The notes beneath the pieces are model-generated. The model worked only from the letters and a program-made list of their open reading frames with translations. It did not search any database and had not been told where the DNA came from. A stretch of 64,000 bases of DNA from a bacterium (GTDB lineage Bacteria; Chloroflexota; Dormibacteria; Aeolococcales; Bog-877): NCBI GenBank assembly GCA_021791415.1, contig JAJYWQ010000064.1, positions 91,446 through 155,445 on the forward strand, given 5' to 3'. Positions 1-64,000 of the stretch are shown here, piece by piece. Numbering within the stretch: position 1 is the stretch's first letter; each line of letters begins with the position of its first letter. The translations under genes were made by a program, and so were the position numbers.

Positions 1-1120
1 GCTGCGGGCCCCACTTCATGTGGGTGCGGATGGTGGTGGGCGCCGTGTAGAGGATGTCGACCTTGTAGCGCTCGATGATCTCCCACCAGCGCTCCTCGTT
101 GGGATGGTTGGGCACCCCCTCGTAGATGACCCCCGTCGTCCCGTTGCAGAGGGGGCCGAAGAGGATGTAGCTGTGGCCGGTGACCCAGCCGATGTCGGCG
201 GCGCACCAGTAGACCGAATCGGGCTTGATGTCGAAGATGTAGTAGTGGGTGGTGGCCACCCCCACCAGGTAGCCCCCGGTGGTGTGCACGATGCCCTTGG
301 GCTTGGCGGTGGTGCCGCTGGTGTAGAGGAGGTAGAGCAGGTCCTCAGAGTCCATGGGCTCGCAGGGGCAGCTGGCGGGATCGTCGCTGAGCCCTTGAAG
401 CACCTCGTCCACGTAGACGTCGCGCCCCTCGCGCATGTTCACCGGGGAGCCCATCCGCCGGCTGACGAGGCAGGTGCGGACGGTGGGGGACATCTCCAGC
501 GCGGCGTCGGAGTTGGCCTTCAGCGGGACCTTGCCACCCTTGCGCCAGCCCTCGTCCTGGGTGATCAGCAGCTCGGCCCCCATGTCGTTGAGCCGGCCCG
601 CCAGGGCGTCGGCGGAGAAGCCGCCGAAGACCACGGTGAAGGGAGCGCCGATCCGGGTGCAGGCCAGCATGGCCACGGGCAGGTCCATGCACATGCCCAT
701 GTAGATCCCCACCGGGGTGCCCTTCTTCACCCCCAGCTTCTTCAGCCCGTTGGCGAAGCGCACCACCTCGCGCTGGAGGTCTGAGAAGGTGACGGTGCGG
801 CGCTCGTCGTCAGGCTCCCCCTCCCAGTAGAAGGCGACCTTGGCCCCGCGGCCGGCCTCCACATGGCGGTCGACGCAGTTGTAGCAGACGTTGAGCTGCC
901 CGCCCAGGTACCACTTGGCGTAGGGGGGATTCCACTCGTAGAGCTTGTCGAAGGGACGGAACCAAGTGACCCGGGTCCTCCCCTGCTCCTCCCAGAACTC
1001 CTCGAACCCCTTCTGGTAGATGTCGGCCTTGGCGTTGGCCTGGGCCGCGAACTCCGGGGGGGGCGGGAAGGTCCGTCCCTCCACCTGCAGCGCGTCAATC
1101 CGGTTGCCATCAGCTGCCAT
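1..1120 (-). CDS. acs: Acetyl-CoA synthetase (AMP-forming), C-terminus truncated by window edge
   Basis: Reverse-complement translation starts MAADGNRIDALQVEG... and contains 'YTSGTTAKPKGIVHTTGGY' and 'DIGWVTGHSY' AMP-binding motifs. A GGAGGG RBS sits 7 nt upstream of the ATG at 1120 (minus strand). The frame runs open to position 1. Confidence 0.85.
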   Translation of the reverse strand, partial: MAADGNRIDALQVEGRTFPPPPEFAAQANAKADIYQKGFEEFWEEQGRTRVTWFRPFDKLYEWNPPYAKWYLGGQLNVCYNCVDRHVEAGRGAKVAFYWEGEPDDERRTVTFSDLQREVVRFANGLKKLGVKKGTPVGIYMGMCMDLPVAMLACTRIGAPFTVVFGGFSADALAGRLNDMGAELLITQDEGWRKGGKVPLKANSDAALEMSPTVRTCLVSRRMGSPVNMREGRDVYVDEVLQGLSDDPASCPCEPMDSEDLLYLLYTSGTTAKPKGIVHTTGGYLVGVATTHYYIFDIKPDSVYWCAADIGWVTGHSYILFGPLCNGTTGVIYEGVPNHPNEERWWEIIERYKVDILYTAPTTIRTHMKWGPQ

Positions 1121-1208
1121 ACCACCCTCCTGACTTACCCACGCGCCTGATCCACCTCCCCGCAGACGGCACCGAGCCGCGCCGGAACGCGACTCGGGTG
1201 CAGGGTAT

Positions 1209-1229
1209 CCCCCGAGAGGGGCTCGGGGG
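1209..1229. promoter_or_regulatory. Perfect 8-bp inverted repeat (CCCCCGAG-n5-CTCGGGGG) in the acs/lytS divergent intergenic region
   Basis: Read directly in the sequence. Its position between divergent acs and a LytS/LytTR operon suggests an operator or hairpin. No function can be inferred from sequence alone. Confidence 0.25.
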
Positions 1230-1290
1230 CGGAGGTCACGCCGAGCGGTCCGAATCCGCCCCCAAGCGGTAGCAGCTCTAAGGGAAGCGG

Positions 1291-2511
1291 TTGCGCTGGC
1301 CGGAGTCCCGGCGGATGATTCGCGCCATGCCCTGGCCCGCGCTGGTGGGAATCGAGGCGGTGTTCACCGCTCTGGCGGCTGTCCTGGTGCACCGCCGGCT
1401 GCGCCGGCGCCCCTTCGCCTTCAACACCGCTGAGGAGAGGGCGACCCTGCGGACGCTGGCGTTCGCCACCTCCGCGGTCGCCAGCCTGCGCCAGGGCCTG
1501 GACCGCAAGACCGCGGTCAAAGTGCTGCGCTCACTGGTGCCCCAGTCCGGCGGGATGGCAGCGGCCATCTACGACGCGCGCCAGCTTCTCGCCTACCAGC
1601 CCGCCGCCGGCAGCCGTGCGGACGTGCACACCCGCCATCTGGAGAGGGACTCCGCCGACTTCCTCTCGGCGCTGGAGTCCGGGCGGACCCAGATGGTGCG
1701 CCTCCATCCCCAAGAGCCCACCGCCTGCCCTCTGCGGGTAGCGGTGGTGGCTCCTATCACCATCGACGACCATCCGGTGGCCGCCCTGGTCACCTACCAC
1801 GGCGGAGAGCCGAGCCCCGCCCAGCTGCGGGTCACCGCCGACCTGGGAGAGCTGCTGGCCACCCAGCTCCGGCTCCAGCGGGCCGACCAGCAGCAGGCGG
1901 CCCTGGTGCGCTCGGAGCTGCGCGCCCTGCGGGCCCAGATATCCCCCCACTTCATCTACAACCTGCTCACCACCATCGCCAGCTTCGTGCGCACCGACCC
2001 GGAGCGCTCCCGCGAGCTGCTGGTCGAGTTCGCCGACTTCAGCCGCCGGGCCTTCGCCGGCCCCAGCTCGGAGTTCACCACCCTCGCCGACGAGCTCGTC
2101 TACGTGAACCAGTACCTCAACCTGGAGCAGGCGCGCTTCGGGGAACGGCTCCAGGTGCGCTACCACATCGAGCCCGAGGTGCTGAGCACGGTCGTGCCGG
2201 CCCTTCTGGTCCAGCCCCTGGTGGAGAACGCGGTCAAGCACGGAATCGAGCAGCGGCGCGGCCGGGGCACGGTGTCCGTGGAGGCGACCGACCAGGACGA
2301 CGAGTGCTGGATCTCCGTGCGGGACGATGGCGAGGGCTTTGCGGGCGGGCTGGAGCTGGCCGACCAGCAGGGGGCGCTGGGGAACATCCACCGCCGCCTC
2401 ACCCACGTGTTCGGGCCGGGGCACGGGCTGGAGGTGGTCTCCCGGCCGGGTGAGGGGACGACGGTGACGGTGCGAGTCCCCAAGTACCGCCCTGGGGTCA
2501 AGGCCTCTTGA
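1291..2511 (+). CDS. LytS-type sensor histidine kinase (GAF + His_kinase + HATPase_c), lacking the 5TMR-LYT sensor domain
   Basis: H-box 'ISPHFIYNLL' matches the LytS His_kinase family. 'LVENAVKHG' is the ATPase N-box. The N-terminus has a single hydrophobic segment followed by a GAF-like region. The precise start is uncertain (M1, M9 or M13). Confidence 0.8.
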   Translation: MRWPESRRMIRAMPWPALVGIEAVFTALAAVLVHRRLRRRPFAFNTAEERATLRTLAFATSAVASLRQGLDRKTAVKVLRSLVPQSGGMAAAIYDARQLLAYQPAAGSRADVHTRHLERDSADFLSALESGRTQMVRLHPQEPTACPLRVAVVAPITIDDHPVAALVTYHGGEPSPAQLRVTADLGELLATQLRLQRADQQQAALVRSELRALRAQISPHFIYNLLTTIASFVRTDPERSRELLVEFADFSRRAFAGPSSEFTTLADELVYVNQYLNLEQARFGERLQVRYHIEPEVLSTVVPALLVQPLVENAVKHGIEQRRGRGTVSVEATDQDDECWISVRDDGEGFAGGLELADQQGALGNIHRRLTHVFGPGHGLEVVSRPGEGTTVTVRVPKYRPGVKAS

Positions 2512-2512
2512 G

Positions 2513-3265
2513 GTGAGCGACGACATGATGTCGGCCCTGGTCGTCGACGACGAGGCGCCCGCACGCCAGGACCTGGGTTACCTCTTGAAGCGCTCACCTC
2601 GGATCGGAGAGGTGCGGGAGGCGGAGGACACCGCCACCGCCATGGACCTCCTCCGGGCCGCCCCTGCCGACGTGGTCTTCCTGGACATCCAGATGCCCGA
2701 CCTGGACGGCCTGCAGATGGCCCAGCTGTTGAAGTCCCTGCACCCCGGGCCCCACGTTGTCTTCGTCACCGCCTTCGAGCAGCACGCGGTGGAGGCGTTC
2801 CAGCTGGCCGCCTTCGACTACCTGCTGAAGCCGGTGCGGGCGGACCGGCTGACCCTCACCCTGGAGCGGCTCGCCGCAGCGCGGAGTGAGCTCGCCCGCG
2901 GCCCCGCCCGGCCGGAGGAGTTGGCGCGGGCCGAGTCCCGGCTGGCGGTGGTCCACCGGGGGCAGACCCTCCTCCTGTCGGTACAGGACATCCGCGTCGG
3001 CGAGGTCTCCGGCGACCGGGTGGCCCTGATCACCGGCGAGGGCCGCTACCTGGCCCGCCTTCGCCTCCAGGAGCTGGAGGCGAGGCTCAGCCGGCAGGGA
3101 TTCCTCAGGGTGCACCGCCACTACCTGGTGAACCTCCGCCATGTGACCGCGGTGGAGACCTTCTTCAACAACACCTTCCTGCTGCGGCTGGACGGGGTCC
3201 CGGAGCTGGCGGTCCCGGTCTCCCGCCGCCACGGTCAGCAGCTGCGCTCCGCCCTGGGACTCTGA
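2513..3265 (+). CDS. LytTR-family response regulator
   Basis: Receiver domain 'ALVVDDE...FLDIQMPDLDG'. C-terminal LytTR DNA-binding domain 'GFLRVHRHYLVNLRHV'. Starts 1 nt after the kinase stop (GTG 2513 or ATG 2525). Confidence 0.85.
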   Translation: MSDDMMSALVVDDEAPARQDLGYLLKRSPRIGEVREAEDTATAMDLLRAAPADVVFLDIQMPDLDGLQMAQLLKSLHPGPHVVFVTAFEQHAVEAFQLAAFDYLLKPVRADRLTLTLERLAAARSELARGPARPEELARAESRLAVVHRGQTLLLSVQDIRVGEVSGDRVALITGEGRYLARLRLQELEARLSRQGFLRVHRHYLVNLRHVTAVETFFNNTFLLRLDGVPELAVPVSRRHGQQLRSALGL

Positions 3266-3266
3266 G

Positions 3267-3608
3267 GTGGGCCGCGACGGCCACCCGACCTCCCCCGGGC
3301 AGCCCTCGTCGTCCGGTCTGCGGGAGTTCTCCGAGCAGACCGAGGTCGGGGGCATCTTCCTCCAGGCTCTGATGCGCCGCCAGCTGCGGCTGAGTCTGGG
3401 GGTGGCCGCGGTGTTCTTCGTCTTCCTCGGAGCCCAACCGCTGCTGTCCACGGTGTGGAGGCCGTGGACCAGATGGGAGGTCGCGGGTGTGCCCGTGACC
3501 TGGGTGGTGCTCGGGGTCCTCTCCTACCCACTCCTGGTGTGGCTGGGGCGCCACTACGTGCGCCGGGCCGAGGAGGTGGACGAGGAGTTCACCGACCTCC
3601 TGCGCTGA
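3267..3608 (+). CDS. DUF485 small inner-membrane protein (YjcH-like), companion of ActP
   Basis: 113 aa with two TM segments. Shows the conserved DUF485 position directly upstream of the acetate permease. GTG start immediately after the lytTR stop. Confidence 0.7.
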   Translation: MGRDGHPTSPGQPSSSGLREFSEQTEVGGIFLQALMRRQLRLSLGVAAVFFVFLGAQPLLSTVWRPWTRWEVAGVPVTWVVLGVLSYPLLVWLGRHYVRRAEEVDEEFTDLLR

Positions 3609-3615
3609 GACCCGG

Positions 3616-5502
3616 GTGACCCCTTCGGTGGCGGCGGTACTGGGCCTGGTGGCGATGGCGCTGATCAGCATCCTGGCCGGCCTCTTCGCCCGCCGCTACA
3701 GCCGCACCACCTCCGACTTCATGGTCGCGGCCCGGGCCGTGCCCCCGAGGGTCAACGCCGCGGCCATCAGCGGCGAGTATTTGAGCGCCGCCTCCTTCCT
3801 CGGGGTGGCCGGCCTGGTGATGCAGTTCGGGTACGACGTGCTCTGGTACCCCGTGGGATACGCGGCCGGGTACCTCCTGCTCCTGCTCTTCGTGGCCGGA
3901 CCTCTGCGCCGTTTCGGCGCCTATACCATCCCGGACTTCGCCGAGGGGCGGTTCGACAGCCCCAAGTTCCGCCGGTTGGCGGTGATCCTGGTCCTGGTGA
4001 TCGGCTTCTTCTATGCCCTTCCCCAGATGAAGGCCGCCGGCCTCACGGTGGAGACCGCTTCCGGCCTCCCCTACTGGGTGGGGGTCGCGGTGGTGGCGGT
4101 GGTGGTGGTGACCGCCGTCACCGGAGGCGGGATGCGCGGCATCACCCTGGTCCAGAGCCTCCAGTTCGCGGCCAAGATCTTTGCCATCTCCCTCCCCGCG
4201 TTTCTCCTCCTTCTCCACTTCGGCGGGCCGGCCACTCCGTTCGCCGCCGCCCGCGGCCAACTGGTTCGTCTGCCGGCCAGCACCACCTACCGGGTCTCCC
4301 GGGGCGAGCTCTGGCAGCTCCCCCGGGCCACCTCCCTGGACGTGGAGGGAGAGGCCCTGGTGCTGTGGAGTCGGGAGGACCCGGTCAGGGCCCCCGGGGC
4401 GGTCACCGCCGAGGTCGGGGACACGCCCGCTCCCTCCTCGCCGGTGAGGGGATCGAAGCACCTCCTCCTGTTCGGACGCCAGCGGATCCCGGCTGGAACT
4501 TTGGTCTGGGGCGGAAGCGCCACGGTGCTGGTCCCCAAGGGGCAGCCGGCACCCTTCGGGAGCGCCACCCCCGCCGCCACCACCGCCAGCTGGTCGGCCC
4601 CCTTCGGTCCTTTGGCGGGGGGCAGCGGCCACCCGCTGCTCTTCACCTACTCGCTGATCCTGGCCATCGTCCTGGGGACGATCGGCCTCCCCCACATCCT
4701 GGTTCGTTTCTACACCAACCCCGACGCCCGGGCGGCTCGGCGCACCGCCCTGCTGGTCCTGGTGCTGCTGGGCGCCTTCTACCTCTGGCCCCCGGTGTTC
4801 GGCGCCCTGGGGCGGGCCCTGGACCCCTCCCTGTACGGCAACAACCTGACGGACGCGGTGGTGCTGGTCCTGCCCTCGCTTCTGGGCGGATGGCTCGGGC
4901 AGCTGCTGCTGGCGGTGGTGGCGGCCGGGGCCTTCGCGGCCTTCACCTCCACCCTGAGCGGGCTGCTGGTCTCGCTCGCCGGCGCTTTGGGCCACGACGT
5001 GTACGGCAGGTGGCTGCGTCCCAGCGCCAGTGCCCACCGCCGCCGGGTCGCCTTCCAGGTGGCCGCGGTGGGAGCGGGGGCGCTGGCCGCGGCGCTGGGA
5101 CTGATGGTCGGCCAGTTCGACATCAGCGTCCTGGTGGGCTGGGCGTTCGCGATAGCGGCGAGCTCCTTCTTCCCGCTCCTGGTGCTGGGCATCTGGTGGC
5201 CGCGGCTGACCACCAGGGCCGCCGCCCTGGGGGTGGCGCTGGGGGGAGGCACCGCCACCCTGGCCATCGTGACCACCATGGTGGCGACCCTCAGCCCGCA
5301 GGTGGAGGACTTCCTCGCCCGATCCTCGGGGCTGGCCGTGATCCTGGCTCAGCCGGCCATCGTCACCGTGCCGCTGGCCTTCGCCACCATGGTCCTGGGA
5401 TCCCTTCTGCGCCCCGGTCCGCCACCAGGGGTGGCCGCCAAGCTGGTGCAGCTCCACGCCCCCGAGCTGCTGGGGCTTCGCTCCGACTACATCCCGGAGT
5501 GA
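3616..5502 (+). CDS. actP: Cation/acetate symporter, sodium:solute symporter family
   Basis: SSS-family multi-TM protein. 'GLPHILVRFYTNPDARAARR' matches ActP 'GLPHILMRFFT'. It carries an unusually long (~140 aa) hydrophilic loop before that motif. Confidence 0.8.
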   Translation: MTPSVAAVLGLVAMALISILAGLFARRYSRTTSDFMVAARAVPPRVNAAAISGEYLSAASFLGVAGLVMQFGYDVLWYPVGYAAGYLLLLLFVAGPLRRFGAYTIPDFAEGRFDSPKFRRLAVILVLVIGFFYALPQMKAAGLTVETASGLPYWVGVAVVAVVVVTAVTGGGMRGITLVQSLQFAAKIFAISLPAFLLLLHFGGPATPFAAARGQLVRLPASTTYRVSRGELWQLPRATSLDVEGEALVLWSREDPVRAPGAVTAEVGDTPAPSSPVRGSKHLLLFGRQRIPAGTLVWGGSATVLVPKGQPAPFGSATPAATTASWSAPFGPLAGGSGHPLLFTYSLILAIVLGTIGLPHILVRFYTNPDARAARRTALLVLVLLGAFYLWPPVFGALGRALDPSLYGNNLTDAVVLVLPSLLGGWLGQLLLAVVAAGAFAAFTSTLSGLLVSLAGALGHDVYGRWLRPSASAHRRRVAFQVAAVGAGALAAALGLMVGQFDISVLVGWAFAIAASSFFPLLVLGIWWPRLTTRAAALGVALGGGTATLAIVTTMVATLSPQVEDFLARSSGLAVILAQPAIVTVPLAFATMVLGSLLRPGPPPGVAAKLVQLHAPELLGLRSDYIPE

Positions 5503-5503
5503 G

Positions 5504-6478
5504 TCAGTAGCCCTGGGCTGGGTCGGCGACATTCCGCAGCGGCAGCCCCTCACGGAAGCGGGTGAGCTGGTCCAGAAACAGCTCGGTGCTGCGTTTGGCG
5601 AAGTGCGGGGAGCTCCAGCTCACATGGGGGCTGAGGTGGGCGCCGGGAGCCGTCCACAGGGGGGACGAGTCCGGTAGCGGCTCCTCCTCGAAGGCGTCCA
5701 GGTAGGCCGCGGACAGCGGCCCGCCGGCCAGCGCCCGGAGCAGCGCCGGCTCGTCCACCAGGCCGCCCCGGGCGACGTTGACCAGCGCCGACCCGTCGGC
5801 CATCAGCCGCAGCTCTGCCTCCCCGACCATCCCCCGGCTGCTGCCGGTGAGCGGGGCCGCCAGCACCAGCGCGTCCGCACCACGGCACGCCTCGGTGAGC
5901 CCCTCCGGGCCCACGACCGGCAGCCCGTGGTGCCCCCCACCCAACTCGGGGCGGCGTCGCACCGCCACCACCTGCGCTCCCAGGGCCAGGGCCCGCCGAG
6001 CCACCTCGTTGCCGATCGCTCCCAGGCCGACCAGCACCAACCTTAGGTCCCCCAGCTCCCTCAGGGGGACCGCCTCGAAGCGGCGCTGCCGCTGCAGCTC
6101 ATCCAGGTGGGCCAGCCGCTTGCAGTGGTGCAGGAGGCAGGCCAAAACGAATTCGGCGATGGGGACCGCCACCACCCCGGCGGAGGTCGTGAGGGTCACC
6201 CCCGGGTGGCCCTCCAGCAGAGGTCGCAGGTGGTCGATCCCGGCGCTGACCGTGTGTACCCAGCGCACCTCGGGGTGAGCCTTCAGCCCCGCCTCCAGGG
6301 GGTCCTCGGGCGATCCCTCGGGGCGGCCCCCGAAGAGCCGCCAGATGCAGTCGAAGGATCCCTCGCCCACCCCGGCCCCGGGCCCGACCAGCTCCACTCC
6401 CTGGTCCAGCCGAGCCAGCACCCCGGGATCGGGGGTGGGGCTGCGCCCCACCACAAGACACCTCACCTTTGGGCGCAC
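5504..6478 (-). CDS. D-isomer-specific 2-hydroxyacid dehydrogenase (glyoxylate/hydroxypyruvate reductase-like)
   Basis: NAD-binding 'LVGLGAIGNEVARR' (GxGxxG). The catalytic region, with conserved R/E/H positions, is typical of the family. Confidence 0.75.
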   Translation of the reverse strand: MRPKVRCLVVGRSPTPDPGVLARLDQGVELVGPGAGVGEGSFDCIWRLFGGRPEGSPEDPLEAGLKAHPEVRWVHTVSAGIDHLRPLLEGHPGVTLTTSAGVVAVPIAEFVLACLLHHCKRLAHLDELQRQRRFEAVPLRELGDLRLVLVGLGAIGNEVARRALALGAQVVAVRRRPELGGGHHGLPVVGPEGLTEACRGADALVLAAPLTGSSRGMVGEAELRLMADGSALVNVARGGLVDEPALLRALAGGPLSAAYLDAFEEEPLPDSSPLWTAPGAHLSPHVSWSSPHFAKRSTELFLDQLTRFREGLPLRNVADPAQGY

Positions 6479-6573
6479 TGGTCCGCTCCAGTCAGGGTGC
6501 GACTGCCGACCGCGGCCGGTCGCGCTCCCTTCCGGCTGAATCCTTCCGCACCGCCCACTTCAGGCATTATGTC

Positions 6574-7413
6574 GCCATGCCGGAGACGCCCCAGCCCCTA
6601 GTGCAGCCGGACCAGCTCATCCGGCACCTGGGTGCGCCGGACCTGGTGGTGCTGGACGTGCGCTGGTCTTTGGAGCGGGGCGCCGAACGCCAGGCCTACC
6701 GCGCCGGGCACATCCCCGGCGCGGAGTTCGTCGACCTGGACCAGGAGCTCGCCGCACCCGCGGGCCCGCGGGGTCGCCACCCCCTCCCCAAGGTGGAGAG
6801 CTTCGCCGCCGACATGCGCCGCCACGGGGTCAGCGCCTCGAGCCAGGTCGTGGTGTACGACGAGGTCACCGGAGCCGCGGCCCGGGCCTGGTGGATGCTC
6901 CGCGCCGCGGGCCACCGCCGGGTGGCGGTCCTGGACGGCGGCCTCCAGGCCTATCTGGAGGCGGGGGGGAGGCTCACGTCTGAGCTGCCAGCCCCCCGGG
7001 CCGGCGACTTCCAGACCACAGGGTTCGAGAGCTGGGTGGGGGCGGACGGCCTCGAGACCTGCCGGGATGAGGGGACTCTGGTGGTGGACGCGCGGGCGAG
7101 GGGGCGCTACCTGGGGCAGCCGAACCCGCTCGACCCCCGTCCCGGACACATCCCGGGGGCGGTGAGCCTCCCCTGGACCGACCTCTTCGAAGAGGGTCGG
7201 CTCCGCCCCGCGGCCGAGCTTCGCCGCCTGCTGGGGGAATCCGGCGCCGGTGACCGCCCGGTGGTGGTGTACTGCGGCTCCGGGGTCACCGCCTGCGCGG
7301 TGCTCCTCGCCCTGGAGGTGGCAGGAGGTGGACCGGGACGGCTTTACCCGGGCTCCTGGAGCGAATGGGCGGCGGACCCCAGCCGGCCGGTGCAGAACCC
7401 GGCGGCCGGCTGA
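6574..7413 (+). CDS. Tandem-rhodanese sulfurtransferase (thiosulfate/3-mercaptopyruvate sulfurtransferase-like)
   Basis: Two rhodanese domains. Active-site loop 'VVVYCGSGVTACAV'. Start chosen at the internal ATG (MPETPQ...), because the upstream part of the ORF overlaps the convergent dehydrogenase gene. Confidence 0.7.
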   Translation, partial: AMPETPQPLVQPDQLIRHLGAPDLVVLDVRWSLERGAERQAYRAGHIPGAEFVDLDQELAAPAGPRGRHPLPKVESFAADMRRHGVSASSQVVVYDEVTGAAARAWWMLRAAGHRRVAVLDGGLQAYLEAGGRLTSELPAPRAGDFQTTGFESWVGADGLETCRDEGTLVVDARARGRYLGQPNPLDPRPGHIPGAVSLPWTDLFEEGRLRPAAELRRLLGESGAGDRPVVVYCGSGVTACAVLLALEVAGGGPGRLYPGSWSEWAADPSRPVQNPAAG

Positions 7414-7419
7414 GCCGCC

Positions 7420-8169
7420 CTACTCCCTCCGGGCCACCTTGTGGCTCGCGGCCTGCTGGACCGGGCGCATCACGATCTGGTCGAGGTCCACATGCGGCGG
7501 CCGGGTGGCGGCGAAGGCCACCACGTCCGCGACGTCGGCTGCGGTCAGTGCCTCGACCCCTCGGTACACCTGAGCGGCACGCCCCGCGTCTCCCCGGAAG
7601 CGGTTCAGAGAGAAGTCCGTCTCCACCATCCCCGGGCAGACCTCGGTGACCCTGACGGGGCGCCCCGCCAGCTCCAGGCGGAGGGTCCGGGAGATGGCGT
7701 GGACGGCATGCTTGGCGGAGGTGTATCCGGCCCCGCCCTCGTATACCTCGAAAGCGGCGGTGGAGGAGATGTTCACCACGATCCCCCGGCCGGAGCGCTC
7801 CAGGGCGGGGATCAGCTGCCGGGTCATCGCCACCAGCCCGAGGACGTTGACCTCCCACATCCAGCGCCAGTCCTCGAGCGGCGCTGCCTCGACCGGGTCC
7901 AGCCCCCGGGCGCCGCCGGCGTTGTTGACCAAGACCGCCAGCTCCTCCACCCCCTGGCAGAATTCCGTCACGCTGTCCTGGTCGGCCACGTCCAGGTGGC
8001 GCCAACTGGCGCCCAGCTCGGCGGCCAGCGGCACCAGGAGTCCCTCCCGGCGCGCCCCCAGGAGCAGGTCGAATCCCTCGGCGCTCAGCCGGCGCGCCAC
8101 CGCCTCTCCGATCCCCGAGCTGGCCCCGGTGACCACCGCCAGCGGGCGGCCCTGCTTCCCGTTCACCAT
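7420..8169 (-). CDS. Short-chain dehydrogenase/reductase (SDR)
   Basis: 'VTGASSGIG' cofactor motif and 'YTSAKHAV' (YxxxK) catalytic motif. Confidence 0.8.
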
Positions 8170-10181
8170 CCGCTATCCTCCCATGCCTCCCCGGCTTTCG
8201 GGGCGGAGAGCTGCTCCTCCATCTCCTCCGCCATCGTGGTGGGCATCCGGCAGGTGAAGGCACGGCAGACATACGCCGTGGGGATGCCGCCCAGGGCGGG
8301 GCGCCCGGCGGCGAGTGGCGGTACCGGCTCCGACCCGGTTGCGACCGCCACCACCAGGGTCGGCCGGAAGTGGGAGCGGGCCCGGCGGAGGAGCTCGAGA
8401 TGACCTCCGGGGGCGGCTGCTATGGCCAGCTGGGTCGCCCCCGCCCCCATGACCTCGAGGTCGGCCAGCAGGCCCCCGAAGGCCAGCGGCTGGGAGGTGG
8501 CCGCCTGGCCCAGGCGGGACACGGCGGCATCCGCCCGCTCCGACCACGAGGACTCGCCGGTCAGCTGCCAGAGCCGCCAGCAGAGCAAGGCCATCTGGGA
8601 AATACCGGAGCGCGTGGCCCCGTCATCGACCACTGTCGGCCGCGCCGGGAGCAGGGGGTCAGCTCCGGCGGCGGTCTCGTGCCAGAGCCCCTCCCCGTCC
8701 GCATGGACCCGCTCGGCCGCCTCCGCCAGCGCCATCGACCGCTCGACCCACACACCCTCACCGGTGACCTCGTGCATCCAGAGGCCGCACAGGCCAAGGG
8801 CCGCCCGGTCCTCAAGGGTGGCCGGAAGTCGGGAGCTCGAGCCGTACAGGAGATGGGTCAGCTCCCCCGTGGAGTCGCGGGCGCTTCGGTGCAGCAGGAG
8901 GGCGCAGCGCAGGGCCGCGGTGAGGAATCGCTCCTCGGAGAGGACGAGCCCCAGCTCGGCCAGCGCGCTGGCGGCCTGGGCATTCCAGGCTACCACTACC
9001 TTGTCGTCGCGCTGGGGCTGGGGGCGCTCCGCCCGCGCCTCCACGAGCCGCGAGCGGACCTCGGCGGCCCTCGGGGGCAGGCGCCCCCAGGGGAGCGCGG
9101 CCTGAGGCACGAAGTCACCGTCCACCCGGGCTTCTGGGTCCAGCCTCCAGAACTCCCGCCAGCCGTCTCCCACGGCCCGGTCCAGCTGCTCCCGGCTCCA
9201 GAGGTAGGTGAGTCCCTCCCGGCCGGCGGAGTCGGCGTCGAGGCCGGCGGCGAACCCTCCCTGAGGCAGCCCCAGCCCGCTGACGACGAACTCGGCTGTC
9301 CGGACGGCCACCGCCAGCGCCCCCTCGTCCCCGTTCAGCTGCCAGTGATGGAGGTAAAGGGGGATGAGCTGGGCCTGGTCATAGAGCATCTTCTCGAAGT
9401 GGGGCACCCCCCAGCGGCCATCCACCGAGTAGCGGTGGAATCCCCCGCCCAACTGGTCGTGAATACCTCCCTCCGCCATGCGCCGGAGGGTCAGTCCCAC
9501 GGCCCGCCCCGCCTCCTGGTCCCCGCGCAGGGCGGAGCGCGCCTGGAGGAATTCCAGGAGGGGGGCCTGGGGGAACTTGGGGGAGCCGCGGAGCCCACCC
9601 TGGTCCTGGTCCCAGCCGCCGAGCACGCGCTCCGCGGCGGCGGTGAGGTCCCCTGGCAAAGGTGCGGCCCCCCTCCCGCCAACCCTCGGCGCCGCCAGCG
9701 CCAGCGCCAGCTCCCGAGAGGTCGCCTCGAGATCCGGGCGCCGGTCCCGGTAGGCCGCCGCGGCAGCCAGCAGCACCCGCCGGAAGGCGGGCAGGCCACC
9801 CCGGTCGCGCGGCGGGAAGTAGGTGCCGGCGAAGTAGGGACGCCCGTCCGGGAGCAGGAAGACGGTCATCGGCCAGCCACCGGACCCCGTGAGGGCCAGC
9901 AGCGCGTCCATGTAGACCCGGTCGACCCCCGGGCGCTCCTCTCGATCGACCTTGATGGAGACGAAGAGGCGGTTCTGGAGCTCTGCCACCTCGGGGTCGG
10001 AGAAGGACTCATGGGCCATGACGTGGCACCAGTGGCAGGTGGAGTAGCCCACGCTGAGGAGCACGGGCTTGTCCTGGGCCCGCGCGGCCGTGAACGCCTC
10101 CTCACCCCAGGGGTACCAGTCGACCGGGTTCTCCTGGTGCTGGCGGAGGTAGAGGCTGGACTCCTGGGCCAGGCGGTTCAT
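8163..10181 (-). CDS. Thioredoxin-domain protein (DUF255/YyaL-like, with a six-hairpin glycosidase-like domain)
   Basis: N-terminal '[10 protein letters not shown]' thioredoxin-like motif followed by a large alpha/alpha-toroid-like region. Start taken at [12 protein letters not shown]. Confidence 0.75.
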
Positions 10182-10447
10182 CGTGCATCGGAGGCCGGCA
10201 CACGTCGACCTCGCGCCTCCGGCCAGGGGCACACCGGGGCCTTAAGGGGGCTCCGCAGCTCCTCGGCCAGAGTCCAGTTTTTCGGCATGTGCGCTCTTTG
10301 TGACCCGATGGTGCACCGCCCACGTTAGCGCCCATGGGTGGCCGGACAGAACTCTCGAGACCGCTCGGGGTGTTGTTGGCCCGCGGCCACAGATCGCCGA
10401 GCGCCGGGGACAACTTCCGGGTGGGCGCCCGATGCGACAATCGGAAG

Positions 10448-11335
10448 GTGCCCGAGGCGGAACGGCCCCTGCCCCACGCCGCCCTGCGAGCGGGCCTCAA
10501 CGTCACCGCCGGGTTACTGCACCTCCTGGGGAGCCACAGGTACCGGCTGGCGGACGCGATGGCCAACTTCGCCTTCGCGGTCCAGCCCCGACGGAGAGCC
10601 ATCACCGCCGCCAACTTCCAGAAGGTTGTGCCGGGGCTGGACCGCCGCGCCGCGCGTCAGCTGGCCGCCCGCAGCTACCGCGAGTACGCCAGGACCGGAC
10701 TGGACTTCGTGTACGTCCACCGGCTGTCGCGCCCCCGGCTCATGTCCACCTTCGTGTCCTTCGGAGCGGAGAGGCTCCTCGACCTTCGACTGCGCGGGCA
10801 GGGGGCGGTGCTGGTTCTCTTCCACCTCGGTACCTGGGACGCCGGCGGTGCTTACGCCACGGCCATCGGGCTGCCGCTCACGGTGGTGATGGCGGACGAG
10901 GGCTCCGCAGCCATCCGCGACCTGGTGGTGTGGGCGCGGTCGGAGATGGGGATGCACACCGTGCTGGCCTCGCGCTCCCCTCGGGCCGTCCTGGCGGCGC
11001 TGCGCCGGGGGGAGGTGGTGGCGCTGGTGGCCGACATTCCCGGTGACACGCCCTCGCTGGAGGTGGAGTTCCTCGGCCATCTCACCGAGATCTCCGACCT
11101 CCCCTACCGGCTGGCGCAGCACACCGGCTGCCCGCTCCTCCCGGTGGTGGCGGTGCGCAGCCCGGCCGGGGGCTACTTCATCGAGGTGCACGATGCCGTC
11201 CAGGTGGCCCCGGGGGCCGATCCCCAGAGAGCGCTCCGCCCGATGATCGAGGTCTTCGAGCGCGCGGTCCGCCGCTGGCCCGAGCAGTGGTATCCGTTTG
11301 AGAAAGGACGTCTGCGTGACCCCAGACCAGCCTGA
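10448..11335 (+). CDS. Lysophospholipid/lipid A-type acyltransferase (HtrB/PatA-like; candidate PIM acyltransferase)
   Basis: LPLAT-family architecture with an N-terminal hydrophobic segment. Sits directly upstream of a GT4 mannosyltransferase-like gene, as in the actinobacterial patA-pimA arrangement. Start is uncertain (GTG 10448 chosen; the ORF is open from 10334). Confidence 0.65.
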   Translation: MPEAERPLPHAALRAGLNVTAGLLHLLGSHRYRLADAMANFAFAVQPRRRAITAANFQKVVPGLDRRAARQLAARSYREYARTGLDFVYVHRLSRPRLMSTFVSFGAERLLDLRLRGQGAVLVLFHLGTWDAGGAYATAIGLPLTVVMADEGSAAIRDLVVWARSEMGMHTVLASRSPRAVLAALRRGEVVALVADIPGDTPSLEVEFLGHLTEISDLPYRLAQHTGCPLLPVVAVRSPAGGYFIEVHDAVQVAPGADPQRALRPMIEVFERAVRRWPEQWYPFEKGRLRDPRPA

Positions 11336-12479
11336 GGATGGGCTGCGTGTGGCCCTCCTGGGGCACGCCGGGGGGCGGCGCGCGGACGGCCTCAGCAGCT
11401 ACACGGAGCAGGTGGCGCAAGGCCTGCGCCGGAGGGGCTGCGCCGTATACCTGCACCACGCCGCCGAGGACGGCCTTCTGGTGCCGGTGGCCCCGGAGAT
11501 GGCCACCTCATGGCCCACCCTGCGATTCAAGACCGTCACCATCCCCCGCTTGGGGTTTCGCCGCCGGATGGAGACGGCCATCGCTCGGCAACGGCCCCAG
11601 GTGACCCACTGCTCGTTGAGCTTCACCCTCGCCGACGGCTGGGTGGGAAAGCTGGCCCGCCGGCACGGCTCCGCCACTGTGGCCACCTTTCACATCCCCT
11701 TCGGCGCCGAGGGCACCGCCCGGGGGGTGGTCATGCGCCAGCTGCACCGCTTCTGGCTCTCGCGGCTGGGCGCGTACCAGCGGCTGGTGGTTTTCACCGA
11801 GGGCCACCGCCAGCGGCTGCTCCGGCTGGGGGCCGAGCCTGAGCGGGTCGTCGTCGTGCCCAACGCCGTCGACGTGGACCTCTTCCGGCCGCCGCTGGGA
11901 GGTCGTCAGCACCGGAAGTCGGGCGAGCTGGTCATCGGGTACCTGGGCCGCCTGGACCCGGAGAAGGGGATCGGCGCGCTGCTGGAGGGCTTCGCCTCAG
12001 CCCAGCTGTCGCCTTCGGCCCGGCTGGTGATCGCGGGGTCGGGCACCCTCTCCCCCCTGGTCCGACGCGCGGCGGCCGCCGACCCCCGGGTGTGCTACCG
12101 GGGCCAGCTGGTGGGCGCCGCCGCGCGCGTGGCCTTCTGGCAAGATGTCGACGCCTTCTGCCTGCCCTCCACAGCCGAGGGCCTCTCGATCTCTCTGCTG
12201 GAGGCCATGGCCAGCGGCTGCGCCGTGCTGGCCACGCCGGAGGGAGGGCTGGAGGTGGCGGCCGAAGGGGGGCTGGCGATCGACCCGGTTCGCCTGGCAG
12301 CCTCCGTGGGGGAGCGGCTCAGCCAGCTGGCCCAGGCCCCCGACCTCGCCGCCTCCCTGGGGGCGGCGGCTCGCAGACGGGCCCTGGAGCACCACGGTAT
12401 AGAACCGATGATCGACCGCCTTCTGGCAATCTATCGAGATTGCATGAGGGAGCTGGCAACGCCACCGGGGACCGCGTGA
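11316..12479 (+). CDS. GT4-family glycosyltransferase (PimA-like)
   Basis: GT-B fold. C-terminal 'ISLLEAMASGCAVLAT' (EX7E-type motif). Start is uncertain (TTG 11298, GTG 11316 or GTG 11349). Confidence 0.7.
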   Translation: MTPDQPEDGLRVALLGHAGGRRADGLSSYTEQVAQGLRRRGCAVYLHHAAEDGLLVPVAPEMATSWPTLRFKTVTIPRLGFRRRMETAIARQRPQVTHCSLSFTLADGWVGKLARRHGSATVATFHIPFGAEGTARGVVMRQLHRFWLSRLGAYQRLVVFTEGHRQRLLRLGAEPERVVVVPNAVDVDLFRPPLGGRQHRKSGELVIGYLGRLDPEKGIGALLEGFASAQLSPSARLVIAGSGTLSPLVRRAAAADPRVCYRGQLVGAAARVAFWQDVDAFCLPSTAEGLSISLLEAMASGCAVLATPEGGLEVAAEGGLAIDPVRLAASVGERLSQLAQAPDLAASLGAAARRRALEHHGIEPMIDRLLAIYRDCMRELATPPGTA

Positions 12480-13357
12480 CCGCAATAGGGAACTCGAAGA
12501 CCGCCCTGGTGGTGGACAGCGGCGCCTGCCTGCCGCCGGAGCTGGCGGAGGCTTCCCAGGTGACGGTGGTGCCCATGTCCATCGAAGTGGACGGGCGCGT
12601 CCTCCGCGATGGCCTGGACATCTCCAGCGAGGAGCTGTACGCCATGCTGAGGTCGTCCGGGGCGCTCCCCAGCAGCAGCTCCCCGAGCCCGGGCGAGTAC
12701 CTTCGGGCGTTCCGGGAGGCGGCGGCGGAAAGCGTCCTCTGTCTAACCATCCCGGGGGGCTTCTCGTCCATGGTGCGCTCGGCCCGGGTGGCGGCCGAGA
12801 TGCTGCGCGACGAGCAGCCGGGCAAGAGGGTGGAGGTGATGGACACCGGCACCGCCGCCGCCGGGTTCACCCTGGTGGCCGAGGCTGCCGCCGCCGCCTG
12901 CGCGGCCGGTCTGGAGCTGGAGCAGGTGGCGGGTCATGTGGCGCGGCTGGCGGCCTCGACGCGGGTCATCGCGGCGCTGGAGACGATGCGCTTTTTGGTG
13001 CGTTCCGGGAGGGTGCCGGCGCTGGCGGGCAGGGGCAGCGACCTGCTGCGGGTGCGCCCGGTCTTCGCCTTCGTCGGCGGCGATGTCCGCCGGCTGGGGC
13101 TGGTCCAGGGCACGAAAAGGGCCCTGCGGACCGTAGTCGACTCCCTTTACGAGCAGATGCCCCGGGAGGCACCGGTGCGGCTGGCCGCCTTCTGCGGGGA
13201 CGCCGCCTCCGCAATGGAGCCACTGGTGGAGGCTCTGAGAGGGCGGTTCGGGGTCAATGAAGTTGAGCAGCTCAGCCTCACCCCGGTGATCGCCCTCCAC
13301 ACCGGCCCCGGCCTGTTCGGTGCCGCGGCCATCTGCGACCTGCCCCTCCCGGAATGA
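12476..13357 (+). CDS. DegV-family fatty-acid-binding protein
   Basis: 'TALVVDSGACLPPELA...VTVVPMSIEVDG' is a typical DegV N-terminus. GTG start overlaps the upstream stop (GTGA). The long ORF 12092..13357 in the track is an upstream read-through in another gene's territory. Confidence 0.7.
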   Translation: MTAIGNSKTALVVDSGACLPPELAEASQVTVVPMSIEVDGRVLRDGLDISSEELYAMLRSSGALPSSSSPSPGEYLRAFREAAAESVLCLTIPGGFSSMVRSARVAAEMLRDEQPGKRVEVMDTGTAAAGFTLVAEAAAAACAAGLELEQVAGHVARLAASTRVIAALETMRFLVRSGRVPALAGRGSDLLRVRPVFAFVGGDVRRLGLVQGTKRALRTVVDSLYEQMPREAPVRLAAFCGDAASAMEPLVEALRGRFGVNEVEQLSLTPVIALHTGPGLFGAAAICDLPLPE

Positions 13358-14019
13358 CCGGACCGCTCAGCGCCCCGGCGGGGGTCGCCTCCCTGTTCGC
13401 CGGTGCCTACCTCCTTGGGGGCGTGCCGGTGGGGTGGCTGGTGGGGCGCGCGGCGGGCGTGGACCTGCGCCGGGTGGGGACCGGCAAGATCGGCACCAGC
13501 AACCTCTATCGCACGGTGGGCCTGGGGCCGGCGGCGGTGGTGGGGCCGCTCCAGTTTGCCCAGGGGCTGGCGCCCGTGCTGACCGCCGACCTCCTTCGCA
13601 GCCCGAGCTGGGTCGCGGCCGGCGCCGGGCTGGCGGCGGTGATCGGCAACGGGTGGCCTTTCTACTTCCGCTACAACGGAGGCCGAGGGGTGGCCACCGC
13701 CACCGGGGCCATCGCCCTCTGGTCCTGGGTCGGCCTGGTGTGCCTGCTCGCCCTGCTGGCGGTGGGTGGTGGGATGCGGCGGAGTGGCCTCGGCGTGCTC
13801 ATGGGCTACCTCAGCCTGCCGGTGGTGCTGGCGGCCAGCCGCGATCCGCGCGCCTACCCCATCACTGCAGTTGGGGTGCTGCTGTGCCTGCTCCTGCGCC
13901 GCTTCGAGGGGTATCGTCTCTGGCCGCCGGGCCGGCGCGACCCCGGGGACGATTGGAAGCGCCGGCTGGTCGACGACTGGCGCCCCGGCCCGCAACAGGA
14001 ACAGGGCCTAAACTCGTAA
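13354..14019 (+). CDS. plsY: Glycerol-3-phosphate acyltransferase PlsY
   Basis: 'GTGKIGTSNLYR' matches the GSGNxGATN motif. Multi-TM protein. ATGA overlap with the degV-like stop. Confidence 0.8.
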   Translation: MTGPLSAPAGVASLFAGAYLLGGVPVGWLVGRAAGVDLRRVGTGKIGTSNLYRTVGLGPAAVVGPLQFAQGLAPVLTADLLRSPSWVAAGAGLAAVIGNGWPFYFRYNGGRGVATATGAIALWSWVGLVCLLALLAVGGGMRRSGLGVLMGYLSLPVVLAASRDPRAYPITAVGVLLCLLLRRFEGYRLWPPGRRDPGDDWKRRLVDDWRPGPQQEQGLNS

Positions 14020-14021
14020 AC

Positions 14022-15437
<1,416 letters not shown>

Positions 15438-15450
15438 GCGGGGCGCGGCC

Positions 15451-15993
15451 TCACCCGGTGAGCGGCTGGGGCGTCAAGAGGGTGGCCACGTACCAGCGCC
15501 CGCCGAGTTCTTGGCAGACGATCTCGGAGGAGAGACCCAGCGGCTCGTGACTCAGGAGCTCGCAGGTGTAAGGGGCCCTGGAGGTCCTCCGGTAGCACAC
15601 CTCCAGCGCCACCTCGACCTGGGCCGTGGCCCCCTGAACGCTGGTCGGGCCGATCGAGGGGGAGACCAAGCGCACCCGGTCCCGGCGCAGGGCGCCGAGC
15701 ATGGCTGCGGCACTCTGGCGGTCCTTGGGGGCGAGGTACGACTCGAGGCCGGCCTGGGAGCCAGCAGCCGCGGCCTTGAGGTAGCCGGCGACGGCGGCCT
15801 GCGGCGACGCGTGGGAGGGGGCGGGCGCCGGGTGGGACACCACCAGCCGGAGGACGGCCAGCAGGCCCAGGCCCCCAAGCGCCAGCCCCGTGAACCTCCA
15901 GTTGGCCCGCGGGGTGGGAGGCCGCAAGTAGGGCATCTGGGAGGGCTGGACCGGGAGCTCCCGGCGCTCCTCGAAGGGGGGCATGCTGCTCAT
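15451..15993 (-). CDS. Hypothetical membrane-anchored protein
   Basis: ORF with an N-terminal TM segment and non-degenerate composition. No recognisable family. Confidence 0.45.
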   Translation of the reverse strand: MSSMPPFEERRELPVQPSQMPYLRPPTPRANWRFTGLALGGLGLLAVLRLVVSHPAPAPSHASPQAAVAGYLKAAAAGSQAGLESYLAPKDRQSAAAMLGALRRDRVRLVSPSIGPTSVQGATAQVEVALEVCYRRTSRAPYTCELLSHEPLGLSSEIVCQELGGRWYVATLLTPQPLTG

Positions 15994-16245
15994 TCGAGTC
16001 TCCTAGCGTGGCAGGTCCACAGGTGGGATGTCAGCTGCGCCGAGGCGCCGGCGCCCCGGGTGGCGGCACCCAGCCCGCATGCCCGGCCACCGCGCCCCCG
16101 GTCGACTCCAGTGGAGCTGGGGAAACCAAACCGCTCCGGTGGGCGTTGCAGAGATGGGCGCGGCGCGTGAAGTGCGCCTCCCCCGCCTGGCCGGCCCCGG
16201 CACGAAGCCGGGGACCCTGGCCCCGCGCCGCGCCCAACCGACATC

Positions 16246-18384
16246 ATGCGTGAACTGAATCCCGAGTCCCGCCAGCAACCGCGCCGGGGCCGTCGGCGTG
16301 GCGGCGCCTCGGCTCGCCACAGCCGGCAGGTCATAGGCCTGGCACTCCTGGCCATGCTGGTGGCGGTGGTTGCGCTGGCGGTGCCCACGACGGCGCTGGC
16401 CCGTGCCTACAGCTCGCTTCCGCCTGCCCGGCAGCTGCCCACGGACACCCTGGTGTACGGCCAGGGCAACCAGGTGGTGGCAGACCTCCATCCCCCCGGT
16501 ACCAGCCGGATCCCGGTGCCGCTGAACCAGATCGCGCCGGCAATGCAGAAAGCGGTGGTCGCCATCGAGGACCACAGCTTCTGGACGGCTCCCAGCTTCG
16601 ATGTCGGACGGATAGTCGAGGCGGGCATCTACGACCTGCTTCATCACAGCGCCGCCCAGGGCGCCAGCACCATCCCGGAGCAGGTGGCCAAACTCCTCTA
16701 CCTCACAGACAACAAGTCGATCACCTACAAGGTCAAGGAGATCCTCTACGGCAACGAGCTCACCTCGCACCTCACCCGCAGCCAGATCCTGGACGCCTAC
16801 CTGAATGACGTCTACTTCGGACAGGGAGCGACCGGGGTCCAGGCCGCCGCCGAGACCTACTTCGGGGTGAGCGCGGCCCAGCTCACCCTCCCCGAGGCCA
16901 CCCTGCTCGCCGGCCTCCTGCCAGCACCCTCCTACCTCGACCCCTTCAGCAACATGGCGGGGGCCCGCCTCCGCCAGCAGGCCGTTGTGGCCGCCATGGT
17001 CAAATACGGAGCACTGCCAGCCCGACAGGCTGCCGGGGTGCTGGCCAAGCCGCCCGCCCTCGGCTCGGGCAGCGAAGCCCAGGTCGACAACGCGCCCTAC
17101 TTCGTCGACCAGGTGCGGGTCTGGCTGCAGCAGCACTTCGGCTCTGGGTACGCCACCATGGGACTTCGCGTCTACACCAGCCTCAACGTGGCCCTGAACG
17201 AGAGGGCGCAACAGCTGGTGACGGCCGACATCGCCCGACACCAGGCGATGCACATGACCGACGGCGCGCTGGTGGCTGAGGATCCCGCCACCGGGCAGAT
17301 CGAGGTCTGGGTCGGCGGTGCCGGGCCCAACGTGCCGGGAGGGCAGATCGACATGGCGGCGGTGCCCCGACAGCCGGGGTCGACCTTCAAGCTCTTCACA
17401 TATTCCACCGCCATCGCGGACCACAAGGTCACCATGACCACCCCGGTCCTGGACAGTCCCTACAGCCTTCCCACCGGCGGGCCCGGCGGGGGGCCGTTCG
17501 TGGTGCACGACTATGAGGGGACCTATGCCGGGGTGGTGCCCATCCAGGTGGCACTGGGAAATTCGCTCAACGTGCCGGCCGTCCGCGTCGAACTCGCCAC
17601 CGGCATCCCGCAGATCCTGTCAACCGCCCGGGCGATGGGGGTGACCACCCTCAACGGGCCTGACTCCTCGTACGGGCCGAGCATGACGCTCGGGGCCTAT
17701 CCAGTTCCCCTCTGGGAGATGGCCCAGGCAGGGTCGGTGTTCGCCTCTCAGGGAGTGCTGCACCCGGCCCACCTCGTGAACTCGGTGGAGAGCCAGACGG
17801 GGCAGGTCCTGTACCAGGCTCCGACCGCCGCCACCCAGGTTCTGCCCCCCCAGGTCGCCTACATCATGAACACCATCCTGTCCCGTAATTCCAACCGGCT
17901 CCTGGCCTTCGGGCCAGACACCCCCCTGATCCTGCGGGGGCACACGGCGGCCGTGAAAACCGGGACCTCCAACAGCTATCGGGACAACCTGGCAGTCGGC
18001 TGGACGCCGCAGTTGGTGGGGGCAGACTGGGTCGGAAACGCCAACGACGCCCCTATGTACGGGGGCGGGCTGAACGGCATCAGTGGTGCCGCTTCGCTCT
18101 GGAACCAGTTCATGGAGGCCGCCCTGGCGGGAGCTCCCAACCGGTGGTACACGCCTCCGCAGGGGCTGGTCAGCCGGACCGTGGACGGTGAGGTCGACTA
18201 CTACCTGCCGGGGACGGGGCCGTCGACCAAGGTGCTCGGTGGTGGGACCTTGACCCCGTCACCGACTCCTACGCCGACCCCGGTCGTCACGCCCAGCCCG
18301 ACCCCGACCCCCCCAGCGTCCCCCTCTCCGCCCGCTCCGCCGTCGCCTTCGGGATCCCCCCAGGCCCCCGGTCCCGGGGGCTGA
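16246..18384 (+). CDS. Class A penicillin-binding protein (glycosyltransferase + transpeptidase) with a Pro/Thr/Ser-rich C-terminal tail
   Basis: GT51 'AIEDHSFW'. Transpeptidase motifs 'GSTFKLF' (SxxK), 'GNSLNV' (SxN) and 'VKTGTS' (KTG). N-terminal TM anchor. Confidence 0.85.
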   Translation: MRELNPESRQQPRRGRRRGGASARHSRQVIGLALLAMLVAVVALAVPTTALARAYSSLPPARQLPTDTLVYGQGNQVVADLHPPGTSRIPVPLNQIAPAMQKAVVAIEDHSFWTAPSFDVGRIVEAGIYDLLHHSAAQGASTIPEQVAKLLYLTDNKSITYKVKEILYGNELTSHLTRSQILDAYLNDVYFGQGATGVQAAAETYFGVSAAQLTLPEATLLAGLLPAPSYLDPFSNMAGARLRQQAVVAAMVKYGALPARQAAGVLAKPPALGSGSEAQVDNAPYFVDQVRVWLQQHFGSGYATMGLRVYTSLNVALNERAQQLVTADIARHQAMHMTDGALVAEDPATGQIEVWVGGAGPNVPGGQIDMAAVPRQPGSTFKLFTYSTAIADHKVTMTTPVLDSPYSLPTGGPGGGPFVVHDYEGTYAGVVPIQVALGNSLNVPAVRVELATGIPQILSTARAMGVTTLNGPDSSYGPSMTLGAYPVPLWEMAQAGSVFASQGVLHPAHLVNSVESQTGQVLYQAPTAATQVLPPQVAYIMNTILSRNSNRLLAFGPDTPLILRGHTAAVKTGTSNSYRDNLAVGWTPQLVGADWVGNANDAPMYGGGLNGISGAASLWNQFMEAALAGAPNRWYTPPQGLVSRTVDGEVDYYLPGTGPSTKVLGGGTLTPSPTPTPTPVVTPSPTPTPPASPSPPAPPSPSGSPQAPGPGG

Positions 18385-18396
18385 TCGCCCGGTCCG

Positions 18397-18870
18397 TCAG
18401 GCGGTGGCGGCCTCGACGGTGGACAGGGCCCGCCGCCGGTCCGGCCGGGATTCGCGCAGGGGGGTGGTGGCCGCCAGGGCGTCCCCCACGGCCGATAGGA
18501 GCTGCCCGGAGCGGAACGGCTTCAAGAGGAAGGTGAACCCGCCCTCCTGCAGTGTGTCGCGCTGCTCCGGCTCAGGCGGGCGCGAACTGGTGAAGATCAC
18601 CGGGGTCCAGCTCCAACCCGGAGCTGAGAGCAGCCGACGGCAGAGGTCGAAAGCCCCGGCCTCGGAGATGTTCAGGTCAAGGATGGCGCAGGAGTAGGGA
18701 CCGGAGCGGGCCTGGGCGAGGGCCGAGCGCGGCGACTCCGCCTCAGCCACCTCGAATCCCAGCCGGCGCAAGATCGCTGCGGTGGCGGTGCGGGACCGGA
18801 GGTCACGGTCAGCGACCAGGATGGTCCTCGCCCCCTGGTGACGGGTGGGGACGAGGGCGGAACGGGGCAT
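18397..18870 (-). CDS. Single-domain response regulator (receiver only)
   Basis: 'ILVADRDL...ILDLNISEAG...LLKPF' is a CheY-like receiver. Start taken at the internal ATG (MPRSALV). The upstream part of the ORF is a Pro-rich artefact. Confidence 0.6.
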   Translation of the reverse strand: MPRSALVPTRHQGARTILVADRDLRSRTATAAILRRLGFEVAEAESPRSALAQARSGPYSCAILDLNISEAGAFDLCRRLLSAPGWSWTPVIFTSSRPPEPEQRDTLQEGGFTFLLKPFRSGQLLSAVGDALAATTPLRESRPDRRRALSTVEAATA

Positions 18871-18901
18871 CGGGCGCAGTCTAGGTCCCCGGGCCGGCCT
18901 G

Positions 18902-18944
18902 CTTGTGCAAGTTCCTGAAGCAGTCCGGCAAATTCCTGTAACGG
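18902..18944. promoter_or_regulatory. Locally AT-richer patch with imperfect direct repeat (AGTTCCTGAAG ... AATTCCTGTAA), upstream of the T4SS-like operon
   Basis: Stands out against ~70% GC flanks. Lies in the 150-bp divergent intergenic region between the response-regulator gene and the virD4-like gene. Confidence 0.2.
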
Positions 18945-19022
18945 CCTGGGTGCGCCCGGCCACGGCGGCGTCGCAGCCCCGACCTGCGCCCTCCGGAGGG
19001 AGCTGGCCGGACTCACCGGGCG

Positions 19023-20576
19023 GTGGAGAAGAGGCAGGAGGAGCTGCTCTGGCTGCTGGCCCCGGCCGCGGTGGTGGGCACGGCGGTGGTGGCCTCCGCG
19101 CTCCGCGGGGGGGCCCTGGGGGGGCCACCTACCGGGCCACGGCTGGCCGGCCTGGGAGCGGCCCTGGGGGTGGTCGTGACGATCGGGGCCCTCACCTGGG
19201 TGAGTCGGCCACGCACCTCCCTCCGCCCCGGATCGCTGGGGGGAGCGCGCACCGCCCGGCTTCTCGAGCTCCGTCGGCTCTGGCACGGTGGGAAGGCACG
19301 GGTCCGGTTGGGACGGGTCGGGCCGGTGATCGTCCGCCTGCCGGAGGATGAGCACCTGCTGGTGCTAGGCCCCACCGGGTCGGGCAAGTCCAGCTCGCTG
19401 GCGATTCCCGCGATCCTGGAGTGGCCCGGCCCGGTGGTGGTCACCGACCCGAAGGGGGAGCTGCTGGCCCGGACCCTGGCGGCGCGGGAGCGGCGGGGCC
19501 CAGCCGCAGTCTTCGCTCCCCTCATGGAGCCCGGGGACGGCTGGAACCCGGTGAGCTCCATCACCAGCTCGGACGACGCCCTGCGCAGCGCTGGCTTCCT
19601 GCTCGGCCGTCCGCCGGACCGCGAGCCCTTCTGGCACGACCTGGCGCTTCAGCTGCTGCACGGGCTGCTGGTGGAGGCCGCCAGCGCCGGCCTCACCCTG
19701 AGTGACATCCTCGCCCTCCTTCAGCAGGTCCCGGCCGAGGAGGTGGCCGAGGAGCTCAGTCACCCGCTGGCCCGGCAGCTGGTCCAGGGTGCCCTGAGCG
19801 GCGGGGACCGGACCGCCATGGGCGTCGTCGCCACCCTGGTGTCCAAATTGGGGGTGTTCGGCAGCGATCAGGTGGCGCACACCACGGCCCGGAGCACCTT
19901 CGATCCACGCTGGCTGGCGAGTGGCCGGTTGAACAGCCTCTACTGCGTGGTCAGCCCCACTGACGCCCCGCTGGTGCGGGGGCTGCTGAGCGCCCTGCTG
20001 TCCGCCTGCTGGCGGGCGGTGTACGCCAGTCCGCCGCCGCTCCCGGTGCTCTTCGTCCTGGACGAGTTCGCTCAGCTGACGGCCCTGCCCGAGCTGCCCT
20101 CGCTGGTGCAGCTGGGCCGCACCCAGGGGGTGCGGATGGTGCTTCTGGCCCAGGACCTCGCCTCGATCTCGGCCCTGTACGGGGCGGAGGCGGTGACCGC
20201 CCTCTGGGCCAACTGCCGGACCAAACTCCTTCTCCCCGGCATCTCGGAGGTGGATCTGCTGGAACGCGCCAGCCGGCTGGTGGGCTCCGCCACCCTGCAC
20301 TCCGCGGAAGGTGGCCACCCGTTGCAGGCCCATCCGTACCTGCCTCCGGACGGGATCAGGCGGCTGCGGCAAGGGCGCGCCCTGATCCTCCGTGCGAGCG
20401 ACCATCCGGCACTGGTACGCCAGCTTCCCTGGTACTCCGACCGCCGGATGCGGGCGGCTGCCGCCGCCGGCACCCCTGACGAGCGCTTGCCCAGAGCGGC
20501 GACGGGACGCCCCATCACCATCGCACAGGGGCCCCGGCCGATCGCCTGGGCGCAGCCACGAGGTGGGGCCCGTTGA
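19023..20576 (+). CDS. Type IV secretion coupling protein (VirD4/TraG family ATPase)
   Basis: N-terminal TM helices. Walker A 'LVLGPTGSGKSSSLAIP'. 'VVTDPKGEL' motif. Walker B 'VLFVLDEFAQL'. 'GRTQGVRMVLLAQDLASI' is the TraG/VirD4 C-terminal hallmark. GTG start. Confidence 0.8.
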   Translation: MEKRQEELLWLLAPAAVVGTAVVASALRGGALGGPPTGPRLAGLGAALGVVVTIGALTWVSRPRTSLRPGSLGGARTARLLELRRLWHGGKARVRLGRVGPVIVRLPEDEHLLVLGPTGSGKSSSLAIPAILEWPGPVVVTDPKGELLARTLAARERRGPAAVFAPLMEPGDGWNPVSSITSSDDALRSAGFLLGRPPDREPFWHDLALQLLHGLLVEAASAGLTLSDILALLQQVPAEEVAEELSHPLARQLVQGALSGGDRTAMGVVATLVSKLGVFGSDQVAHTTARSTFDPRWLASGRLNSLYCVVSPTDAPLVRGLLSALLSACWRAVYASPPPLPVLFVLDEFAQLTALPELPSLVQLGRTQGVRMVLLAQDLASISALYGAEAVTALWANCRTKLLLPGISEVDLLERASRLVGSATLHSAEGGHPLQAHPYLPPDGIRRLRQGRALILRASDHPALVRQLPWYSDRRMRAAAAAGTPDERLPRAATGRPITIAQGPRPIAWAQPRGGAR

Positions 20577-20860
20577 CCGAGCTGACAACCTTTGCGACCG
20601 GCCTGAACAACCTCATCCACACGGTGACCACCCTGGCCCTGGGGGCGGTGGCGGTCCTTTGCCTCAGCTTCGCGGCGATCCGCTACATGACCTCACTCGA
20701 CAACAGCCAGCGCCGGGCGGCCGCCATCCAGGGTCTGGTGACCGTCCTCCTGGGCGTTCTCCTGCTGGTGAACGAGGGGGCCATCCTGACCTTCGTCGAG
20801 GGGCTGACCGGCAGCAACACCGCCTGCGCGACCGCAACCTGTTCGGCGAGCGGCCCCTGA
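20573..20860 (+). CDS. Small two-TM membrane protein, TrbC/VirB2 pilin-like (set A)
   Basis: 95 aa with two hydrophobic helices. TTG start overlaps the virD4-like stop (TTGA). A paralogous gene sits at 39943. The assignment is by architecture and context only. Confidence 0.5.
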   Translation: MTELTTFATGLNNLIHTVTTLALGAVAVLCLSFAAIRYMTSLDNSQRRAAAIQGLVTVLLGVLLLVNEGAILTFVEGLTGSNTACATATCSASGP

Positions 20861-20880
20861 GGAGGCGTTCCGCGGCTGCG

Positions 20881-22989
20881 GTGGTCCTTGCCGGACACCT
20901 GCTCTCGGCGGGGACCGCCGCGGCGCCCACGGCACAGCCCACCCCGCCCCCCAGCGCGGCGGCCGCCTCAGCGGGGAGCGACAGCCAGCAGTGCGGCGGG
21001 ATCACCGACCCCTTCTGCTACGTCATCGATGCGTTCGTCTCAGGGCCGGTGGCCATCATGGGCAGCCTCGACGGAAGTCCCGACCCGGCCCACGTCGACC
21101 CCCTGACTGGGGCGGTGACCTCGGGCCCGTGGCACCTGATCACCACTCTCGTGGGCACCAACCCGGTGGTGGACAACTACGACGGGAGCCTCGGCGAGCC
21201 GGCTCATGAGTGCGGGTCATCCGGCTGCATCCCCTGGGTCCAGGAGATGAACGCCGTCCTCGAGCCGCTGTCCCTGGCACTCATCGTGATCGCCTTCGCG
21301 CTCCAGGTGTCGCTCTTCATGGCCGGACAGCAGCTCAACCTCAGGTCGGGCATCGTGCCCTGCCTGATCGCCGCCGCGGTCCTCGGGGCGGGACTTCCGC
21401 TGCACCTCGCTGGCCGCGTCATCGACATGGGGAGCTGGGTGTCCCAGGGGATCCTGGGGGCCACCTTCCACCGGCTGGGGGGCGCCGGCGCCGCCCCGCT
21501 GGACATGATGACCGTCCTCGCCATCACCGCCTACTGCCCGGAGGACAGTCCCATCATCCACCCGGGCATCCACCTCTCCCTGCCCGGCCCGAGCCCGCGC
21601 CAGCAGGTCCTGGTGGATCCCTGGATGGACCGGTCATTCAAGCAGTCTCACTGCATCGGGGCGTCCAGCCCAGACTTCACCAAGGAGGTCCTGGACCGCA
21701 GCGAGAACTTCTTCGGCCCCCCCCTCCACGACGCCAACTGCGACCGCGGAGACGCATCCCCCGGTCAGCCCCTCTGCACCAACACCGACAACCAAGTCAA
21801 CAACAACCAGGGCCAGAACTGCCTGGAGGGCAGCGGCGGGTCCACCGTTGGGGCGCTCCAATTGGGGGTGCTGCCGCTGCCGGGCGAGCCTCGGGCGGGT
21901 GACGGGCAGAGCCCGGCCGACTGTCGCTACGCGGACATCTATTGGGGCACGGTGCCCACCTTCACCGATGTCTGGGCGGGAGTTGGCCCCCATGGGCGCA
22001 ACGGCTACGACGTCCCCGACGGGCTCATGGGGATGGTGGCGTTCACCGCCCTCACCGGGCTCGGCCTGTGGCTGGCGCTGACCTACCTGGCCCGCTTCAT
22101 CGTCCTCTCCCTCCTCGCGGCCTGCTCCAGCCTGGCCTTCGTGGCGCTGGCGCTGCCCGGAGGGCGGACCCTCTTCAACCGCTACTGGGCCACGATCGGA
22201 GCCCTCTCCGCGGTAGTTGTGGTCCAGACCCTGATCTTCCTGGCCTTCGTGGCGGTGGTCTCCACCGTCTCCGGCCTGGCCCCCGTGGCCGCGCACGGAT
22301 CCTGCCCCTTCATCTCCCCGACCTCCCGTACGGGCTGCGCCGCGGCTCAGGGCGGACTCCTGGCCGAAGTGGGCAGTGGCAACCCCGGGGACCAGTTCGC
22401 CAAGTGCCTGCTGGCGGCCGTGACAGTCTTCCTCATGGTGGAGGTGCCGGGCCGCATCAGCCGGGGCGAGATGTCCACAACCCGCCGGGTCCGCGCCCTG
22501 GCCGAGCTGTCTGCAGGGACCGTGCTTGGCGGCTCCCTGCTGGCGGCCAGCGGCACCCTGCCCCAGGCCCGGCGCTACGGCTCCCGCTGGGGTGGGCAGG
22601 CCGCCCACGCCCTGGGGCTGCCCGGGCGACCGGAGGAGGACCTCGCCAGAAGGCTCGAAAGTGCGGTGCCCGGGGCGGGCGCCCGGTGGCCGACTGTGGT
22701 CGGACGGGAGTCGAGAGAGCAGTTTCTCGGTCGCCAGCTGCTGCGGGACGGAAGCCGTCAGCAGGAGCTCGGCAGGCTGACCAGCTTCAGCCCGGACGAT
22801 CTGGCGGCGATCAGGGCGCTGCCCGAGGGGACGGAGCTGGCGGAGGCACTCCGCGCCCTTGGGGCCCAGTACGCGGCCGCCGGAGGTCCCGCGGTCCACA
22901 GCCTGGACGTGGCCTACCTCAATGCCCTGCGGCGCGGCAGACTTCGGCCCCAGCCGGGCCCCCCGCGGGACCAAGCGAGGCGAGCATGA
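20881..22989 (+). CDS. Polytopic membrane protein, VirB6/TrbL-like (set A), with a Cys-rich extracytoplasmic domain
   Basis: Roughly 7 TM helices. Hydrophilic Cys-rich loops. Sits between the pilin-like and VirB3-like genes. The start is uncertain: a possible non-canonical start near 20857 would give a signal-peptide-like 'RRRSAAAVVLAGHLLSAGTAAAP'. The upstream part of track ORF 20392..22989 is an artefact. Confidence 0.5.
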   Translation: MVLAGHLLSAGTAAAPTAQPTPPPSAAAASAGSDSQQCGGITDPFCYVIDAFVSGPVAIMGSLDGSPDPAHVDPLTGAVTSGPWHLITTLVGTNPVVDNYDGSLGEPAHECGSSGCIPWVQEMNAVLEPLSLALIVIAFALQVSLFMAGQQLNLRSGIVPCLIAAAVLGAGLPLHLAGRVIDMGSWVSQGILGATFHRLGGAGAAPLDMMTVLAITAYCPEDSPIIHPGIHLSLPGPSPRQQVLVDPWMDRSFKQSHCIGASSPDFTKEVLDRSENFFGPPLHDANCDRGDASPGQPLCTNTDNQVNNNQGQNCLEGSGGSTVGALQLGVLPLPGEPRAGDGQSPADCRYADIYWGTVPTFTDVWAGVGPHGRNGYDVPDGLMGMVAFTALTGLGLWLALTYLARFIVLSLLAACSSLAFVALALPGGRTLFNRYWATIGALSAVVVVQTLIFLAFVAVVSTVSGLAPVAAHGSCPFISPTSRTGCAAAQGGLLAEVGSGNPGDQFAKCLLAAVTVFLMVEVPGRISRGEMSTTRRVRALAELSAGTVLGGSLLAASGTLPQARRYGSRWGGQAAHALGLPGRPEEDLARRLESAVPGAGARWPTVVGRESREQFLGRQLLRDGSRQQELGRLTSFSPDDLAAIRALPEGTELAEALRALGAQYAAAGGPAVHSLDVAYLNALRRGRLRPQPGPPRDQARRA

Positions 22990-23360
22990 CGGACGCCGAG
23001 GTACCCCAGCCGATCTCCGACGTGCCCAGCCGGTGGGGAGGGCTGACCACGCCCCAGCTGGGCTGGCTCGGCGGTGCGGCCGCACTGCCGATGATCCTGG
23101 TCCACGCGCATTGCGGTCTGGCAGCGACTGTCACCGGGGCGGTGCCGTGGGCGGCCGGCTGTGTCGTGCTGGGCTTCGGCAGCTGCCGGGGCCGCCGGCT
23201 CGATGCCTACCTTCTTGACGCGGCGCGCTTCCGGACCCAGCGACGGCGGCTGTGCCACCCGGACGTGTCGGCGTCGCCCCAGGAGTTCCGCGCCGTGGAC
23301 GGCTCGGAGCGCTGGCCCCTGGCCTGGAACGTGCCCTCAGGAGCCCCGGCCGAGCGATGA
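22986..23360 (+). CDS. Small membrane protein, VirB3/TcpE/PrgI-like (set A)
   Basis: 125 aa with a two-TM hairpin ('LGWLGGAAALPMIL...AGCVVLGF'). ATGA overlaps with both the upstream and downstream genes. Immediately precedes VirB4, the canonical VirB3 position. Paralogous to the ORF at 36657. Confidence 0.5.
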   Translation: MTDAEVPQPISDVPSRWGGLTTPQLGWLGGAAALPMILVHAHCGLAATVTGAVPWAAGCVVLGFGSCRGRRLDAYLLDAARFRTQRRRLCHPDVSASPQEFRAVDGSERWPLAWNVPSGAPAER

Positions 23361-25558
23361 GGTTTCCCCCGCGCTCGGGATCAACCCTGGACCTCATCGA
23401 CCTCGCCTACCTGGAGGGCGGCGTTGTTCGCCTCCGGGACGGGCGCCACCGGGTGGGGCTGGAGCTGGCAGCCCTCAACCTTCTGCTGCGGTCCAGCGCC
23501 GAGCGGCAGCTGATCTGGAGGCGCTACTGGCGGGCGCTCTCGACCCTCTCGGGGCCCGTCTCCCTCTACTGCTTCTCCCGGCCCCTGTCCCCCTCCACCC
23601 AGCCGGCGGCCACCGCCAATGGGCGCCTGGACGCCGAGTACTCGGCATCACTTCTGGCCAGTGGCCAGGTCCACCTCCGTCACCACCTGGCTGTGATCTG
23701 GGACGACTCCTCCGCGAGCCTGCGGGGGGCCCTGCCAGGGAGACTCCGCCGAGGAGGAGCCCTTGACCTGGACCAGCGCCGGAGAGCCGTTGCGGCGGCA
23801 TTGGCCGGCCCTGGGCTGCGTCCCCGTCCCCTCGAGGACGGGGATTGGCTGCGCCTGCTGCAGGAGCTGACAGGTGGGCGGAGTGGACGGCCCACCGCCA
23901 GCTTCGCCAGCTGGGTGGCGCCAGAGACAGCCACGGTGAGGCCGGACCGGCTGGAGCTCTCGGACCGGGTGGCCCGCAGCCTGGTCGTGCGCGGCTTCCC
24001 CCGCCGTCTGCAGCTCGGCTGGCTAGCCCCTCTGGTCCTGGCCGCCCCTGGCCCGCTCCGGATGGCTCAGCACCTGTACCCGGTGCCCAAGGTGCACAGC
24101 CTGAGCCATCTGCGCCGGCGTATCCGCACCTTCGAGACCGGGCTGGAGGTGGACCGGCGCCAGGGTCGGCGCCCGGATGCCGGCACCCGGGCAGCACTCG
24201 AGGACGCCCTGGCCCTCGAGGAGCGGGTCCTTTTGGAGGAGGACCACCTGATGCGGCTGGTGACCTGCGTCACGGTGGAGGGGTCCAGCACGGCGGAGAT
24301 GGAGCTGGGGTGGGAGCAGGTGGTCAACACCCTCATCGAGCTTGGATGCACCCCGGTTCCGCTGTTCAACCGCCAGGCGGACGGGTGGCGGGCAACGCTG
24401 CCGCTCGGTGTGGACCCCCTCGGCTGGTCCCGGGACATGACGGCGGCAGCCACCGCCACCGCCATCCCGTTCCTGCGGGCGACCCTGGATGTGAGGAACG
24501 GGGTGCTGCTGGGGCCCAGCCCCAGCACGAGGGAGCTGGTGACCGTCGATCCCCTGGCCAGCTCCAACCCCAACCGCAACGTCCTGGTCCTGGGGACCTC
24601 CGGCGGTGGCAAATCCTTCACCTCCAAGTTGCTCGCTGCCCGCCTCTTCCTCCAGGGGTGCCGGCTCCGCTGCCTGGACCCCGCGGGGGAATACCTGAAG
24701 CTGGGGGCACTTCTCGGAGCGCGCTGCCTGGACCTGGGCGCGACCGGCGAGCCCGGCCTCAATGTTCTCGGTCCACCTGGCCAGGAGCCCGAGGGGCGGG
24801 TGGAGCGGGCCATGCCTCTGCTGACGCGGCTGCTGGGGTCGAGCCGGTCGGCCGCCGCGCGGGCCTCCCTGGAGGCCATCGGGCTGGCCGCTCTGACCGC
24901 CCTGCGGCTCCAGCCCGCTGAAGCTGGCCTCGCTGAGGTCTTGGAGCAACTGGAGGCGTCGGGCCAGGGGGAGCTCGCAGCCGGTCTGCGGCGGCGGGCT
25001 GCCGGCCCTGGTGCCGGCGTCTTCCAGGGCGCAGGCGGAGTCGGCGGCGATGACGCCCTGGTCATCTCCCTGCGCCACCTCCACGCCCGGGAGGAGCTCC
25101 TGGGGGCAGCCATGGAGCTGGTGCTCTGGCACCTCGAGGCAGACCTCGAGCACCCGCACTCCCGACCCACCCTGGTGGTCGTGGACGAGGCGGAGGTCCT
25201 GCTCTCCTCCCCATCGGGAGCGCGCTTCCTGGAGAGCATGGCCCGGCGGATCCGCAAACTGGGAGCCGGGCTGCTGGTGGTTTCCCAGGTGGTCGAGGAC
25301 TTCCTCAACTCTCCCGTGGGCAACGTGGTGATTCGCAACTGCCATACCAAGCTGCTGCTCCGCCAGGAGCCGGTGGCCCTTGCCGGGGTGCGGCGCGCCT
25401 TCTCGCTCTCCGAGGCGGAGTGCGAGCTCCTCCGAGATGCGGAGCCAGGGTGCGGGCTGGTGCTGGCGGGGGATGAGCATGCCAGCTTCCGAGGGGGAGC
25501 TCCTCAGGCTTGGTGGCCGGCCCTGACCACAGGTCAGCTGGCCGCGGGCTCCCCGTGA
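23357..25558 (+). CDS. VirB4/TrbE/TraC-family T4SS ATPase (set A)
   Basis: Walker A 'VLVLGTSGGGKSFTSKLL' followed by 'CLDPAGEY' (the DPxGE motif of VirB4). Walker B 'LVVVDEAEVLL'. 'LLVVSQ' motif. Confidence 0.85.
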   Translation: MRFPPRSGSTLDLIDLAYLEGGVVRLRDGRHRVGLELAALNLLLRSSAERQLIWRRYWRALSTLSGPVSLYCFSRPLSPSTQPAATANGRLDAEYSASLLASGQVHLRHHLAVIWDDSSASLRGALPGRLRRGGALDLDQRRRAVAAALAGPGLRPRPLEDGDWLRLLQELTGGRSGRPTASFASWVAPETATVRPDRLELSDRVARSLVVRGFPRRLQLGWLAPLVLAAPGPLRMAQHLYPVPKVHSLSHLRRRIRTFETGLEVDRRQGRRPDAGTRAALEDALALEERVLLEEDHLMRLVTCVTVEGSSTAEMELGWEQVVNTLIELGCTPVPLFNRQADGWRATLPLGVDPLGWSRDMTAAATATAIPFLRATLDVRNGVLLGPSPSTRELVTVDPLASSNPNRNVLVLGTSGGGKSFTSKLLAARLFLQGCRLRCLDPAGEYLKLGALLGARCLDLGATGEPGLNVLGPPGQEPEGRVERAMPLLTRLLGSSRSAAARASLEAIGLAALTALRLQPAEAGLAEVLEQLEASGQGELAAGLRRRAAGPGAGVFQGAGGVGGDDALVISLRHLHAREELLGAAMELVLWHLEADLEHPHSRPTLVVVDEAEVLLSSPSGARFLESMARRIRKLGAGLLVVSQVVEDFLNSPVGNVVIRNCHTKLLLRQEPVALAGVRRAFSLSEAECELLRDAEPGCGLVLAGDEHASFRGGAPQAWWPALTTGQLAAGSP

Positions 25559-26235
25559 ACCCCCGGCGCCTGCTGTCCGGCATGGGGCCCCTGCTGGCCC
25601 TGGGTTGCCTGGTCCCCGCGGTCCTTGGGGCCAGCCTCGTGGGGTTGCTGGGGGCCGGGGCAGCGGCCGCCGGGTGGCCCGCGCTGGGTGGCTTGCTCCC
25701 CGATCCTGGAGGGCTGGTCCTGCGGCCTGGAGAGGTGGTCCTGGCGAGCTCGCCCTCCTTCCCGGAGTGGGCGGCCCCGTGCGGCCCCGAGCCGGGAGCA
25801 CTGGCGGTCCAGCCCTCGGCCTGCACCGGACATCCTGAGCCGTTCCCGGCCAACTACCAGGGCTTCTCCACGGGTCAGTGCACCTGGTATGTGGCCACCC
25901 GCCGGCTGGTCACCTGGCACACCCCTCAGGGCCTCCTGGGCGGCAACGGGGGACAGTGGCTGGAGCTGGCTTCGGCGGCGGGCTATGCGGTCGGCGTCTC
26001 CCCGGAGCTGGGGGCCATCGCGGTCTACGGAGACCGCGGCCCTGGCCACGTGGCGTTCGTCGTCGGGGTGGGCGCCGACGGGTCGTACACGGTGGCGGAG
26101 TCCAACTGGGCGCTCCTCGGGCCCGTCCCGCCCTACGTGGACCTCAGGGGGGTCGCGGCCGGAGCTACCGGGAGCGCGACCGAGACACTCCTGGGGTTCG
26201 TCTACGGCCCCGCGGAGCTGCCGTCCCCATCCTGA
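25555..26235 (+). CDS. Secreted CHAP-domain peptidoglycan hydrolase (VirB1-like role)
   Basis: Signal-peptide-like N-terminus. CHAP Cys 'GQCTWYVATRR' and His 'GHVAFVVGV'. GTGA overlap with the virB4 stop. Confidence 0.75.
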   Translation: MNPRRLLSGMGPLLALGCLVPAVLGASLVGLLGAGAAAAGWPALGGLLPDPGGLVLRPGEVVLASSPSFPEWAAPCGPEPGALAVQPSACTGHPEPFPANYQGFSTGQCTWYVATRRLVTWHTPQGLLGGNGGQWLELASAAGYAVGVSPELGAIAVYGDRGPGHVAFVVGVGADGSYTVAESNWALLGPVPPYVDLRGVAAGATGSATETLLGFVYGPAELPSPS

Positions 26236-26254
26236 CGCTCCGTATGCTGAGACG

Positions 26255-27508
26255 GTGGAGGCGGCTGCAGAACTGGGCACCGGGAGGCGGGCGCGGCGGC
26301 GCGCGCTGGGCCTTGTGGCCACGTCGCACGCCGGCCAGCACATGTACTCGGGTCTCCTACCCCTGACCTACCCGGCGATCCTGGTCGACTTCCACCTCAA
26401 CTACGCCACCTTGGGGCTGGCCGTCGGGGTGATCGGGGTGGTGGGCGGACTCACCCAGGCCAGCGCCGGGTACGTCGGCCAGCGGGTGGCGGCCCGTTGG
26501 ATCCTCGGCTGCCAGAACCTGGTCGTGGGGCTCTGCGCCATTCTCGGCGCGCTGGCCCCCACCTACCCCCTGTTTGCCACCGGTCAGGGGCTGGCGCTCC
26601 TGGGATCGAGCCAGCAGCACCCGGTGGGGAGTTCGGTGGCGGCCCGGGTGTACCCCGACCGCCGGGGAACCGCTCTCAGCGTCGCCACCATCGGGGGAAG
26701 CGTGGGCTCGCTGATAATCCCCATCCCGGCGGCCCTGCTCATCGCCAATCTGGGCTGGAGACCGACCCTCCTCATCCTGGCCATCCCCCTCTTCCTGCTC
26801 GGACTCCTCCTGCTCCTCACCTTTCCCGCGGTCCCCGGCGATCGAGGCAAGGGTGTCCCCCGGCCGAGCCTGCGTCCCCACCTGCCGAGGATCCGGCGCG
26901 ACCAGCTGGTCGACCCCCGGGTGGCGATCTTCGGGGTTGCCGCCGCGACGATCGCCGCTGGTGGTCGTGGGCTGGGGACTCTCAACGCCTTCATCCCCCT
27001 CTACCTGCGCAACGGAGTCCACCTCCCCGAGGCCACGGTGGGGGTGGTCTTCAACGTGGTCCTGGTGGGGGCGGTGCTGGGACCGATCCTGGGCGGGCCG
27101 CTCTCGGACCGGCTCGGACGCATCCCCGTGCTGTGGGGCGCGTACGCGCTGTCGGCGGTCGCCGTCCTGGCCTTTGGGCTCGCTTCGTCGCTGCCACTTG
27201 CCGGCCTGGCGGCACTGGCCCTGATCGTGGGGCTGGTGGCGTATGTTGAGAACCCGCTGCTCCAGGCCCTGGTGAGCGACAGCATCGCCACCTCCGCCCA
27301 GGCTGGGATGTTCGGCTTCTACTTCGCGCTCTCGTACGGAGTCGGGTCGCTCTGGATCGTGGCCATCGGCCAGGTCATCCAGCACCTCGGCTTCTCCGCC
27401 GGCTTCGGCGTGATGGCCGGCTCGTACGTGGGAGCGGGCCTGCTCCTGATCCCCTGTGTTGGAAGGACTCGGAGCCGCCCGTCCGCCGGCGGCCAGGCCG
27501 CCAGGTGA
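26255..27508 (+). CDS. MFS transporter
   Basis: 12-TM architecture with typical MFS loops. Start set at an in-frame GTG. The upstream part of track ORF 25625..27508 is an artefact. Confidence 0.75.
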   Translation: MEAAAELGTGRRARRRALGLVATSHAGQHMYSGLLPLTYPAILVDFHLNYATLGLAVGVIGVVGGLTQASAGYVGQRVAARWILGCQNLVVGLCAILGALAPTYPLFATGQGLALLGSSQQHPVGSSVAARVYPDRRGTALSVATIGGSVGSLIIPIPAALLIANLGWRPTLLILAIPLFLLGLLLLLTFPAVPGDRGKGVPRPSLRPHLPRIRRDQLVDPRVAIFGVAAATIAAGGRGLGTLNAFIPLYLRNGVHLPEATVGVVFNVVLVGAVLGPILGGPLSDRLGRIPVLWGAYALSAVAVLAFGLASSLPLAGLAALALIVGLVAYVENPLLQALVSDSIATSAQAGMFGFYFALSYGVGSLWIVAIGQVIQHLGFSAGFGVMAGSYVGAGLLLIPCVGRTRSRPSAGGQAAR

Positions 27509-27899
27509 GACCAGGCAGGCCGGGCCCAGCCAGACCCATCGTGAGTCGCGAGCCACCGGGACCTGCAGGTCGGGGAGGGACAGCCTCCGCCCCTTCGCAG
27601 ACGCGAGCCCGTCGCCCGGCCGGGCCGGCGAGAGTCCTGGCCGCAATTCGATTTGGGGCTCCGTGGCCGGGGCTCTGAGCGACCTCAAGGAGCTGGAGGC
27701 TGCCGCCAGCGAGGCGAGATCCGTTCTGCGCCGCCTGGAGCGCCTGCACGGCCGTCTGCAGGGAACGCAGAGCGCCGACCTCCTCCGCCAGGCCGAGGCT
27801 CTCATGGATGGCGGACGGCAGCTGCTGACCCAGTTGGAGACGGAGAGGGCCGAGGCGCGGGCGCGACTGCGCGGGCTGCTGCGAGAGGGGGCGGACTAG
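27456..27899 (+). CDS. Hypothetical small coiled-coil protein (start uncertain)
   Basis: The C-terminal ~80 aa ('LSDLKELEAAASEARSVLRRLERLHGRLQ...') look protein-like. The N-terminal half is low-complexity. Confidence 0.25.
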   Translation: MLEGLGAARPPAARPPGETRQAGPSQTHRESRATGTCRSGRDSLRPFADASPSPGRAGESPGRNSIWGSVAGALSDLKELEAAASEARSVLRRLERLHGRLQGTQSADLLRQAEALMDGGRQLLTQLETERAEARARLRGLLREGAD

Positions 27900-28464
27900 G
27901 TCCTCGAGGTCGGCCCGACCGCCCCGCCGGGCCGGCTCAACCGATCCCACTCGGCGAGCCCGGAGAGGTCAGGGCGGTGCTCGCGGACCATGGTGACCAG
28001 GGTGTCGGCCGTTTGCCGGTCCAGGCGCAGCTTGATGCCGTCGGGGGGATTGCGCCGTAGGACCTCCAGGTTGCGCCGGCCGCCCCAACCGGATCGGTCG
28101 ATGCGGTAATCGCTGCTGTTGAGCTGGAAGACCACGATCCGCTGGCCGGGGATGGTCACCTCCACGCCCTCCAGTCCCGACCAGGTGGCGGTCACACTGC
28201 AGCCCTTGGTGATCCTCCGGACTCCCAGTTCTCCCACGTAGACCGCGTTCTGGCCCTGGCCGACGTAGGAGAGGACGGCCGACAGCAGCGCCCACATCTC
28301 CAGCACCAAAAGCCAGCCCCAGCTCCCGGTCAGCAGGGCGAGTACCACCCCGACCGGGATCATCAGCAGCGCCAGGACCCGGGCGGCACTCCAGGCGGCC
28401 CGCCATCGCTCCTGCGGCGAGGGGCGCAGCCGGACTTCGGCGCCGGGCACCGGCCTCTCCGTCA
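27896..28464 (-). CDS. Membrane protein with bacterial PH (YdbS/DUF304-like) domain
   Basis: A two-TM hairpin followed by a PH-like beta region. Start chosen at GTG (VTERPVPG). The upstream part of the ORF is an Arg/Gly-rich artefact. Confidence 0.5.
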
Positions 28465-29328
28465 CCGGTGGGCCCCGGCGCCGGAGGCGCCGACCAGCCA
28501 GCCGCCCGCGATCGCTCCCGCCGCCAGGACCGGGAGCACGAACGGGTACTGCCCGGGACGACGCTCGGCCTCCAAGAGGACGCGGTCGACGGCCAGCAGC
28601 CCAAGCCCCGCGCCCGCACCCCGCAGGGCCCATGCCCGAGCCGCACCGGGCGAGCTCAAAACGCTCAGCGCCGCCGCTCCCGTTAGGGTCGCGTGAGCTC
28701 CGAGGCGGCTCCCCCGCACCCCCAGCAGCACAGGCAGGCTCCTGCGCCCGGCCGCCCGGTCCCGGGCGGCGTCCGGCCCCCCGTTGGCGAGGTGCAGCGC
28801 CAGCCCCATCAGGCCGGCCATCGCCATCAGGAGCCGGGGACGTACAGGCGGCAGACCCAGCGCCGCCGGTCCCAGCAGCGGCACCGTCCCGATGCCGACC
28901 GCGAAGGGGGCCCAGGAGAGCGGCGTGCGGCGAAGCCAGAGGTCGTATGACCAGCCGCTGGTCAGCCCCAGCGCCATGACCCGAAACGCCCGGCGTCCCG
29001 CCAGCGCGGCCACCAGAAGCGAGCCGGCGCCGGTGCCGAGGGCGAAGGCCAGGACGGCCCGCCGGGTCACCTCGCCACGGGGGATCGGCTTGTAGGGCTG
29101 GTGGATCAGATCGGCCCGATGATCGGCGACGTCGTTCAGAGATCCGGTGCTGACCTGGGCCAGGGCCATCGCCAGCGCCGCCAGGAATGCCGGAGTGCGG
29201 GGTCCATCACCTCCCTCGGCACGGGTCGCGGCCCACCCGGAGAGGGCTGTGAACGCGGTGCAGGCCAGAGATGGGCCCAGGTGGGCTGCGGCGACCCAGC
29301 CCCTCAGAGACCGGCTCCGATTTGGCAT
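28462..29328 (-). CDS. UbiA-family prenyltransferase
   Basis: 'NDVADHRAD' (NDxxDxxxD) motif and multi-TM architecture. Confidence 0.75.
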   Translation of the reverse strand: MPNRSRSLRGWVAAAHLGPSLACTAFTALSGWAATRAEGGDGPRTPAFLAALAMALAQVSTGSLNDVADHRADLIHQPYKPIPRGEVTRRAVLAFALGTGAGSLLVAALAGRRAFRVMALGLTSGWSYDLWLRRTPLSWAPFAVGIGTVPLLGPAALGLPPVRPRLLMAMAGLMGLALHLANGGPDAARDRAAGRRSLPVLLGVRGSRLGAHATLTGAAALSVLSSPGAARAWALRGAGAGLGLLAVDRVLLEAERRPGQYPFVLPVLAAGAIAGGWLVGASGAGAHR

Positions 29329-29360
29329 GCTCCCATGATGGTGGACCAAATGGGCGAGCT

Positions 29361-30416
29361 GTGAGGGGCGGGCGGGCGCGGCTCCTGGCCGCGGTGCGAC
29401 GAGAGCAGGTCGACGCCACCCCGGTGTGGTTCATGCGCCAGGCAGGCCGGTCCCTGCCTCAATACCGGGAGCTGCGGCGGCGCTGGGGGCTGATGGAGAT
29501 GGTGCACCAGCCGGAGCTCTGCGCCGAGGTCACCTGCATGCCCGTGGAGCTCCTGGGCGTCGACGCCGCCGTCCTGTTCGCCGACATCATGCTCCCCCTG
29601 GAGGGGATGGGCGTGCCCTTCGAGCTTCGGGAAGAGGTGGGCCCCTGGGTGAATGACCCTGTTCGCAGCGCCGCGCAGGTGAGGGCGCTGCGGAGCCCCG
29701 CGGTCGGGGAGGCCTACCCCTTCCTCCTGGAGGGCATCCGCATCGCCCGGGAGCGGCTTGGAGAGCGGGCGGGCCTGATCGGCTTCGGGCCGTCTCCGTT
29801 CACCCTCGCCTGCTACCTGGTCGAGGGCCATGGCAGCCGCGACTACCCGGCGCTCCGTGGGCTCCTGCGCGGGGAGCCCGAGCTGTTGGCGCAGCTTCTG
29901 GGCACCCTCACCGACCACCTGGGCGACTACCTGTTGGCCCAAGCGGAGGCCGGCTGCGAAGTCGTCCAGGTCTTCGACAGCTGGGTCGGGGTCCTGGACG
30001 AGAGGGCGTTCCGGGAACACCTCCTGCCCCACCTGCGGCGCCTCTTCGACCGGCTTCGGGGGAGGGTGCCCGCCATCTACTTCTCCACCGCCTCGACCCA
30101 TCTCCTGCCCGCCTTCTCCGACCTGGGCGCTGCCGGGATCTCCGTGGACTGGCGCGTGCCGCTGGACACCGCCTGGGACACCGTGGGCGCGGACCACTTC
30201 CTGCAGGGCAATCTGGACCCGGCAGCGTTGCTGGCTCCGTGGGAGCGCCTGCGGCCGCTGGCCGCAGACGTCCTGGCCCGGGCGCGGGGGCGGCGGGGCC
30301 ACGTTTTCAACCTCGGCCACGGCGTCCTGCCCGAGACCGAGCCGGCCCAGCTGCGGCGGCTGGTGGAGTACGTCCACGAGTTCGGTGGGCGGGAGGGCCG
30401 CCCGCTGCCAACTTGA
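29361..30416 (+). CDS. hemE: Uroporphyrinogen decarboxylase
   Basis: 'PVWFMRQAGRSLPQY' signature. GTG start. Confidence 0.85.
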   Translation: MRGGRARLLAAVRREQVDATPVWFMRQAGRSLPQYRELRRRWGLMEMVHQPELCAEVTCMPVELLGVDAAVLFADIMLPLEGMGVPFELREEVGPWVNDPVRSAAQVRALRSPAVGEAYPFLLEGIRIARERLGERAGLIGFGPSPFTLACYLVEGHGSRDYPALRGLLRGEPELLAQLLGTLTDHLGDYLLAQAEAGCEVVQVFDSWVGVLDERAFREHLLPHLRRLFDRLRGRVPAIYFSTASTHLLPAFSDLGAAGISVDWRVPLDTAWDTVGADHFLQGNLDPAALLAPWERLRPLAADVLARARGRRGHVFNLGHGVLPETEPAQLRRLVEYVHEFGGREGRPLPT

Positions 30417-30421
30417 CCGTG

Positions 30422-30449
30422 GCGGGGGGGATCGGTTAACTTCCCCCCC
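30422..30449 (+). terminator. GC hairpin (G7-ATCGGTTAACTT-C8) immediately after the hemE stop
   Basis: Inverted homopolymer arms read directly in the sequence. No U-tract follows, so this is an I-shaped terminator candidate. Confidence 0.35.
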
Positions 30450-30478
30450 CGTAACGCACGCGCTATGTGGGAGGACGT

Positions 30479-31435
30479 ATGCGCGGAGCCCAAGCCATTG
30501 GGCGCGTCTCGATTGCTGTGGCAATGGCCGGGTTGGTCTGGGTCTCCGCCGTGCTGGGACCAGGTCCGAACACCAGGGCCCAGCAGGGACTCGCCGGTGA
30601 CCAGGCCCAACTGACCCAGCTTCTGAACCAGCTCCGAGCCCAGGGCGACCTGGCGTCTCAGAGCCAGGTGATGGCGCTCCTGACCCAGATTGAGTCGGAG
30701 CAGGGCTACTTGAAGCAGCTGAACGCCAAGCTGGCTGCGGATCAGGCGACCTCGGCGACCCTGCAGCGGCAGATGGCGGGTGATCAGATCGCCCTCACCA
30801 ACCTGGTGTCCACCGCCTACGTGGACGGCAGCGGCAGCCAGCAGGTGGCGGAGGCGCTGGCCGCACCCAACCTCGGCCAGTTCCTCGCCAGCACCGCCCT
30901 GCCGTCGGCGGTGGCATCCCAGGTCGCCCAGTTGGTGGAGACCATCAAGCACGACCAGCAGGTGGTGGCCACGGCCGCAGCGCAACTGCAGGTCGACGAG
31001 AGCCAGGCGATGGTAGCCCAGGCGCAGCTGGGGCAGCGCTCCCAGCAGCTCCTGGCCGAGCTGACAACGCCCCAGCCGGCCATCGGCACCGGAAGCTGGT
31101 CCTTCGCCTTCGGTGACTGCACCTGGTGGGTCGCCAGCCAGAGGAAGGTCACCTGGGGCGGCAACGCCTACCAGTGGTGGGCCAACGCCGCGGCTGCCGG
31201 ATACGCCGAGGGCCAGACTCCCGAGGTGGGGTCGATCGTGGTGTGGGGCATGGACGTGCCCGGAGAGAGCTGGGGGTACGGCCACGTGGCGTACGTGGTG
31301 GCGGTCAAGCCGGGGTCCTTCGAGGTCTCGGAGATGAACTTCTACGGCGTCCCGGGGGGCGGGTGGGATCGAGTCGACTACAGATGGATTCAGGATGGCG
31401 CAGGGTACCTGGGTTTCATATACGGCCCCGCTTGA
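30479..31435 (+). CDS. Secreted coiled-coil + CHAP-domain cell-wall hydrolase (PcsB/RipA-like architecture)
   Basis: Signal peptide. Long Q/A-rich coiled coil. C-terminal CHAP domain ('GDCTWWVASQRK', 'GHVAYVVAV'). GGGAGGA RBS upstream of ATG 30479. Confidence 0.75.
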   Translation: MRGAQAIGRVSIAVAMAGLVWVSAVLGPGPNTRAQQGLAGDQAQLTQLLNQLRAQGDLASQSQVMALLTQIESEQGYLKQLNAKLAADQATSATLQRQMAGDQIALTNLVSTAYVDGSGSQQVAEALAAPNLGQFLASTALPSAVASQVAQLVETIKHDQQVVATAAAQLQVDESQAMVAQAQLGQRSQQLLAELTTPQPAIGTGSWSFAFGDCTWWVASQRKVTWGGNAYQWWANAAAAGYAEGQTPEVGSIVVWGMDVPGESWGYGHVAYVVAVKPGSFEVSEMNFYGVPGGGWDRVDYRWIQDGAGYLGFIYGPA

Positions 31436-32021
31436 GCTGACGCGGGCGCCCTCGGCGCCCGCTCAGCGAAGGGCATGGCCCAGGCTGGCCTCGAGGCTAA
31501 GGTGGGGAGCCGCCGCGCTCTGCCTGGCCGCGCTGTCCCCGGCACTGGGGGCGCTCAGCACCGGGGAGGCGGTCGGCCCCCCGTCTCCCGCCCCGGCGCT
31601 GGTGGCCCAGATCGCCGCCCAGGGCCGCAACCTCCTCAGCAGCACCGGCTACGAGATCACCATGCCGCTGGCGGTGACCAAGGTGACCCCGCCTCCGCCG
31701 CCCCAGCCATCCCTCCCCTACGGCAATGCCTTCTGGCAGCCGGTGCCAGAGCCGCCGATCGGAACCATCAAGCAGATCATCTGGGCCGCCGCCCAGAAGT
31801 ACAACGTCTCCTACGCCTGGCTCCTCGGGGTGGCCCAGTGCGAGTCCGGCCTCGACCCCACCGACGTCAACCGCTCCTCCGGGGCCAGCGGGCTCTTCCA
31901 GTTCATGCCCGCCACCTTCTACGGCCACGGAGGCACCGACATCTGGAACCCCACCCAACAGGCCGACATCGCCGCCAAGATGTTCTCCATAGGGGAGTCG
32001 TCGGAGTGGGTCTGCAAGTAG
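31395..32021 (+). CDS. Lytic transglycosylase (SLT-domain) protein
   Basis: 'AQCESGLDP' and 'SGASGLFQFMPATF' SLT motifs. The only in-frame ATG (31395) overlaps the upstream gene by 41 nt, so the start is uncertain. Confidence 0.65.
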   Translation: MAQGTWVSYTAPLELTRAPSAPAQRRAWPRLASRLRWGAAALCLAALSPALGALSTGEAVGPPSPAPALVAQIAAQGRNLLSSTGYEITMPLAVTKVTPPPPPQPSLPYGNAFWQPVPEPPIGTIKQIIWAAAQKYNVSYAWLLGVAQCESGLDPTDVNRSSGASGLFQFMPATFYGHGGTDIWNPTQQADIAAKMFSIGESSEWVCK

Positions 32022-32263
32022 CCCCGTGATCTCAGGGCTGCTGGCGCGCTGGCTCCTCAGCCCGCGCTGGCGGGGCTCCCGGCTGCGCTCGGACGCAGCC
32101 GGCCTCATGATCCTTGTGGGAACTCTGTTCGGCCATCCCCCTCCCCAGCCGGAGCGCCCGGTGCCGACCGTCTTCGAGCCGGGCGCAACCCCGGCTCCGG
32201 GCCCGGCCGTCGGCGGCGAGCGGGAGGGGCGCTGAAGAGCCCGCCCGAGCATAGAATCGGGCC

Positions 32264-33436
32264 GTGGCCCAGATCCAAGCTCCGCTGCCACCTGAGCGCC
32301 TCCGCTCCTGGATGGAGGAGCGCGACGAGGTGTGGGCCGACGCCCTGGAGCGGCTGGCGGCGCTGGAGTCCCCGAGCGGCGACCTAGAGGCCATCGGCCG
32401 GTGCGGGGACCTCGTCGCCGAGCTGGCCGACCACTGGGTGCCCGGGGTGAGGGTCTCCCGGGAGACCCGGGGCGGAGTGCCCTGCCTGACCCTGACCCTG
32501 GAGGGTGACGCCGCCGCTGGAGTGCTCCTCCTCGGCCACCTGGACACCGTCTGGGGGGTGGGGACATTCCCCGGCGGGCTGCGTCGGGAGGGTCGGCGGG
32601 TGCACGGCCCGGGGGTGTTCGACATGAAGGGGGGGGTGGTCGTAGGGCTGGCGGCGATGGCCGCGGTGGCGGAGCACGGTCAGGGCCCGGGCCGCCTGAC
32701 CTTGCTCTGCACCGGTGACGAGGAGGTGGGTAGCACGGCCTCCAGGGCGACTATCGAAGAGACCGCCCGGTCGAACACCGCGGTCCTGGTCCTCGAACCA
32801 CCGGCCGGGGGCTCCCTCAAGGTGGGGAGGAAGGGGGTCGGGACCTACCGCCTTCGGCTCCACGGCCGGGCGGCGCACGCGGGCTTGGAGCCGGAGCTGG
32901 GGGTGAACGCGGTGGCGGAGCTGGCCCGCTTGGTAGACGAGGTGGGGCAGCTCGGCGACCCCCAGCTGGGGACCACCGTCACCCCTACGGTGTTCCGCGG
33001 CGGGGGGCGGGTCAACGTGGTCCCGGAGCTGGCGGAGCTGGAGGTGGACGTCCGCTTCGCCACCTCAGCTGAGGCCACCCGGGTTGACCGCGGGCTGCGC
33101 CATCTGAAGCCCCGCCACCCGGCCGCAACCCTGGAGCTGGAGGGAGGCCCCAACCGTCCCCCGCTGGAGACCTCCGCGGCGGAGGACCTCTTCGCCGTGG
33201 CCCGAGAGGTCGGCGGCTGGCTCGGCCTGCCGCCACTCCGGGCGGTGACGGTGGGCGGAGGGAGCGATGGCAACTTCACAGCCGCCCTGGGGATACGGAC
33301 CCTCGATGGGCTTGGAGTCGTCGGCGGCGGCGCTCACGCTCCGGGAGAGTGGGCGGACCTCGGCTCCCTCGCGGAGCGGGGCGCCCTGGTGGCCGGCTGC
33401 CTCTGGCAGCTGAGCGCTGGCGGGACGGGCTCGTGA
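32264..33436 (+). CDS. M20-family metallopeptidase/amidohydrolase (ArgE/DapE/carboxypeptidase-like)
   Basis: 'GHLDTVW' (HxD) and 'GDEEVGS' metal-binding motifs. Confidence 0.75.
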   Translation: MAQIQAPLPPERLRSWMEERDEVWADALERLAALESPSGDLEAIGRCGDLVAELADHWVPGVRVSRETRGGVPCLTLTLEGDAAAGVLLLGHLDTVWGVGTFPGGLRREGRRVHGPGVFDMKGGVVVGLAAMAAVAEHGQGPGRLTLLCTGDEEVGSTASRATIEETARSNTAVLVLEPPAGGSLKVGRKGVGTYRLRLHGRAAHAGLEPELGVNAVAELARLVDEVGQLGDPQLGTTVTPTVFRGGGRVNVVPELAELEVDVRFATSAEATRVDRGLRHLKPRHPAATLELEGGPNRPPLETSAAEDLFAVAREVGGWLGLPPLRAVTVGGGSDGNFTAALGIRTLDGLGVVGGGAHAPGEWADLGSLAERGALVAGCLWQLSAGGTGS

Positions 33437-34560
33437 TCGCCGAGCTCCCCCCGGTTCGCCTGGAGGGGGCACGCCTCAGGGTGGTCGCCCTTCCGTTGGT
33501 CTCGCCGTTCACGACCAGCTTCGGAACTCAGACTCGCAGGGAGGCGGTGCTGGTGGAGGTGTTCGGGGAAGGGATGCGGGGTTTTGGGGAGTGCGCCGCG
33601 GGAGTCGAGCCGGGATACTCCTACGAGACCCGGGAGACCTCGCTGGAGGCGTTGCGCCGCTACATCCTTCCCGCCGTCCTCGGGACCGACCCCTCGACCC
33701 CCACCCAGCTGGCCGCGCGCTGGAGCTGGGTCAGAGGTCACAACATGGCCAAGGCGGCGGCGGAGATGGCCATCCTCGACCTGGCGGGGAAGGCGGCTGG
33801 CATGAGCCTGGCAACCATCCTGGGAGGGACGAAGGAGGAGATCCCAAGCGGGGTCAGCATCGGTATCCAACCCTCCCTCCCAGCCACCCTGACGATGATC
33901 GAGGGTTACCTGGCCGAGGGTTACCGGCGCATCAAGCTCAAGTGCAAGCCCGGATACGACCTCGAGCTGGCGGCGGAGGTCCGGCGGGCTTTCCCCTCCA
34001 CCCCCCTGATGCTGGACGCCAACAGCGCCTACAGCCTCTCCGACCTGGAGAGGCTCCGCCAGCTGGACAGCTTCGACCTCATGATGATCGAGCAGCCTCT
34101 GGCGCATGACGACCTGGTGGACCATGCGGCCCTCCAGTCCCAGATGGAGACGCCGATCTGCCTGGACGAGAGCGTGGAGTCCATGGCGGACCTCAGGGCC
34201 GCGTTCCGCCTCGGCTCGGGCCGGATCCTCAACATCAAGGCGGGGCGAGTGGCCGGGCTGATGCCCGCTGTGGCGATCCACGACGCCTGCCTCTCCCAGG
34301 GCTGGCCGGTGTGGTGCGGGGGAATGCTGGAGACCGGTATCGGGCGAGCGGCCAACCTGGCTCTCGCCTCCCTCCCGGGCTTCACCCTGCCCGGGGACAC
34401 GTCGGCCAGCGACCGCTACTACCGCCAGGACATCCTGGAGACCCCCTTCCGCCTTTCTCCGCAAGGGACCCTGCCGGTGCCGCAGGGTCCCGGGCTCGGG
34501 GTGGTGGTCGACGAGGCCGCCCTCGACCGTGCGTCGGTGCACCTGGAGGTGATCTCCTGA
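33433..34560 (+). CDS. Enolase-superfamily enzyme, N-acylamino-acid racemase / o-succinylbenzoate synthase type
   Basis: 'KLKCKPGYD' (KxK), 'LMLDANSAY', 'IEQPL' and 'CLDES' metal/acid-base residues. GTGA overlap with the M20 gene. Confidence 0.8.
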   Translation: MIAELPPVRLEGARLRVVALPLVSPFTTSFGTQTRREAVLVEVFGEGMRGFGECAAGVEPGYSYETRETSLEALRRYILPAVLGTDPSTPTQLAARWSWVRGHNMAKAAAEMAILDLAGKAAGMSLATILGGTKEEIPSGVSIGIQPSLPATLTMIEGYLAEGYRRIKLKCKPGYDLELAAEVRRAFPSTPLMLDANSAYSLSDLERLRQLDSFDLMMIEQPLAHDDLVDHAALQSQMETPICLDESVESMADLRAAFRLGSGRILNIKAGRVAGLMPAVAIHDACLSQGWPVWCGGMLETGIGRAANLALASLPGFTLPGDTSASDRYYRQDILETPFRLSPQGTLPVPQGPGLGVVVDEAALDRASVHLEVIS

Positions 34561-34591
34561 GACACCAGGCGGACCTTCCGGGCCAGGGCTG

Positions 34592-35218
34592 ATGGGGCAG
34601 GTCGTGGTGGTGGGGAGCGCGGAGCTCGCCGAGCGGGTGCGCCGGCTGCTGCCCAACTTCGAAGTGCTGGGACCGGACTCCGAGCCCGAGCTCGAGGACC
34701 CGGTCTCCTCCCTGGAGACCGTCCGCACCCTTTTGGACTCCGGCTCCGCCCCGGACTCCCTGGTCTGCTCCGCCCTCCCCGGGTTCGCCCTCCTCGGCCA
34801 GGTCCCACGGCTGTCGCCGTCGCGCTGCTTTGTGACCCCCGAGGGCTCCGCATGGCCCGGGGAGACCGTCCGCTGGATGGCGGAGGCAGTCGGCATGATC
34901 GTCCTGCCGGGCCTCGAGGCGCTTCCAGCGATGCTCCTGGGTCGGTCGGCGCCCCCTCCGCCGCCGCCCCGGGGCCTCACGGCGGTGGTCGAGACGGCAG
35001 CCGCGCCACCACGCCCTCAGAGCCCCGCCATCCCGCCTCCCTCCGCCCCGACCTACGACTGGGCCGCCGAGACCCCGGTGCAGGTGCCCCCGCCACCGGT
35101 CTCCCTCGACCCCACTCCGGTACCGGCCGCGCCCCAGGTCATAGACGCCGGTGGCCCGCCGCAGACGGCCTACGAGCCCACCGACGTGCTGAGACCGCTG
35201 CGGCCCCGGAGGCGCTGA
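34592..35218 (+). CDS. Hypothetical protein with Pro-rich C-terminus
   Basis: The ORF has a plausible globular N-terminal ~120 aa. No family recognised. Confidence 0.4.
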   Translation: MGQVVVVGSAELAERVRRLLPNFEVLGPDSEPELEDPVSSLETVRTLLDSGSAPDSLVCSALPGFALLGQVPRLSPSRCFVTPEGSAWPGETVRWMAEAVGMIVLPGLEALPAMLLGRSAPPPPPPRGLTAVVETAAAPPRPQSPAIPPPSAPTYDWAAETPVQVPPPPVSLDPTPVPAAPQVIDAGGPPQTAYEPTDVLRPLRPRRR

Positions 35219-35225
35219 GAAGGAC

Positions 35226-35633
35226 ATGCCCAGCAACCCGCTCAGGCGGCGTCCGACCTCATCCCAGTTGGCCGAGCGTGCCCGCGCCGAGCTGCAACGC
35301 GCCCTGGCTGTGGTGGACGAGGCAGCCGCCACCGGCAACCTGGCGCGGCTCGGGCTGGCCCTCAGCGGGGACGCCCTGAGCGAGGTCCAGGCGCGCTTCC
35401 ACGCCTACCAGATGGCCGGCATCCAGGTGAGTCCCTTCCGCGAGGGGCTGCAGATCGAGGTGCTGGAGGAGAGCACCCAGGAGCGCGTCTGGCTCCGGGT
35501 CCGCTACCGGGACCGGACGGGATTCCTCGCCGCCAGGGTGGCGCCGGCCACCGCCGGCGACCCGGTCGAGCTGAGGGTCGGACTGGACGCCACCCAGACG
35601 CCCTGGCGCATCACGACGCTCATCGCCAGCTGA
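35226..35633 (+). CDS. Hypothetical protein
   Basis: 135-aa ORF with balanced composition (F/Y/W/I present). No family recognised. Confidence 0.4.
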   Translation: MPSNPLRRRPTSSQLAERARAELQRALAVVDEAAATGNLARLGLALSGDALSEVQARFHAYQMAGIQVSPFREGLQIEVLEESTQERVWLRVRYRDRTGFLAARVAPATAGDPVELRVGLDATQTPWRITTLIAS

Positions 35634-35698
35634 TCGGCGGCCGAAGGACGGCGTGCTAGGCTGGGAGTCCCCCGGCGCCCACGTGAGAGAAGGAAGCC

Positions 35699-36136
35699 AT
35701 GACCAACCCCCCTGACGCCGACCCGGAGCTGGAACCCGCCGCGGGCGGGCTGGACGCCGAGGAGCCGCTCGAGGATGACGTCCTTGAGGAGGAGGTGCTG
35801 GAAGAGGAGGTCCCGGTCGCTCGCCCCGCGCCCCGCCCCGCTCCTCCGCGGCCGTGGGGTGGAAGCCGCAGCAACGTCTCGGCTGAGGACCTGCCCCCCG
35901 AGGAGCTGACACCGGAGATGCGGTGGCCCCCGGGCAGCTGGGTGCGCGTCACCGACGTGGTCCGGCACAGCACCGGAGAGCCGATCGCCGGGATCCAGGT
36001 CGGCGACGTGGGCCAGGTGGTGGCGGCACTCTCCCAGACCCTGGTGGTTCTCTTCCCCACCCGCGACAACCGCCGGGAGGTGCTGCACATCGAGTCCATC
36101 GAGGCGGTGGACTCCCCGGCCGGGACGGCCCCCTGA
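35699..36136 (+). CDS. Hypothetical acidic protein
   Basis: Asp/Glu-rich N-terminus. The globular C-terminal ~70 aa ('WVRVTDVVRHSTGEPIAGIQVGDVGQVV...') resembles a small beta-barrel domain. Confidence 0.4.
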   Translation: MTNPPDADPELEPAAGGLDAEEPLEDDVLEEEVLEEEVPVARPAPRPAPPRPWGGSRSNVSAEDLPPEELTPEMRWPPGSWVRVTDVVRHSTGEPIAGIQVGDVGQVVAALSQTLVVLFPTRDNRREVLHIESIEAVDSPAGTAP

Positions 36137-36147
36137 GCCCCGACCGG

Positions 36148-36504
36148 GTGGGGCGAGAGACGCTGGCCCTCAGGGGGCTTCGCTACTTCGGCCGCCACGG
36201 GGCACATCCGGCCGAGCGCGAGCTCGGATCGCACGTGGAGGTGGACGTGGAGGTGGACGCCGACCTGGCGCTCGCCGTGGCCAGCGATCGCCTGGAGGAC
36301 ACCCTCAGCTACTCCCTGGTGGAGGCGGCTGTTCGGAGGGTGGTCCAGGGGTCGGAGTTCAACCTCCTGGAGGCGCTCGCCGGAGCGATCGCGGAGGCGG
36401 TGCTGGCGCTCCCGCGGGCGGAGCGGGTCACGGTCCGCGTCACCAAGGCGCCCCGCCTCCCCTCCCAGACGGCCGGCTTCACCTTCGAGCTCCGCCGGCC
36501 CTGA
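36148..36504 (+). CDS. folB: Dihydroneopterin aldolase
   Basis: 'LRGLRYFGRHGAHPAERELGSHVEVDVEV...DTLSYSLV...FNLLEALAGAIA' matches the FolB family pattern. GTG start. Confidence 0.7.
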   Translation: MGRETLALRGLRYFGRHGAHPAERELGSHVEVDVEVDADLALAVASDRLEDTLSYSLVEAAVRRVVQGSEFNLLEALAGAIAEAVLALPRAERVTVRVTKAPRLPSQTAGFTFELRRP

Positions 36505-36656
36505 GCCCACCGCCGGCCGGACGGCGGACGTTGGTGTGCGGCGATGGGAGTGGGCAGCTCCGGGGAGCTCGAAGGCGATGGCGAGACCGGGGGACCGGGC
36601 GCGGGCCGGCCGGGTGGGCCGTGATCCTGGCTCCAGACGGTGGGCGTGAGGAGCCG

Positions 36657-36914
36657 ATGGCCCTCGGGCTGCCGCCGGCCCGCCTGGCCCTCCTGGGGCT
36701 CGTGGTGGCGGGAGGGGCGGCGGCGCTGCGGGCTCCGCTCCCGCTGGAGCCGAGAGCTGTCCTGGCCGGGCTGGTGCTCGGCCCGGGCTCGCTCCTCGCC
36801 TGGGCCAGGCTGCTGGAGCTCTCCGCCCTGGGCTGGTGCGAGCGGCTGGCCGCCTACTGGCTGCGCTCCCTCGCCGGGCTGGCGGAACGGTCGTCTTGGA
36901 TGGATGCCGCATAG
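36657..36914 (+). CDS. Small two-TM membrane protein, VirB3/TcpE-like (set B)
   Basis: GAGGAG RBS. 'GLPPARLALLGLVVAGGAAAL' parallels 'GLTTPQLGWLGGAAAL' of the set-A protein. It overlaps the downstream ATPase ORF by up to 79 nt, so it may be shorter or spurious. Confidence 0.4.
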   Translation: MALGLPPARLALLGLVVAGGAAALRAPLPLEPRAVLAGLVLGPGSLLAWARLLELSALGWCERLAAYWLRSLAGLAERSSWMDAA

Positions 36915-38800
36915 CTCCAGCGAGGTCTTCCGAGGCCGAGCGGGCGATCGAGGTCGCCGGGCCGGACATCCTCGACGCCCGCCCTGTGCCCAGAGCCCAG
37001 CTGCTGGCCGGGTTCGAGGCCTGGCTGGACCAGCTGGATGCCCCGGTCCGCCTCACCGTCACCTCGCGAGCCGCTGAGGGCCGGCGCCGGCGGTCGGTCT
37101 GGCTGCGGTCGGCCGGCGCCGAACGGGCCCCCCAGGCGGCGGCGCAGCTGGAGAGGCTCTGCGGGGCGAAGGTGCGCGGATCGAGGACCTTCCCGCCCCT
37201 GGTGGAGGGTCCCGGCCGGGAGCGAGTCACCGGAGTCGATTGGGCGGGCCGGTGGGTGGAGTGCCTCCGCCTCACCACGCTGCCACGGGTCCCGGTCGAA
37301 GCGGGTTGGCTGTGGCAGCTGGTGGGCGAGCCTCAGGACCTCGATCTCACCGTGAGCATTTCGCCGGTGGCCGCCGGCACCGCCGACCGCCGACTCCGCC
37401 ACCGCTTGAGGGAGCTGGCCGCCCGCGAGCTGGAGACAGATCGGGGGATGCCCGACCCGGCCCTGGTGGTCGAGAGAGCTGCGGCCACCCGCCTCAGGGA
37501 GGTTCTGGCGCGGGGAGAGGGGCGGGCGTTCGAGGTGGCGGTCTCGATGGCGGTCGGGGGAGGTGCCGTGGCGGAGGTGAGGGCGGCCGCGGCGCGGCTG
37601 CGACGCCGGGCGCTGGGGATGCGGGCCCAGCTGGCCCCGGCCTGGCTGGACGAGGGTCCGGCCCTGCTGGAGGCGAGGGGATGTCGGAGGCCGCGACGAC
37701 CCTTCATCCGGCTGCTCACCACCCCCGAGGTGGCCACCTTCTGGCCCTGGTTGGACGGGCCAGGGGAGCTGGAGCCGCAGAGCTGCCGGATTGGCCGCCA
37801 CCTGCGCACCCAGGGGCCGGTGGGACTGAAGCTGGCCGCGTCGGCCGCCGCCCCCAACTCCAACTGTTGCGTCATCGCCACCTCGGGCGCGGGCAAGTCC
37901 TACCTGGCGCGCGTGGTGGGTGCGGCTCAGGCGCTGGCCGGGACCCAGACGGTGGTCGTGGACCCCGAGAACGAGCACCGGCTCTGGTGTGAGGCCGTGG
38001 GCGGGCGCTACCTCGACCTGGGCCGGGGCGGCGGGCTCGGCTTCAACGTCTTCGAGGCCGGCACTCCCGGCGAGGGGGAGCTCGCCGCCCGGGAGCTGGT
38101 CGAGCTGTTGGCCGGCCCCCTCTCGCCGGCGGAGGCCGGCGCCTTCCTGGAGGGGTGCGCCGCTGCCCGGCCGAGTGCCGGTGGCCGGACACCTGTGCTG
38201 GCGGACCTGCTGGGGAGGCTGGCCGGCGACCCCCACGGACGGAGCCTGGCCGCCCGGCTGCGGCCGTGGGTCGAGGGGCCAGCCGGGCTGCTCTTCAGCG
38301 GTCCCGGCCGGGGCCCGGAGGTGACCCGCGCCCTGGGGGTGGGGCTGCGCGACCTTCCCGAGCGCTGGCGCGCGGGGGCCGCCTTCCTGGTTTCGCGATG
38401 GCTGTGGGCCTGGGCCCAACGGGAGCCCGGTCCCAAGCAGGTCATCATCGACGAGGCCGGCCTGCTGGCCGCCCAGCCCCAGCTGGCCGAGCTGATGGGG
38501 CAGATGGCCCGGCGGCTGCGCAAGTATTCCGGCTCCCTGCTGCTTCTGACCCAGACGCCCCGCGACCTGGCGGTCGAGGGATTTGGCGAGCTGGTCGCCA
38601 GCAACTCCGCGACCCTCCTGGTGGGGTCGTCGACGGGGCCCGGGGTCCAACGCCTCAGATCGGGCTTCCACCTCAGCGACGAGGACTGCGAGTGGCTGCA
38701 GCGGTGCTCCCGAGGGGAGTTCCTCATGCTGGCCGGGGCCACCCAGGCCCGGGTCAGGGTGGAGGCGCCCGACGAGGGGACGGGCGACGACCGGGGATAG
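36836..38800 (+). CDS. VirB4/TrbE-family T4SS ATPase, second paralogue (set B)
   Basis: Walker A 'CVIATSGAGKSYLARVV' followed by 'VVDPENEH'. Walker B 'VIIDEAGLL'. 'LLLLTQTP'. The N-terminal region aligns with the set-A VirB4 ('GGTVVLDG...PRAQLLAGFEAWLDQL' vs 'GGVVRLRDG...ERQLIWRRYWRAL'). The GTG 36836 start is uncertain. Confidence 0.8.
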   Translation: MRAAGRLLAALPRRAGGTVVLDGCRIAPARSSEAERAIEVAGPDILDARPVPRAQLLAGFEAWLDQLDAPVRLTVTSRAAEGRRRRSVWLRSAGAERAPQAAAQLERLCGAKVRGSRTFPPLVEGPGRERVTGVDWAGRWVECLRLTTLPRVPVEAGWLWQLVGEPQDLDLTVSISPVAAGTADRRLRHRLRELAARELETDRGMPDPALVVERAAATRLREVLARGEGRAFEVAVSMAVGGGAVAEVRAAAARLRRRALGMRAQLAPAWLDEGPALLEARGCRRPRRPFIRLLTTPEVATFWPWLDGPGELEPQSCRIGRHLRTQGPVGLKLAASAAAPNSNCCVIATSGAGKSYLARVVGAAQALAGTQTVVVDPENEHRLWCEAVGGRYLDLGRGGGLGFNVFEAGTPGEGELAARELVELLAGPLSPAEAGAFLEGCAAARPSAGGRTPVLADLLGRLAGDPHGRSLAARLRPWVEGPAGLLFSGPGRGPEVTRALGVGLRDLPERWRAGAAFLVSRWLWAWAQREPGPKQVIIDEAGLLAAQPQLAELMGQMARRLRKYSGSLLLLTQTPRDLAVEGFGELVASNSATLLVGSSTGPGVQRLRSGFHLSDEDCEWLQRCSRGEFLMLAGATQARVRVEAPDEGTGDDRG

Positions 38801-38809
38801 AATCGCCCC

Positions 38810-39406
38810 ATGGGTCGGGTGGTGCGCTACCGACTGCTCAACTCCGGCCGTGCCCCCGCAGCCGCCTGGGAGGAGGCTGTTCGCCAGTTCGCGGCCACCC
38901 GCAGCTGGCGGGAGGGGGAGATGTGGCTGGCGACCGACGCCTCCCGCGGCCTCTTCGAGTCCGAATACCTCCGCCACCTGCGGCTGGAGACCCCCGACCC
39001 CATCCTGGGGGCGGGCTTCGTCAAGGTGGAGGGCGACGAGACCGACGCTCTGGCTGTCTGCTTCGGGCTCCTGCGGATGACCGAGGAGCAGGGGGGGCGC
39101 GTTCTCATCGACGACCTGGACAACCCCATCCGCAAGCAGCGGCGGCTGGAGTTCATCGAGGGAAGGGTCAGTGGACCCCACACCATCGACGAGCTGATGG
39201 TCGCCGGGCCGATCTTCAAGCGGCTGCCCCGGGCGACCATCACCTTCTACCCCCCGCGCTATAGGGGCCGGACCCTTCCCGGCCCGAACACTCCCGCGGG
39301 GCAGTGGGGCTTCGCCCTCCAGGGGATGCGCGCCGCGGCGGGCGGCTTCCTGGAGGCGGAGGCGGAGGCGATGCGGATCTACCGCGGCCTGCAGGCGATC
39401 GGCTGA
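38810..39406 (+). CDS. Hypothetical protein encoded between the second VirB4-like gene and dtd
   Basis: 198-aa ORF with balanced composition and no TM. No family recognised. Confidence 0.5.
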   Translation: MGRVVRYRLLNSGRAPAAAWEEAVRQFAATRSWREGEMWLATDASRGLFESEYLRHLRLETPDPILGAGFVKVEGDETDALAVCFGLLRMTEEQGGRVLIDDLDNPIRKQRRLEFIEGRVSGPHTIDELMVAGPIFKRLPRATITFYPPRYRGRTLPGPNTPAGQWGFALQGMRAAAGGFLEAEAEAMRIYRGLQAIG

Positions 39407-39408
39407 CC

Positions 39409-39879
39409 TTGAGGGCCGTGGTCCAGCGGGTTCAGCAAGCTGCGGTCCGGGTCCAGGGGGAGGAGGTGGGGGCCACCGGGCCCGGGCTGCTGGTGTACCT
39501 GGGTGTGGGGCCAAGGGACGATGACGGCGTTGCCCGCCATCTGGCCGGCCGCATCGCCACCCTCCGGGTGTTCCCCGACGACCAGGGCAGGATGAACCGC
39601 TCCCTGCTGGAGGTGGGCGGCCAGGCGCTGGTGGTGAGCCAGTTCACCCTGTATGCCGCCACCGGGCGCGGCCACCGGCCATCCTTCCTGGGGGCGGCAG
39701 CCCCGGCCACGGCGGCCGAACTCTGCCGCCGGTTCGGGGAGGAGCTGAGCCGGTTGGGGGTGGCGAGGGTGGCCGAGGGCCGTTTCGGCGCCCACATGGA
39801 GGTTGAGTCGGTGAACGATGGGCCGGTGACCGTGGTCCTCAGTTCGGGCGAGGCGCCCTGGGAGGCGGACTGCGGCTGA
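39409..39879 (+). CDS. dtd: D-aminoacyl-tRNA deacylase
   Basis: 'RAVVQRV', 'LLVYLGV' and 'VVSQFTLYA' (SQFTL) motifs. TTG start 2 nt after the upstream stop. Confidence 0.8.
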   Translation: MRAVVQRVQQAAVRVQGEEVGATGPGLLVYLGVGPRDDDGVARHLAGRIATLRVFPDDQGRMNRSLLEVGGQALVVSQFTLYAATGRGHRPSFLGAAAPATAAELCRRFGEELSRLGVARVAEGRFGAHMEVESVNDGPVTVVLSSGEAPWEADCG

Positions 39880-39942
39880 GGGGCCAGGCCCGGGGCGCCG
39901 CCGGACCTAAGTGAGGATCGGCGGCAAGCGCGGAGGAACCCC

Positions 39943-40182
39943 ATGGCCCAACTGGTTTCGCTACTCAATTCCTGGATTCTCCTGGGACAGGAGCTGATCG
40001 CCAGCCTGGGCACCCTGGCCTTCGTGTGCGCCTTCATCTGGCGGGTGGTCGCCCCCAGCCCTCACAGCGCCCTGGAGGCGCAGCGGTGGCTGGGGCGGAT
40101 CGCCATCGGGACCTTGGGAGTGGAGCTGGCCGGGGTCCTGACCCACGTCCTGCTCTCCGCGGTGCCCCGCGGGTTGGGCTGA
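39943..40182 (+). CDS. Small two-TM membrane protein, TrbC/VirB2 pilin-like (set B)
   Basis: 79 aa. GGAGGA RBS. Same hairpin architecture as the ORF at 20573. Confidence 0.45.
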   Translation: MAQLVSLLNSWILLGQELIASLGTLAFVCAFIWRVVAPSPHSALEAQRWLGRIAIGTLGVELAGVLTHVLLSAVPRGLG

Positions 40183-40194
40183 CCGAAAGCGGCC

Positions 40195-41091
40195 ATGCCC
40201 GGGCCACCCCAGTTCGGCATCAACCCTCTGGGGGTACTGGCCGGGCTCTTCGACGGGATCCTCTCCGAGTTCGTCAGCAGCGCCCGAGGAGCCCTGGACG
40301 CGGCCCTCAAGAGCTACCTCTTCGGCACCTATGACGCCGCCGGGGGACGCGCCCAGGCGCCCTTCACCGGGACGCCGGGCCTGGCCGGCCTCAACCACCT
40401 GCTGGCGGCTGCGGGGGGGGCGCTGCTGCTGGCGGTGCTGCTGTACAGCTCGCTGCGCACGGTGGCGGACCTGGGCGCGGTCCGTCACCAGCTTCAGCAG
40501 GTGCTTCCCCGGTGCCTGGCAGCGGTGGCGCTGGCCACGGTGAGCCTGCCCCTCCTGCAGCAGGTGATCGATCTCAACAATGCCCTCTGTGCCGTGGTGG
40601 TCGGCGGCGCCCAACTCTCCCTGAGCGCCCTCCCCTGGAGCTCTCCGCTCAGCCAGCAGGGGGTCCAGTCCGCGGGGGAGAACCTCTTCCTCCTGCTCTT
40701 CGCCGCGGCCCTCGTGGTGGCCGTGGTGATCCTGGCGCTGAGCTACGTGGTCCGCTACACCCTGCTGGCCGTCCTGTGTGCCGCCGCCCCCCTGGCCGCC
40801 TACTGCACCGTGCTGCCCGAGACCCGGGGATTCGCCCGGCAGTGGGGCAGGCTCCTGGTGGTCTCACTGTTCATGCAGTTCGGCCAGCTCCTCGTGCTGC
40901 GGGTGGCGGTGCAGCTGGCGTTCACCAGGGGGGGCGGGCTGGCCGGAATGCTCTACGCCCTCGCCAGCCTCTACCTCATGCTCCGGGTCCCGGGAGCGCT
41001 CAACGTGGCCACCCACTACGAGTCCAGCGCCGAGGCCGCGGCCCGGAGGTGGAGCCGCGCGGTGCGGCGCCTATCCGTGGGAGAGCTCTGA
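40195..41091 (+). CDS. Polytopic membrane protein, VirB6/TrbL-like (set B)
   Basis: Roughly 6 TM helices. Position after the pilin-like gene mirrors set A. Confidence 0.5.
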   Translation: MPGPPQFGINPLGVLAGLFDGILSEFVSSARGALDAALKSYLFGTYDAAGGRAQAPFTGTPGLAGLNHLLAAAGGALLLAVLLYSSLRTVADLGAVRHQLQQVLPRCLAAVALATVSLPLLQQVIDLNNALCAVVVGGAQLSLSALPWSSPLSQQGVQSAGENLFLLLFAAALVVAVVILALSYVVRYTLLAVLCAAAPLAAYCTVLPETRGFARQWGRLLVVSLFMQFGQLLVLRVAVQLAFTRGGGLAGMLYALASLYLMLRVPGALNVATHYESSAEAAARRWSRAVRRLSVGEL

Positions 41092-41098
41092 GCCCAGG

Positions 41099-41701
41099 TC
41101 AGAGGCTGACGTGGACCTCGCGCAGCCGAAGGCCGAGGGCCTGCTCCAGCCGCCCAAACACCGGATGCGGCCGAAGGCTGGGGCGGTGGTCCAGGTCGCC
41201 GAAGGTGATCTCCATCCGGGCGCGGGGAAGCTCCGGGGTGAAGCTGACCGCCAGCAGCGACACCGATCCGCCGCAGGTCGGGCAGCTGGCGGTGTGGGGG
41301 TCGGGGTGGGGGAAGCGGAGCGAGAAGAGGTCCAGATCGCTCCCGCAGCTCGGACAGGGCGCCCGGTAGGAGCGCAGGGGAACCGAGTCGAAGCCCTCGG
41401 GCCCGGGGTCCGGATAGAAGCGGAGAATCCCCACATCCACCCGGACCTCCCCACGGGGCGGTGCGCCGACAAGGGGGAGCCCGCCGGGCCGGGCTCCCAG
41501 CGCACCCGCGAACTCGGGCCCCGGCAAGAGCGAACCTTCCGGGCCCGGGGCGGCGATCCCCGCCTGCAAAAGCACCTTCCGGGCCCGGGCTTCCGCGCCC
41601 GGCGGGGGCGGCTGGTCCGGGTCCTGGGGCAGCAGGTGCAACCAGCTGCGGTGGGGGTGGGGCCCCAGCCCGCCATCCGGGCGTGGAGCGGCGACAGGCA
41701 C
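41099..41701 (-). CDS. Hypothetical zinc-ribbon protein
   Basis: 'CPSCGSDLD...CPTCGGS' paired CxxC motifs. Overlapping plus-strand ORFs are Pro/Gly/Arg-rich artefacts. Confidence 0.4.
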   Translation of the reverse strand: MPVAAPRPDGGLGPHPHRSWLHLLPQDPDQPPPPGAEARARKVLLQAGIAAPGPEGSLLPGPEFAGALGARPGGLPLVGAPPRGEVRVDVGILRFYPDPGPEGFDSVPLRSYRAPCPSCGSDLDLFSLRFPHPDPHTASCPTCGGSVSLLAVSFTPELPRARMEITFGDLDHRPSLRPHPVFGRLEQALGLRLREVHVSL

Positions 41702-41746
41702 CTACCGATGTTAGCCCGGACGCCGCCCGGCGCCTCGGGGGACTAA

Positions 41747-42070
41747 GTGGGCGTGGCTCTGCGAAGACTCAAGTCGGGGCTGGCGCTGGTGGGGGCGTGT
41801 GCGGCGCTGGCGGTCGTGCTCCCACCGCTGGCAGGCCTGCTCAACCTCGTGGCCGGGGCGACGCTGCTGCTTCTGGCCGGTTATGGAGCCTACCGGGTCT
41901 GGGCCTTCCTGGAGGCCGTGGTGGAGGCGTCCCGGCGTCCGGTCACTGTGCGGCGCAACCTCAAGGAGTCCGCCGACCCTCCACCTCCCGGCCGGCGCCG
42001 CGAGCCCAGGGAGCGCGAGCTCAGGGTTCGGCAGGTCGAGCGGGCTCCCCAGCCGGAGCGGACTCGATGA
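41747..42070 (+). CDS. Hypothetical small two-TM membrane protein
   Basis: GTG start with two hydrophobic helices. Its 3' end would overlap the convergent RDD gene by ~50 nt. Confidence 0.3.
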   Translation: MGVALRRLKSGLALVGACAALAVVLPPLAGLLNLVAGATLLLLAGYGAYRVWAFLEAVVEASRRPVTVRRNLKESADPPPPGRRREPRERELRVRQVERAPQPERTR

Positions 42071-42831
42071 GCCGCTGCCGGAGCTGCAGGTAGAGCCTCT
42101 CCAGGAGGTCGAGGGGGTCCCGATCCAGGGGCCCCGGCCATACCACCCCGGGCCGACGCTCCAGGGCTCGGACCAGCTCCAGGGAGACCTCCTGGCGCCG
42201 CCGGGGGGAGAGCTCCGGCCGGGCCAGCAGATCCTCGAGCAGGCTTAGCTCGCGCCGTCCGCAGGCCTCCGCGCCGGAGATGGGCGGCCCAGGGTCGGTG
42301 CGGCGCAACCTCGGAATGGGACCGGCGCCGAGCCCCCGCTCCAGGCGGCGAAGTCCGCGGTCGTGGACCACGATGGTTCCGGCCGCCAGGTCGCCCAGCC
42401 GCCGGGGGCGGGAGCCGGCGAACATCGCCACCACCCCAATCCCGTACAGGAAGGGGAGGAAGTCCAGGATCCGGATCAGGTTGCGCACCAGCGAGTCGGC
42501 GGCTGTCAGGGGAGCACCGGAGCGGTCCACCACCCGGAGTCCGAAGATGGCCTTTCCCAGCGAGCGGCCCCGGGTCGCCACCTCCCAGAGAACGTAGTAG
42601 GCCACCGGTACCACCGAGGCCACGACCACCAGGATGATGAGGGCGCCGCCCGCCGGCGCGGCGTTCAGGGTGTACCCGGAGACCGCGACCGCACCGGCCA
42701 GGAAGGCGAGGATGATCAGCAGGATGACCACGGTGTCGACCACCGCCGCCAGCCCGCGCGAGCCGATCCCGGCCACCGGCTGGGAGACGGTGACGCTCTC
42801 CGGGGTGCGGTACTCGAACCGTTGCAGCACA
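42021..42831 (-). CDS. RDD-family membrane protein
   Basis: RDD domain ('GRSLGKAIFGLRVVDRSG...LVRNLIRILD'). Start (GTG) and C-terminal extension are uncertain. The upper 1.6 kb of track ORF 42021..44447 is an antisense artefact. Confidence 0.65.
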
Positions 42832-42854
42832 GCTGGCGGGCATCGTATCGCCGG

Positions 42855-43859
42855 GTGGGGAAGATCGGGCCGGTGATCAACCAGGAGGAGTTCCGCCGCC
42901 TCGGGGCCCCGCGCTGGGAGGAGCTGATCGGGCTCGCCCGCCGGCTGGGGGCGAGGCGCCTTGGGGGCCGGTCGGCGGCTGAGGTGGACCAGCTTTCTTC
43001 GCTGGTCCAGCGGCTGAGCTCCGACCTGGCGCTGGCCCGGCGCGACTACCCGGACTCCGAGCTGGTCTCCGAGCTGGAGCGGCTGCTGGCCACCGCCCAG
43101 CCGGTGCTCTACCGCCAGCCCCGGGGTGGACTCCGGCAGCTGCCTGCCTTCTTCGCCGTGGGCCTGCCACGGCTCTTCCGGGAGCTCGGCGGATATGTGG
43201 CGGTGGCCGGGGGATGCCTGGTGGCGGGCGTCGCGGCGGGATGGGCCGCTGTCGGCCTGCGACCCGACCTCACCGGGCTGCTCCCCGCCGGCTACCAGGC
43301 CAGCCTGGCCGCCCACCACCTGGGAAACCCCGCGGCCGTGGGTGGGCAGCTGGGCTCTCAGCTCTCCGCCTTCATCATCCAGAACAACGTCCGAGTGGCG
43401 GCGCTGGCCTGTGTCCTGGGGCTGCTCCTGGGGGTGCCCACAGTGGCCCTCTTGCTGGCCAACGGCTTTCAGCTGGGGGTTCTGGCCAGCGCCAGCCACG
43501 CCGCCGGCCTCGACCTCCAGTTCTGGTCCCTCATCGTCCCCCACGGAGTCATCGAACTGACGGTCATCTGCACCGCCGCCGGAGCTGGGCTGCGCCTCGG
43601 GGACGCGGTGCTCCGCCCGGGCCTGCGCAGCCGGGAGGAGGCTCTGGCGCAGGCGGCGCGGCCGGCGGTGGAACTCGCCCTGGGGGCGGCTTGCCTTCTC
43701 GTGATTGCCGGCCTCATCGAGGGATTCGTCACTCCCTCGGCGCTGCCCGACGCCGCCAAGTTGGCCGTGGGGGCCGCAACCGGGCTGGCCCTCTATTCCT
43801 GGCTCCTGCTGGCCGGAAGGCGTCGAGTCCCGGCGAGGGCGATCTCGGGCAACTGCTAG
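42855..43859 (+). CDS. Stage II sporulation protein M-like (DUF95) membrane protein
   Basis: N-terminal soluble helical region followed by a multi-TM domain ('FIIQNNVRVAALACVLGLLLGVPTVALLLANG'). GTG start. Confidence 0.65.
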   Translation: MGKIGPVINQEEFRRLGAPRWEELIGLARRLGARRLGGRSAAEVDQLSSLVQRLSSDLALARRDYPDSELVSELERLLATAQPVLYRQPRGGLRQLPAFFAVGLPRLFRELGGYVAVAGGCLVAGVAAGWAAVGLRPDLTGLLPAGYQASLAAHHLGNPAAVGGQLGSQLSAFIIQNNVRVAALACVLGLLLGVPTVALLLANGFQLGVLASASHAAGLDLQFWSLIVPHGVIELTVICTAAGAGLRLGDAVLRPGLRSREEALAQAARPAVELALGAACLLVIAGLIEGFVTPSALPDAAKLAVGAATGLALYSWLLLAGRRRVPARAISGNC

Positions 43860-43868
43860 GCTTGAGCC

Positions 43869-44750
43869 GTGGAGGTGGTCAAGATCAGGCCCCGCGGCTA
43901 CTGCCACGGTGTGGTGGAGGCGATCCGGGCCCTGCGCCAAACCGCGGCCGCCCATCCCGGCGAGCCGGTGGCCATGCTGGGTCACCTGGTGCACAACGAG
44001 CACGTGACCCGGGAGTTCGCCGACCTGGGGGTGCGGCTGGTGGACGCCCCCTCGCGGCTGGAGGCGCTGGACCTGGTCGACAGCGGAACGGTGGTGCTCA
44101 CCGCCCACGGCGTCTCGCCCGCGGTGCGGGAGAGGGCGCTGGCCAAGGGGCTCAACGTGGTGGACGCGACCTGCACCGACGTCATCAGGACCCACGGGCT
44201 GGTCCGGGACCTCTGCCGGAAGGGGTACACCGTGGTGTACATCGGTCGCCGGGGGCACCCCGAGCCCGAGGGGGTTCTGGGCGAGGCCCCGGATCAGATC
44301 CACCTGGTGGAGAGCGTCGAGGACGTCGACCGGCTGGAACCCGCCCCTGGCCCGCTGGCGGTGACCACCCAGACCACCCTCTCGATGTGGGACACCAGCG
44401 CCATCATCGACCGGCTGCGGGAGCGGTTCCCGGAGATCGAGGTCCACAACGAGATCTGCCTCGCCACCCAGGAGCGGCAGCAGGCGGCTGTGGAGCAGGC
44501 CGCGTCCTGCGACCTCGTGGTGGTGGTGGGAAGCGCTAGGAGCAGCAACACCCAGCGGCTGGTGCAGGTGGTGAGGGAGCTAGCCAACCGACCGGCGTAC
44601 CTGGTGGACACCGCCGAAGACCTTCGCCCCGAGTGGTTCCAGGGCGTGCAGCGGGTGGGAGTGACATCCGGGGCCTCCACCCCCTCCCAGATCACCCGGG
44701 AGGTGATCGCCAGGCTCGAGCAGCTGCAGCCGGCGGCGGTGGCGGGCTAG
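43869..44750 (+). CDS. ispH: 4-hydroxy-3-methylbut-2-enyl diphosphate reductase
   Basis: 'RGYCHGVVEAI', 'TAHGVSP' and 'ICLATQERQ' motifs with conserved Cys ligands. Confidence 0.85.
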   Translation: MEVVKIRPRGYCHGVVEAIRALRQTAAAHPGEPVAMLGHLVHNEHVTREFADLGVRLVDAPSRLEALDLVDSGTVVLTAHGVSPAVRERALAKGLNVVDATCTDVIRTHGLVRDLCRKGYTVVYIGRRGHPEPEGVLGEAPDQIHLVESVEDVDRLEPAPGPLAVTTQTTLSMWDTSAIIDRLRERFPEIEVHNEICLATQERQQAAVEQAASCDLVVVVGSARSSNTQRLVQVVRELANRPAYLVDTAEDLRPEWFQGVQRVGVTSGASTPSQITREVIARLEQLQPAAVAG

Positions 44751-44751
44751 C

Positions 44752-46050
44752 TCAAATCGCTCCCCTGGCCTTGAGGTCCAGGTAGCGGTCGATCAGCGCC
44801 GGGCCAAGCCCGTCCGCTCCACTGTCAACCGTGGGGACCCGCAGGGCCACGAGGCGGTCCAGCGCCAGCTGCCGCTCCTCCAGGAGCCTCAGGGCAGCGG
44901 CCCTCCGGTACACGGCGCGGGCGTCCTCTGGGATCTGGGTCTGCTCACGGTCCAGGACCGGGTCCCGCTGGGTGACCACCAGGGGGAGGTGCCGGGGCCT
45001 CAGGCGGCCCACCGCGGCCGCCAGCCGGGACGCCATGTCAGGGTCCGAGAGGTCGGTGAAGCTCACCACCAGGGCGCGGGGCCCCTGCCGCCGGCGGAGC
45101 TCCAGGGCGGCGAGGCTCCAGTCCGGGTCCACCAGCTCCGGGCGGAGCCGCGCCAGCCCCTCCTGGAGGCGGCGGTAGTGAGCCCGGCCGGCTCGAGGGG
45201 GAACCACGGGAGAGGGGGCCGAAGCCACGGACAGCGCCCCCACCCGGTCGCCCCTGGAGAGGGCCACCCAGGCCAGCAGGAGGGCCGACGAGAGGGCCAC
45301 GTCCAGCTTGCTCACCTCGCCGTCGCCGGAGGCCATCAGGCGCCCGCAGTCCAGGACCAGCCAGATGGGACGCGACCGCTCGGGCTCGTACTGGCTGGTC
45401 ATGGGACGACCCAGCCGGGCGGTGGCGCGCCAGTTCACCCGCCGGGGGTCGTCCCCCACCACGTAGTCGCGGATTGCCGCGAACTCGGTCCCCTCGCCGT
45501 AGCGGTGCCAGCCCCGGTTCCCCAAGGGCTCCGACCCCGAGCGGCGGGCCCGGCCTTCCCACCTCCCCACCGCGTGCAGCGCCGGCAGTACGGAGACCTC
45601 GGTGGAGAGGGGCACGGCACGCTGGCGGCGCCACAGACCCAGGGGCCCGGGCGCCCTGATCGCCACCCGCCCGAATCGCACAGCTCCCCTCCGGCGTGGG
45701 CGGCAGGTGTAGCGCGCGACCCCCTCCCCGCCGGCGGGCACCAGGAGCTCCAGCACCCGCGGCTCGGCCACCAGGTCGGGCTCGGTCTCGTCCCGGCAAA
45801 GCACCCGGACCGGCCGGCGACTCTCGCAGCGGATGCGCAGCTCGACCGGGTTGGGCTCAGCCAGGGCCAGGGCAGGCGCGAGACGCCGGTCGACGGTCCA
45901 GCGGTGGGGGGCGACAGACCAGTCCAGGAACGCCACCGCCGCCAGTCCCGCCAGCCAGGCTCCTCCCAGGACCGTGAGGGGCCAGAGGGCGGTGCCGGCC
46001 AGGAGCAGGCCCACTCCGGCCACCCCCAGAAAGAAGGCTCGTGGGGTCAC
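44752..46050 (-). CDS. DUF58 (VWA-like) protein, MoxR partner
   Basis: 'FAAIRDYVVGDDPRRVNWRATARL' DUF58 signature. N-terminal TM helices. Confidence 0.75.
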   Translation of the reverse strand: MTPRAFFLGVAGVGLLLAGTALWPLTVLGGAWLAGLAAVAFLDWSVAPHRWTVDRRLAPALALAEPNPVELRIRCESRRPVRVLCRDETEPDLVAEPRVLELLVPAGGEGVARYTCRPRRRGAVRFGRVAIRAPGPLGLWRRQRAVPLSTEVSVLPALHAVGRWEGRARRSGSEPLGNRGWHRYGEGTEFAAIRDYVVGDDPRRVNWRATARLGRPMTSQYEPERSRPIWLVLDCGRLMASGDGEVSKLDVALSSALLLAWVALSRGDRVGALSVASAPSPVVPPRAGRAHYRRLQEGLARLRPELVDPDWSLAALELRRRQGPRALVVSFTDLSDPDMASRLAAAVGRLRPRHLPLVVTQRDPVLDREQTQIPEDARAVYRRAAALRLLEERQLALDRLVALRVPTVDSGADGLGPALIDRYLDLKARGAI

Positions 46051-46052
46051 GG

Positions 46053-47006
46053 TCAGCGGGGGACGGCCACCCGGGCCAGAACCCTCCCCACGGCGGAGGC
46101 CTCGTCCAGCCCCTGCATCTCGGCCTCGGGGCGGAGCTGGAGCCGGTGGCGGAGCACCGGCATGCAGAGCTCCTTCACATCCTCGGGGGTGACGAACTGG
46201 CGGCCAGAGGCGGCCGCCCGGGCCTTTCCCAGCCGGACCAGCGCCACCGTGGCCCGGGAGCTGGCCCCGAAGGCCAGTTCGGGCGCCTCCCGGGAGGCCG
46301 CCACGATGGAGCTGATGTAGCGGCGCACCTCCTCGGAGCAGCTGACCCCGGCCACCTCGCGGCGGAGCTCCAGAAGCACCTCCGGCCCTGCCGGGGGCTG
46401 CCCGGCGAGGATCTCGTCCAACCGGTTGGCGTCGAAGCCCTGGTCCACCCGGCGGGCCAGCTCCAGCTCCCCCTCGACGCCCAGCGCCGGCATCGCCACC
46501 TTGACCATGAAGCGGTCCAGCTCCGCCTCTGGCAGGGGGAAGGTGCCCTCCAGCTCGATGGGGTTCTGGGTGGCCAGGACCATGAAGCGATCGCCGAGCT
46601 GGTGGGATCGGCCGTCCAGCGTCACCTGGCGCTCCTCCATGGCCTCCAGGAGCGCCGCCTGGGTCTTGGCCGGGCTGCGGTTGATCTCGTCGGCGAGGAG
46701 CACGTCGGTGAATACCGGGCCGGGTCGGACCTCGAAACGGGCGACCCGCTGGTCGTAAACCACGCTGCCGACGATGTCGGCCGGAAGCAGGTCGGGGGTG
46801 AACTGGACCCGGCCGAATTTGGCGCCGGTGAGGCGGGCCAGGGTCCGCGCCATGAGGGTCTTGGCGGTGCCGGGAAGCCCTTCCAGGAGCACGTGTCCCC
46901 CCACCACCATGGTGAGGAGGCTGATGCGCAGGGGGTCCATGGAGCCCACCAGGACGGCCGCCGCCGCCTGCTCCACCTCCGCCAGGGCCTCAGCCGTTCT
47001 GGTCAT
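46053..47006 (-). CDS. MoxR-family AAA+ ATPase
   Basis: Walker A 'GLPGTAKT', Walker B 'LLADEINR' and 'VLATQNP' sensor region. Confidence 0.85.
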   Translation of the reverse strand: MTRTAEALAEVEQAAAAVLVGSMDPLRISLLTMVVGGHVLLEGLPGTAKTLMARTLARLTGAKFGRVQFTPDLLPADIVGSVVYDQRVARFEVRPGPVFTDVLLADEINRSPAKTQAALLEAMEERQVTLDGRSHQLGDRFMVLATQNPIELEGTFPLPEAELDRFMVKVAMPALGVEGELELARRVDQGFDANRLDEILAGQPPAGPEVLLELRREVAGVSCSEEVRRYISSIVAASREAPELAFGASSRATVALVRLGKARAAASGRQFVTPEDVKELCMPVLRHRLQLRPEAEMQGLDEASAVGRVLARVAVPR

Positions 47007-47007
47007 C

Positions 47008-48138
47008 TCACCTCCCTCTCACCGGGCCCGTCCCGCACAGCTCCAGCGCCGCCCTGGTGGACCTCTCCGCCAGCCCCACCAGTGTGGGGCCGTCAGTCCC
47101 CTCCCGCGAGGCGACCTCCAGCGCCCTGAGCAGCTCTGGCGCGGAAACTCGGCCGTCCGCCCCCGGGCCCGCCGGGGAGTTGGGGCCGGTGGCGATGGCG
47201 GCCGCCAGCTCCGACCGGTAGCGCTCGGCGATCGCCCGGCGGTCCCCGATCCGCGCGTACAGGCTGGCCACGGCCTCCAGGTGGTCGTCGGTACCCCGCC
47301 GGGCCAGAAGCTGGGCCGCCGGAAGCGGGCGGCCCAGCCGCCGCCCGGAGGACGCCAGGAACAGCAGGCAGAGGGCGGCCAGCACCAGGGCGGAGGCGCC
47401 CAGGGTGGTGCCCCAGAGGAGGGCCGCGGTGCCGTCCCCCAGCTGGTATCCGTGGTGGATCTCGTCGAAGAGAACGGTCCTGTGCCCAGCCAGGCCCAGG
47501 ACCCGCGCGGCGAAGAGGCCGTCCTGGGCCTGGCGGAGGCCGAGGTTGGAGAACGGATACGCCGAGTTCAGAACTATCGCCTCACCCTTCCCCAGGGTGA
47601 CCACCTCGGCCGCGGGGTGTGGGCCCCCGCCAAGGAGTGGGAGCGCGGCCGGGCTGGAGGCCTCATACCCCGGCCCGGCACCCCCCTCAACCAGCAGCGG
47701 GCCGGTTCCCCCGAGGGGAAGGCGCTCTCTCAGGGCTCCCGCGGGAAGATGGCCCGTGGCCGCCAGCCCAAGCAGGGAGAGCAAGGGGCGCGTCACCGGG
47801 GTCGCGCCCCCAGCCAGGACCAGCCTCCCGCCTGCGCGGACGAAGGCCCAGATGGCCTGCGCGGCCGAGCGGGAGAACGGCACCGTGGGCTGGTACTCGA
47901 CCAGGGTCGCTCCCCCCCGCAGCGCGGCGGGCAGGTCGGAGCCGGTGACCCGCTCCGGCCGGGTGCCCAGGCCCAGGGAGAGGTGGTAAAGGGCCCAGCT
48001 CCCCCCGGTCCCCGTGGACCAGCTGCTGGGGTTGGCGTTGTCGGGGGCAGGTGCCGGCGCCAGGGCGACGGCTGCGACGCCCCCCAACACCACCAGGGCC
48101 AGGATCGCCAGGTAGGGGCGGACCGCCACCCGGGTCAC
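47008..48138 (-). CDS. DUF4350-domain protein
   Basis: N-terminal TM followed by a DUF4350-like region. GTGA overlap with the upstream gene. Operon position after MoxR. Confidence 0.6.
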   Translation of the reverse strand: MTRVAVRPYLAILALVVLGGVAAVALAPAPAPDNANPSSWSTGTGGSWALYHLSLGLGTRPERVTGSDLPAALRGGATLVEYQPTVPFSRSAAQAIWAFVRAGGRLVLAGGATPVTRPLLSLLGLAATGHLPAGALRERLPLGGTGPLLVEGGAGPGYEASSPAALPLLGGGPHPAAEVVTLGKGEAIVLNSAYPFSNLGLRQAQDGLFAARVLGLAGHRTVLFDEIHHGYQLGDGTAALLWGTTLGASALVLAALCLLFLASSGRRLGRPLPAAQLLARRGTDDHLEAVASLYARIGDRRAIAERYRSELAAAIATGPNSPAGPGADGRVSAPELLRALEVASREGTDGPTLVGLAERSTRAALELCGTGPVRGR

Positions 48139-48788
48139 GCCAGCATCCTCGCCGTGCGCCGGCACGACCGGGTGAACTCCCCACAGCCCGCGGGGTCGAT
48201 GGGCTGGCCCCCGTACACGACCCGGTCGAAGTCCGAGACCAGGGGCAATAGGCTCTCCCGGAGCCCTGAGAGGACGGCCGCAGCCCGGAGCAGCTCGGAG
48301 TTGGTCCAGCTGGGCTCAAAGTGGAGAGCTGCCGATGCCGTCCCTGCCGCCACCACCCCCTGGAAGGCGGCCCGGACCGCCTCTCGCAGCCGCCCCTCCC
48401 GAGCCAGCTGTTCGCTCAGTTGGAAGAGGGCCTCCGGGGAGGGGCCCTGGCCCGATCGCTGGGGCAGCTGAGCCCCCTGGCCGGGGGGAGGGGGCAGCTC
48501 CCCCCGCGGCCGGCGCAGGACCAGCAGGGTCCCCGCCGCCAGGGCGGCCAGGAGGAGGGAGCCGAGAGCGATCCAGAGGTGGGGGCCCCCGGCCCGGAAG
48601 ATGGCGCCCAGGAGTTGTAGGAGCGCCTGGCCCAACTGGCCCAGGAGGGAGCTGCTGGCGGGATGATGCGTGGTGAGCCCACTCAGCTGGGGCTCCCGGT
48701 ACAGCCTCGCCAACTGGGCCCCCACCTCGACCGGGGACGGCTGCCCGGGGATCCGCGCGACGGGGCTCACGACTGGCCCACCCGGCAT
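48135..48788 (-). CDS. DUF4129-domain protein
   Basis: Membrane anchor followed by a DUF4129-like C-terminus ('RVVYGGQPIDPAGCGEF'). Confidence 0.55.
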   Translation of the reverse strand: MPGGPVVSPVARIPGQPSPVEVGAQLARLYREPQLSGLTTHHPASSSLLGQLGQALLQLLGAIFRAGGPHLWIALGSLLLAALAAGTLLVLRRPRGELPPPPGQGAQLPQRSGQGPSPEALFQLSEQLAREGRLREAVRAAFQGVVAAGTASAALHFEPSWTNSELLRAAAVLSGLRESLLPLVSDFDRVVYGGQPIDPAGCGEFTRSCRRTARMLA

Positions 48789-48798
48789 CGCCCCGCGC

Positions 48799-49737
48799 TC
48801 ATCCCTCCGGACCGCCCTCCAGGACCTGGCGGGCCAGGAGCTCTATGTCGAACGCCTCCTTGCGCACCCGCAGGTCGAAGTAGAAGAGGGTGAGGCCGGT
48901 GGCGAGGATGGGCGCCTCCAGCAGCGACACCACCAGCTGGCCCAGGTCCCGGACAGCCAGACCCAGCGGGGTGCTCACCCCGAAGGGGACGGAGAGCGCT
49001 CCTATCAGGGTGCCCAGCACTATCCCGATGAGAAGCTCGACGATCACCAGCGAGAGGATCACCCCGAACGCCCTTCCTACGTGCTGGGAGGTGAGCTCCC
49101 AGCTGCGGCGGATCGCGGCCCCGGGGGACAGCGCCTCCAGCACCAGCGCCGGAGTGGCGATCGAGAGGCGGGCGTAGGCGATCAGTCCGGCCACCAGGGC
49201 GGCCAGCCCGACGATCACCGAGAGGAGCACTCCCACCGCCTTCAGCACCGCGGCCAGGACCACCACCACCAGGACCAGCGCCACGACGGCGCCCAGCACC
49301 AGCCCCAGGATGATCAGCCCGAGCAGGACCAGCTGCGCCCAGCGCCGGACCGCGAATCGGTAGCAGGCGGTGGGGCTGGCCACCCGCCCGAGGAAGCGAT
49401 CGGCCACCGCCTTGGTGAAGGCGGCGGTCTGGAGGGGCACCACCACGGCGGCGGTCAGCACCAGAAGCACCACCAGGACCACCCCGGTCCCGACCAGGAA
49501 GTGGATCTCACTGTGCAGCTGAGCCGAGGTGAGCCGTTGGCCGGCAATGAGCCTGGGGGCGTTGGCCGGGCCGGCGAACACGGTGAGCAGGAAGCTGACC
49601 ACCTGGTAGGGCACCTGGACCACCGCGATCACCGCGAGGAACAGCAGGAAGTTGCGCCGGTAGAGGGTGAAAACGGTGTCCAGCAGCTCGGTGACCCGCA
49701 AGGGGCGCAGCCGGACCTCGGGCGGGGCGGACTGCAT
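48799..49737 (-). CDS. Multi-TM membrane protein (first gene of the MoxR operon)
   Basis: ATG at 49737. Roughly 8 TM helices. The upper part of track ORF 48799..50706 is an antisense artefact. Confidence 0.55.
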   Translation of the reverse strand: MQSAPPEVRLRPLRVTELLDTVFTLYRRNFLLFLAVIAVVQVPYQVVSFLLTVFAGPANAPRLIAGQRLTSAQLHSEIHFLVGTGVVLVVLLVLTAAVVVPLQTAAFTKAVADRFLGRVASPTACYRFAVRRWAQLVLLGLIILGLVLGAVVALVLVVVVLAAVLKAVGVLLSVIVGLAALVAGLIAYARLSIATPALVLEALSPGAAIRRSWELTSQHVGRAFGVILSLVIVELLIGIVLGTLIGALSVPFGVSTPLGLAVRDLGQLVVSLLEAPILATGLTLFYFDLRVRKEAFDIELLARQVLEGGPEG

Positions 49738-50316
49738 CGCGTGCAGCCTACACGAAGAAGGCCGCGGCGCTGCTATCGTCGCCGGGGTGGAGCCCTCCCC
49801 CCCACCGCCGATCCGGGCCGAGCTGGTCGAGAGCCGGAGAGCTCGTCCCCGGGCGACGGGTGCCGTCCTGGTGGCCGCGCTCCCGCTGCTGGCCCGGCTC
49901 GCGGTCTGGTGGCTGTCACGCCCCCGCTCGGGATCCGCTCCGGAACGGGGGGCGCCGGCCTCCCAGGTAGAGCGCACGGAGATGTGGGTCTCCAGGCGCT
50001 GGCCCGGCAGATGGAAGCTCCGCGTCGTCAGCACCAGGTGGATGGTGGCGCCCCCACCTCCTCGCGGCGGCAGCGCGGCTTCCTGGCTCCGGCTCCTGGC
50101 CCGCGGCGGGACCCCGGCCGCCGGTGGCCCCCCCTCCGATCTCCTCGGGTTGCCGGCGCCCACCGGGGCCGACAAGAGGCTGGGCTGAGGGCGCAGCCCG
50201 GGGTGACCGGGACTGACGTTCTCCCGGGATGCCGTCGCCGGGCCGTCACCGCTCTTGCGGACTGCCGCGATCGCTGTTAGGATCGCGGCGAGACAGACTT
50301 GCTCTCGTCCCTCCCC

Positions 50317-51465
50317 ATGTCTCGACCACTGAAATCGCGGCTGCTGCGCCTGACCGCCCAACTGGGTCTGTTCGGCACGCTGGTGCTGGGTGCGGCGGCG
50401 ATCGTGGCCCGGCCGGCAGGGGCCAGCAACATCGGGGCACAGATCGCTCAGTTGCAGGCTCAGGAGAGCGCCCTCCGCAGCCAGCTTGCCGGCATCCAGG
50501 GGCAGGCCTCCTCGGCAGCCCAAGAGGCGGCGGCCACCCAGCAGCAGGTGGCCGCCGCCCAGGCCAAGCTCGCGCAGGGGCAGGCTGAGCTGGCCCAGGC
50601 GAACGCCGCCCTGGCCCAGACCAACGACCGCATCGGGCAGACGCAGGCGCAGATCGTCCTGGACCGCACCCAGCTGGCTCAGCTGGTCCGGGAGATGTAC
50701 CAGCACGGTAACGCCAACAACCTCTCGACGGCGATCGCCGACAGCTCGGGGGTGACCCAGTTCTTCGACACCACGCTGCAGCTCCAGACGGTGGGTCAGC
50801 AGTTCAGCTCCCTCACCCAGGAACTCACCTCCGAGGAGGCCCAGCTCCGGACCCTCCAGGCGAGCCAGCAGGCGCAGCAGCAGAGGGTCACCGCCCTGGT
50901 GGCATCGTTCCAGGCGGCCGCCAACCAGCTCCAGGCCCAGGAGCTCAGCTTCCAGAGCCAGGCCAGCTCACTCTCGGGTCAGGCGGGTCAGCTCGCCTCC
51001 CAGATCCAGCAGCTCGCGTCCCAGATCCAGACCCTGCAGGCGGAGGAGGCGGCGATCAGCGCCTACGGCGGCCCCGCCAGCGCCGAGGAGGGGACCATCC
51101 TGAAGACCTTCCCGGCACCGGCACCGGCCTATCCGGACGGGTACCCCTGGGGTCAGTGCACCTGGTTCGTGGCCGGGCAGACCAACGTGCCCTGGCAGCC
51201 GCGAGGCAACGCGGACCAGTGGATCGGCGCGGACTACTCCATGGGCACCCCCTACGCCGTGGGCTCCACCCCGAGGGTGGACTCCATGGTGGTCTTCGAC
51301 CCCGGGGGGATCTACGACTACTACTACGGGCACGTCGCCTGGGTGGTGGCGGTCCTGGGGCCCACCACCTTCATCGTGGAGGAGGACAACTTCTACGGGT
51401 ACGGGCTGGCGGACCAGCGCGAGATCTACACCCTGCAGGGGGTCGAAGGTTTCATCTACGGTTAG
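50317..51465 (+). CDS. Secreted coiled-coil + CHAP-domain cell-wall hydrolase (second PcsB-like paralogue)
   Basis: Signal peptide. Long Q/A-rich coiled coil. CHAP domain ('GQCTWFVAGQ', 'GHVAWVVAV'). Confidence 0.75.
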   Translation: MSRPLKSRLLRLTAQLGLFGTLVLGAAAIVARPAGASNIGAQIAQLQAQESALRSQLAGIQGQASSAAQEAAATQQQVAAAQAKLAQGQAELAQANAALAQTNDRIGQTQAQIVLDRTQLAQLVREMYQHGNANNLSTAIADSSGVTQFFDTTLQLQTVGQQFSSLTQELTSEEAQLRTLQASQQAQQQRVTALVASFQAAANQLQAQELSFQSQASSLSGQAGQLASQIQQLASQIQTLQAEEAAISAYGGPASAEEGTILKTFPAPAPAYPDGYPWGQCTWFVAGQTNVPWQPRGNADQWIGADYSMGTPYAVGSTPRVDSMVVFDPGGIYDYYYGHVAWVVAVLGPTTFIVEEDNFYGYGLADQREIYTLQGVEGFIYG

Positions 51466-52311
51466 GTGGTGACTGCCTCCCCATCCTCGGTCGCCCACTC
51501 CCCGGGGCGGCCCCTTGTCCTCTACCACGGTGACTGCCCAGACGGGTTCGGCGCCGCCTTCGCCGCCTGGAAGGCGCTCGGAGATGGGGCGGACTACCGC
51601 GGGGTGAGCCACGGGGAGCCGCCGCCGGCGGTGGACGGAAGGCGCGTGCTGGTCTGCGACTTCGCGTACGACCGCGCGACGACCATCGCCCTGGCGGGAC
51701 GGGCGGCGGAGCTGATCATCCTCGACCATCACGTCTCCGCCCAGTCCGAGCTGGGAGACCTCCCCTTCTGCCACTTCGACATGCAGCGCAGCGGGGCGAT
51801 GATGGCCTGGGAGCACTTCCACCGGGAGCCCGCGCCCGACCTGCTCCGCTACGTTCAGGATCGGGACCTCTGGCGCAACGAGCTGCCCGAGTCCGAGGAG
51901 GTCTCGGCAGCCCTGAGGGCCCGGGACTTCGACTTCCAGACCTGGGATCAGCTGGACGTGGGGCAGCTGCGGGCCGAGGGCCGGGCACTTCTCGCCTACC
52001 AGAGGCGGACCGTGGAGCGGGTGGCGGCCCACGCCAGCCCGGTGGAGATCGCCGGGGTGAAGGTGCCGGCGGTGAACAGCCCGGTGCTCCAGAGCGAACT
52101 GGGGGACCGGTTGGCCCAGGGGCAGCCGTTCGCCGCGGTCTGGTGGCAGGGGGCCGGCGAGGTGGCACGATGGTCGCTGCGTTCCACCCCGGAGGGCATG
52201 GACGTCAGCGAGATAGCCGCCCGCTACGGCGGGGGTGGGCACCGGACTGCCGCTGGTTTCAAGGGCGAGCCCCCGCGGGGCGGGCGGGTGCCGGTACCCG
52301 AGCCGCGCTGA
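51466..52311 (+). CDS. DHH/DHHA1-family phosphoesterase (NrnA-like)
   Basis: 'LYHGDCPDGFGAAF', 'ILDHH' and 'GGGHRTAAGF' motifs. GTG start 1 nt after the upstream stop. Confidence 0.7.
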   Translation: MVTASPSSVAHSPGRPLVLYHGDCPDGFGAAFAAWKALGDGADYRGVSHGEPPPAVDGRRVLVCDFAYDRATTIALAGRAAELIILDHHVSAQSELGDLPFCHFDMQRSGAMMAWEHFHREPAPDLLRYVQDRDLWRNELPESEEVSAALRARDFDFQTWDQLDVGQLRAEGRALLAYQRRTVERVAAHASPVEIAGVKVPAVNSPVLQSELGDRLAQGQPFAAVWWQGAGEVARWSLRSTPEGMDVSEIAARYGGGGHRTAAGFKGEPPRGGRVPVPEPR

Positions 52312-52317
52312 GGGCTT

Positions 52318-53414
52318 TCAGGAGCTCCCGCTGAGCCGCTCCCGGACGTAGGCGTTCCCGGGGCTCCAACTTCGCGGCCCCGCCCGCCGAACCTCCTCCA
52401 GGGCTGCTCCCAGGCGACCCAGCTCGCCAAGCTCGAGGACCGAGATGGCCGGCGACAGCGCCGCGGCTCGCGTGGCGTTGGCGAGCTGCTCCAGCCCCCT
52501 CAGGGTGTCCGAGCGGGCCGGGATCACCACCGCCCGCCGACCGAGCGCCAGGAGCTCGGCCATCGAGCTGCGCCCTGCCCTGGCGACGACGAGGCGGGCG
52601 GCCAACAGGTGGCGGGCATACCCGGCGCGGTCACCGCCGGGCTGCAGGCGGGGGTGGCGCTGGGGATCGACATCGTCCCCCGGGAACACCCGGCAGCCGG
52701 GGAGCTCCCCCGCGACCACGGCGGCCTCCAGCCGGTCGAGGATTCGGCGGTTGGACTCCCTGAGCCGGCGATCGCCGCGGCTGCCCCCTCCGAGCACCGC
52801 CACCGGCGGCCCGGCGGCGGTTGCCTGAGCCGAGAGCAGTTCGGGCCGCACCAGCGCGGGCAGCCGCAGCACCGGGGTGGAGCCGAGCTGCTCCAGTCTC
52901 ACGCCGCGGCGGAGCTCGCCCACCAGAACCAGGTCGGCCGCGGAGTGCAGCTCGGCGGCGAGACGCCGGGCCCCTGCCGTGTGGCCGGGGCTTGCCAGGT
53001 CGTGGAGGTTGGCCATCGCCACCAGCTGGCCGGGAAAGGCGCGACGCAGCAGCGGGAGGAGGAGTGGGTAGCCGTGCACCACCAGGGCGGCCGGGCGGGT
53101 CCGGCTCAGGGAGGAGAGGAGTCGCTGGAGGTCTCGAGAGTCGATCAGTGCCTGCTGCGGGTCCGGTCCGCCCGCCAATGTGAAGTCCCCGACTGGGTGG
53201 CGGGAGATGCGGCGGGCGTAGGAGGCCGCCTCGGGAGAGGTCAGGAGTCGGACGGGGGCGCCGGCGGCCTCCAACAACCCCAGAAGGGCCAGCGCCTCGG
53301 TGAGCCGCCCCAGACCGGGGCGCGCCCGCACCAGGATCCAGACCGGCCCTTCTCGCAGCCTGGCCCAGATGGAGGCCAGGTCTCTCTCCGAGCCCAAGGC
53401 CAAGGGCACCTTGA
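52318..53414 (-). CDS. MurG-like glycosyltransferase (GT28 C-terminal domain)
   Basis: C-terminal 'ARLVVARAGRSSMAELLALGRRAVVIPAR' resembles the MurG donor-binding region. The N-terminal Gly-rich loop is absent and the start is uncertain. Confidence 0.5.
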
Positions 53415-53425
53415 GGCAGGTCTTC

Positions 53426-53944
53426 TCAGGGCAGGAGGTCGGCGGGCACCAGCTGCCCCGACGTGAGCTCGGGCTGTCCTCCAACCCCGATCCCGTCCAG
53501 GGGGTCCAGGTCGAGGAGGAAGGAGCGGCACCTATCCCGCTCGTCCGACTCGCCGAGAGCGGCGGCGCAGACCATCAGCAGGTGGAGGGAGCGCAGGAAG
53601 CCACGGTTGGTCTCGTCCTCCCACCTGACCTCTCCACTTCCGCCCCACCCGTGCCGACGGAGGCGGTCCAGGCCCCGGTGGTATCCGACCCGGGCGCAGG
53701 CGTAGCCGAGCACCGGGTCTCCCGCAAGGTACTCCGCCTGGCCCAACCGTGCCCACCCGTCCAGGAACTCGGGGTGTCGGGCGCACACCGACCGCAGCGC
53801 CGAGAGATCGCCGGGCGCACACCCGGCCAGCTCCCGCTCCGCCTCCTGACTCTCCGGAGGTAGAACCGTGCGACGGCCGGCGGCGATCTGGTGCCCGTGG
53901 CCGGCCACAGGGACCGAGCCGAGGGGACGCGGTGGGTCTGCCAT
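53426..53944 (-). CDS. DUF3151-domain protein
   Basis: 'YACARVGYHRGLDRLRRHGWGGSGEVRWEDETNRGFLRSL' matches the conserved actinobacterial DUF3151 core. Confidence 0.6.
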   Translation of the reverse strand: MADPPRPLGSVPVAGHGHQIAAGRRTVLPPESQEAERELAGCAPGDLSALRSVCARHPEFLDGWARLGQAEYLAGDPVLGYACARVGYHRGLDRLRRHGWGGSGEVRWEDETNRGFLRSLHLLMVCAAALGESDERDRCRSFLLDLDPLDGIGVGGQPELTSGQLVPADLLP

Positions 53945-53966
53945 CTGCTGCTGCCCTCTGGGGAGC

Positions 53967-54043
53967 TGGTACCCCGTAGCGGATTCGAACCGCTGATCTC
54001 CGCCTTGAGAGGGCGGTGTCCTGGGCCACTAGACGAACGGGGC
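53967..54043 (-). tRNA. tRNA-Glu (anticodon CUC)
   Basis: The reverse complement folds as a cloverleaf: 7-bp acceptor GCCCCGU/ACGGGGU, short D-stem, anticodon stem CCGCC/GGCGG with loop CUCUCAA, T-arm AGCGG-UUCGAAU-CCGCU, and an encoded CCA. Confidence 0.85.
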
Positions 54044-54064
54044 AGCGGTCGCTCGATGGCTAGT

Positions 54065-55864
54065 CTAAGCTCCCCGCGGTATCCCCGGCCGCTCGCGCGT
54101 CCCGGCGGCGGGACCCGGCGGCGCCGCCGGCCCCCAGATGACCAGGGCGGCCTCCACCAGGGCCGCGTGGCTCTGAACCTGGGGATAGTTGCCCAGCATC
54201 CTCCGGCTTGCCGGTTCGGCCACCTCGGAGAGCTGGCGAGAGGGGCCCGCAAGGCGTATCAGGGAGCGGAAGCGGGCCACGGCGGCCTCCCTGCGGCCGC
54301 AGGCCGCCTCCGCCGCCGCCGCCCAAAAGGATGGAAAGATGAAGGGCAGGCAGGGATAGGGGATCCCGTCCCGCTCCGGCCGGTGGCGGGCGACCAGAGG
54401 GAAGGTGCCCAGCTGGCCGAGCACGTGGTCCAGGGTGCCCGCCCTGCGGCCCCCCTCCGGTAGGGGGTAGCCGACCAGGTAGGCGGCCAGCGTCGCGGAG
54501 TCCGCGGAGGGCTCGCCGAAGGCCATGGTCAGCTCCCCCGACGGCCCCGTGCCGCGTCGCGCCACCGCCTCCTCCAGCTCACCGCGGGCCGCCGCCCAGC
54601 TGGCGGCGCCCGAGGCCTCGATCTTGCCGTGGCCGGCCAGGTCCAGGGCACGGTCCAGAGCCACCCAGGCCAGGATCTTGCTGTGCAGGTAGTGGCGACG
54701 GCGGCCGCGCACCTCCCAGATGCCATGGTCCGGCTCGGGCCAACCGATCGCCGCCGCGTCCGCCAACCGAGGGACCTGGTCCAGCAGCTGGGGCGGACAC
54801 CCCCCCACCTGCTCCAGCAGGTGGGCGAAGCGGCAGACCTCGCCCAGGGTGTCCACCTGGGCCTGCTGAGCAGCCCCGTTGCCCACCCTCACCAGCGCTC
54901 CGAGGTACCCGCGCAGGTGGGGCAGCGAGCGCTCGGGGGGAAGCGGGCCGCCGTCCAACCGCCGCACCGGCTGGGTTCCCTGGCGCAACAGCTCCGCCAG
55001 CCCTCGGGCCAGGTGGCGCGCTCCCTCCAGGTCGCCCCCGAGGGCTAGCGCGGTCCCGGCGTCGGCGTTGTCGCGCAGCCAGGCGTAGCGATAGTCCCAC
55101 GCGCGCGGGCTGCCCGGCCATTGGGGAATCGAGGTCACCGGGGCGGCCACCAGCAAGCCGCTCTCCCGATGCTGGAGGGCATGCAGCTGCTCCAGCGAGG
55201 CCGCCACCGCCTCGCGGGCCCAGCTGGGAGCCAGCGCCAGCCGAGCGCTGGCCGAGGGGAGCACGGCCCGCTGCCATCGCGCCGCCTCCTCAATAAGGGA
55301 GGGAACCTGGTCGCTGAAAAGCGGCTCCAGATCCGTGCCCAGGCGAAGTGTCGCTTTCAGACCCTCAGCGGGGACCTGGAGCGCTGCCCCCGGTTGGGGG
55401 CTGGCCGGGTGGATGTCCAGCCGGAGCGGTCCGCCGGGGCCGGAGGGCCAGGGTCCGGAGGGCAGGATGGCGCCGAAGGGCGCCGGGCGCCAGCCGGCTC
55501 CCGCCGAGGGGTCCTGGAGCTCCAGCACCGCCTCCAGGCCGGGCTGGCCGGAGAGGTGCCAGCGCACGGCCGGCCCCCCCGGCTCACCGCCGGCCACGGC
55601 CACCTCGAGCCGGGCCCTCTCCCCCCACCTGGCCACCATCACCCGGCCCGGTGCCAGCCAGCGGACCTCGGGGGCACCCCGAAGGCGGGGACGGATGGCG
55701 ACTGACACCCCCTGGGGGTCAAGGAGACGAGCCAGGCGCAAGGGCCCGTCGAAGCCGGGCGGGCTCCAGAACCAGCACCTTCCCCAACCGTCCACGAGCG
55801 CCGCCCCCAGCCCGTCCGAGAGGCAGAAGAGGGAGCGCAGCCGGGGGGCCGACGGGGGAGGCAT
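54065..55864 (-). CDS. Glycoside hydrolase family 15 (glucoamylase/trehalase-like)
   Basis: 'WDYRYAWLRD' GH15 signature and a long (alpha/alpha)6 region. Confidence 0.75.
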   Translation of the reverse strand: MPPPSAPRLRSLFCLSDGLGAALVDGWGRCWFWSPPGFDGPLRLARLLDPQGVSVAIRPRLRGAPEVRWLAPGRVMVARWGERARLEVAVAGGEPGGPAVRWHLSGQPGLEAVLELQDPSAGAGWRPAPFGAILPSGPWPSGPGGPLRLDIHPASPQPGAALQVPAEGLKATLRLGTDLEPLFSDQVPSLIEEAARWQRAVLPSASARLALAPSWAREAVAASLEQLHALQHRESGLLVAAPVTSIPQWPGSPRAWDYRYAWLRDNADAGTALALGGDLEGARHLARGLAELLRQGTQPVRRLDGGPLPPERSLPHLRGYLGALVRVGNGAAQQAQVDTLGEVCRFAHLLEQVGGCPPQLLDQVPRLADAAAIGWPEPDHGIWEVRGRRRHYLHSKILAWVALDRALDLAGHGKIEASGAASWAAARGELEEAVARRGTGPSGELTMAFGEPSADSATLAAYLVGYPLPEGGRRAGTLDHVLGQLGTFPLVARHRPERDGIPYPCLPFIFPSFWAAAAEAACGRREAAVARFRSLIRLAGPSRQLSEVAEPASRRMLGNYPQVQSHAALVEAALVIWGPAAPPGPAAGTRERPGIPRGA

Positions 55865-55916
55865 CCGCAGAGGGTATCTGCGCCCACCCGGGCCGTGCGA
55901 GGCCCTTGGCGGATGG

Positions 55917-57110
55917 TCAGCTGGGCATCTGCTGCAGCTGGTCTCCGATGCCGGCGATCTTGCTGGCCCAGAGAGGGTCAGAGGCGTAGTCGACGTTCAT
56001 CCCGGCAGGGGTTGGTCCGTTGTAGTACTTCCCGGTGGGCACGGTCCCCGGCTGCCCGGGGTAGTTGGGGACCTGGGACCCTGGGGGTGTGAGGTAGTAC
56101 ACGGAGACGTACCAGGAGACGAAGGAGATGCACGCCTGGTCCGAGGGGAAGGTGGCCCCATCGCCGAAGGGGTTGGCGTCGTAGGCCTCGAATCCGAAGA
56201 GGTTGTGCTTCTGGAGGTACAGCTGCGAGGTCCCGAACCCGGTCTCCAGAACCGCATCCGCGACCAGGTAGACGGCCGACACATGGTTGGCGGCCTCAGC
56301 CTGGAGGAAGTAGCTCGAATCCGCCTCCAGCGGGGTGCCCTGCAGGAACTCCTGGATCTGCTGGAGGGTGACGCTGCTGGGCAGGGTCAAGTTGGTGGTC
56401 GTGGAGAAGGGTCCTGAGGCCGGGGTGGGAGTCGGTGGCGGAGGCGGGGTGGGGGTCGGTGGCGGAGGCGGGGTGGGGGTCGGCGGGGTCGGTGGGACCG
56501 GCGTTGCTGGGGTGCCCGGCTGGGTCGCCACCGTGGGAGAGGCCGAGGGCTGGCGGCTGGACTGGGCGCTGGCCGGCGGCGCGGGGGGATTGGCGGCCAG
56601 GTAGGCGGCCGCGATCTCTTCGGCCATCAGGCGGGCCGCGGTCACCCGGGCCTGGGCCTGGCGGGCGACGAGGGTGGCCTCGTCGGCCTGCTGCCGGCGC
56701 ATCTCCACCCTGAGCTGGGCGATCGCCGCCTGCTCCCCCTGGGTGAGCCGGGACAGCACTATCTGGGAGTCCAGGGCGCTGTTGAGGGAGGAGCTGCCGA
56801 TGACGTCGAGCATTCCCCCGGAACTCCCGGTGTACTCGGCGGCGACGAGGGCCGCCAGTTGGGACCGAGCCCGTCCGATCTCGGTCCCTTCCCGGGCCAG
56901 GCGTCCCCGCAGCGTCTGCACCTGCGCCAGCAGGGTTTGCTCCTTGGCCCGGGCCTGGGCGACCAGCGCCGCGAGCGAGGTGACCCGGGAGGAGGTGGGG
57001 GTGGCAGCTCGCGCGCCGCTGCCCGGGGCAGCCGAGACCGCCAGAACCGCCATCGCCCCCGCCGCCAGCAGGGCAGCCAGCGACCTCCAGATCCTGGGTT
57101 TCCCTTCCAC
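55917..57110 (-). CDS. Secreted coiled-coil + GH73-like (glucosaminidase) cell-wall hydrolase with Pro/Thr linker
   Basis: Signal peptide and coiled coil. 'PPTPPTPTPPPPPTPTPPPPPTPTP' linker. C-terminal 'SAVYLVADAVLETGFGTS...NLFGFEAYD' resembles the GH73/FlgJ motif. Confidence 0.7.
   Translation of the reverse strand: MEGKPRIWRSLAALLAAGAMAVLAVSAAPGSGARAATPTSSRVTSLAALVAQARAKEQTLLAQVQTLRGRLAREGTEIGRARSQLAALVAAEYTGSSGGMLDVIGSSSLNSALDSQIVLSRLTQGEQAAIAQLRVEMRRQQADEATLVARQAQARVTAARLMAEEIAAAYLAANPPAPPASAQSSRQPSASPTVATQPGTPATPVPPTPPTPTPPPPPTPTPPPPPTPTPASGPFSTTTNLTLPSSVTLQQIQEFLQGTPLEADSSYFLQAEAANHVSAVYLVADAVLETGFGTSQLYLQKHNLFGFEAYDANPFGDGATFPSDQACISFVSWYVSVYYLTPPGSQVPNYPGQPGTVPTGKYYNGPTPAGMNVDYASDPLWASKIAGIGDQLQQMPS
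56435..56510. repeat. Tandem ~24-nt direct repeat (ggtggcggaggcggggtgggggtc x2-3) encoding the Pro/Thr linker
   Basis: Read directly in the sequence, inside the GH73 hydrolase gene. Confidence 0.5.
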
Positions 57111-57192
57111 GGGGCCAGATTCTGGCCGCGGGCCCGGAGATCCGAGCCCTTCGTAGCAGGGCCGATTCCGGTCTGTGACGGGAGATCGCGGA

Positions 57193-58662
57193 TCAGCTGG
57201 GGCAGCCGGCCGGGGCCGGGCCCAGGCTCAGGGGTGGTGACGCTGCCATCTCACCCGCCCCCGCCAGCGCGACCATCGCCACCGCACCACCCGCCGGGAC
57301 GCTGACCGTGGGCTGGGCCTCGACGTACGTGTAGAAGGCGGGGGCGTTCACCACCCCGCTGGCCACGGTGGCCACACCCCCCGTGCACCGATCCACCTCT
57401 TCCAGCTCCCAGCGCACCGAGTCGGAGGGGTGGGAGCCGAGCTGGGCGGTGACGTTGAACTGGCAGGCGCCACCGCCCGGGGAACACGAGGCGGTCAGAG
57501 CGACCTGCTGGACCGGGGGGGCGGAGGGCGGCCCGAGCAGGGGTATCTCCTCGGGCGGCCCGGATGGCGGAGCGGAAGGCGGAGGCGATGTCGGCGTTGC
57601 GGGCGGGCCGGCCGGAGTGGGGGTGAAGGCCGGCGGCGCCGGCGTGGACGCGGTGGCATGGGGGGCGCGGACCGGAGCCGGCGGATGGCCGCCCAAGGCC
57701 GCCGCAAGCACCCCTGCCGAGATCAGGACCACCGCCGCTCCCAGCAGGGCGAGGGCGGGCGATCTGCCCAGTGCCGGCCGCACGCCAGCACCCGAGCGCG
57801 TGGGCGGCTGGAGAGCGGCCCGGAGCGGCCCGGCGGGGACGGCGCCGGCAGGCATCGCCGCAGCGTCCGGCGGAGGGTCCCCGGCCAGGGTGGGCACCTC
57901 TCTCACGGTCGCGACCGCAGGAGCGTGCCCGGTCGCCGGGAGGGCCTGGGGCAGGCTGGCGCCCAGGGCACCCAGCTGGCTCCGCACTCGGCGGCGCTGG
58001 CGCGCATCCAGGGGCATGGCCCACCGCCAGGCGGCGAGCGCCAGCCCGGCGTCCGCCTCCTCCGCGGCGGCCCCTAGCCCCATGGCCACCGAGCGCAGCA
58101 GGGAGAGGGCCGACCCGTCCCTTCGGGCGGCGCCCGTGACCGAATCCAGCACCCGCTCAAGGAGCTGCCCGGCACGCCCCAGGTCAATGCCCGGAGGCTC
58201 GGCCCCGAGCGAGGCCCAGAGCCCCGGCTCCGCCAACCGAATGCGGCCGTCCGGGCCGACGAGCAACCGCTCCGCATCCAGGCGCTGCTGCACCAGCCCC
58301 CGCCGGTGCAGTGCGGCCAGCGCGGCCAGCATCCCGTCGCCGAGAAGCGCCGCCTGCTCCAGGGTGAGCGGTACCAAGCGGAGGACGGCGCGCAGCTCCG
58401 CTCCCTGTCGCGACCGGAAGGCACAGATCACGTCCCGTCCCTCTGCCACGGCGGCCTCCGGGGGCAGAGTCAGGGCGCCGGGGAGGCGCGCCGCCGCTCG
58501 TAGCCGCTCCACCAGCTCCTTCGCCTCGCGGGGGGAGCCGAGCTGGCGGCGGCGCAGCTCGCAACTCCTCCCCCCCACCGTGGGGCAGGTCCCCACCGGC
58601 TGCTCGGGTAGGTCGACCAGCGGGACCGTCGACCCGTCCCGAAACGAGATCAGTTCAGCCAT
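57193..58662 (-). CDS. Membrane protein with degenerate protein-kinase-like domain (pseudokinase-like), extracellular Pro-rich + Cys-containing C-terminal region
   Basis: 'LHRRGLVQQRLDAERLLVGPDGRIRLAEPGLWA' resembles a kinase catalytic loop/DFG region but is degenerate. A TM segment ('ALALLGAAVVLISAGVLAAAL') follows. Start at ATG 58662. Confidence 0.45.
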   Translation of the reverse strand: MAELISFRDGSTVPLVDLPEQPVGTCPTVGGRSCELRRRQLGSPREAKELVERLRAAARLPGALTLPPEAAVAEGRDVICAFRSRQGAELRAVLRLVPLTLEQAALLGDGMLAALAALHRRGLVQQRLDAERLLVGPDGRIRLAEPGLWASLGAEPPGIDLGRAGQLLERVLDSVTGAARRDGSALSLLRSVAMGLGAAAEEADAGLALAAWRWAMPLDARQRRRVRSQLGALGASLPQALPATGHAPAVATVREVPTLAGDPPPDAAAMPAGAVPAGPLRAALQPPTRSGAGVRPALGRSPALALLGAAVVLISAGVLAAALGGHPPAPVRAPHATASTPAPPAFTPTPAGPPATPTSPPPSAPPSGPPEEIPLLGPPSAPPVQQVALTASCSPGGGACQFNVTAQLGSHPSDSVRWELEEVDRCTGGVATVASGVVNAPAFYTYVEAQPTVSVPAGGAVAMVALAGAGEMAASPPLSLGPAPAGCPS

Positions 58663-58734
58663 CGTTGCTGATGACAGGCGAGGGTTACAGTTGACGCGGG
58701 CGCGCATGCAGGGTCCGGTTGGCGGGTGACGGAG

Positions 58735-59760
58735 ATGAGCTTGCTGTCGGCAGAGTTGGGCATCGACCTGGGGACCGCCAACACGGTGGTCTGCCGCCGC
58801 GACGGCACCATCCTTCTGAACGAGCCCTCGGTCATGCTGGTGACGGTGGGGGCGGACGGCAACCGTCGCCCCATCCTGGTCGGCCGCCAGGCCCGCGAGC
58901 TCACCGGACGGACGCCGGTGGGCATGGCCACGGTTCGACCGATCCGGGACGGCGTGGTCACCGACCTGCAGTCAGCCAAGGGGTTCATCAACGTGGTGAT
59001 CCACCAGGTCACCCGCCGCCCCTGGGAGCGCTTCCGCCCCCGGGCGATCTGCGGGGTCCCGGCCGGAGCGACCGGGTTGGAGAGGCAAGCCCTGGTGGAG
59101 GCGCTGGAGGAGGCGGGGATCGGGCACGCTGACCTCATCCCCGAGCCCGTGGCGGGGGCGATCGGCTGTGGCATCGACCCCCTGGAGGCGCGGGCGCACA
59201 TGGTGGTGGACGTGGGCGGAGGGACCGCCGAGGTGACCGCCATCTGCTTCGGGGGCATCCTGGCGGCCAGCTCATGCCGGGTGGCGGGCGACGAGATGAC
59301 CGCTGCCCTCAACCAGTACCTCCGCCAGGAGCACCACCTGATCGTCGGGGAGCTGACCGCCGAGGACATCAAGATCCGGCTGCGCAAGGTGGACTCCGCC
59401 CCCAGCCCCATAGTGGTCGAGGGGCGCGACGTGTTCAGCGGAAAGCCCCGGATGCAGACCCTGGACCCGGACGAGGCGGCGCTCGCCATCCGCCCCACCG
59501 TGGACGGGATCGTGGAGGCGCTGGCCGAGGTCCTGGACCGCCTGCCGCCCCAGGCGGTGGGCGACATCATGCAAGGAGGGGTGCTGGCGTTCGGCGGCGG
59601 ATCGCTGCTGGAGGGGTTCCAACGCCATCTGGAGGACGCCCTGGGCTTCTCCGTGACGCTGGCGGAGCGACCGCTCACCTGCGTCGCGGAGGGGGCGGCG
59701 AAGGCCCTCTCGCAGCCCCGGGTCCTGGCGGCGTTCAAGGGAGCCCCTCCCCAGGCCTGA
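58735..59760 (+). CDS. mreB: Rod-shape-determining actin-like protein MreB
   Basis: 'LGIDLGTANTVV' phosphate-1 motif and 'VVDVGGGTAEV' phosphate-2 motif. Confidence 0.85.
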   Translation: MSLLSAELGIDLGTANTVVCRRDGTILLNEPSVMLVTVGADGNRRPILVGRQARELTGRTPVGMATVRPIRDGVVTDLQSAKGFINVVIHQVTRRPWERFRPRAICGVPAGATGLERQALVEALEEAGIGHADLIPEPVAGAIGCGIDPLEARAHMVVDVGGGTAEVTAICFGGILAASSCRVAGDEMTAALNQYLRQEHHLIVGELTAEDIKIRLRKVDSAPSPIVVEGRDVFSGKPRMQTLDPDEAALAIRPTVDGIVEALAEVLDRLPPQAVGDIMQGGVLAFGGGSLLEGFQRHLEDALGFSVTLAERPLTCVAEGAAKALSQPRVLAAFKGAPPQA

Positions 59761-59770
59761 GCAGCACCGC

Positions 59771-62700
59771 TCACAGGTGGCCGGTGGCGGCCCAAAGGCG
59801 GGCCGCATGGGCGGCCCCGGGAGCCACCGCCAGCGCCGGGTGCCCCTTCGGTGGAGGCGCGACCGGTGGGGAGGCCGGAGGGGGGCCGGCGATGGGCCCG
59901 GGGGTGGTGGAGGTGATCGCCGCCTGGTGGGCGAAGTAGTACTTGAGAAGCTGGGCGACCGCGGGCTGGTCGGTGTAGTAGCCCTGGCCGCCTCCCCGCA
60001 CCAGCATGCTCGCCACCACCTGCGGGGTGGACATCGGGGCCATGGCGGTGAACCAGGCGTCAGGCCCGCCGTTGGGGGCTGTGGGGTCCTGGGCGGTTCC
60101 CGTCTTGCCCCCGGCGTCCACGTTCAGGGGATTGAGCATGTCGGCCGTCCCCTGGGTCACCGCCAGCCGGAGCCCCTGGCGCACCGGCCCCAGCTCTGAG
60201 GCCCAGGGCAGCGGCCGGGGCGCCGGAGCACGGAGCGGGGTGAGGGAGGAGTCGCTCTCCAGCGCCATGCCCAGCCGCGGAGTGACCTTGGCTCCGGTCC
60301 CCACCTCGGCGGTCCAGACCGCGTCCTGGATGGGGGTGGCCGTCACGTATCCCTGCCCGATGCCCAGGATCACGGTGGAGCCGGGGTACCAGGTCTGGCC
60401 CAGGCTGGCCACCGAGCTGGGGGTTCCCAGGTATCCCGGGCTCTCCCCGGGGAGGTCGATTCCGGTGGGCTGGCCGACCCCCATGGTCTGGGCCGTGCTG
60501 ATGAGGTTCTGGGCCCCCAGAGCCACCGCCAGCTTGTAGAAGTAGACGTCGTTGGACCAGGCGATGGCCTCCGGCAGGTCCTGGGGAGGGAGGGCCTCCC
60601 AGTTGTCGAAGGTGTGCCCGTCGTAGGTGAAGGTGTAGCCGGTGGGGATCACCTCGGAGGGGGGGATGGCTCCGTGGTAGACGTCCGCCGAGGAGACCAC
60701 CAGCTTGAAGTTGGAGCCCGGGGGCATCGCCGTCTGGGTGGCGTGCTCCAGGAGCGGGCTCCCGGGGGCGCTCAGGAGCTGCTCGATGGCGGCGGAGTCC
60801 CGGGGCGCCTCGAAGATCTGGTCGTTGTACGCCGGCCAGCTGGCCATCGCCAGCACCTGCCCGTTCCTGGGGTCGAGGACCACCAGGGCCCCCTCGTCCC
60901 CCCGCTGGGAGCCCGGGTAGGCACCGGAGATGGCCTTCTGCAGTAGTTGGGTAGCCAGCTCTTGCAGCGGCAGGTCCAGTGACGTGACCAGCGTCCGGCC
61001 GTTCACCGGCGGGACGGTGCGCCCCCAGCCGACCGGCACCCCCTGGGCGTTGACCAGGATCCCCTGCCACCCGTACGTGCCCCGCAGGACGGAGTCGTAC
61101 TGGGCCTCCAGCCCCGCCTGGCCCAGCTGGGCCCCGTACGGGAGAAGACCGATCTGTTTGACCTGCTGCGGGGTCTCGACCCCGGTGTAGCCGAGGATTG
61201 GGCCCAGCAAGGCGCCGTAAGGGTAGACGCGACCCAGCGCGGGCTCCACGATCACCCCGGGAACGGAGGCGGCCTGGAGCATCACCGCACGCACAGTGGG
61301 CAGCTGGGCGGCCAGGGTCACCACCCACCCGCCCTGGGTGGGCTGGGCCATCTCCGAGCGCAGCTGGCTGAGCGGCTGGCCGAGGAGCGCCGCCAGCTGG
61401 GACCAGCGGTCCTGGGGCACCAGCTGAGGGACCGCCACCACCTGGTCGGCGGCGGGGTCGGCGGCCAGCACGGTGCCGTGACGGTCCTCTATGAGGCCGC
61501 GCTCCGGGTTGAGGGGGATCCACCTGGTCACCTCGGTGAGGGCCGCCTGCCGGGCCTGGCTGCCGTCGGCCTGCTGGAAGTGATAGGCGACTCCCCCCAT
61601 GAGCAGGAGGCCGGCCGCCAGGAAGGAGGCCGCGGTCCTGGCGAGCCGGGGGCTCTGGCGGAGGCGCGGGGGAAGCCTCCAGAGCCGGCGGCGCTCGGCG
61701 TCCACTCGCCCGCCGAGGATCACCCCGAAGGCCGCCAGGTGGGCCACCGTCACGGTGCCGCCGTATGCCAGGAAGGGGATGGGGACACCGGCGAGCGGGA
61801 GGAGTCCCAGGTTGCCGCCCACGGAGAGGACCACCTCGCCGCCGACCAGCACCGCCATGATCCCCGCCATGAGGGCCACCTGGGGGGTTCGAGCCGAGGC
61901 CGCCGCCGACGCCAGTCGCCAGGTGAGCAGCGCGGCTGCGCCCAGCGCCACCACCCCGGCCACCAGCCCGTACTGCTCGATCAGGCTGGCGAAGGCGAGG
62001 TCGGTCTCCCGGGCCGGCAGGTAGGAGGCGAGCAGCTGGGCGATGGTGGAGTGGCCGATCCCGAGGAGCCCGCCGGAGGCGATGGCGATGTGGGCCTGCT
62101 CCAGGGTGAAGCCCCCGCCCGAGCCGCCCGCCCCGGACAGGAAGCTGTGCAGCCGGGCCAGCTGATAGGGCCTCAGGAGGTGCAGCCCCAGCGGCAGGAG
62201 GACCAACCCCAGAGCTCCGAGCCCCCCGATCACCCGCCAGCGCACCCGGCCCAGGACCAGCGCGGCGACCGCGATCAGGACCAAAAGGGCCGAGGTGCTG
62301 AGGTCGGGCTCGAGGAGGGTCAGGCCCACGGGGATCCCCGTGAGCAGGAGAGCAGCTCCCACCCGGGTGCGCTCGCGCCAGTCCCGCCGCGACATCACCT
62401 CGGCCAGGACAAGTGCCAGCCCCAGCTCCGCCAGCTCCGACGGTTGGAGCACGAAGGAACCGACGTCCAGCCATCGCTTGGCCCCGTACGCCTCGACCCC
62501 GTGGGCGGCCACGCCGAGGAGGAGGAGGACCGAGCCGGCGTACGCCAGCCTCCCGAGCCAGGGCCACCAGCGGCCGGGGGTGCGCCAGGCCCAGAGCATC
62601 ACCAGCAGCCCAAGGACCACCGACACGCTCTGGTGGAGGGCGAGGGAGGCGTCCCCCACCGCCACCAGGTTCATCACCCCCAGGGTGGCCAGCACCCCGA

Positions 62701-62833
62701 TCGCCGCAATCATCACGGGATCGACGCCCGGGGCCGCCTGGGCGATCGCCGGGCCGAGCCTCGACACCGGGGCCAGAGGGCTCCGGCGAGGGCGGCTCAT
62801 GAGGCGGTGGCGGCCACGGGGCATGGAGGGCAT
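59771..62833 (-). CDS. Fused SEDS glycosyltransferase (RodA/FtsW family) + class B penicillin-binding protein (PBP2-like transpeptidase)
   Basis: N-terminal ~400 aa form a 10-TM SEDS domain with 'LGLLPLAGVPIPFLAYGGT'. A TM anchor and PBP-dimerisation region ('TRWIPLNPERGLIEDRHGTVLA') follow. The transpeptidase motifs are 'PGSNFKLVV' (SxxK), 'SND' and 'KTGTAQ'. It is one continuous 1020-codon frame. Confidence 0.8.
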   Translation of the reverse strand: MPSMPRGRHRLMSRPRRSPLAPVSRLGPAIAQAAPGVDPVMIAAIGVLATLGVMNLVAVGDASLALHQSVSVVLGLLVMLWAWRTPGRWWPWLGRLAYAGSVLLLLGVAAHGVEAYGAKRWLDVGSFVLQPSELAELGLALVLAEVMSRRDWRERTRVGAALLLTGIPVGLTLLEPDLSTSALLVLIAVAALVLGRVRWRVIGGLGALGLVLLPLGLHLLRPYQLARLHSFLSGAGGSGGGFTLEQAHIAIASGGLLGIGHSTIAQLLASYLPARETDLAFASLIEQYGLVAGVVALGAAALLTWRLASAAASARTPQVALMAGIMAVLVGGEVVLSVGGNLGLLPLAGVPIPFLAYGGTVTVAHLAAFGVILGGRVDAERRRLWRLPPRLRQSPRLARTAASFLAAGLLLMGGVAYHFQQADGSQARQAALTEVTRWIPLNPERGLIEDRHGTVLAADPAADQVVAVPQLVPQDRWSQLAALLGQPLSQLRSEMAQPTQGGWVVTLAAQLPTVRAVMLQAASVPGVIVEPALGRVYPYGALLGPILGYTGVETPQQVKQIGLLPYGAQLGQAGLEAQYDSVLRGTYGWQGILVNAQGVPVGWGRTVPPVNGRTLVTSLDLPLQELATQLLQKAISGAYPGSQRGDEGALVVLDPRNGQVLAMASWPAYNDQIFEAPRDSAAIEQLLSAPGSPLLEHATQTAMPPGSNFKLVVSSADVYHGAIPPSEVIPTGYTFTYDGHTFDNWEALPPQDLPEAIAWSNDVYFYKLAVALGAQNLISTAQTMGVGQPTGIDLPGESPGYLGTPSSVASLGQTWYPGSTVILGIGQGYVTATPIQDAVWTAEVGTGAKVTPRLGMALESDSSLTPLRAPAPRPLPWASELGPVRQGLRLAVTQGTADMLNPLNVDAGGKTGTAQDPTAPNGGPDAWFTAMAPMSTPQVVASMLVRGGGQGYYTDQPAVAQLLKYYFAHQAAITSTTPGPIAGPPPASPPVAPPPKGHPALAVAPGAAHAARLWAATGHL

Positions 62834-63004
62834 CCGTCAGAGGGCTGCGTGGGTAGCGTCCGGGTTGGGCAGGGGTAAGCCTCCCCGCACCCCTCACCCG
62901 CTGCAACGCTGCCGGCGGCCGGGTTGTTTCGCCGCTCCCCATGGTGGCACCGATGGCCGACATCGTTGCCCGGGGACGCGGGCCGGGCCGCCTAAACTCG
63001 GCGT

Positions 63005-63400
63005 GTGGAGAGCGCCCACATCGTGCTGGCGGAGGACGAGCCGATGATCGGCCGCATTCTGGAGTTCAAGCTCACCCAGGAGGGCCATCGGGTGACCTGG
63101 GTCCGCTCGGCGGCCGAGGCCGAGGCCCTGTGCCGGGAGGGGGACGTCGATCTCTTGCTCTGCGATGTCACCCTGGAGGAGGATGGCCGGGACCTCTGCC
63201 GACGGCTGCTGGCCTCCGGCTCCGAGCCGTCAGCCGGGGTGGTCCTGATGCCGGAGCAGCGGGACCCCAGGGGGGAGGAGATGGCCCGGGCGGCCGGCGC
63301 TCGGGAGGTGGTGATAAAGCCCTTCAAGCCCACCATCGTGGCCGCCCGGCTGCGGGCGCTGCTGGAGGCCGCTGGGCGGGTGGCTCCCGGCCCTAGTTGA
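63005..63400 (+). CDS. Single-domain response regulator (receiver only)
   Basis: 'IVLAEDEPMIG...LLLCDVTLEEDG...VIKPFKP' is a CheY-like receiver. GTG start. Confidence 0.6.
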   Translation: MESAHIVLAEDEPMIGRILEFKLTQEGHRVTWVRSAAEAEALCREGDVDLLLCDVTLEEDGRDLCRRLLASGSEPSAGVVLMPEQRDPRGEEMARAAGAREVVIKPFKPTIVAARLRALLEAAGRVAPGPS

Positions 63401-63707
63401 GCTGCCCCAGCCCGCGCAGCTGTTCGAACCGGTAGATGCCGGTGTCGTGGCCGTCGGCCCAGATCACCTTGAGCCCATAGTTGCCCACGAGGGCCATGTC
63501 GGCCAGCTCGTCCTCCCCGGGGTGGAGCTCGGGATCCACCTCGAAGCGCCCCGGGGCCCCCAGCTCGCCGCGGCAGGAGGCGCAGGGGCAGGCGCGCCTG
63601 AGTTCTCCGAAGGCGATCACCTGCCGCCTGCCGTCCCGCCACTCGACCACCAGCGCCCGGCCTTCCTCGTCATAGGCGAACCGGGTGGGGGTCGGCAGTT
63701 CCTTCAC
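63393..63707 (-). CDS. DUF971-domain protein
   Basis: '[10 protein letters not shown]' CxC..C zinc-binding motif and '[15 protein letters not shown]' N-terminus. Confidence 0.55.
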
Positions 63708-63763
63708 CTTCTCATGATCTCATCACCCCTGGCAGCGCCCCCAGCCGCTATCCTGGCCGCGCC

Positions 63764-64000
63764 GTGGCAAAGGATCATCTGAGCGACATCCACATCCTGA
63801 CCACCGACCCGGGCAGCCCCACCGACCGCAACCTGGCCATGGATCTGGTCCGGGTGACGGAGGGGGCGGCGATGTCGGCAGCCCGCTTCATGGGCCGCGA
63901 CGACAAGATCGCCGCCGACCGGGCCGCCGTCGAGTCGATGCGGCGCAGCCTCGCCTACGTCGACATGGCGGGGGTGGTGAAGATCGGGGAGGGCGAGAAG
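63764..64000 (+). CDS. glpX: Fructose-1,6-bisphosphatase class II, N-terminal part (continues beyond window)
   Basis: '[28 protein letters not shown]...VVKIGEGEK' matches the GlpX N-terminus. GTG start at 63764. No stop codon before the window end. Confidence 0.75.

Follow-up and report, generated by a model that had tools for sequence, protein, structure and literature searches.

Gene content of set B

The window analyzed here is a stretch of 64,000 nucleotides with a GC content of 73%, from a bacterium of the lineage Candidatus Dormibacterota. GC3 frame analysis placed six genes, all on the forward strand, at 36.6-41.1 kb of the window (set B). Together with the domain matches described below, this confirmed the second T4SS-like gene set on the same strand that the original prediction had reported, with coordinates beginning at the first ATG and ending at the last stop codon. 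The features of set B are:

36621..36914, + strand: small two-helix membrane protein in VirB3/PrgI position (first ATG at 36657)
36896..38800, + strand: VirB4b, the set-B VirB4-family ATPase (634 aa)
38810..39406, + strand: orf198 (198 aa), conserved, predicted partner gene of dtd
39409..39879, + strand: dtd, D-aminoacyl-tRNA deacylase (TTG start; Tyr_Deacylase, TIGR00256)
39902..39911, + strand: spacer motif CGGAC[AC]TA[GT]G, conserved in the dtd-p79 spacer alignment
39943..40182, + strand: p79, T4SS-pilin-like protein, VirB2/TrbC-type (79 aa, two helices)
40195..41091, + strand: TrbL/VirB6-like polytopic membrane protein (298 aa; Pfam TrbL_4)

The first gene encodes a small membrane protein with two hydrophobic helices, and its stop overlaps the start of VirB4b by 19 nt. 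Because the homologous region reaches upstream of ATG 36657, translation probably begins at GTG 36621, and either this codon or TTG 36531 is more likely than the ATG. Of the 35 Dormibacterota loci checked, 24 carried the motif F-x-D..(D/E)GE..[VI]ALGLP..RL ahead of VirB4b, and the dN/dS of the gene was 0.14-0.21. The protein occupies the VirB3/PrgI position, but the proposed label 'VirB3-like' is weakly supported: the hhalign alignment to the set-A PrgI was in register with a probability of 39% (E 3e-4), and one ortholog gave sub-threshold Pfam matches to DUF3487 (E 1.3e-3) and PrgI (E 0.07).

VirB4b matched the Pfam families AAA_10 (37.9 bits) and P-loop_TraG (30.9 bits), each above its cut-off. 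The top NCBIfam families were VirB4, CD1110 and TraC, all scoring under their cut-offs, and neither of the two VirB4 proteins of the window reached any curated NCBIfam cut-off. The best solved relative was the VirB4 C-terminal domain 4AG5. An AlphaFold model of VirB4b (pLDDT 72) matched full-length TrwK/VirB4 with an E of 7e-22, while HerA and DndH scored no better than 2e-8; VirB4 matches were ahead of HerA and FtsK by many orders of magnitude, which speaks against the FtsK/HerA affiliation that had been considered for this ATPase. Walker A (SGAGKS) and Walker B (IIDEAG) were invariant across 15 VirB4b orthologs. Wherever named, the orthologs (40-90% identity) belonged to Dormibacteria/Dormibacterota, and the nearest relatives outside the lineage were from Chloroflexota and Actinobacteria. 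Judged by sequence and model, VirB4b is a true, full-length VirB4.

The identity of dtd was borne out by matches to Tyr_Deacylase (E 2.9e-49) and TIGR00256 (142.8 bits, cut-off 101.5), and the motifs SQFTL and NDGPVT could be read in its translation. All 32 Dormibacterota contigs spanning dtd have it at the same position. The preceding gene, orf198, had no match in Pfam or NCBIfam, and in each of 32 genomes 2-7 nt separated it from dtd. The two genes were also linked in all four outgroup contigs that were found. Three of these were Chloroflexota-type contigs without T4SS genes nearby, and the pair is therefore independent of the T4SS; in the fourth (L169), a B-like VirB4 adjoined orf198-dtd and set-A genes were absent within 8 kb. 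This linkage indicates that the pair is older than its T4SS setting and that orf198, originally listed as an orphan ORF of the T4SS set, is not a T4SS component but the conserved partner of dtd. Judged by gene spacing, co-transcription of dtd with set B is plausible.

With two hydrophobic helices, at residues 11-38 and 53-71, p79 has the topology of the set-A pilin, although no similarity to that pilin was detected by hhalign and p79 of the window itself had no Pfam pilin match. Its placement in a pilin-like family, as first proposed, is upheld by its relatives: one ortholog matched T4SS_pilin over its full length (E 8.4e-4), and among 26 relatives four matched T4SS_pilin, one TrbC/VirB2 (2.1e-7) and one DUF4134. 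The p79 sequences were ~80% identical among the sampled genomes (dN/dS 0.02-0.07). The following gene, separated from p79 by 9-17 nt in 31 of 32 genomes, encodes a protein with approximately five hydrophobic segments. It matched Pfam TrbL_4 (E 2.6e-9; 37.3 bits, cut-off 27), in agreement with the predicted second VirB6-like ORF, and aligned by hhalign to the core of the 702-aa set-A protein (probability 84%, E 7.6e-6). No counterpart of VirB8 was identified.

When aligned, the dtd-p79 spacers (29 distinct sequences) revealed the motif CGGAC[AC]TA[GT]G; it precedes the p79 start by ~32 nt, and a GGAGG ribosome-binding site comes after it. The motif is a candidate internal promoter or operator, and p79 and the TrbL-like gene may have a promoter of their own. 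Simple promoter and terminator scans, which are uninformative at 73% GC, gave no matches.

Set A and the chromosomal setting

Set A lies 13.5 kb upstream of set B on the same strand, and its components were assigned by Pfam:

19023-20576, + strand: VirD4
20573-20860, + strand: pilin
20881-22989, + strand: VirB6-like protein (702 aa)
22986-23360, + strand: PrgI
23357-25558, + strand: VirB4 (VirB4a)
25555-26235, + strand: CHAP hydrolase
30524..32021, + strand: CHAP + SLT cell-wall hydrolase gene pair with VirB1-type functions, located between the sets

The gene order of set A (19023..26235) was common to nine distant Dormibacterota contigs. The 10.4 kb between the sets hold ~13 genes, mostly housekeeping. 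Among them are the hydrolase pair (CHAP 4.1e-17, SLT 1e-10), whose position was kept in every contig extending that far upstream, and an M20 hydrolase gene adjoining that of an OSBS/NSAR-family enolase (TIGR01928, 320 bits).

Between VirB4a and VirB4b, pairwise BLASTP found similarity only in the C-terminal half, which holds the ATPase (317 aa at 34% identity, E 3e-25), while hhalign profiles also aligned the N-terminal domains (probability 97.7%, E 1.3e-12, 21% identity). The alignment of the N-terminal domains claimed in the original prediction thus holds at the profile level but not in pairwise comparison. In total, homology between the two proteins spanned 604 columns at the profile level, and their similarity is not confined to the P-loop. 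The small proteins of the two sets showed no pairwise similarity. Walker A and B were intact in both VirB4s. In a neighbour-joining tree, clades A and B were sisters in 0 of 200 bootstraps; a recent or local duplication was therefore rejected as the origin of the two sets in favor of an old paralogy, and the tree suggests that they represent ancient, separate VirB4 clades. Set B is a second T4SS-like gene set and not a fragment, as had been proposed; its ATPase is a full-length paralogue of VirB4a, and its genes are under purifying selection (dN/dS 0.02-0.23, similar to folB and dtd).

The gene order CHAP-SLT-M20-OSBS-three unknowns-folB-TM protein-VirB4b-orf198-dtd-p79-TrbL was invariant in ~35 species genomes, each followed as far as its contig reaches, including a 2.49-Mb chromosome record (L026). 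The flanks of set A were also conserved, with plsY-fumC-PBP1-response regulator upstream and UbiA-hemE downstream, and both sets were kept together with the CHAP+SLT pair in every sufficiently long contig. The scan covered 52 of the 62 genes called in the window and found no relaxase, integrase or replication genes among them; together with the fixed gene order, this contradicts the original framing as a mobile T4SS locus. A relaxase gene could still lie in another part of the genome. The base composition of set B was no different from that of its flanks. These data indicate that set B is fixed on the chromosome and vertically inherited in every Candidatus Dormibacterota genome sampled, where the sample consists of loci, partly from incomplete MAGs, retrieved with two exact peptide patterns.

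Function of the two sets

Set B would contribute the membrane protein in VirB3/PrgI position, a second VirB4 motor, a VirB2-type pilin-like protein and a VirB6/TrbL channel protein. It encodes neither a coupling protein nor a wall hydrolase; since set A (VirD4, CHAP) and the CHAP+SLT pair encode these functions and may supply them, the two sets most likely form one apparatus. We infer this single machine from complementary gene content and co-conservation, and likewise infer co-transcription and a transported substrate. Our preferred reading, at a probability of about 0.66, is that one half of a functional T4SS of the monoderm (MPF-FATA-like) type is encoded by set B, which is fixed on the chromosome, passed on vertically and acts jointly with set A. 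Sets A and B would then build a single translocation apparatus that has two VirB4 paralogues and no relaxase, or else two assemblies in close cooperation, and would serve the host in some way other than the conjugation of plasmids or ICEs. An older orf198-dtd housekeeping pair may later have been flanked by set-B genes, after which the arrangement was frozen; dtd is probably on the same long + strand transcription unit but would be no mechanistic part of the secretion machine. Uncultured soil Dormibacterota thus seem to use a conjugation-type machine for a function of their own.

Set B could instead be an independent second machine, for example a VirD4-less, ComB-type DNA-uptake or pilus system built from VirB3, VirB4, pilin and VirB6. 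The deep separation of the two VirB4 clades, the presence of pilin-like, VirB3-position and VirB6-like genes in each set, the 10.4-kb distance and the B-like VirB4 without set-A genes in L169 are in line with this, and ComB of H. pylori needs no VirD4. However, set B lacks a wall hydrolase and a coupling protein, and the two sets have been conserved along with the CHAP+SLT pair as one frozen block, which leaves this alternative rather unlikely. Less probable still is a functional link of dtd and orf198 with the secretion genes, in which case their embedding would be adaptive and not a historical accident. Wall remodelling by CHAP and SLT could free D-amino acids for proofreading by Dtd, which would explain co-regulation; dtd lies between VirB4b and p79 with short gaps and on one strand in 32 of 32 genomes, and CHAP, SLT, M20 and the enolase are in the same block, the latter two forming a gene pair that occurs in a pathway converting D- to L-amino acids. 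Yet the enolase may simply be MenC, orf198 and dtd are linked in the three outgroup contigs without a T4SS gene nearby, and the region-wide frozen order includes the unrelated hemE, folB and ubiA, so that adjacency says little about function. An origin of set B by decay of an integrated conjugative element that had captured dtd, as the original prediction implied, would fit the Gram-positive conjugative families (CD1110/CD1115-like VirB4 and VirD4, TrbL_4, T4SS_pilin) and the closest outside VirB4 relatives in Chloroflexota and Actinobacteria, but is largely refuted by the intact ATPase motifs, the low dN/dS, the matching base composition, the lack of relaxase, integrase and repeats among the window genes scanned, and an identical position and gene order in ~35 species while VirB4b diverged to 40% identity.

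Comparison with known systems

The most likely reading of sets A and B, a monoderm-type T4SS that has been domesticated, lacks a relaxase and runs on two VirB4 motors, would have its closest parallels in the chromosomal T4SS of Patescibacteria and the rvh system of Rickettsiales. Patescibacteria/CPR carry a lineage-wide, chromosomal and relaxase-less MPF-FATA-like T4SS with a proposed non-conjugative co-option, and Dormibacterota and Chloroflexota form the sister branch of CPR (PMC12102498). Both systems are chromosomal, common across an uncultured lineage, without a relaxase nearby, and composed of the monoderm parts VirB4, PrgI/VirB3, VirB6 and VirB2-like pilins. CPR genomes seldom have VirD4 close to virB4, and their pilins share an average identity of ~25% (PMC12102498), whereas in Dormibacterota VirD4 adjoins VirB4a and the pilin-like proteins are ~80-85% identical across the sampled genomes. 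The Dormibacterota block further differs in its ~22 kb, with two VirB4 paralogues and two partial sets amid housekeeping genes, and in its free-living host with a genome of ~2.4-2.5 Mb. In the neighbour-joining tree, neither clade A nor clade B grouped with the clade of the sole Patescibacteria-labelled VirB4, which is weak evidence of a difference.

In Rickettsia, the VirB4 and VirB6 genes are duplicated, scattered and vertically inherited (PMC2653234). The Dormibacterota system resembles rvh as a vertically inherited chromosomal T4SS with anciently duplicated VirB4 and VirB6, whose components are scattered among housekeeping genes in a lineage-conserved order. In contrast, rvh belongs to the diderm P-type (VirB/D4) systems and includes VirB7-11 (PMC2653234). 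Only one copy of each Rickettsia duplicate is canonical, while both Dormibacterota VirB4s keep Walker A and B, and the rvh hosts are obligate intracellular bacteria.

The Gram-positive conjugation systems ICEBs1 Con, pCF10 Prg/Pcf and pIP501 Tra comprise VirD4, VirB4, VirB3-like ConD/PrgI, VirB6-like ConG/PrgH and a CHAP/SLT wall hydrolase (CwlT, PrgK or TraG). They share these component families with sets A and B, as well as the absence of outer-membrane core proteins. They are mobile, with a relaxase, oriT and an integrase or replication module, and differ in having one VirB4, in not being interleaved with housekeeping genes, and in their patchy occurrence among related strains. ComB of H. 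pylori is a chromosomal, relaxase-less T4SS for natural transformation that is split into two operons. It differs from the Dormibacterota system in being diderm, with VirB7-10 homologs, no VirD4 and a single VirB4, and resembles it in its chromosomal location, the lack of a relaxase, the split gene sets and a putative host function.

Gene content of set B and identity of its ATPase

At a G+C content of 73% over the whole window, with a uniform base composition, the raw ORF lists consisted mostly of spurious frames, and the genes were resolved by third-position GC analysis. This analysis showed plus-strand genes in an unbroken series across the flagged interval and confirmed the gene set of the original prediction, coordinates included.

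Set B, its neighbours and set A
36148-36504, folB, immediately upstream of set B
36657-36914, plus, small membrane protein in the VirB3/PrgI position; ATG start as originally predicted, with homology reaching upstream to a GTG at 36621
36896-38800, plus, ATPase VirB4b, 634 aa, overlapping the preceding gene by 19 nt
38810-39406, plus, orf198, 198 aa, matching no family
39409-39879, plus, dtd; Tyr_Deacylase E 2.9e-49, TIGR00256 142.8 bits (cut-off 101.5)
39943-40182, plus, p79, 79 aa, two hydrophobic helices
40195-41091, plus, TrbL/VirB6-like protein, 298 aa; TrbL_4 37.3 bits (Pfam gathering score 27)
41099-41701, minus, 200-aa protein with weak zinc-ribbon matches, convergent on the block
13.5 kb upstream of set B, set A: VirD4, T4SS pilin (20573-20860), 702-aa protein, PrgI, VirB4 (VirB4a, 23357-25558), CHAP hydrolase

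The TrbL/VirB6-like protein is polytopic, with about five hydrophobic segments, and its orthologs are annotated as TrbL_4 or TrbL_3. Set B encodes neither a coupling protein nor a wall hydrolase, and no VirB8-like component was found. The Rfam scan of the whole window returned one tRNA only. The convergent zinc-ribbon protein is kept directly after TrbL in most loci and evolves faster than its neighbours (dN/dS 0.31-0.36).

The stretch from an OSBS-like gene to folB holds three further genes (34592-36136; 208, 135 and 145 aa), which are retained in every locus that extends to them; the C-terminal 90 aa of the third are ~80% identical among the sampled genomes. Considered as candidate VirB8-like parts, they gave no Pfam, NCBIfam, PADLOC or PDB-profile matches, and they could be undetected T4SS accessory parts. 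Further upstream, the gene of an M20 hydrolase overlaps that of an enolase-superfamily protein (32312-34560) of the OSBS/NSAR family, which passes the TIGR01928 OSBS cut-off. Such a pairing is known from a D- to L-amino-acid conversion pathway, and together with dtd and the nearby wall hydrolases it hints at a D-amino-acid theme; the OSBS-like enolase, lying beside UbiA/MenA, could equally be MenC. The 64-kb window encodes three CHAP-domain proteins (25555-26235, 30524-31435 and 50299-51465), and distant contigs have a CHAP gene downstream of set B too. In a single minus-strand ORF of 998 aa (59771-62767), a RodA/FtsW (SEDS) domain is joined to the dimerisation and transpeptidase domains of a PBP, and the adjoining gene (58726-59760) is putatively MreB-like, as read from its N-terminal sequence only.

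The set-B ATPase is a VirB4, with the VirB4-specific N-terminal domain as well as the ATPase domain. Both AAA_10 and P-loop_TraG exceeded the Pfam cut-offs, and the Walker A (SGAGKS) and Walker B (IIDEAG) motifs were unchanged across 15 orthologs. The nearest solved structure by sequence was the C-terminal domain of Thermoanaerobacter VirB4 (4AG5), followed by TrwK. Foldseek matched the AlphaFold model (pLDDT 72) to full-length TrwK/VirB4 of the R388 T4SS (8rtd, 7o43) with E-values of 7e-22 to 3e-17 over ~720-750 columns. Non-VirB4 proteins followed from 2e-8 (HerA, DndH) and 1e-5 (the coupling protein TrwB), which places the ATPase nearer to VirB4 (7e-22 vs 2e-8) than to the non-T4SS FtsK/HerA group. 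A HerA-like defence-system ATPase was rejected, as PADLOC mad8 matched at just E 4e-10, far below the VirB4 evidence; the PHROG terminase family reached only ~1e-10. The top four NCBIfam matches were all VirB4 or TraC families, at 52-59 bits against cut-offs of 325-643 bits, and no curated NCBIfam subfamily cut-off was passed (TIGR00929, CD1110, TraC and others). The VirB4b sequences form a separate, divergent clade (200/200 bootstraps for monophyly).

The two-helix topology of p79 fits a T4SS pilin. The window protein has no obvious leader and gave no Pfam pilin match. A search of 1.84 billion representative proteins yielded 37 relatives, and the 26 scanned included four with T4SS_pilin, one with TrbC/VirB2 (2.1e-7) and one with DUF4134. 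The T4SS_pilin matches were sub-threshold (8.4e-4 and 5.5e-4), the former being a full-length match in an ortholog, and the N-terminus of the distant relative P0289 resembles a signal peptide. No significant match between the set-A pilin and p79 was given by hhalign (local, global and low-mact modes); the pilin link of p79 comes only from these more distant relatives. We regard p79 as a putative pilin-like protein with moderate confidence.

The small membrane protein is likewise predicted to have two helices and lies directly upstream of VirB4b, in the position of VirB3/PrgI; its N-terminal motif F-x-D..GE..ALGLP..RL was present in 24 of the 35 loci checked. It had been called VirB3-like, and its position and topology agree with this, but the family evidence was sub-threshold: Pfam PrgI matched one ortholog at E 0.07 and the window protein not at all, and the hhalign match to set-A PrgI was weak (E 3e-4, probability 39%). 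The VirB3-position protein (36531-36914) measures 85-127 aa in the window's clade and 255-437 aa in many other Dormibacteria (L001 9144-10004, L003 9078-10004, L016-L041). The extra C-terminal part of the long forms looks like a degenerate ParA/MinD P-loop domain, and in the outgroup contig L169 a separate 210-aa ParA/MinD-like gene precedes the VirB4-like gene.

Distribution, gene order and conservation

VirB4b orthologs of 40-90% identity came from MAGs named Candidatus Dormibacteria or Dormibacterota, and below these there was a gap to ~32% identity, where VirB4s of Chloroflexota, Actinobacteria and others appeared. VirB4a showed the same pattern with still fewer outside relatives. The source records title some MAGs with the Dormibacterota-specific block (L018, L021, L039) as Acidiferrales, Micrarchaeaceae archaeon or Nanopelagicaceae, and these taxonomic labels are probably wrong.

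A scan of one genome per species with two exact peptide patterns returned ~35 Dormibacterota genomes, among them a 2.49-Mb chromosome record and a 2.39-Mb contig. When searched with the window proteins by tblastn, all ~35 had the same set-B order as far as their contigs reach. In distant contigs the order runs UbiA (minus), hemE, CHAP, SLT, M20, OSBS-like enolase, three genes without assignment and folB, followed by the small membrane protein, VirB4b, orf198, dtd, p79, TrbL, zinc-ribbon protein (minus), a small TM protein and RDD (minus). The flanks of set A are equally conserved, with plsY, fumC, PBP1 and a response regulator upstream and UbiA and hemE downstream. In the closed chromosome record OY969577.1 (L026) the block lies at 105806-127725 of 2486370, ~0.11-0.13 Mb from the record start; if the record begins at dnaA, this placement would echo the reported origin-proximal position of the Patescibacteria T4SS.

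Scanning covered 52 of the 62 genes called in the window and showed no relaxase, integrase or replication gene; the Pfam annotations of the related contigs likewise contained none. Against close relatives, dN/dS was 0.02-0.07 for p79, 0.07-0.10 for TrbL, 0.09-0.10 for orf198, 0.14-0.21 for the small membrane protein and 0.18-0.23 for VirB4b; the housekeeping genes folB and dtd gave 0.08-0.28. Set B had been framed as a mobile T4SS locus. This framing did not hold, given the scanned genes and the constant order, and an ICE or ICE remnant was rejected on the same grounds together with the dN/dS of 0.02-0.23. Set B appears instead to be a fixed, functional chromosomal trait.

The best-conserved T4SS protein is normally VirB4. 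Here the ranking is inverted.

Identity of window proteins to those of distant Dormibacterota genomes
Set-A pilin, 81-90%
p79, 72-87%
TrbL (set B), 62-72%
702-aa protein (set A), mostly 65-72%
VirB4a, 46-55%
VirB4b, 40-46%
PrgI (set A), 38-49%

Both VirB4s and PrgI were the least conserved of the proteins compared, and the pilin-like proteins were 72-90% identical. Pilins of Patescibacteria share ~25% identity on average (PMC12102498). Such invariance speaks against these pilins being exposed to diversifying selection and favours a role under structural constraint, perhaps within the envelope.

The orf198-dtd pair within the block

The dtd gene gave an equivalog-level match to TIGR00256 and contains the SQFTL and NDGPVT motifs. 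The preceding orf198 had been described as an orphan ORF of the T4SS set, a description that its relatives contradict. Its 391 homologs carry no family annotation, and its confident model (pLDDT 88) resembles generic alpha/beta sandwiches only. Three Chloroflexota-type outgroup contigs (L168, L170 and L171, 8001-9997), one of them labelled Limnocylindrales, have the order melibiase, orf198, alpha/beta hydrolase, dtd, with no T4SS genes near the pair. In the deeper contig L169, which bears the label Dormibacteraeota, the pair is accompanied by a VirB4-like gene and a 600-aa gene. The 600-aa gene was rejected as a VirB6, its similarity being nil; its sequence motifs are read as those of a putative glycoside hydrolase, and its position is taken by the melibiase gene in the other three outgroup loci. 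We conclude that orf198 is a partner of dtd, and that the two form an older housekeeping pair that was later flanked by T4SS genes. As a new and widespread dtd partner, orf198 deserves study in its own right.

The gap between orf198 and dtd was 2-7 nt in 32/32 Dormibacteria genomes, and that between p79 and TrbL was 9-17 nt in 31 of the 32. The VirB4b-orf198 gaps were mostly 9-64 nt, and the dtd-p79 gaps were 60-81 nt, rising to 282-527 nt in four genomes (L029, L030, L042, L043). From these gap lengths the block reads as three putative, tightly coupled units: the small membrane protein with VirB4b, orf198 with dtd, and p79 with TrbL. Nearly all Dormibacterota dtd-p79 spacers contain the motif CGGAC[AC]TA[GT]G, which in the window lies at 39902-39911, ~32 nt before the p79 start, and is followed by a GGAGG ribosome-binding site. 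The motif may be an internal promoter, an operator or a regulator site. Between 35.5 and 42.3 kb, scans for promoter and terminator consensus sequences returned no sites, which is uninformative at 73% GC. With all genes on one strand and short gaps between them, dtd could plausibly be transcribed together with the T4SS genes; the data do not require this.

Relationship to set A and to known systems

Sets A and B had been predicted to be paralogous. BLASTP aligned VirB4a and VirB4b in the C-terminal ATPase half only (34% identity, 317 aa, E 3e-25), and the small proteins of the two sets gave no pairwise signal, so that profile methods were required for these. Alignments of orthologs, 17 for set A and 15 for set B, were then compared by hhalign: the C-terminal domains of the VirB4s aligned at E 4.7e-32, the N-terminal domains at E 1.3e-12 (probability 97.7%) and the full proteins over 604 columns at E 7.4e-40. 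The predicted alignment of the N-terminal domains was thus missed by BLASTP but recovered at the profile level, and the similarity extends well beyond the P-loop. The set-A 702-aa protein matched the core of set-B TrbL with a probability of 84% (E 7.6e-6). The two pilin-like proteins showed no detectable similarity in sequence.

The proposed VirB4 phylogeny was computed as a neighbour-joining tree of 51 VirB4s over 570 columns, built without reference classes. Clade A and clade B were each monophyletic in 200/200 bootstraps and were sisters in 0/200. Clade B grouped loosely with the metagenomic VirB4 P0028 and the VirB4-like gene of outgroup contig L169, and clade A loosely with another metagenomic protein, P0159; both stood apart, at deep nodes that are unsupported, from the clade of P0068, the sole Patescibacteria-labelled VirB4. 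The idea that set B arose from set A by recent tandem duplication was rejected, since the two clades were never sisters and each VirB4 was nearer to outside VirB4s than to the other. Because the distances are saturated and the deep nodes unsupported, we conclude from the tree only that the paralogy is old.

VirD4 and one CHAP hydrolase are encoded in set A, and the region separating the two sets carries a conserved CHAP+SLT pair, whose domain types are also those of VirB1-like hydrolases in Gram-positive T4SSs. Most economically, the two sets would make up a single monoderm-type, relaxase-less apparatus, in which there are two VirB4 paralogues and two pairs of pilin and VirB6; two cooperating assemblies are a close alternative. 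The apparatus would serve a host function, perhaps the uptake or release of DNA, the export of proteins or contact-dependent exchange. In its full form, to which we give a probability of roughly one in five, the proposal is of a Dormibacteria-wide envelope machine that derives from a T4SS, is possibly essential and has two VirB4 motors and pilin-like subunits of unusual invariance. Its genes would have been embedded in a wall and housekeeping gene block (PBP1, CHAP, SLT, dtd, folB, hemE) from a time before the sampled lineages split.

Candidatus Dormibacterota are abundant in soil and their cell biology is almost unknown; to our knowledge they have no cultured representative. Searches of the literature turned up no description of a T4SS in Dormibacterota. 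A chromosomally fixed conjugation-type machine with two motor ATPases and no nearby relaxase, held under purifying selection throughout the sampled genomes, would be a core trait of these bacteria and not mobile DNA. When T4SS genes turn up in Dormibacterota genomes, annotators should count them neither as ICEs nor as a sign of horizontal gene transfer.

The component families themselves are ordinary ones, and what stands out as unusual is their genomic status and pattern of duplication. The closest parallels are the Rickettsiales rvh system (PMC2653234), which is duplicated and scattered, and the relaxase-less, FATA-like chromosomal T4SS of Patescibacteria (PMC12102498), a study in which Dormibacterota appear solely as a sister lineage. 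If the proposal is correct, the Dormibacteria machine would stand as the free-living equivalent of the T4SS of Patescibacteria, and since the phyla are sister lineages, the two might have a common ancestry. This would suggest that monoderm T4SSs already had a non-conjugative role (DNA uptake, cell-cell exchange or secretion) in the ancestor that Chloroflexota, Dormibacterota and CPR share. The system would extend the Patescibacteria case to a free-living sister lineage, and the question of what domesticated monoderm T4SSs do, and whether they were inherited or acquired, could thereby be put independently to a second group.

Follow-up and report, generated by a model that had tools for sequence, protein, structure and literature searches.

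A conserved natural RodA-PBP2-type fusion gene convergent with mreB in Candidatus Dormibacterota

Proteins that join a SEDS polymerase to a class B PBP (bPBP) in a single chain have been described both as engineered and as natural products. Synthetic RodA-PBP2 fusions, in which RodA precedes PBP2 and the two are connected by a Gly/Ser linker, show activity both in cells and in vitro (PMC6207328, PMC10449877), and a cryo-EM structure has already been obtained from one of them (PMC10449877; PDB 8TJ3). Natural single-ORF SEDS-PBP fusions were noted by Nygaard in 2023, citing the 2006 RHA1 genome (PMC10449877). In a 2025 survey (PMC12516126), 117 natural SEDS-bPBP fusions are listed under the term "bifunctional class B", with the 947-aa protein of R. 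jostii RHA1, flanked by mreB, as an illustrated example. In this type the modules run from GTase through pedestal to TPase, and a single ORF of ~950-1050 aa encodes them. According to the same survey, the fusion of Paraphotobacterium marinum carries the same three modules in the opposite order (pedestal, TPase, GTase), needs a long linker spanning the whole protein and represents an independent fusion event.

A gene of the R. jostii RHA1 type lies in the 64-kb stretch of DNA analysed here (the window; Table 1). Its host is a soil bacterium of Candidatus Dormibacterota, a phylum unmentioned in the text of the survey (PMC12516126). With GTase, pedestal and TPase in one chain longer than 800 aa, the window protein belongs to the natural fusion family described there. 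Module order, mreB flank, family and probable elongation role all agree with the R. jostii RHA1-type fusions, from which the window protein differs in being slightly longer, in its Pro-rich C-terminal tail and in a Lys-to-Glu change (K136E) carried by its clade. Identity to the window protein is 41-42% for the homologues on Rhodococcus plasmids; when Carbonactinospora is included, the range is 41-50% over 84-95% of the length, spanning the junction, with linker length and motifs in common. The window gene thus adds a member from Dormibacterota to a compact family of fusions that is already known, and of which the mreB-flanked kind has already been published.

Table 1 Features of the fusion gene and related genes in the window
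Feature	Position	Strand	Evidence
Whole fusion gene	59771..62833	-	ORF list, Pfam, third-position GC, 8 assemblies
mreB, convergent with the fusion	58726..59760	+	Pfam MreB_Mbl 1.5e-90
SEDS glycosyltransferase, residues 47-373, ten membrane helices	61715..62695	-	Pfam; alignments to 8tj3_B, 6bar_A
Codon of predicted catalytic Asp278 (aligned with D262 in E. coli RodA and D255 in T. thermophilus)	62000..62002	-	Structure-sequence alignments
Codon 136, Glu where the QPSExAK motif has its conserved Lys (K117 in E. coli)	62426..62428	-	Alignments
Cytoplasmic Arg-rich linker, residues 374-396	61646..61714	-	Hydropathy, K/R distribution, alignments
Eleventh membrane helix (bPBP anchor), residues 397-419	61577..61645	-	Alignment, hydropathy, AF2
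bPBP pedestal (PBP_dimer), residues 441-601	61031..61513	-	Pfam
Transpeptidase domain, residues 648-961	59951..60892	-	Pfam, motifs, Foldseek
C-terminal tail, residues 970-1020, rich in Pro, with poor conservation and low model confidence	59774..59926	-	Assemblies, AF2
Class A PBP	16246-18384

The initial annotation had described a single 1020-codon frame, convergent with mreB, encoding a ten-TM SEDS polymerase, a TM anchor, a pedestal and a class B transpeptidase, and Pfam, hydropathy and AF2 show this description to be accurate. The frame is uninterrupted from its ATG start through 1020 codons to the stop, holds all three Pfam domains and keeps a third-position GC of 0.85-1.0 over the whole ORF, junction included. 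The fusion is kept as a single ORF in 8/8 independent Dormibacterota MAG assemblies, and inspection of these eight found neither stop nor frameshift in the junction (~61577-61714), which falls within the 61.5-61.8 kb range flagged earlier for such errors. The best 120 matches to the fusion protein all have the three domains (~940-1130 aa, 48%-94% identity) and no relative is split at the SEDS/PBP junction; the same-family relatives inspected there are fused and do not form two genes. Moreover, synonymous changes far outnumber non-synonymous ones in the catalytic domains across the eight Dormibacterota assemblies, and purifying selection acts on the fusion gene, the SEDS domain included. The RodA-PBP2 gene is thereby confirmed as a genuine, conserved fusion and not an assembly artefact. 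Several candidate sequences were set aside during the comparison. Of two candidate split orthologues, P0045/L026 is interrupted once, by an in-frame TAG where the pedestal meets the TPase, and P0131/L025 is a low-quality 2.5-kb contig whose frame is lost ~30 residues past TM11, near the contig end; neither represents a natural two-gene state. An exact-sequence search of the contig index with the window protein gave no match. The proteobacterial and Streptomyces "fusions" (L012-L014, L017) are ordinary separate gene pairs merged by tblastn.

As judged from sequence, the gene product is very probably a Rod-system-type peptidoglycan synthase that unites both activities in one chain, and the earlier assignment to an elongation-type SEDS-bPBP is supported by the best scores of the two halves (RodA, PBP2/MrdA) and by the convergent mreB. 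In such an enzyme, the N-terminal RodA-like SEDS domain would polymerise lipid II to glycan strands on the external side of the membrane, Asp278 acting as catalytic base; the chain would re-enter the cytoplasm after helix 10 and pass through a short conserved Arg-rich linker, and helix 11, an ordinary bPBP anchor, would cross the membrane and lead through the pedestal to a PBP2-like transpeptidase, whose Ser707 would crosslink the newly made strands. The joining of the RodA C-terminal tail to the PBP2 N-terminal tail would be the whole of the fusion, and it would hold polymerase and crosslinker at 1:1. By analogy with RodA-PBP2 complexes, helix 11 may pack intramolecularly on the SEDS domain. 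Points that weigh against the Rod-type explanation are the sub-cut-off scores, K136E, the lack of a detected mreC or mreD in the window, the mreB-less Rhodococcus copies and the convergent orientation.

The stop codons of the fusion and mreB are 10 bp apart, and the two genes are not co-transcribed because they converge; no promoter or terminator was detected when the region of their 3' ends was scanned, and an Rfam scan of the window returned one tRNA only. A convergent mreB adjoins the fusion in 8/8 Dormibacterota loci and also in L018, L020, L021, L022 and L026, by which the adjacency extends to two more distant relatives, an actinomycete and a MAG contig (L018, L022). The Dormibacterota neighbourhood with glpX, a response regulator and a glucosaminidase is likewise conserved in 8/8 genomes examined. 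The product of this conserved neighbour is most likely the synthase's cytoskeletal guide, and the fusion is presumably linked functionally to MreB and acts in cell elongation. The MreB link is not universal, since the Rhodococcus plasmid copies have no adjacent mreB. Among the ~45 called genes of the window no Pfam match to MreC or MreD was found, nor was one found within +-10 kb in L018-L022.

The same biochemistry could instead serve, together with MreB, a specialised or accessory wall module (for spores, cysts or dormant cells, or for remodelling under stress) outside the vegetative elongasome. Streptomyces has an MreB-dependent spore-wall complex. Members of the family occur in Actinomycetota that grow at the poles or sporulate (Carbonactinospora and Rhodococcus, for example), the Rhodococcus copies sit on megaplasmids among metal-resistance genes, suggesting an accessory role there, and the want of a nearby mreC or mreD is compatible with this reading. 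An accessory role is nevertheless unlikely for the window gene, whose conserved chromosomal neighbourhood and purifying selection look like those of a core gene. It is also quite doubtful, though conceivable, that the fusion and mreB form a self-contained two-gene elongation module that operates without MreC, MreD and RodZ and that Actinomycetota and Dormibacterota share through vertical descent or transfer; the linker motifs would then be a contact for MreB or a regulator and not a passive tether.

Assignment of the Rod type draws unequally on the two halves. The SEDS half matches FTSW_RODA_SPOVE (PF01098; 1.2e-58, 199.3 bits vs a cut-off of 26.4) and separates RodA from FtsW modestly, to judge by its NCBIfam scores (rodA_shape, the best model, 213 bits vs ftsW 178) and its scores against solved structures (E. 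coli RodA 137 vs FtsW ~104). The PBP half matches PBP_dimer (PF03717; 1.9e-23, 84.3 bits) and Transpeptidase (PF00905; 3.7e-41, 141.7 bits), scores 361 bits with pbp2_mrdA vs 63 with FtsI, and scores 185 with T. thermophilus PBP2, 160-175 with MrdA and ~89 with FtsI among solved structures; in addition, the bPBP fold of the AF2 model gives TM-scores of 0.72-0.80 with PBP2/PBP3 in the PDB (Foldseek). Both halves are thus best-scoring with RodA/PBP2, closer to them than to FtsW/FtsI; strict RodA/PBP2 orthology is not established, because both fall below the NCBI equivalog cut-offs (213.3 < 336.7 for TIGR02210 and 361.5 < 455 for TIGR03423). These sub-cut-off scores and the modest RodA preference of the SEDS half leave some room for an FtsW-FtsI fusion of the divisome type that makes septal wall, but such an identity is very unlikely given that the PBP half is clearly PBP2/MrdA, that the conserved neighbour is mreB, that dcw genes are absent near the fusion in the examined loci and that R. 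jostii, besides the fusion, retains FtsW and FtsI as a separate pair within the dcw cluster (PMC12516126).

Both halves are predicted to be enzymatically active. In the SEDS half, W121, E133, D177, P273 and D278 align with E. coli RodA W102, E114, D159, P257 and D262, whose roles have been described (D262 is the catalytic Asp, in extracellular loop 4; PMC10449877), and all five are invariant across an alignment of 27 family members. The transpeptidase carries S707NFK (SxxK), S760ND (SxN) and K910TG (KTG), of which S707, K710, S760, N761 and K910-T-G are invariant in the 27-sequence alignment; column 762 holds Asp, or Asn in the Rhodococcus S-D-N variant of the second motif. At residue 136, Glu is fixed in the window protein and 10 close relatives (at least 56% identity) and Lys is found in 16 more distant fusions, so K136E appears from the alignment to be a clade-specific change. 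A search of the family sequences for a charge-swap residue compensating it found none. Through this change the SEDS half could have lost its polymerase activity in the clade and now be just a scaffold or anchor for the transpeptidase, and the equivalent B. subtilis SpoVE K119N, as cited in PMC10449877, is severe in vivo. That outcome is highly improbable, however, as GT activity in vitro is affected only modestly by K117N in E. coli (PMC10449877), none of the five aligned residues varies, and purifying selection acts on the SEDS domain.

The 23-residue linker at the junction, composed of the RodA C-terminal tail and the PBP2 N-terminal tail, has a fixed length and conserved RRRLW...PRLxR motifs; the junction is indel-free in 26/27 relatives, down to 47% identity, and in the Rhodococcus plasmid copies its length and motifs are the same as in the window protein. 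Hydropathy, the positive-inside rule and AF2 secondary structure agree on ten SEDS helices, a cytoplasmic linker and helix 11, the last being the PBP2 TM that the initial annotation had expected to exit to the extracytoplasmic side. Helix 11 runs over residues 396-435 in the AF2 model, on into the pedestal, and the anchor region aligns with T. thermophilus PBP2 from its residue 9. Both termini of the SEDS domain are cytoplasmic according to hydropathy, AF2 helices and K/R distribution, with 5 K/R in residues 382-395 (delimited by AF2 helices) and 7 in the N-terminal tail. The AF2 model has a mean pLDDT of 78, and the linker, at 53-62, is the lowest in the membrane region. This low confidence, and the cleavage of a minor share of a synthetic E. 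coli RodA-PBP2 fusion (PMC6207328 S5 Fig), might suggest that the linker is cut after insertion to give separate mature RodA and PBP2; yet the linker is a short one whose length does not vary and whose sequence is conserved, neither a protease site nor a partner is evident, and synthetic fusions function when intact, so processing of this kind has very little probability. Finally, the idea that two neighbouring genes were merged artificially, through loss of a stop or a frameshift introduced in sequencing or assembly, raised by the many long spurious ORFs of high-GC genomes and by the in-frame TAG of the related MAG L026, is practically eliminated, being refuted by the conservation of the fusion in the eight assemblies and the best 120 matches, together with the one-frame third-position GC, the conserved junction length and the position of the L026 stop at residue ~632, away from the SEDS/PBP junction.

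Compared with other systems, the RodA-PBP2 two-protein complexes (T. thermophilus 6PL5/6PL6; E. coli 8TJ3) provide the best sequence matches to both halves and agree in catalytic residues, although the window protein is only ~25-30% identical to the solved RodA/PBP2 and no mreC or mreD was found near its gene. The engineered RodA-linker-PBP2 fusions share its chain order (PMC6207328, PMC10449877), but its own link is natural and conserved. Class A PBPs (GT51 plus transpeptidase), one of which is encoded in the window, also combine polymerisation and crosslinking 1:1 in one chain; they differ in an unrelated polymerase fold (soluble GT51 vs polytopic SEDS) and lack a pedestal. The order of the halves had been called the reverse of mrdA-mrdB, which holds for E. 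coli-like operons and not generally, as Streptomyces sp. NRRL F-6131 (L017) has separate SEDS and bPBP genes in the order seen in the window, with a 7-bp overlap. The two L017 polypeptides, members of another subfamily, share only ~28-32% identity with the window protein; stop-codon loss in such an arrangement would create a fusion. The SEDS-to-bPBP order is topologically simple because the cytoplasmic C-terminus of RodA joins the cytoplasmic N-terminus of PBP2, and the fusion most probably had a single origin, from adjacent SEDS and bPBP genes in this order.

The description of such fusions as rare stands as far as family diversity goes, since the related proteins form 19,884 clusters at 50% identity and ~6 of these are full-length fusions, but they are not new (PMC10449877, PMC12516126), and the structural appeal attributed to the gene is reduced now that synthetic RodA-PBP2 fusions have already served that purpose (PMC6207328, PMC10449877; PDB 8TJ3). 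The contribution is therefore modest, natural fusions having been in print since at least 2023 and surveyed in 2025 with the mreB-flanked arrangement, and engineered ones having given biochemistry and cryo-EM, though a thermally robust, naturally fused orthologue could still be a handy reagent. In summary, the window and its relatives place the fusion as a core, syntenic gene in Dormibacterota with an ancient and conserved junction, and they include a clade in which reversal of the charge of a conserved SEDS lysine is tolerated. The natural, obligate 1:1 coupling of polymerase and transpeptidase supports the view of the SEDS-bPBP pair as the functional unit of wall synthesis.

The fusion ORF is not an artefact, and the observation is real. 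The ORF listing bears out the single 1020-aa frame of the initial annotation, and a stop or frameshift at the junction, named there as a refutation, is absent from all eight Dormibacterota MAG loci from separate samples, in which the ORF is uninterrupted. The region has a G+C content of ~73%, so that long spurious ORFs are common there. The third-position GC of the fusion ORF is 0.85-1.0 in one frame from the first to the last codon, junction included. Among close relatives, the SEDS, pedestal and transpeptidase parts each show several times more synonymous than non-synonymous differences. Among the best 120 matches from a search space of 5.8 billion proteins (94% down to 48% identity), all are 937-1126 aa long with three domains each, with the sole exception of P0045, encoded at locus L026 of the Dormibacteria MAG GCA_054609635.1. 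This locus carries one in-frame TAG (AAG to TAG; 5885-5890, equivalent to ~residue 632), yielding SEDS plus pedestal (629 aa) and transpeptidase (401 aa). It was rejected as a natural two-gene state at the SEDS/PBP junction, since the TAG is far from the junction; the TAG reflects an assembly error, a variant within the population or a pseudogenised copy.

Both halves of the protein score best with elongation-type families. With NCBIfam models, the PBP half reached 361 bits for pbp2_mrdA versus 63 for FtsI, and the SEDS half 213 bits for rodA_shape versus 178 for ftsW. The same preference was found against solved structures (PBP2/MrdA 160-185 versus FtsI ~89; RodA 121-137 versus FtsW ~104), indicating that both halves are of the elongation type; both also fall under the NCBI equivalog cut-offs and are therefore named RodA-like and PBP2-like. 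The AF2 model of the fusion has a mean pLDDT of 78 and a pTM of 0.63, and for its periplasmic part the TM-scores to crystal structures of PBP2 and PBP3 are 0.72-0.80.

Hydropathy and AF2 secondary structure place ten helices in the SEDS part, followed by a cytoplasmic segment, GGRVDAERRRLWRLPPRLRQSPR (residues 374-396). As the initial annotation had predicted, the PBP2 membrane helix forms helix 11, hydrophobic at 397-419 and continuing as an unbroken helix to 435, into the pedestal. The K/R counts fit the positive-inside rule (N-terminal tail 7, inner loops 0-3, linker 5) and place the large loop with the catalytic Asp outside the membrane. With phmmer, T. thermophilus PBP2 aligned from its residue 9, in its own membrane anchor, to query residue 401, indicating that the linker consists of the RodA C-terminal tail and the PBP2 N-terminal tail with no insertion. 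Such a joining of two native tails explains the domain order: the SEDS C-terminus and the bPBP N-terminus are both cytoplasmic, which makes SEDS to bPBP the topologically simple fusion order. Orthologue comparison showed a junction without indels in 26 of 27 sequences, with the RRRLW and PRLxR motifs kept, and the junction of the Rhodococcus plasmid copies (41-42% identity) is identical in form to that of the window, which points to a single old fusion event. The strongly conserved cytoplasmic linker is among the least ordinary features of the gene.

The catalytic residues are retained. D278 aligns with D262 of E. coli RodA (8TJ3_B) and D255 of T. thermophilus RodA (6BAR), and W121, E133, D177 and P273 correspond to E. 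coli RodA W102, E114, D159 and P257. In E. coli RodA, D262A and P257A are inactive, D159V is reduced and W102 is functionally important (PMC10449877). The PBP motifs are S707-N-F-K710, S760-N-D and K910-T-G. In the 27-sequence family alignment (at least 47% identity), W121, E133, D177, P273, D278, S707, K710, S760 and K910-T-G are invariant, and variation at the middle position of the second PBP motif is confined to the Rhodococcus copies (S-D-N). Glu136 (codon 62426-62428) replaces the Lys of QPSExAK (E. coli RodA K117) in the window protein and all ten aligned relatives of at least 56% identity; the position is Lys in the 16 remaining aligned fused homologues and the Rhodococcus copies. The in vitro effect of K117N is only modest, but the matching SpoVE change is severe in vivo (PMC10449877). 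No compensating charge swap for K136E was found among the alignment columns. This clade-wide substitution is another of the gene's least ordinary features.

The fusion had been called rare. Searched exhaustively with HMMER (E ≤ 1e-10), a set of 1.84 billion representatives clustered at 50% identity yielded 19,884 proteins, with only ~6 full-length fused representatives (971-1052 aa) and some junction-spanning fragments, below which the list drops directly to unfused PBP2-type proteins of 30-38% identity. The fused family is therefore compact and, in terms of diversity, rare, though frequent in soil metagenomes. Seeming fusions proved to be separate genes, namely mrdA followed by mrdB at two proteobacterial loci (L012, L013) and SEDS followed by bPBP, with a 7 bp overlap, in Streptomyces (L017).

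Named sources place the organism in Candidatus Dormibacterota. Synteny of the neighbourhood extends to relatives at 93% and 67% identity, with glpX, a GBBH-like_N gene and a response regulator on one flank, divergent from the fusion, and the convergent mreB, an unannotated ~460-500 aa membrane protein and a glucosaminidase-domain protein on the other. The convergent mreB reported initially was found in the window, with 10 bp between the stop codons and no predicted terminator-like site around the two gene ends, and also in 8 of 8 Dormibacterota loci. It recurs in Carbonactinospora thermoautotrophica (L018; annotated 3' overlap 74 bp, 12870-12943) and on a 1.4-Mb MAG contig (L022; 182 bp, 13017-13198), and MreB identity follows fusion identity (56% and 69%). 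No MreC/MreD domains were detected among the ~45 called window genes or within ±10 kb in related loci, and the window has no second SEDS or bPBP. That the convergent pairing with mreB persists in two phyla, with mreCD not nearby, is also among the least ordinary features. In three Rhodococcus strains, the fusion gene is on 300-350 kb megaplasmids. The 941-aa fused homologues of pRB29 and pRWAY03 (L023, L024) lie amid copper/metal-resistance genes, and no mreB was found up to 8 kb away in these two inspected copies, which suggests that the fusion gene can move, and may even be functional, in the absence of its usual partner.

Beside mreB, a 504-aa ORF without a Pfam match contains a weak kinase-like stretch, and over its last ~90 residues it resembles (E = 6e-12) the C-terminal end of a Pkinase-domain protein in the same place at L022; the product may be a membrane protein of Ser/Thr kinase-like type that has degenerated but is kept beside the module. 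At just 18 bp, its longest-ORF start is so close to the start of mreB that one of the two is probably mis-set. Two secreted peptidoglycan-hydrolase-type proteins are encoded near the module, and the glucosaminidase gene is syntenic with it at the related locus L021. The class A PBP indicates that the organism has a GT51-type bifunctional synthase beside the fusion. The run of conjugation-like genes may be an integrated conjugative element.

Features of the window and domains of the fusion protein
Feature	Position	Strand	Detail
Class A PBP	16246-18384	+	712 aa; Transgly + Transpeptidase
Conjugation/type IV secretion-like gene run	~19000-41100		
VirD4/TraG coupling protein	19023-20576		
VirB4/TraG-like ATPase	23252-25558		
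CHAP wall hydrolase	30467-31435		
SLT wall hydrolase	31395-32021		
VirB4/TraG-like ATPase	36836-38800		
TrbL_4	40195-41091		
Secreted hydrolase-type protein	50299-51465	+	CHAP domain
tRNA-Glu (CTC)	53967-54043	-	Sole RNA gene detected in window
Secreted hydrolase-type protein	55917-57110	-	Glucosaminidase domain
504-aa ORF	57193-58707	-	
mreB	58726..59760	+	MreB_Mbl 1.5e-90; NF010539 308 bits (cut-off 293 exceeded)
Fusion gene	59771..62833	-	1020 aa; ATG start
FTSW_RODA_SPOVE	residues 47-373		Pfam
PBP_dimer	residues 441-601		Pfam
Transpeptidase	residues 648-961		Pfam

Natural SEDS-PBP fusions had already been noted in 2023 (PMC10449877), and an InterPro survey reported 117 of them, of ~950 aa (PMC12516126, 2025). 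The 947-aa R. jostii RHA1 protein described there, with an inferred elongation role, has the order GTase, pedestal, TPase and flanks mreB, and shares both domain order and mreB flank with the window fusion. Dormibacterota are not mentioned in the main text of PMC12516126. Engineered fusions of the RodA-linker-PBP2 type can complement E. coli and polymerise lipid II, and the cryo-EM structure 8TJ3 was obtained with them. The architecture and mreB neighbour in the initial annotation are real, but these and the suggested structural use had all been anticipated in print. Its interpretation, a natural synthase that unites RodA-like and PBP2-like parts in a single chain and is paired with MreB, is right, and the known SEDS-bPBP mechanism would most likely work inside one molecule. 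The window gene is a new Dormibacterota member of a known fused family, and its addition to existing knowledge is modest.
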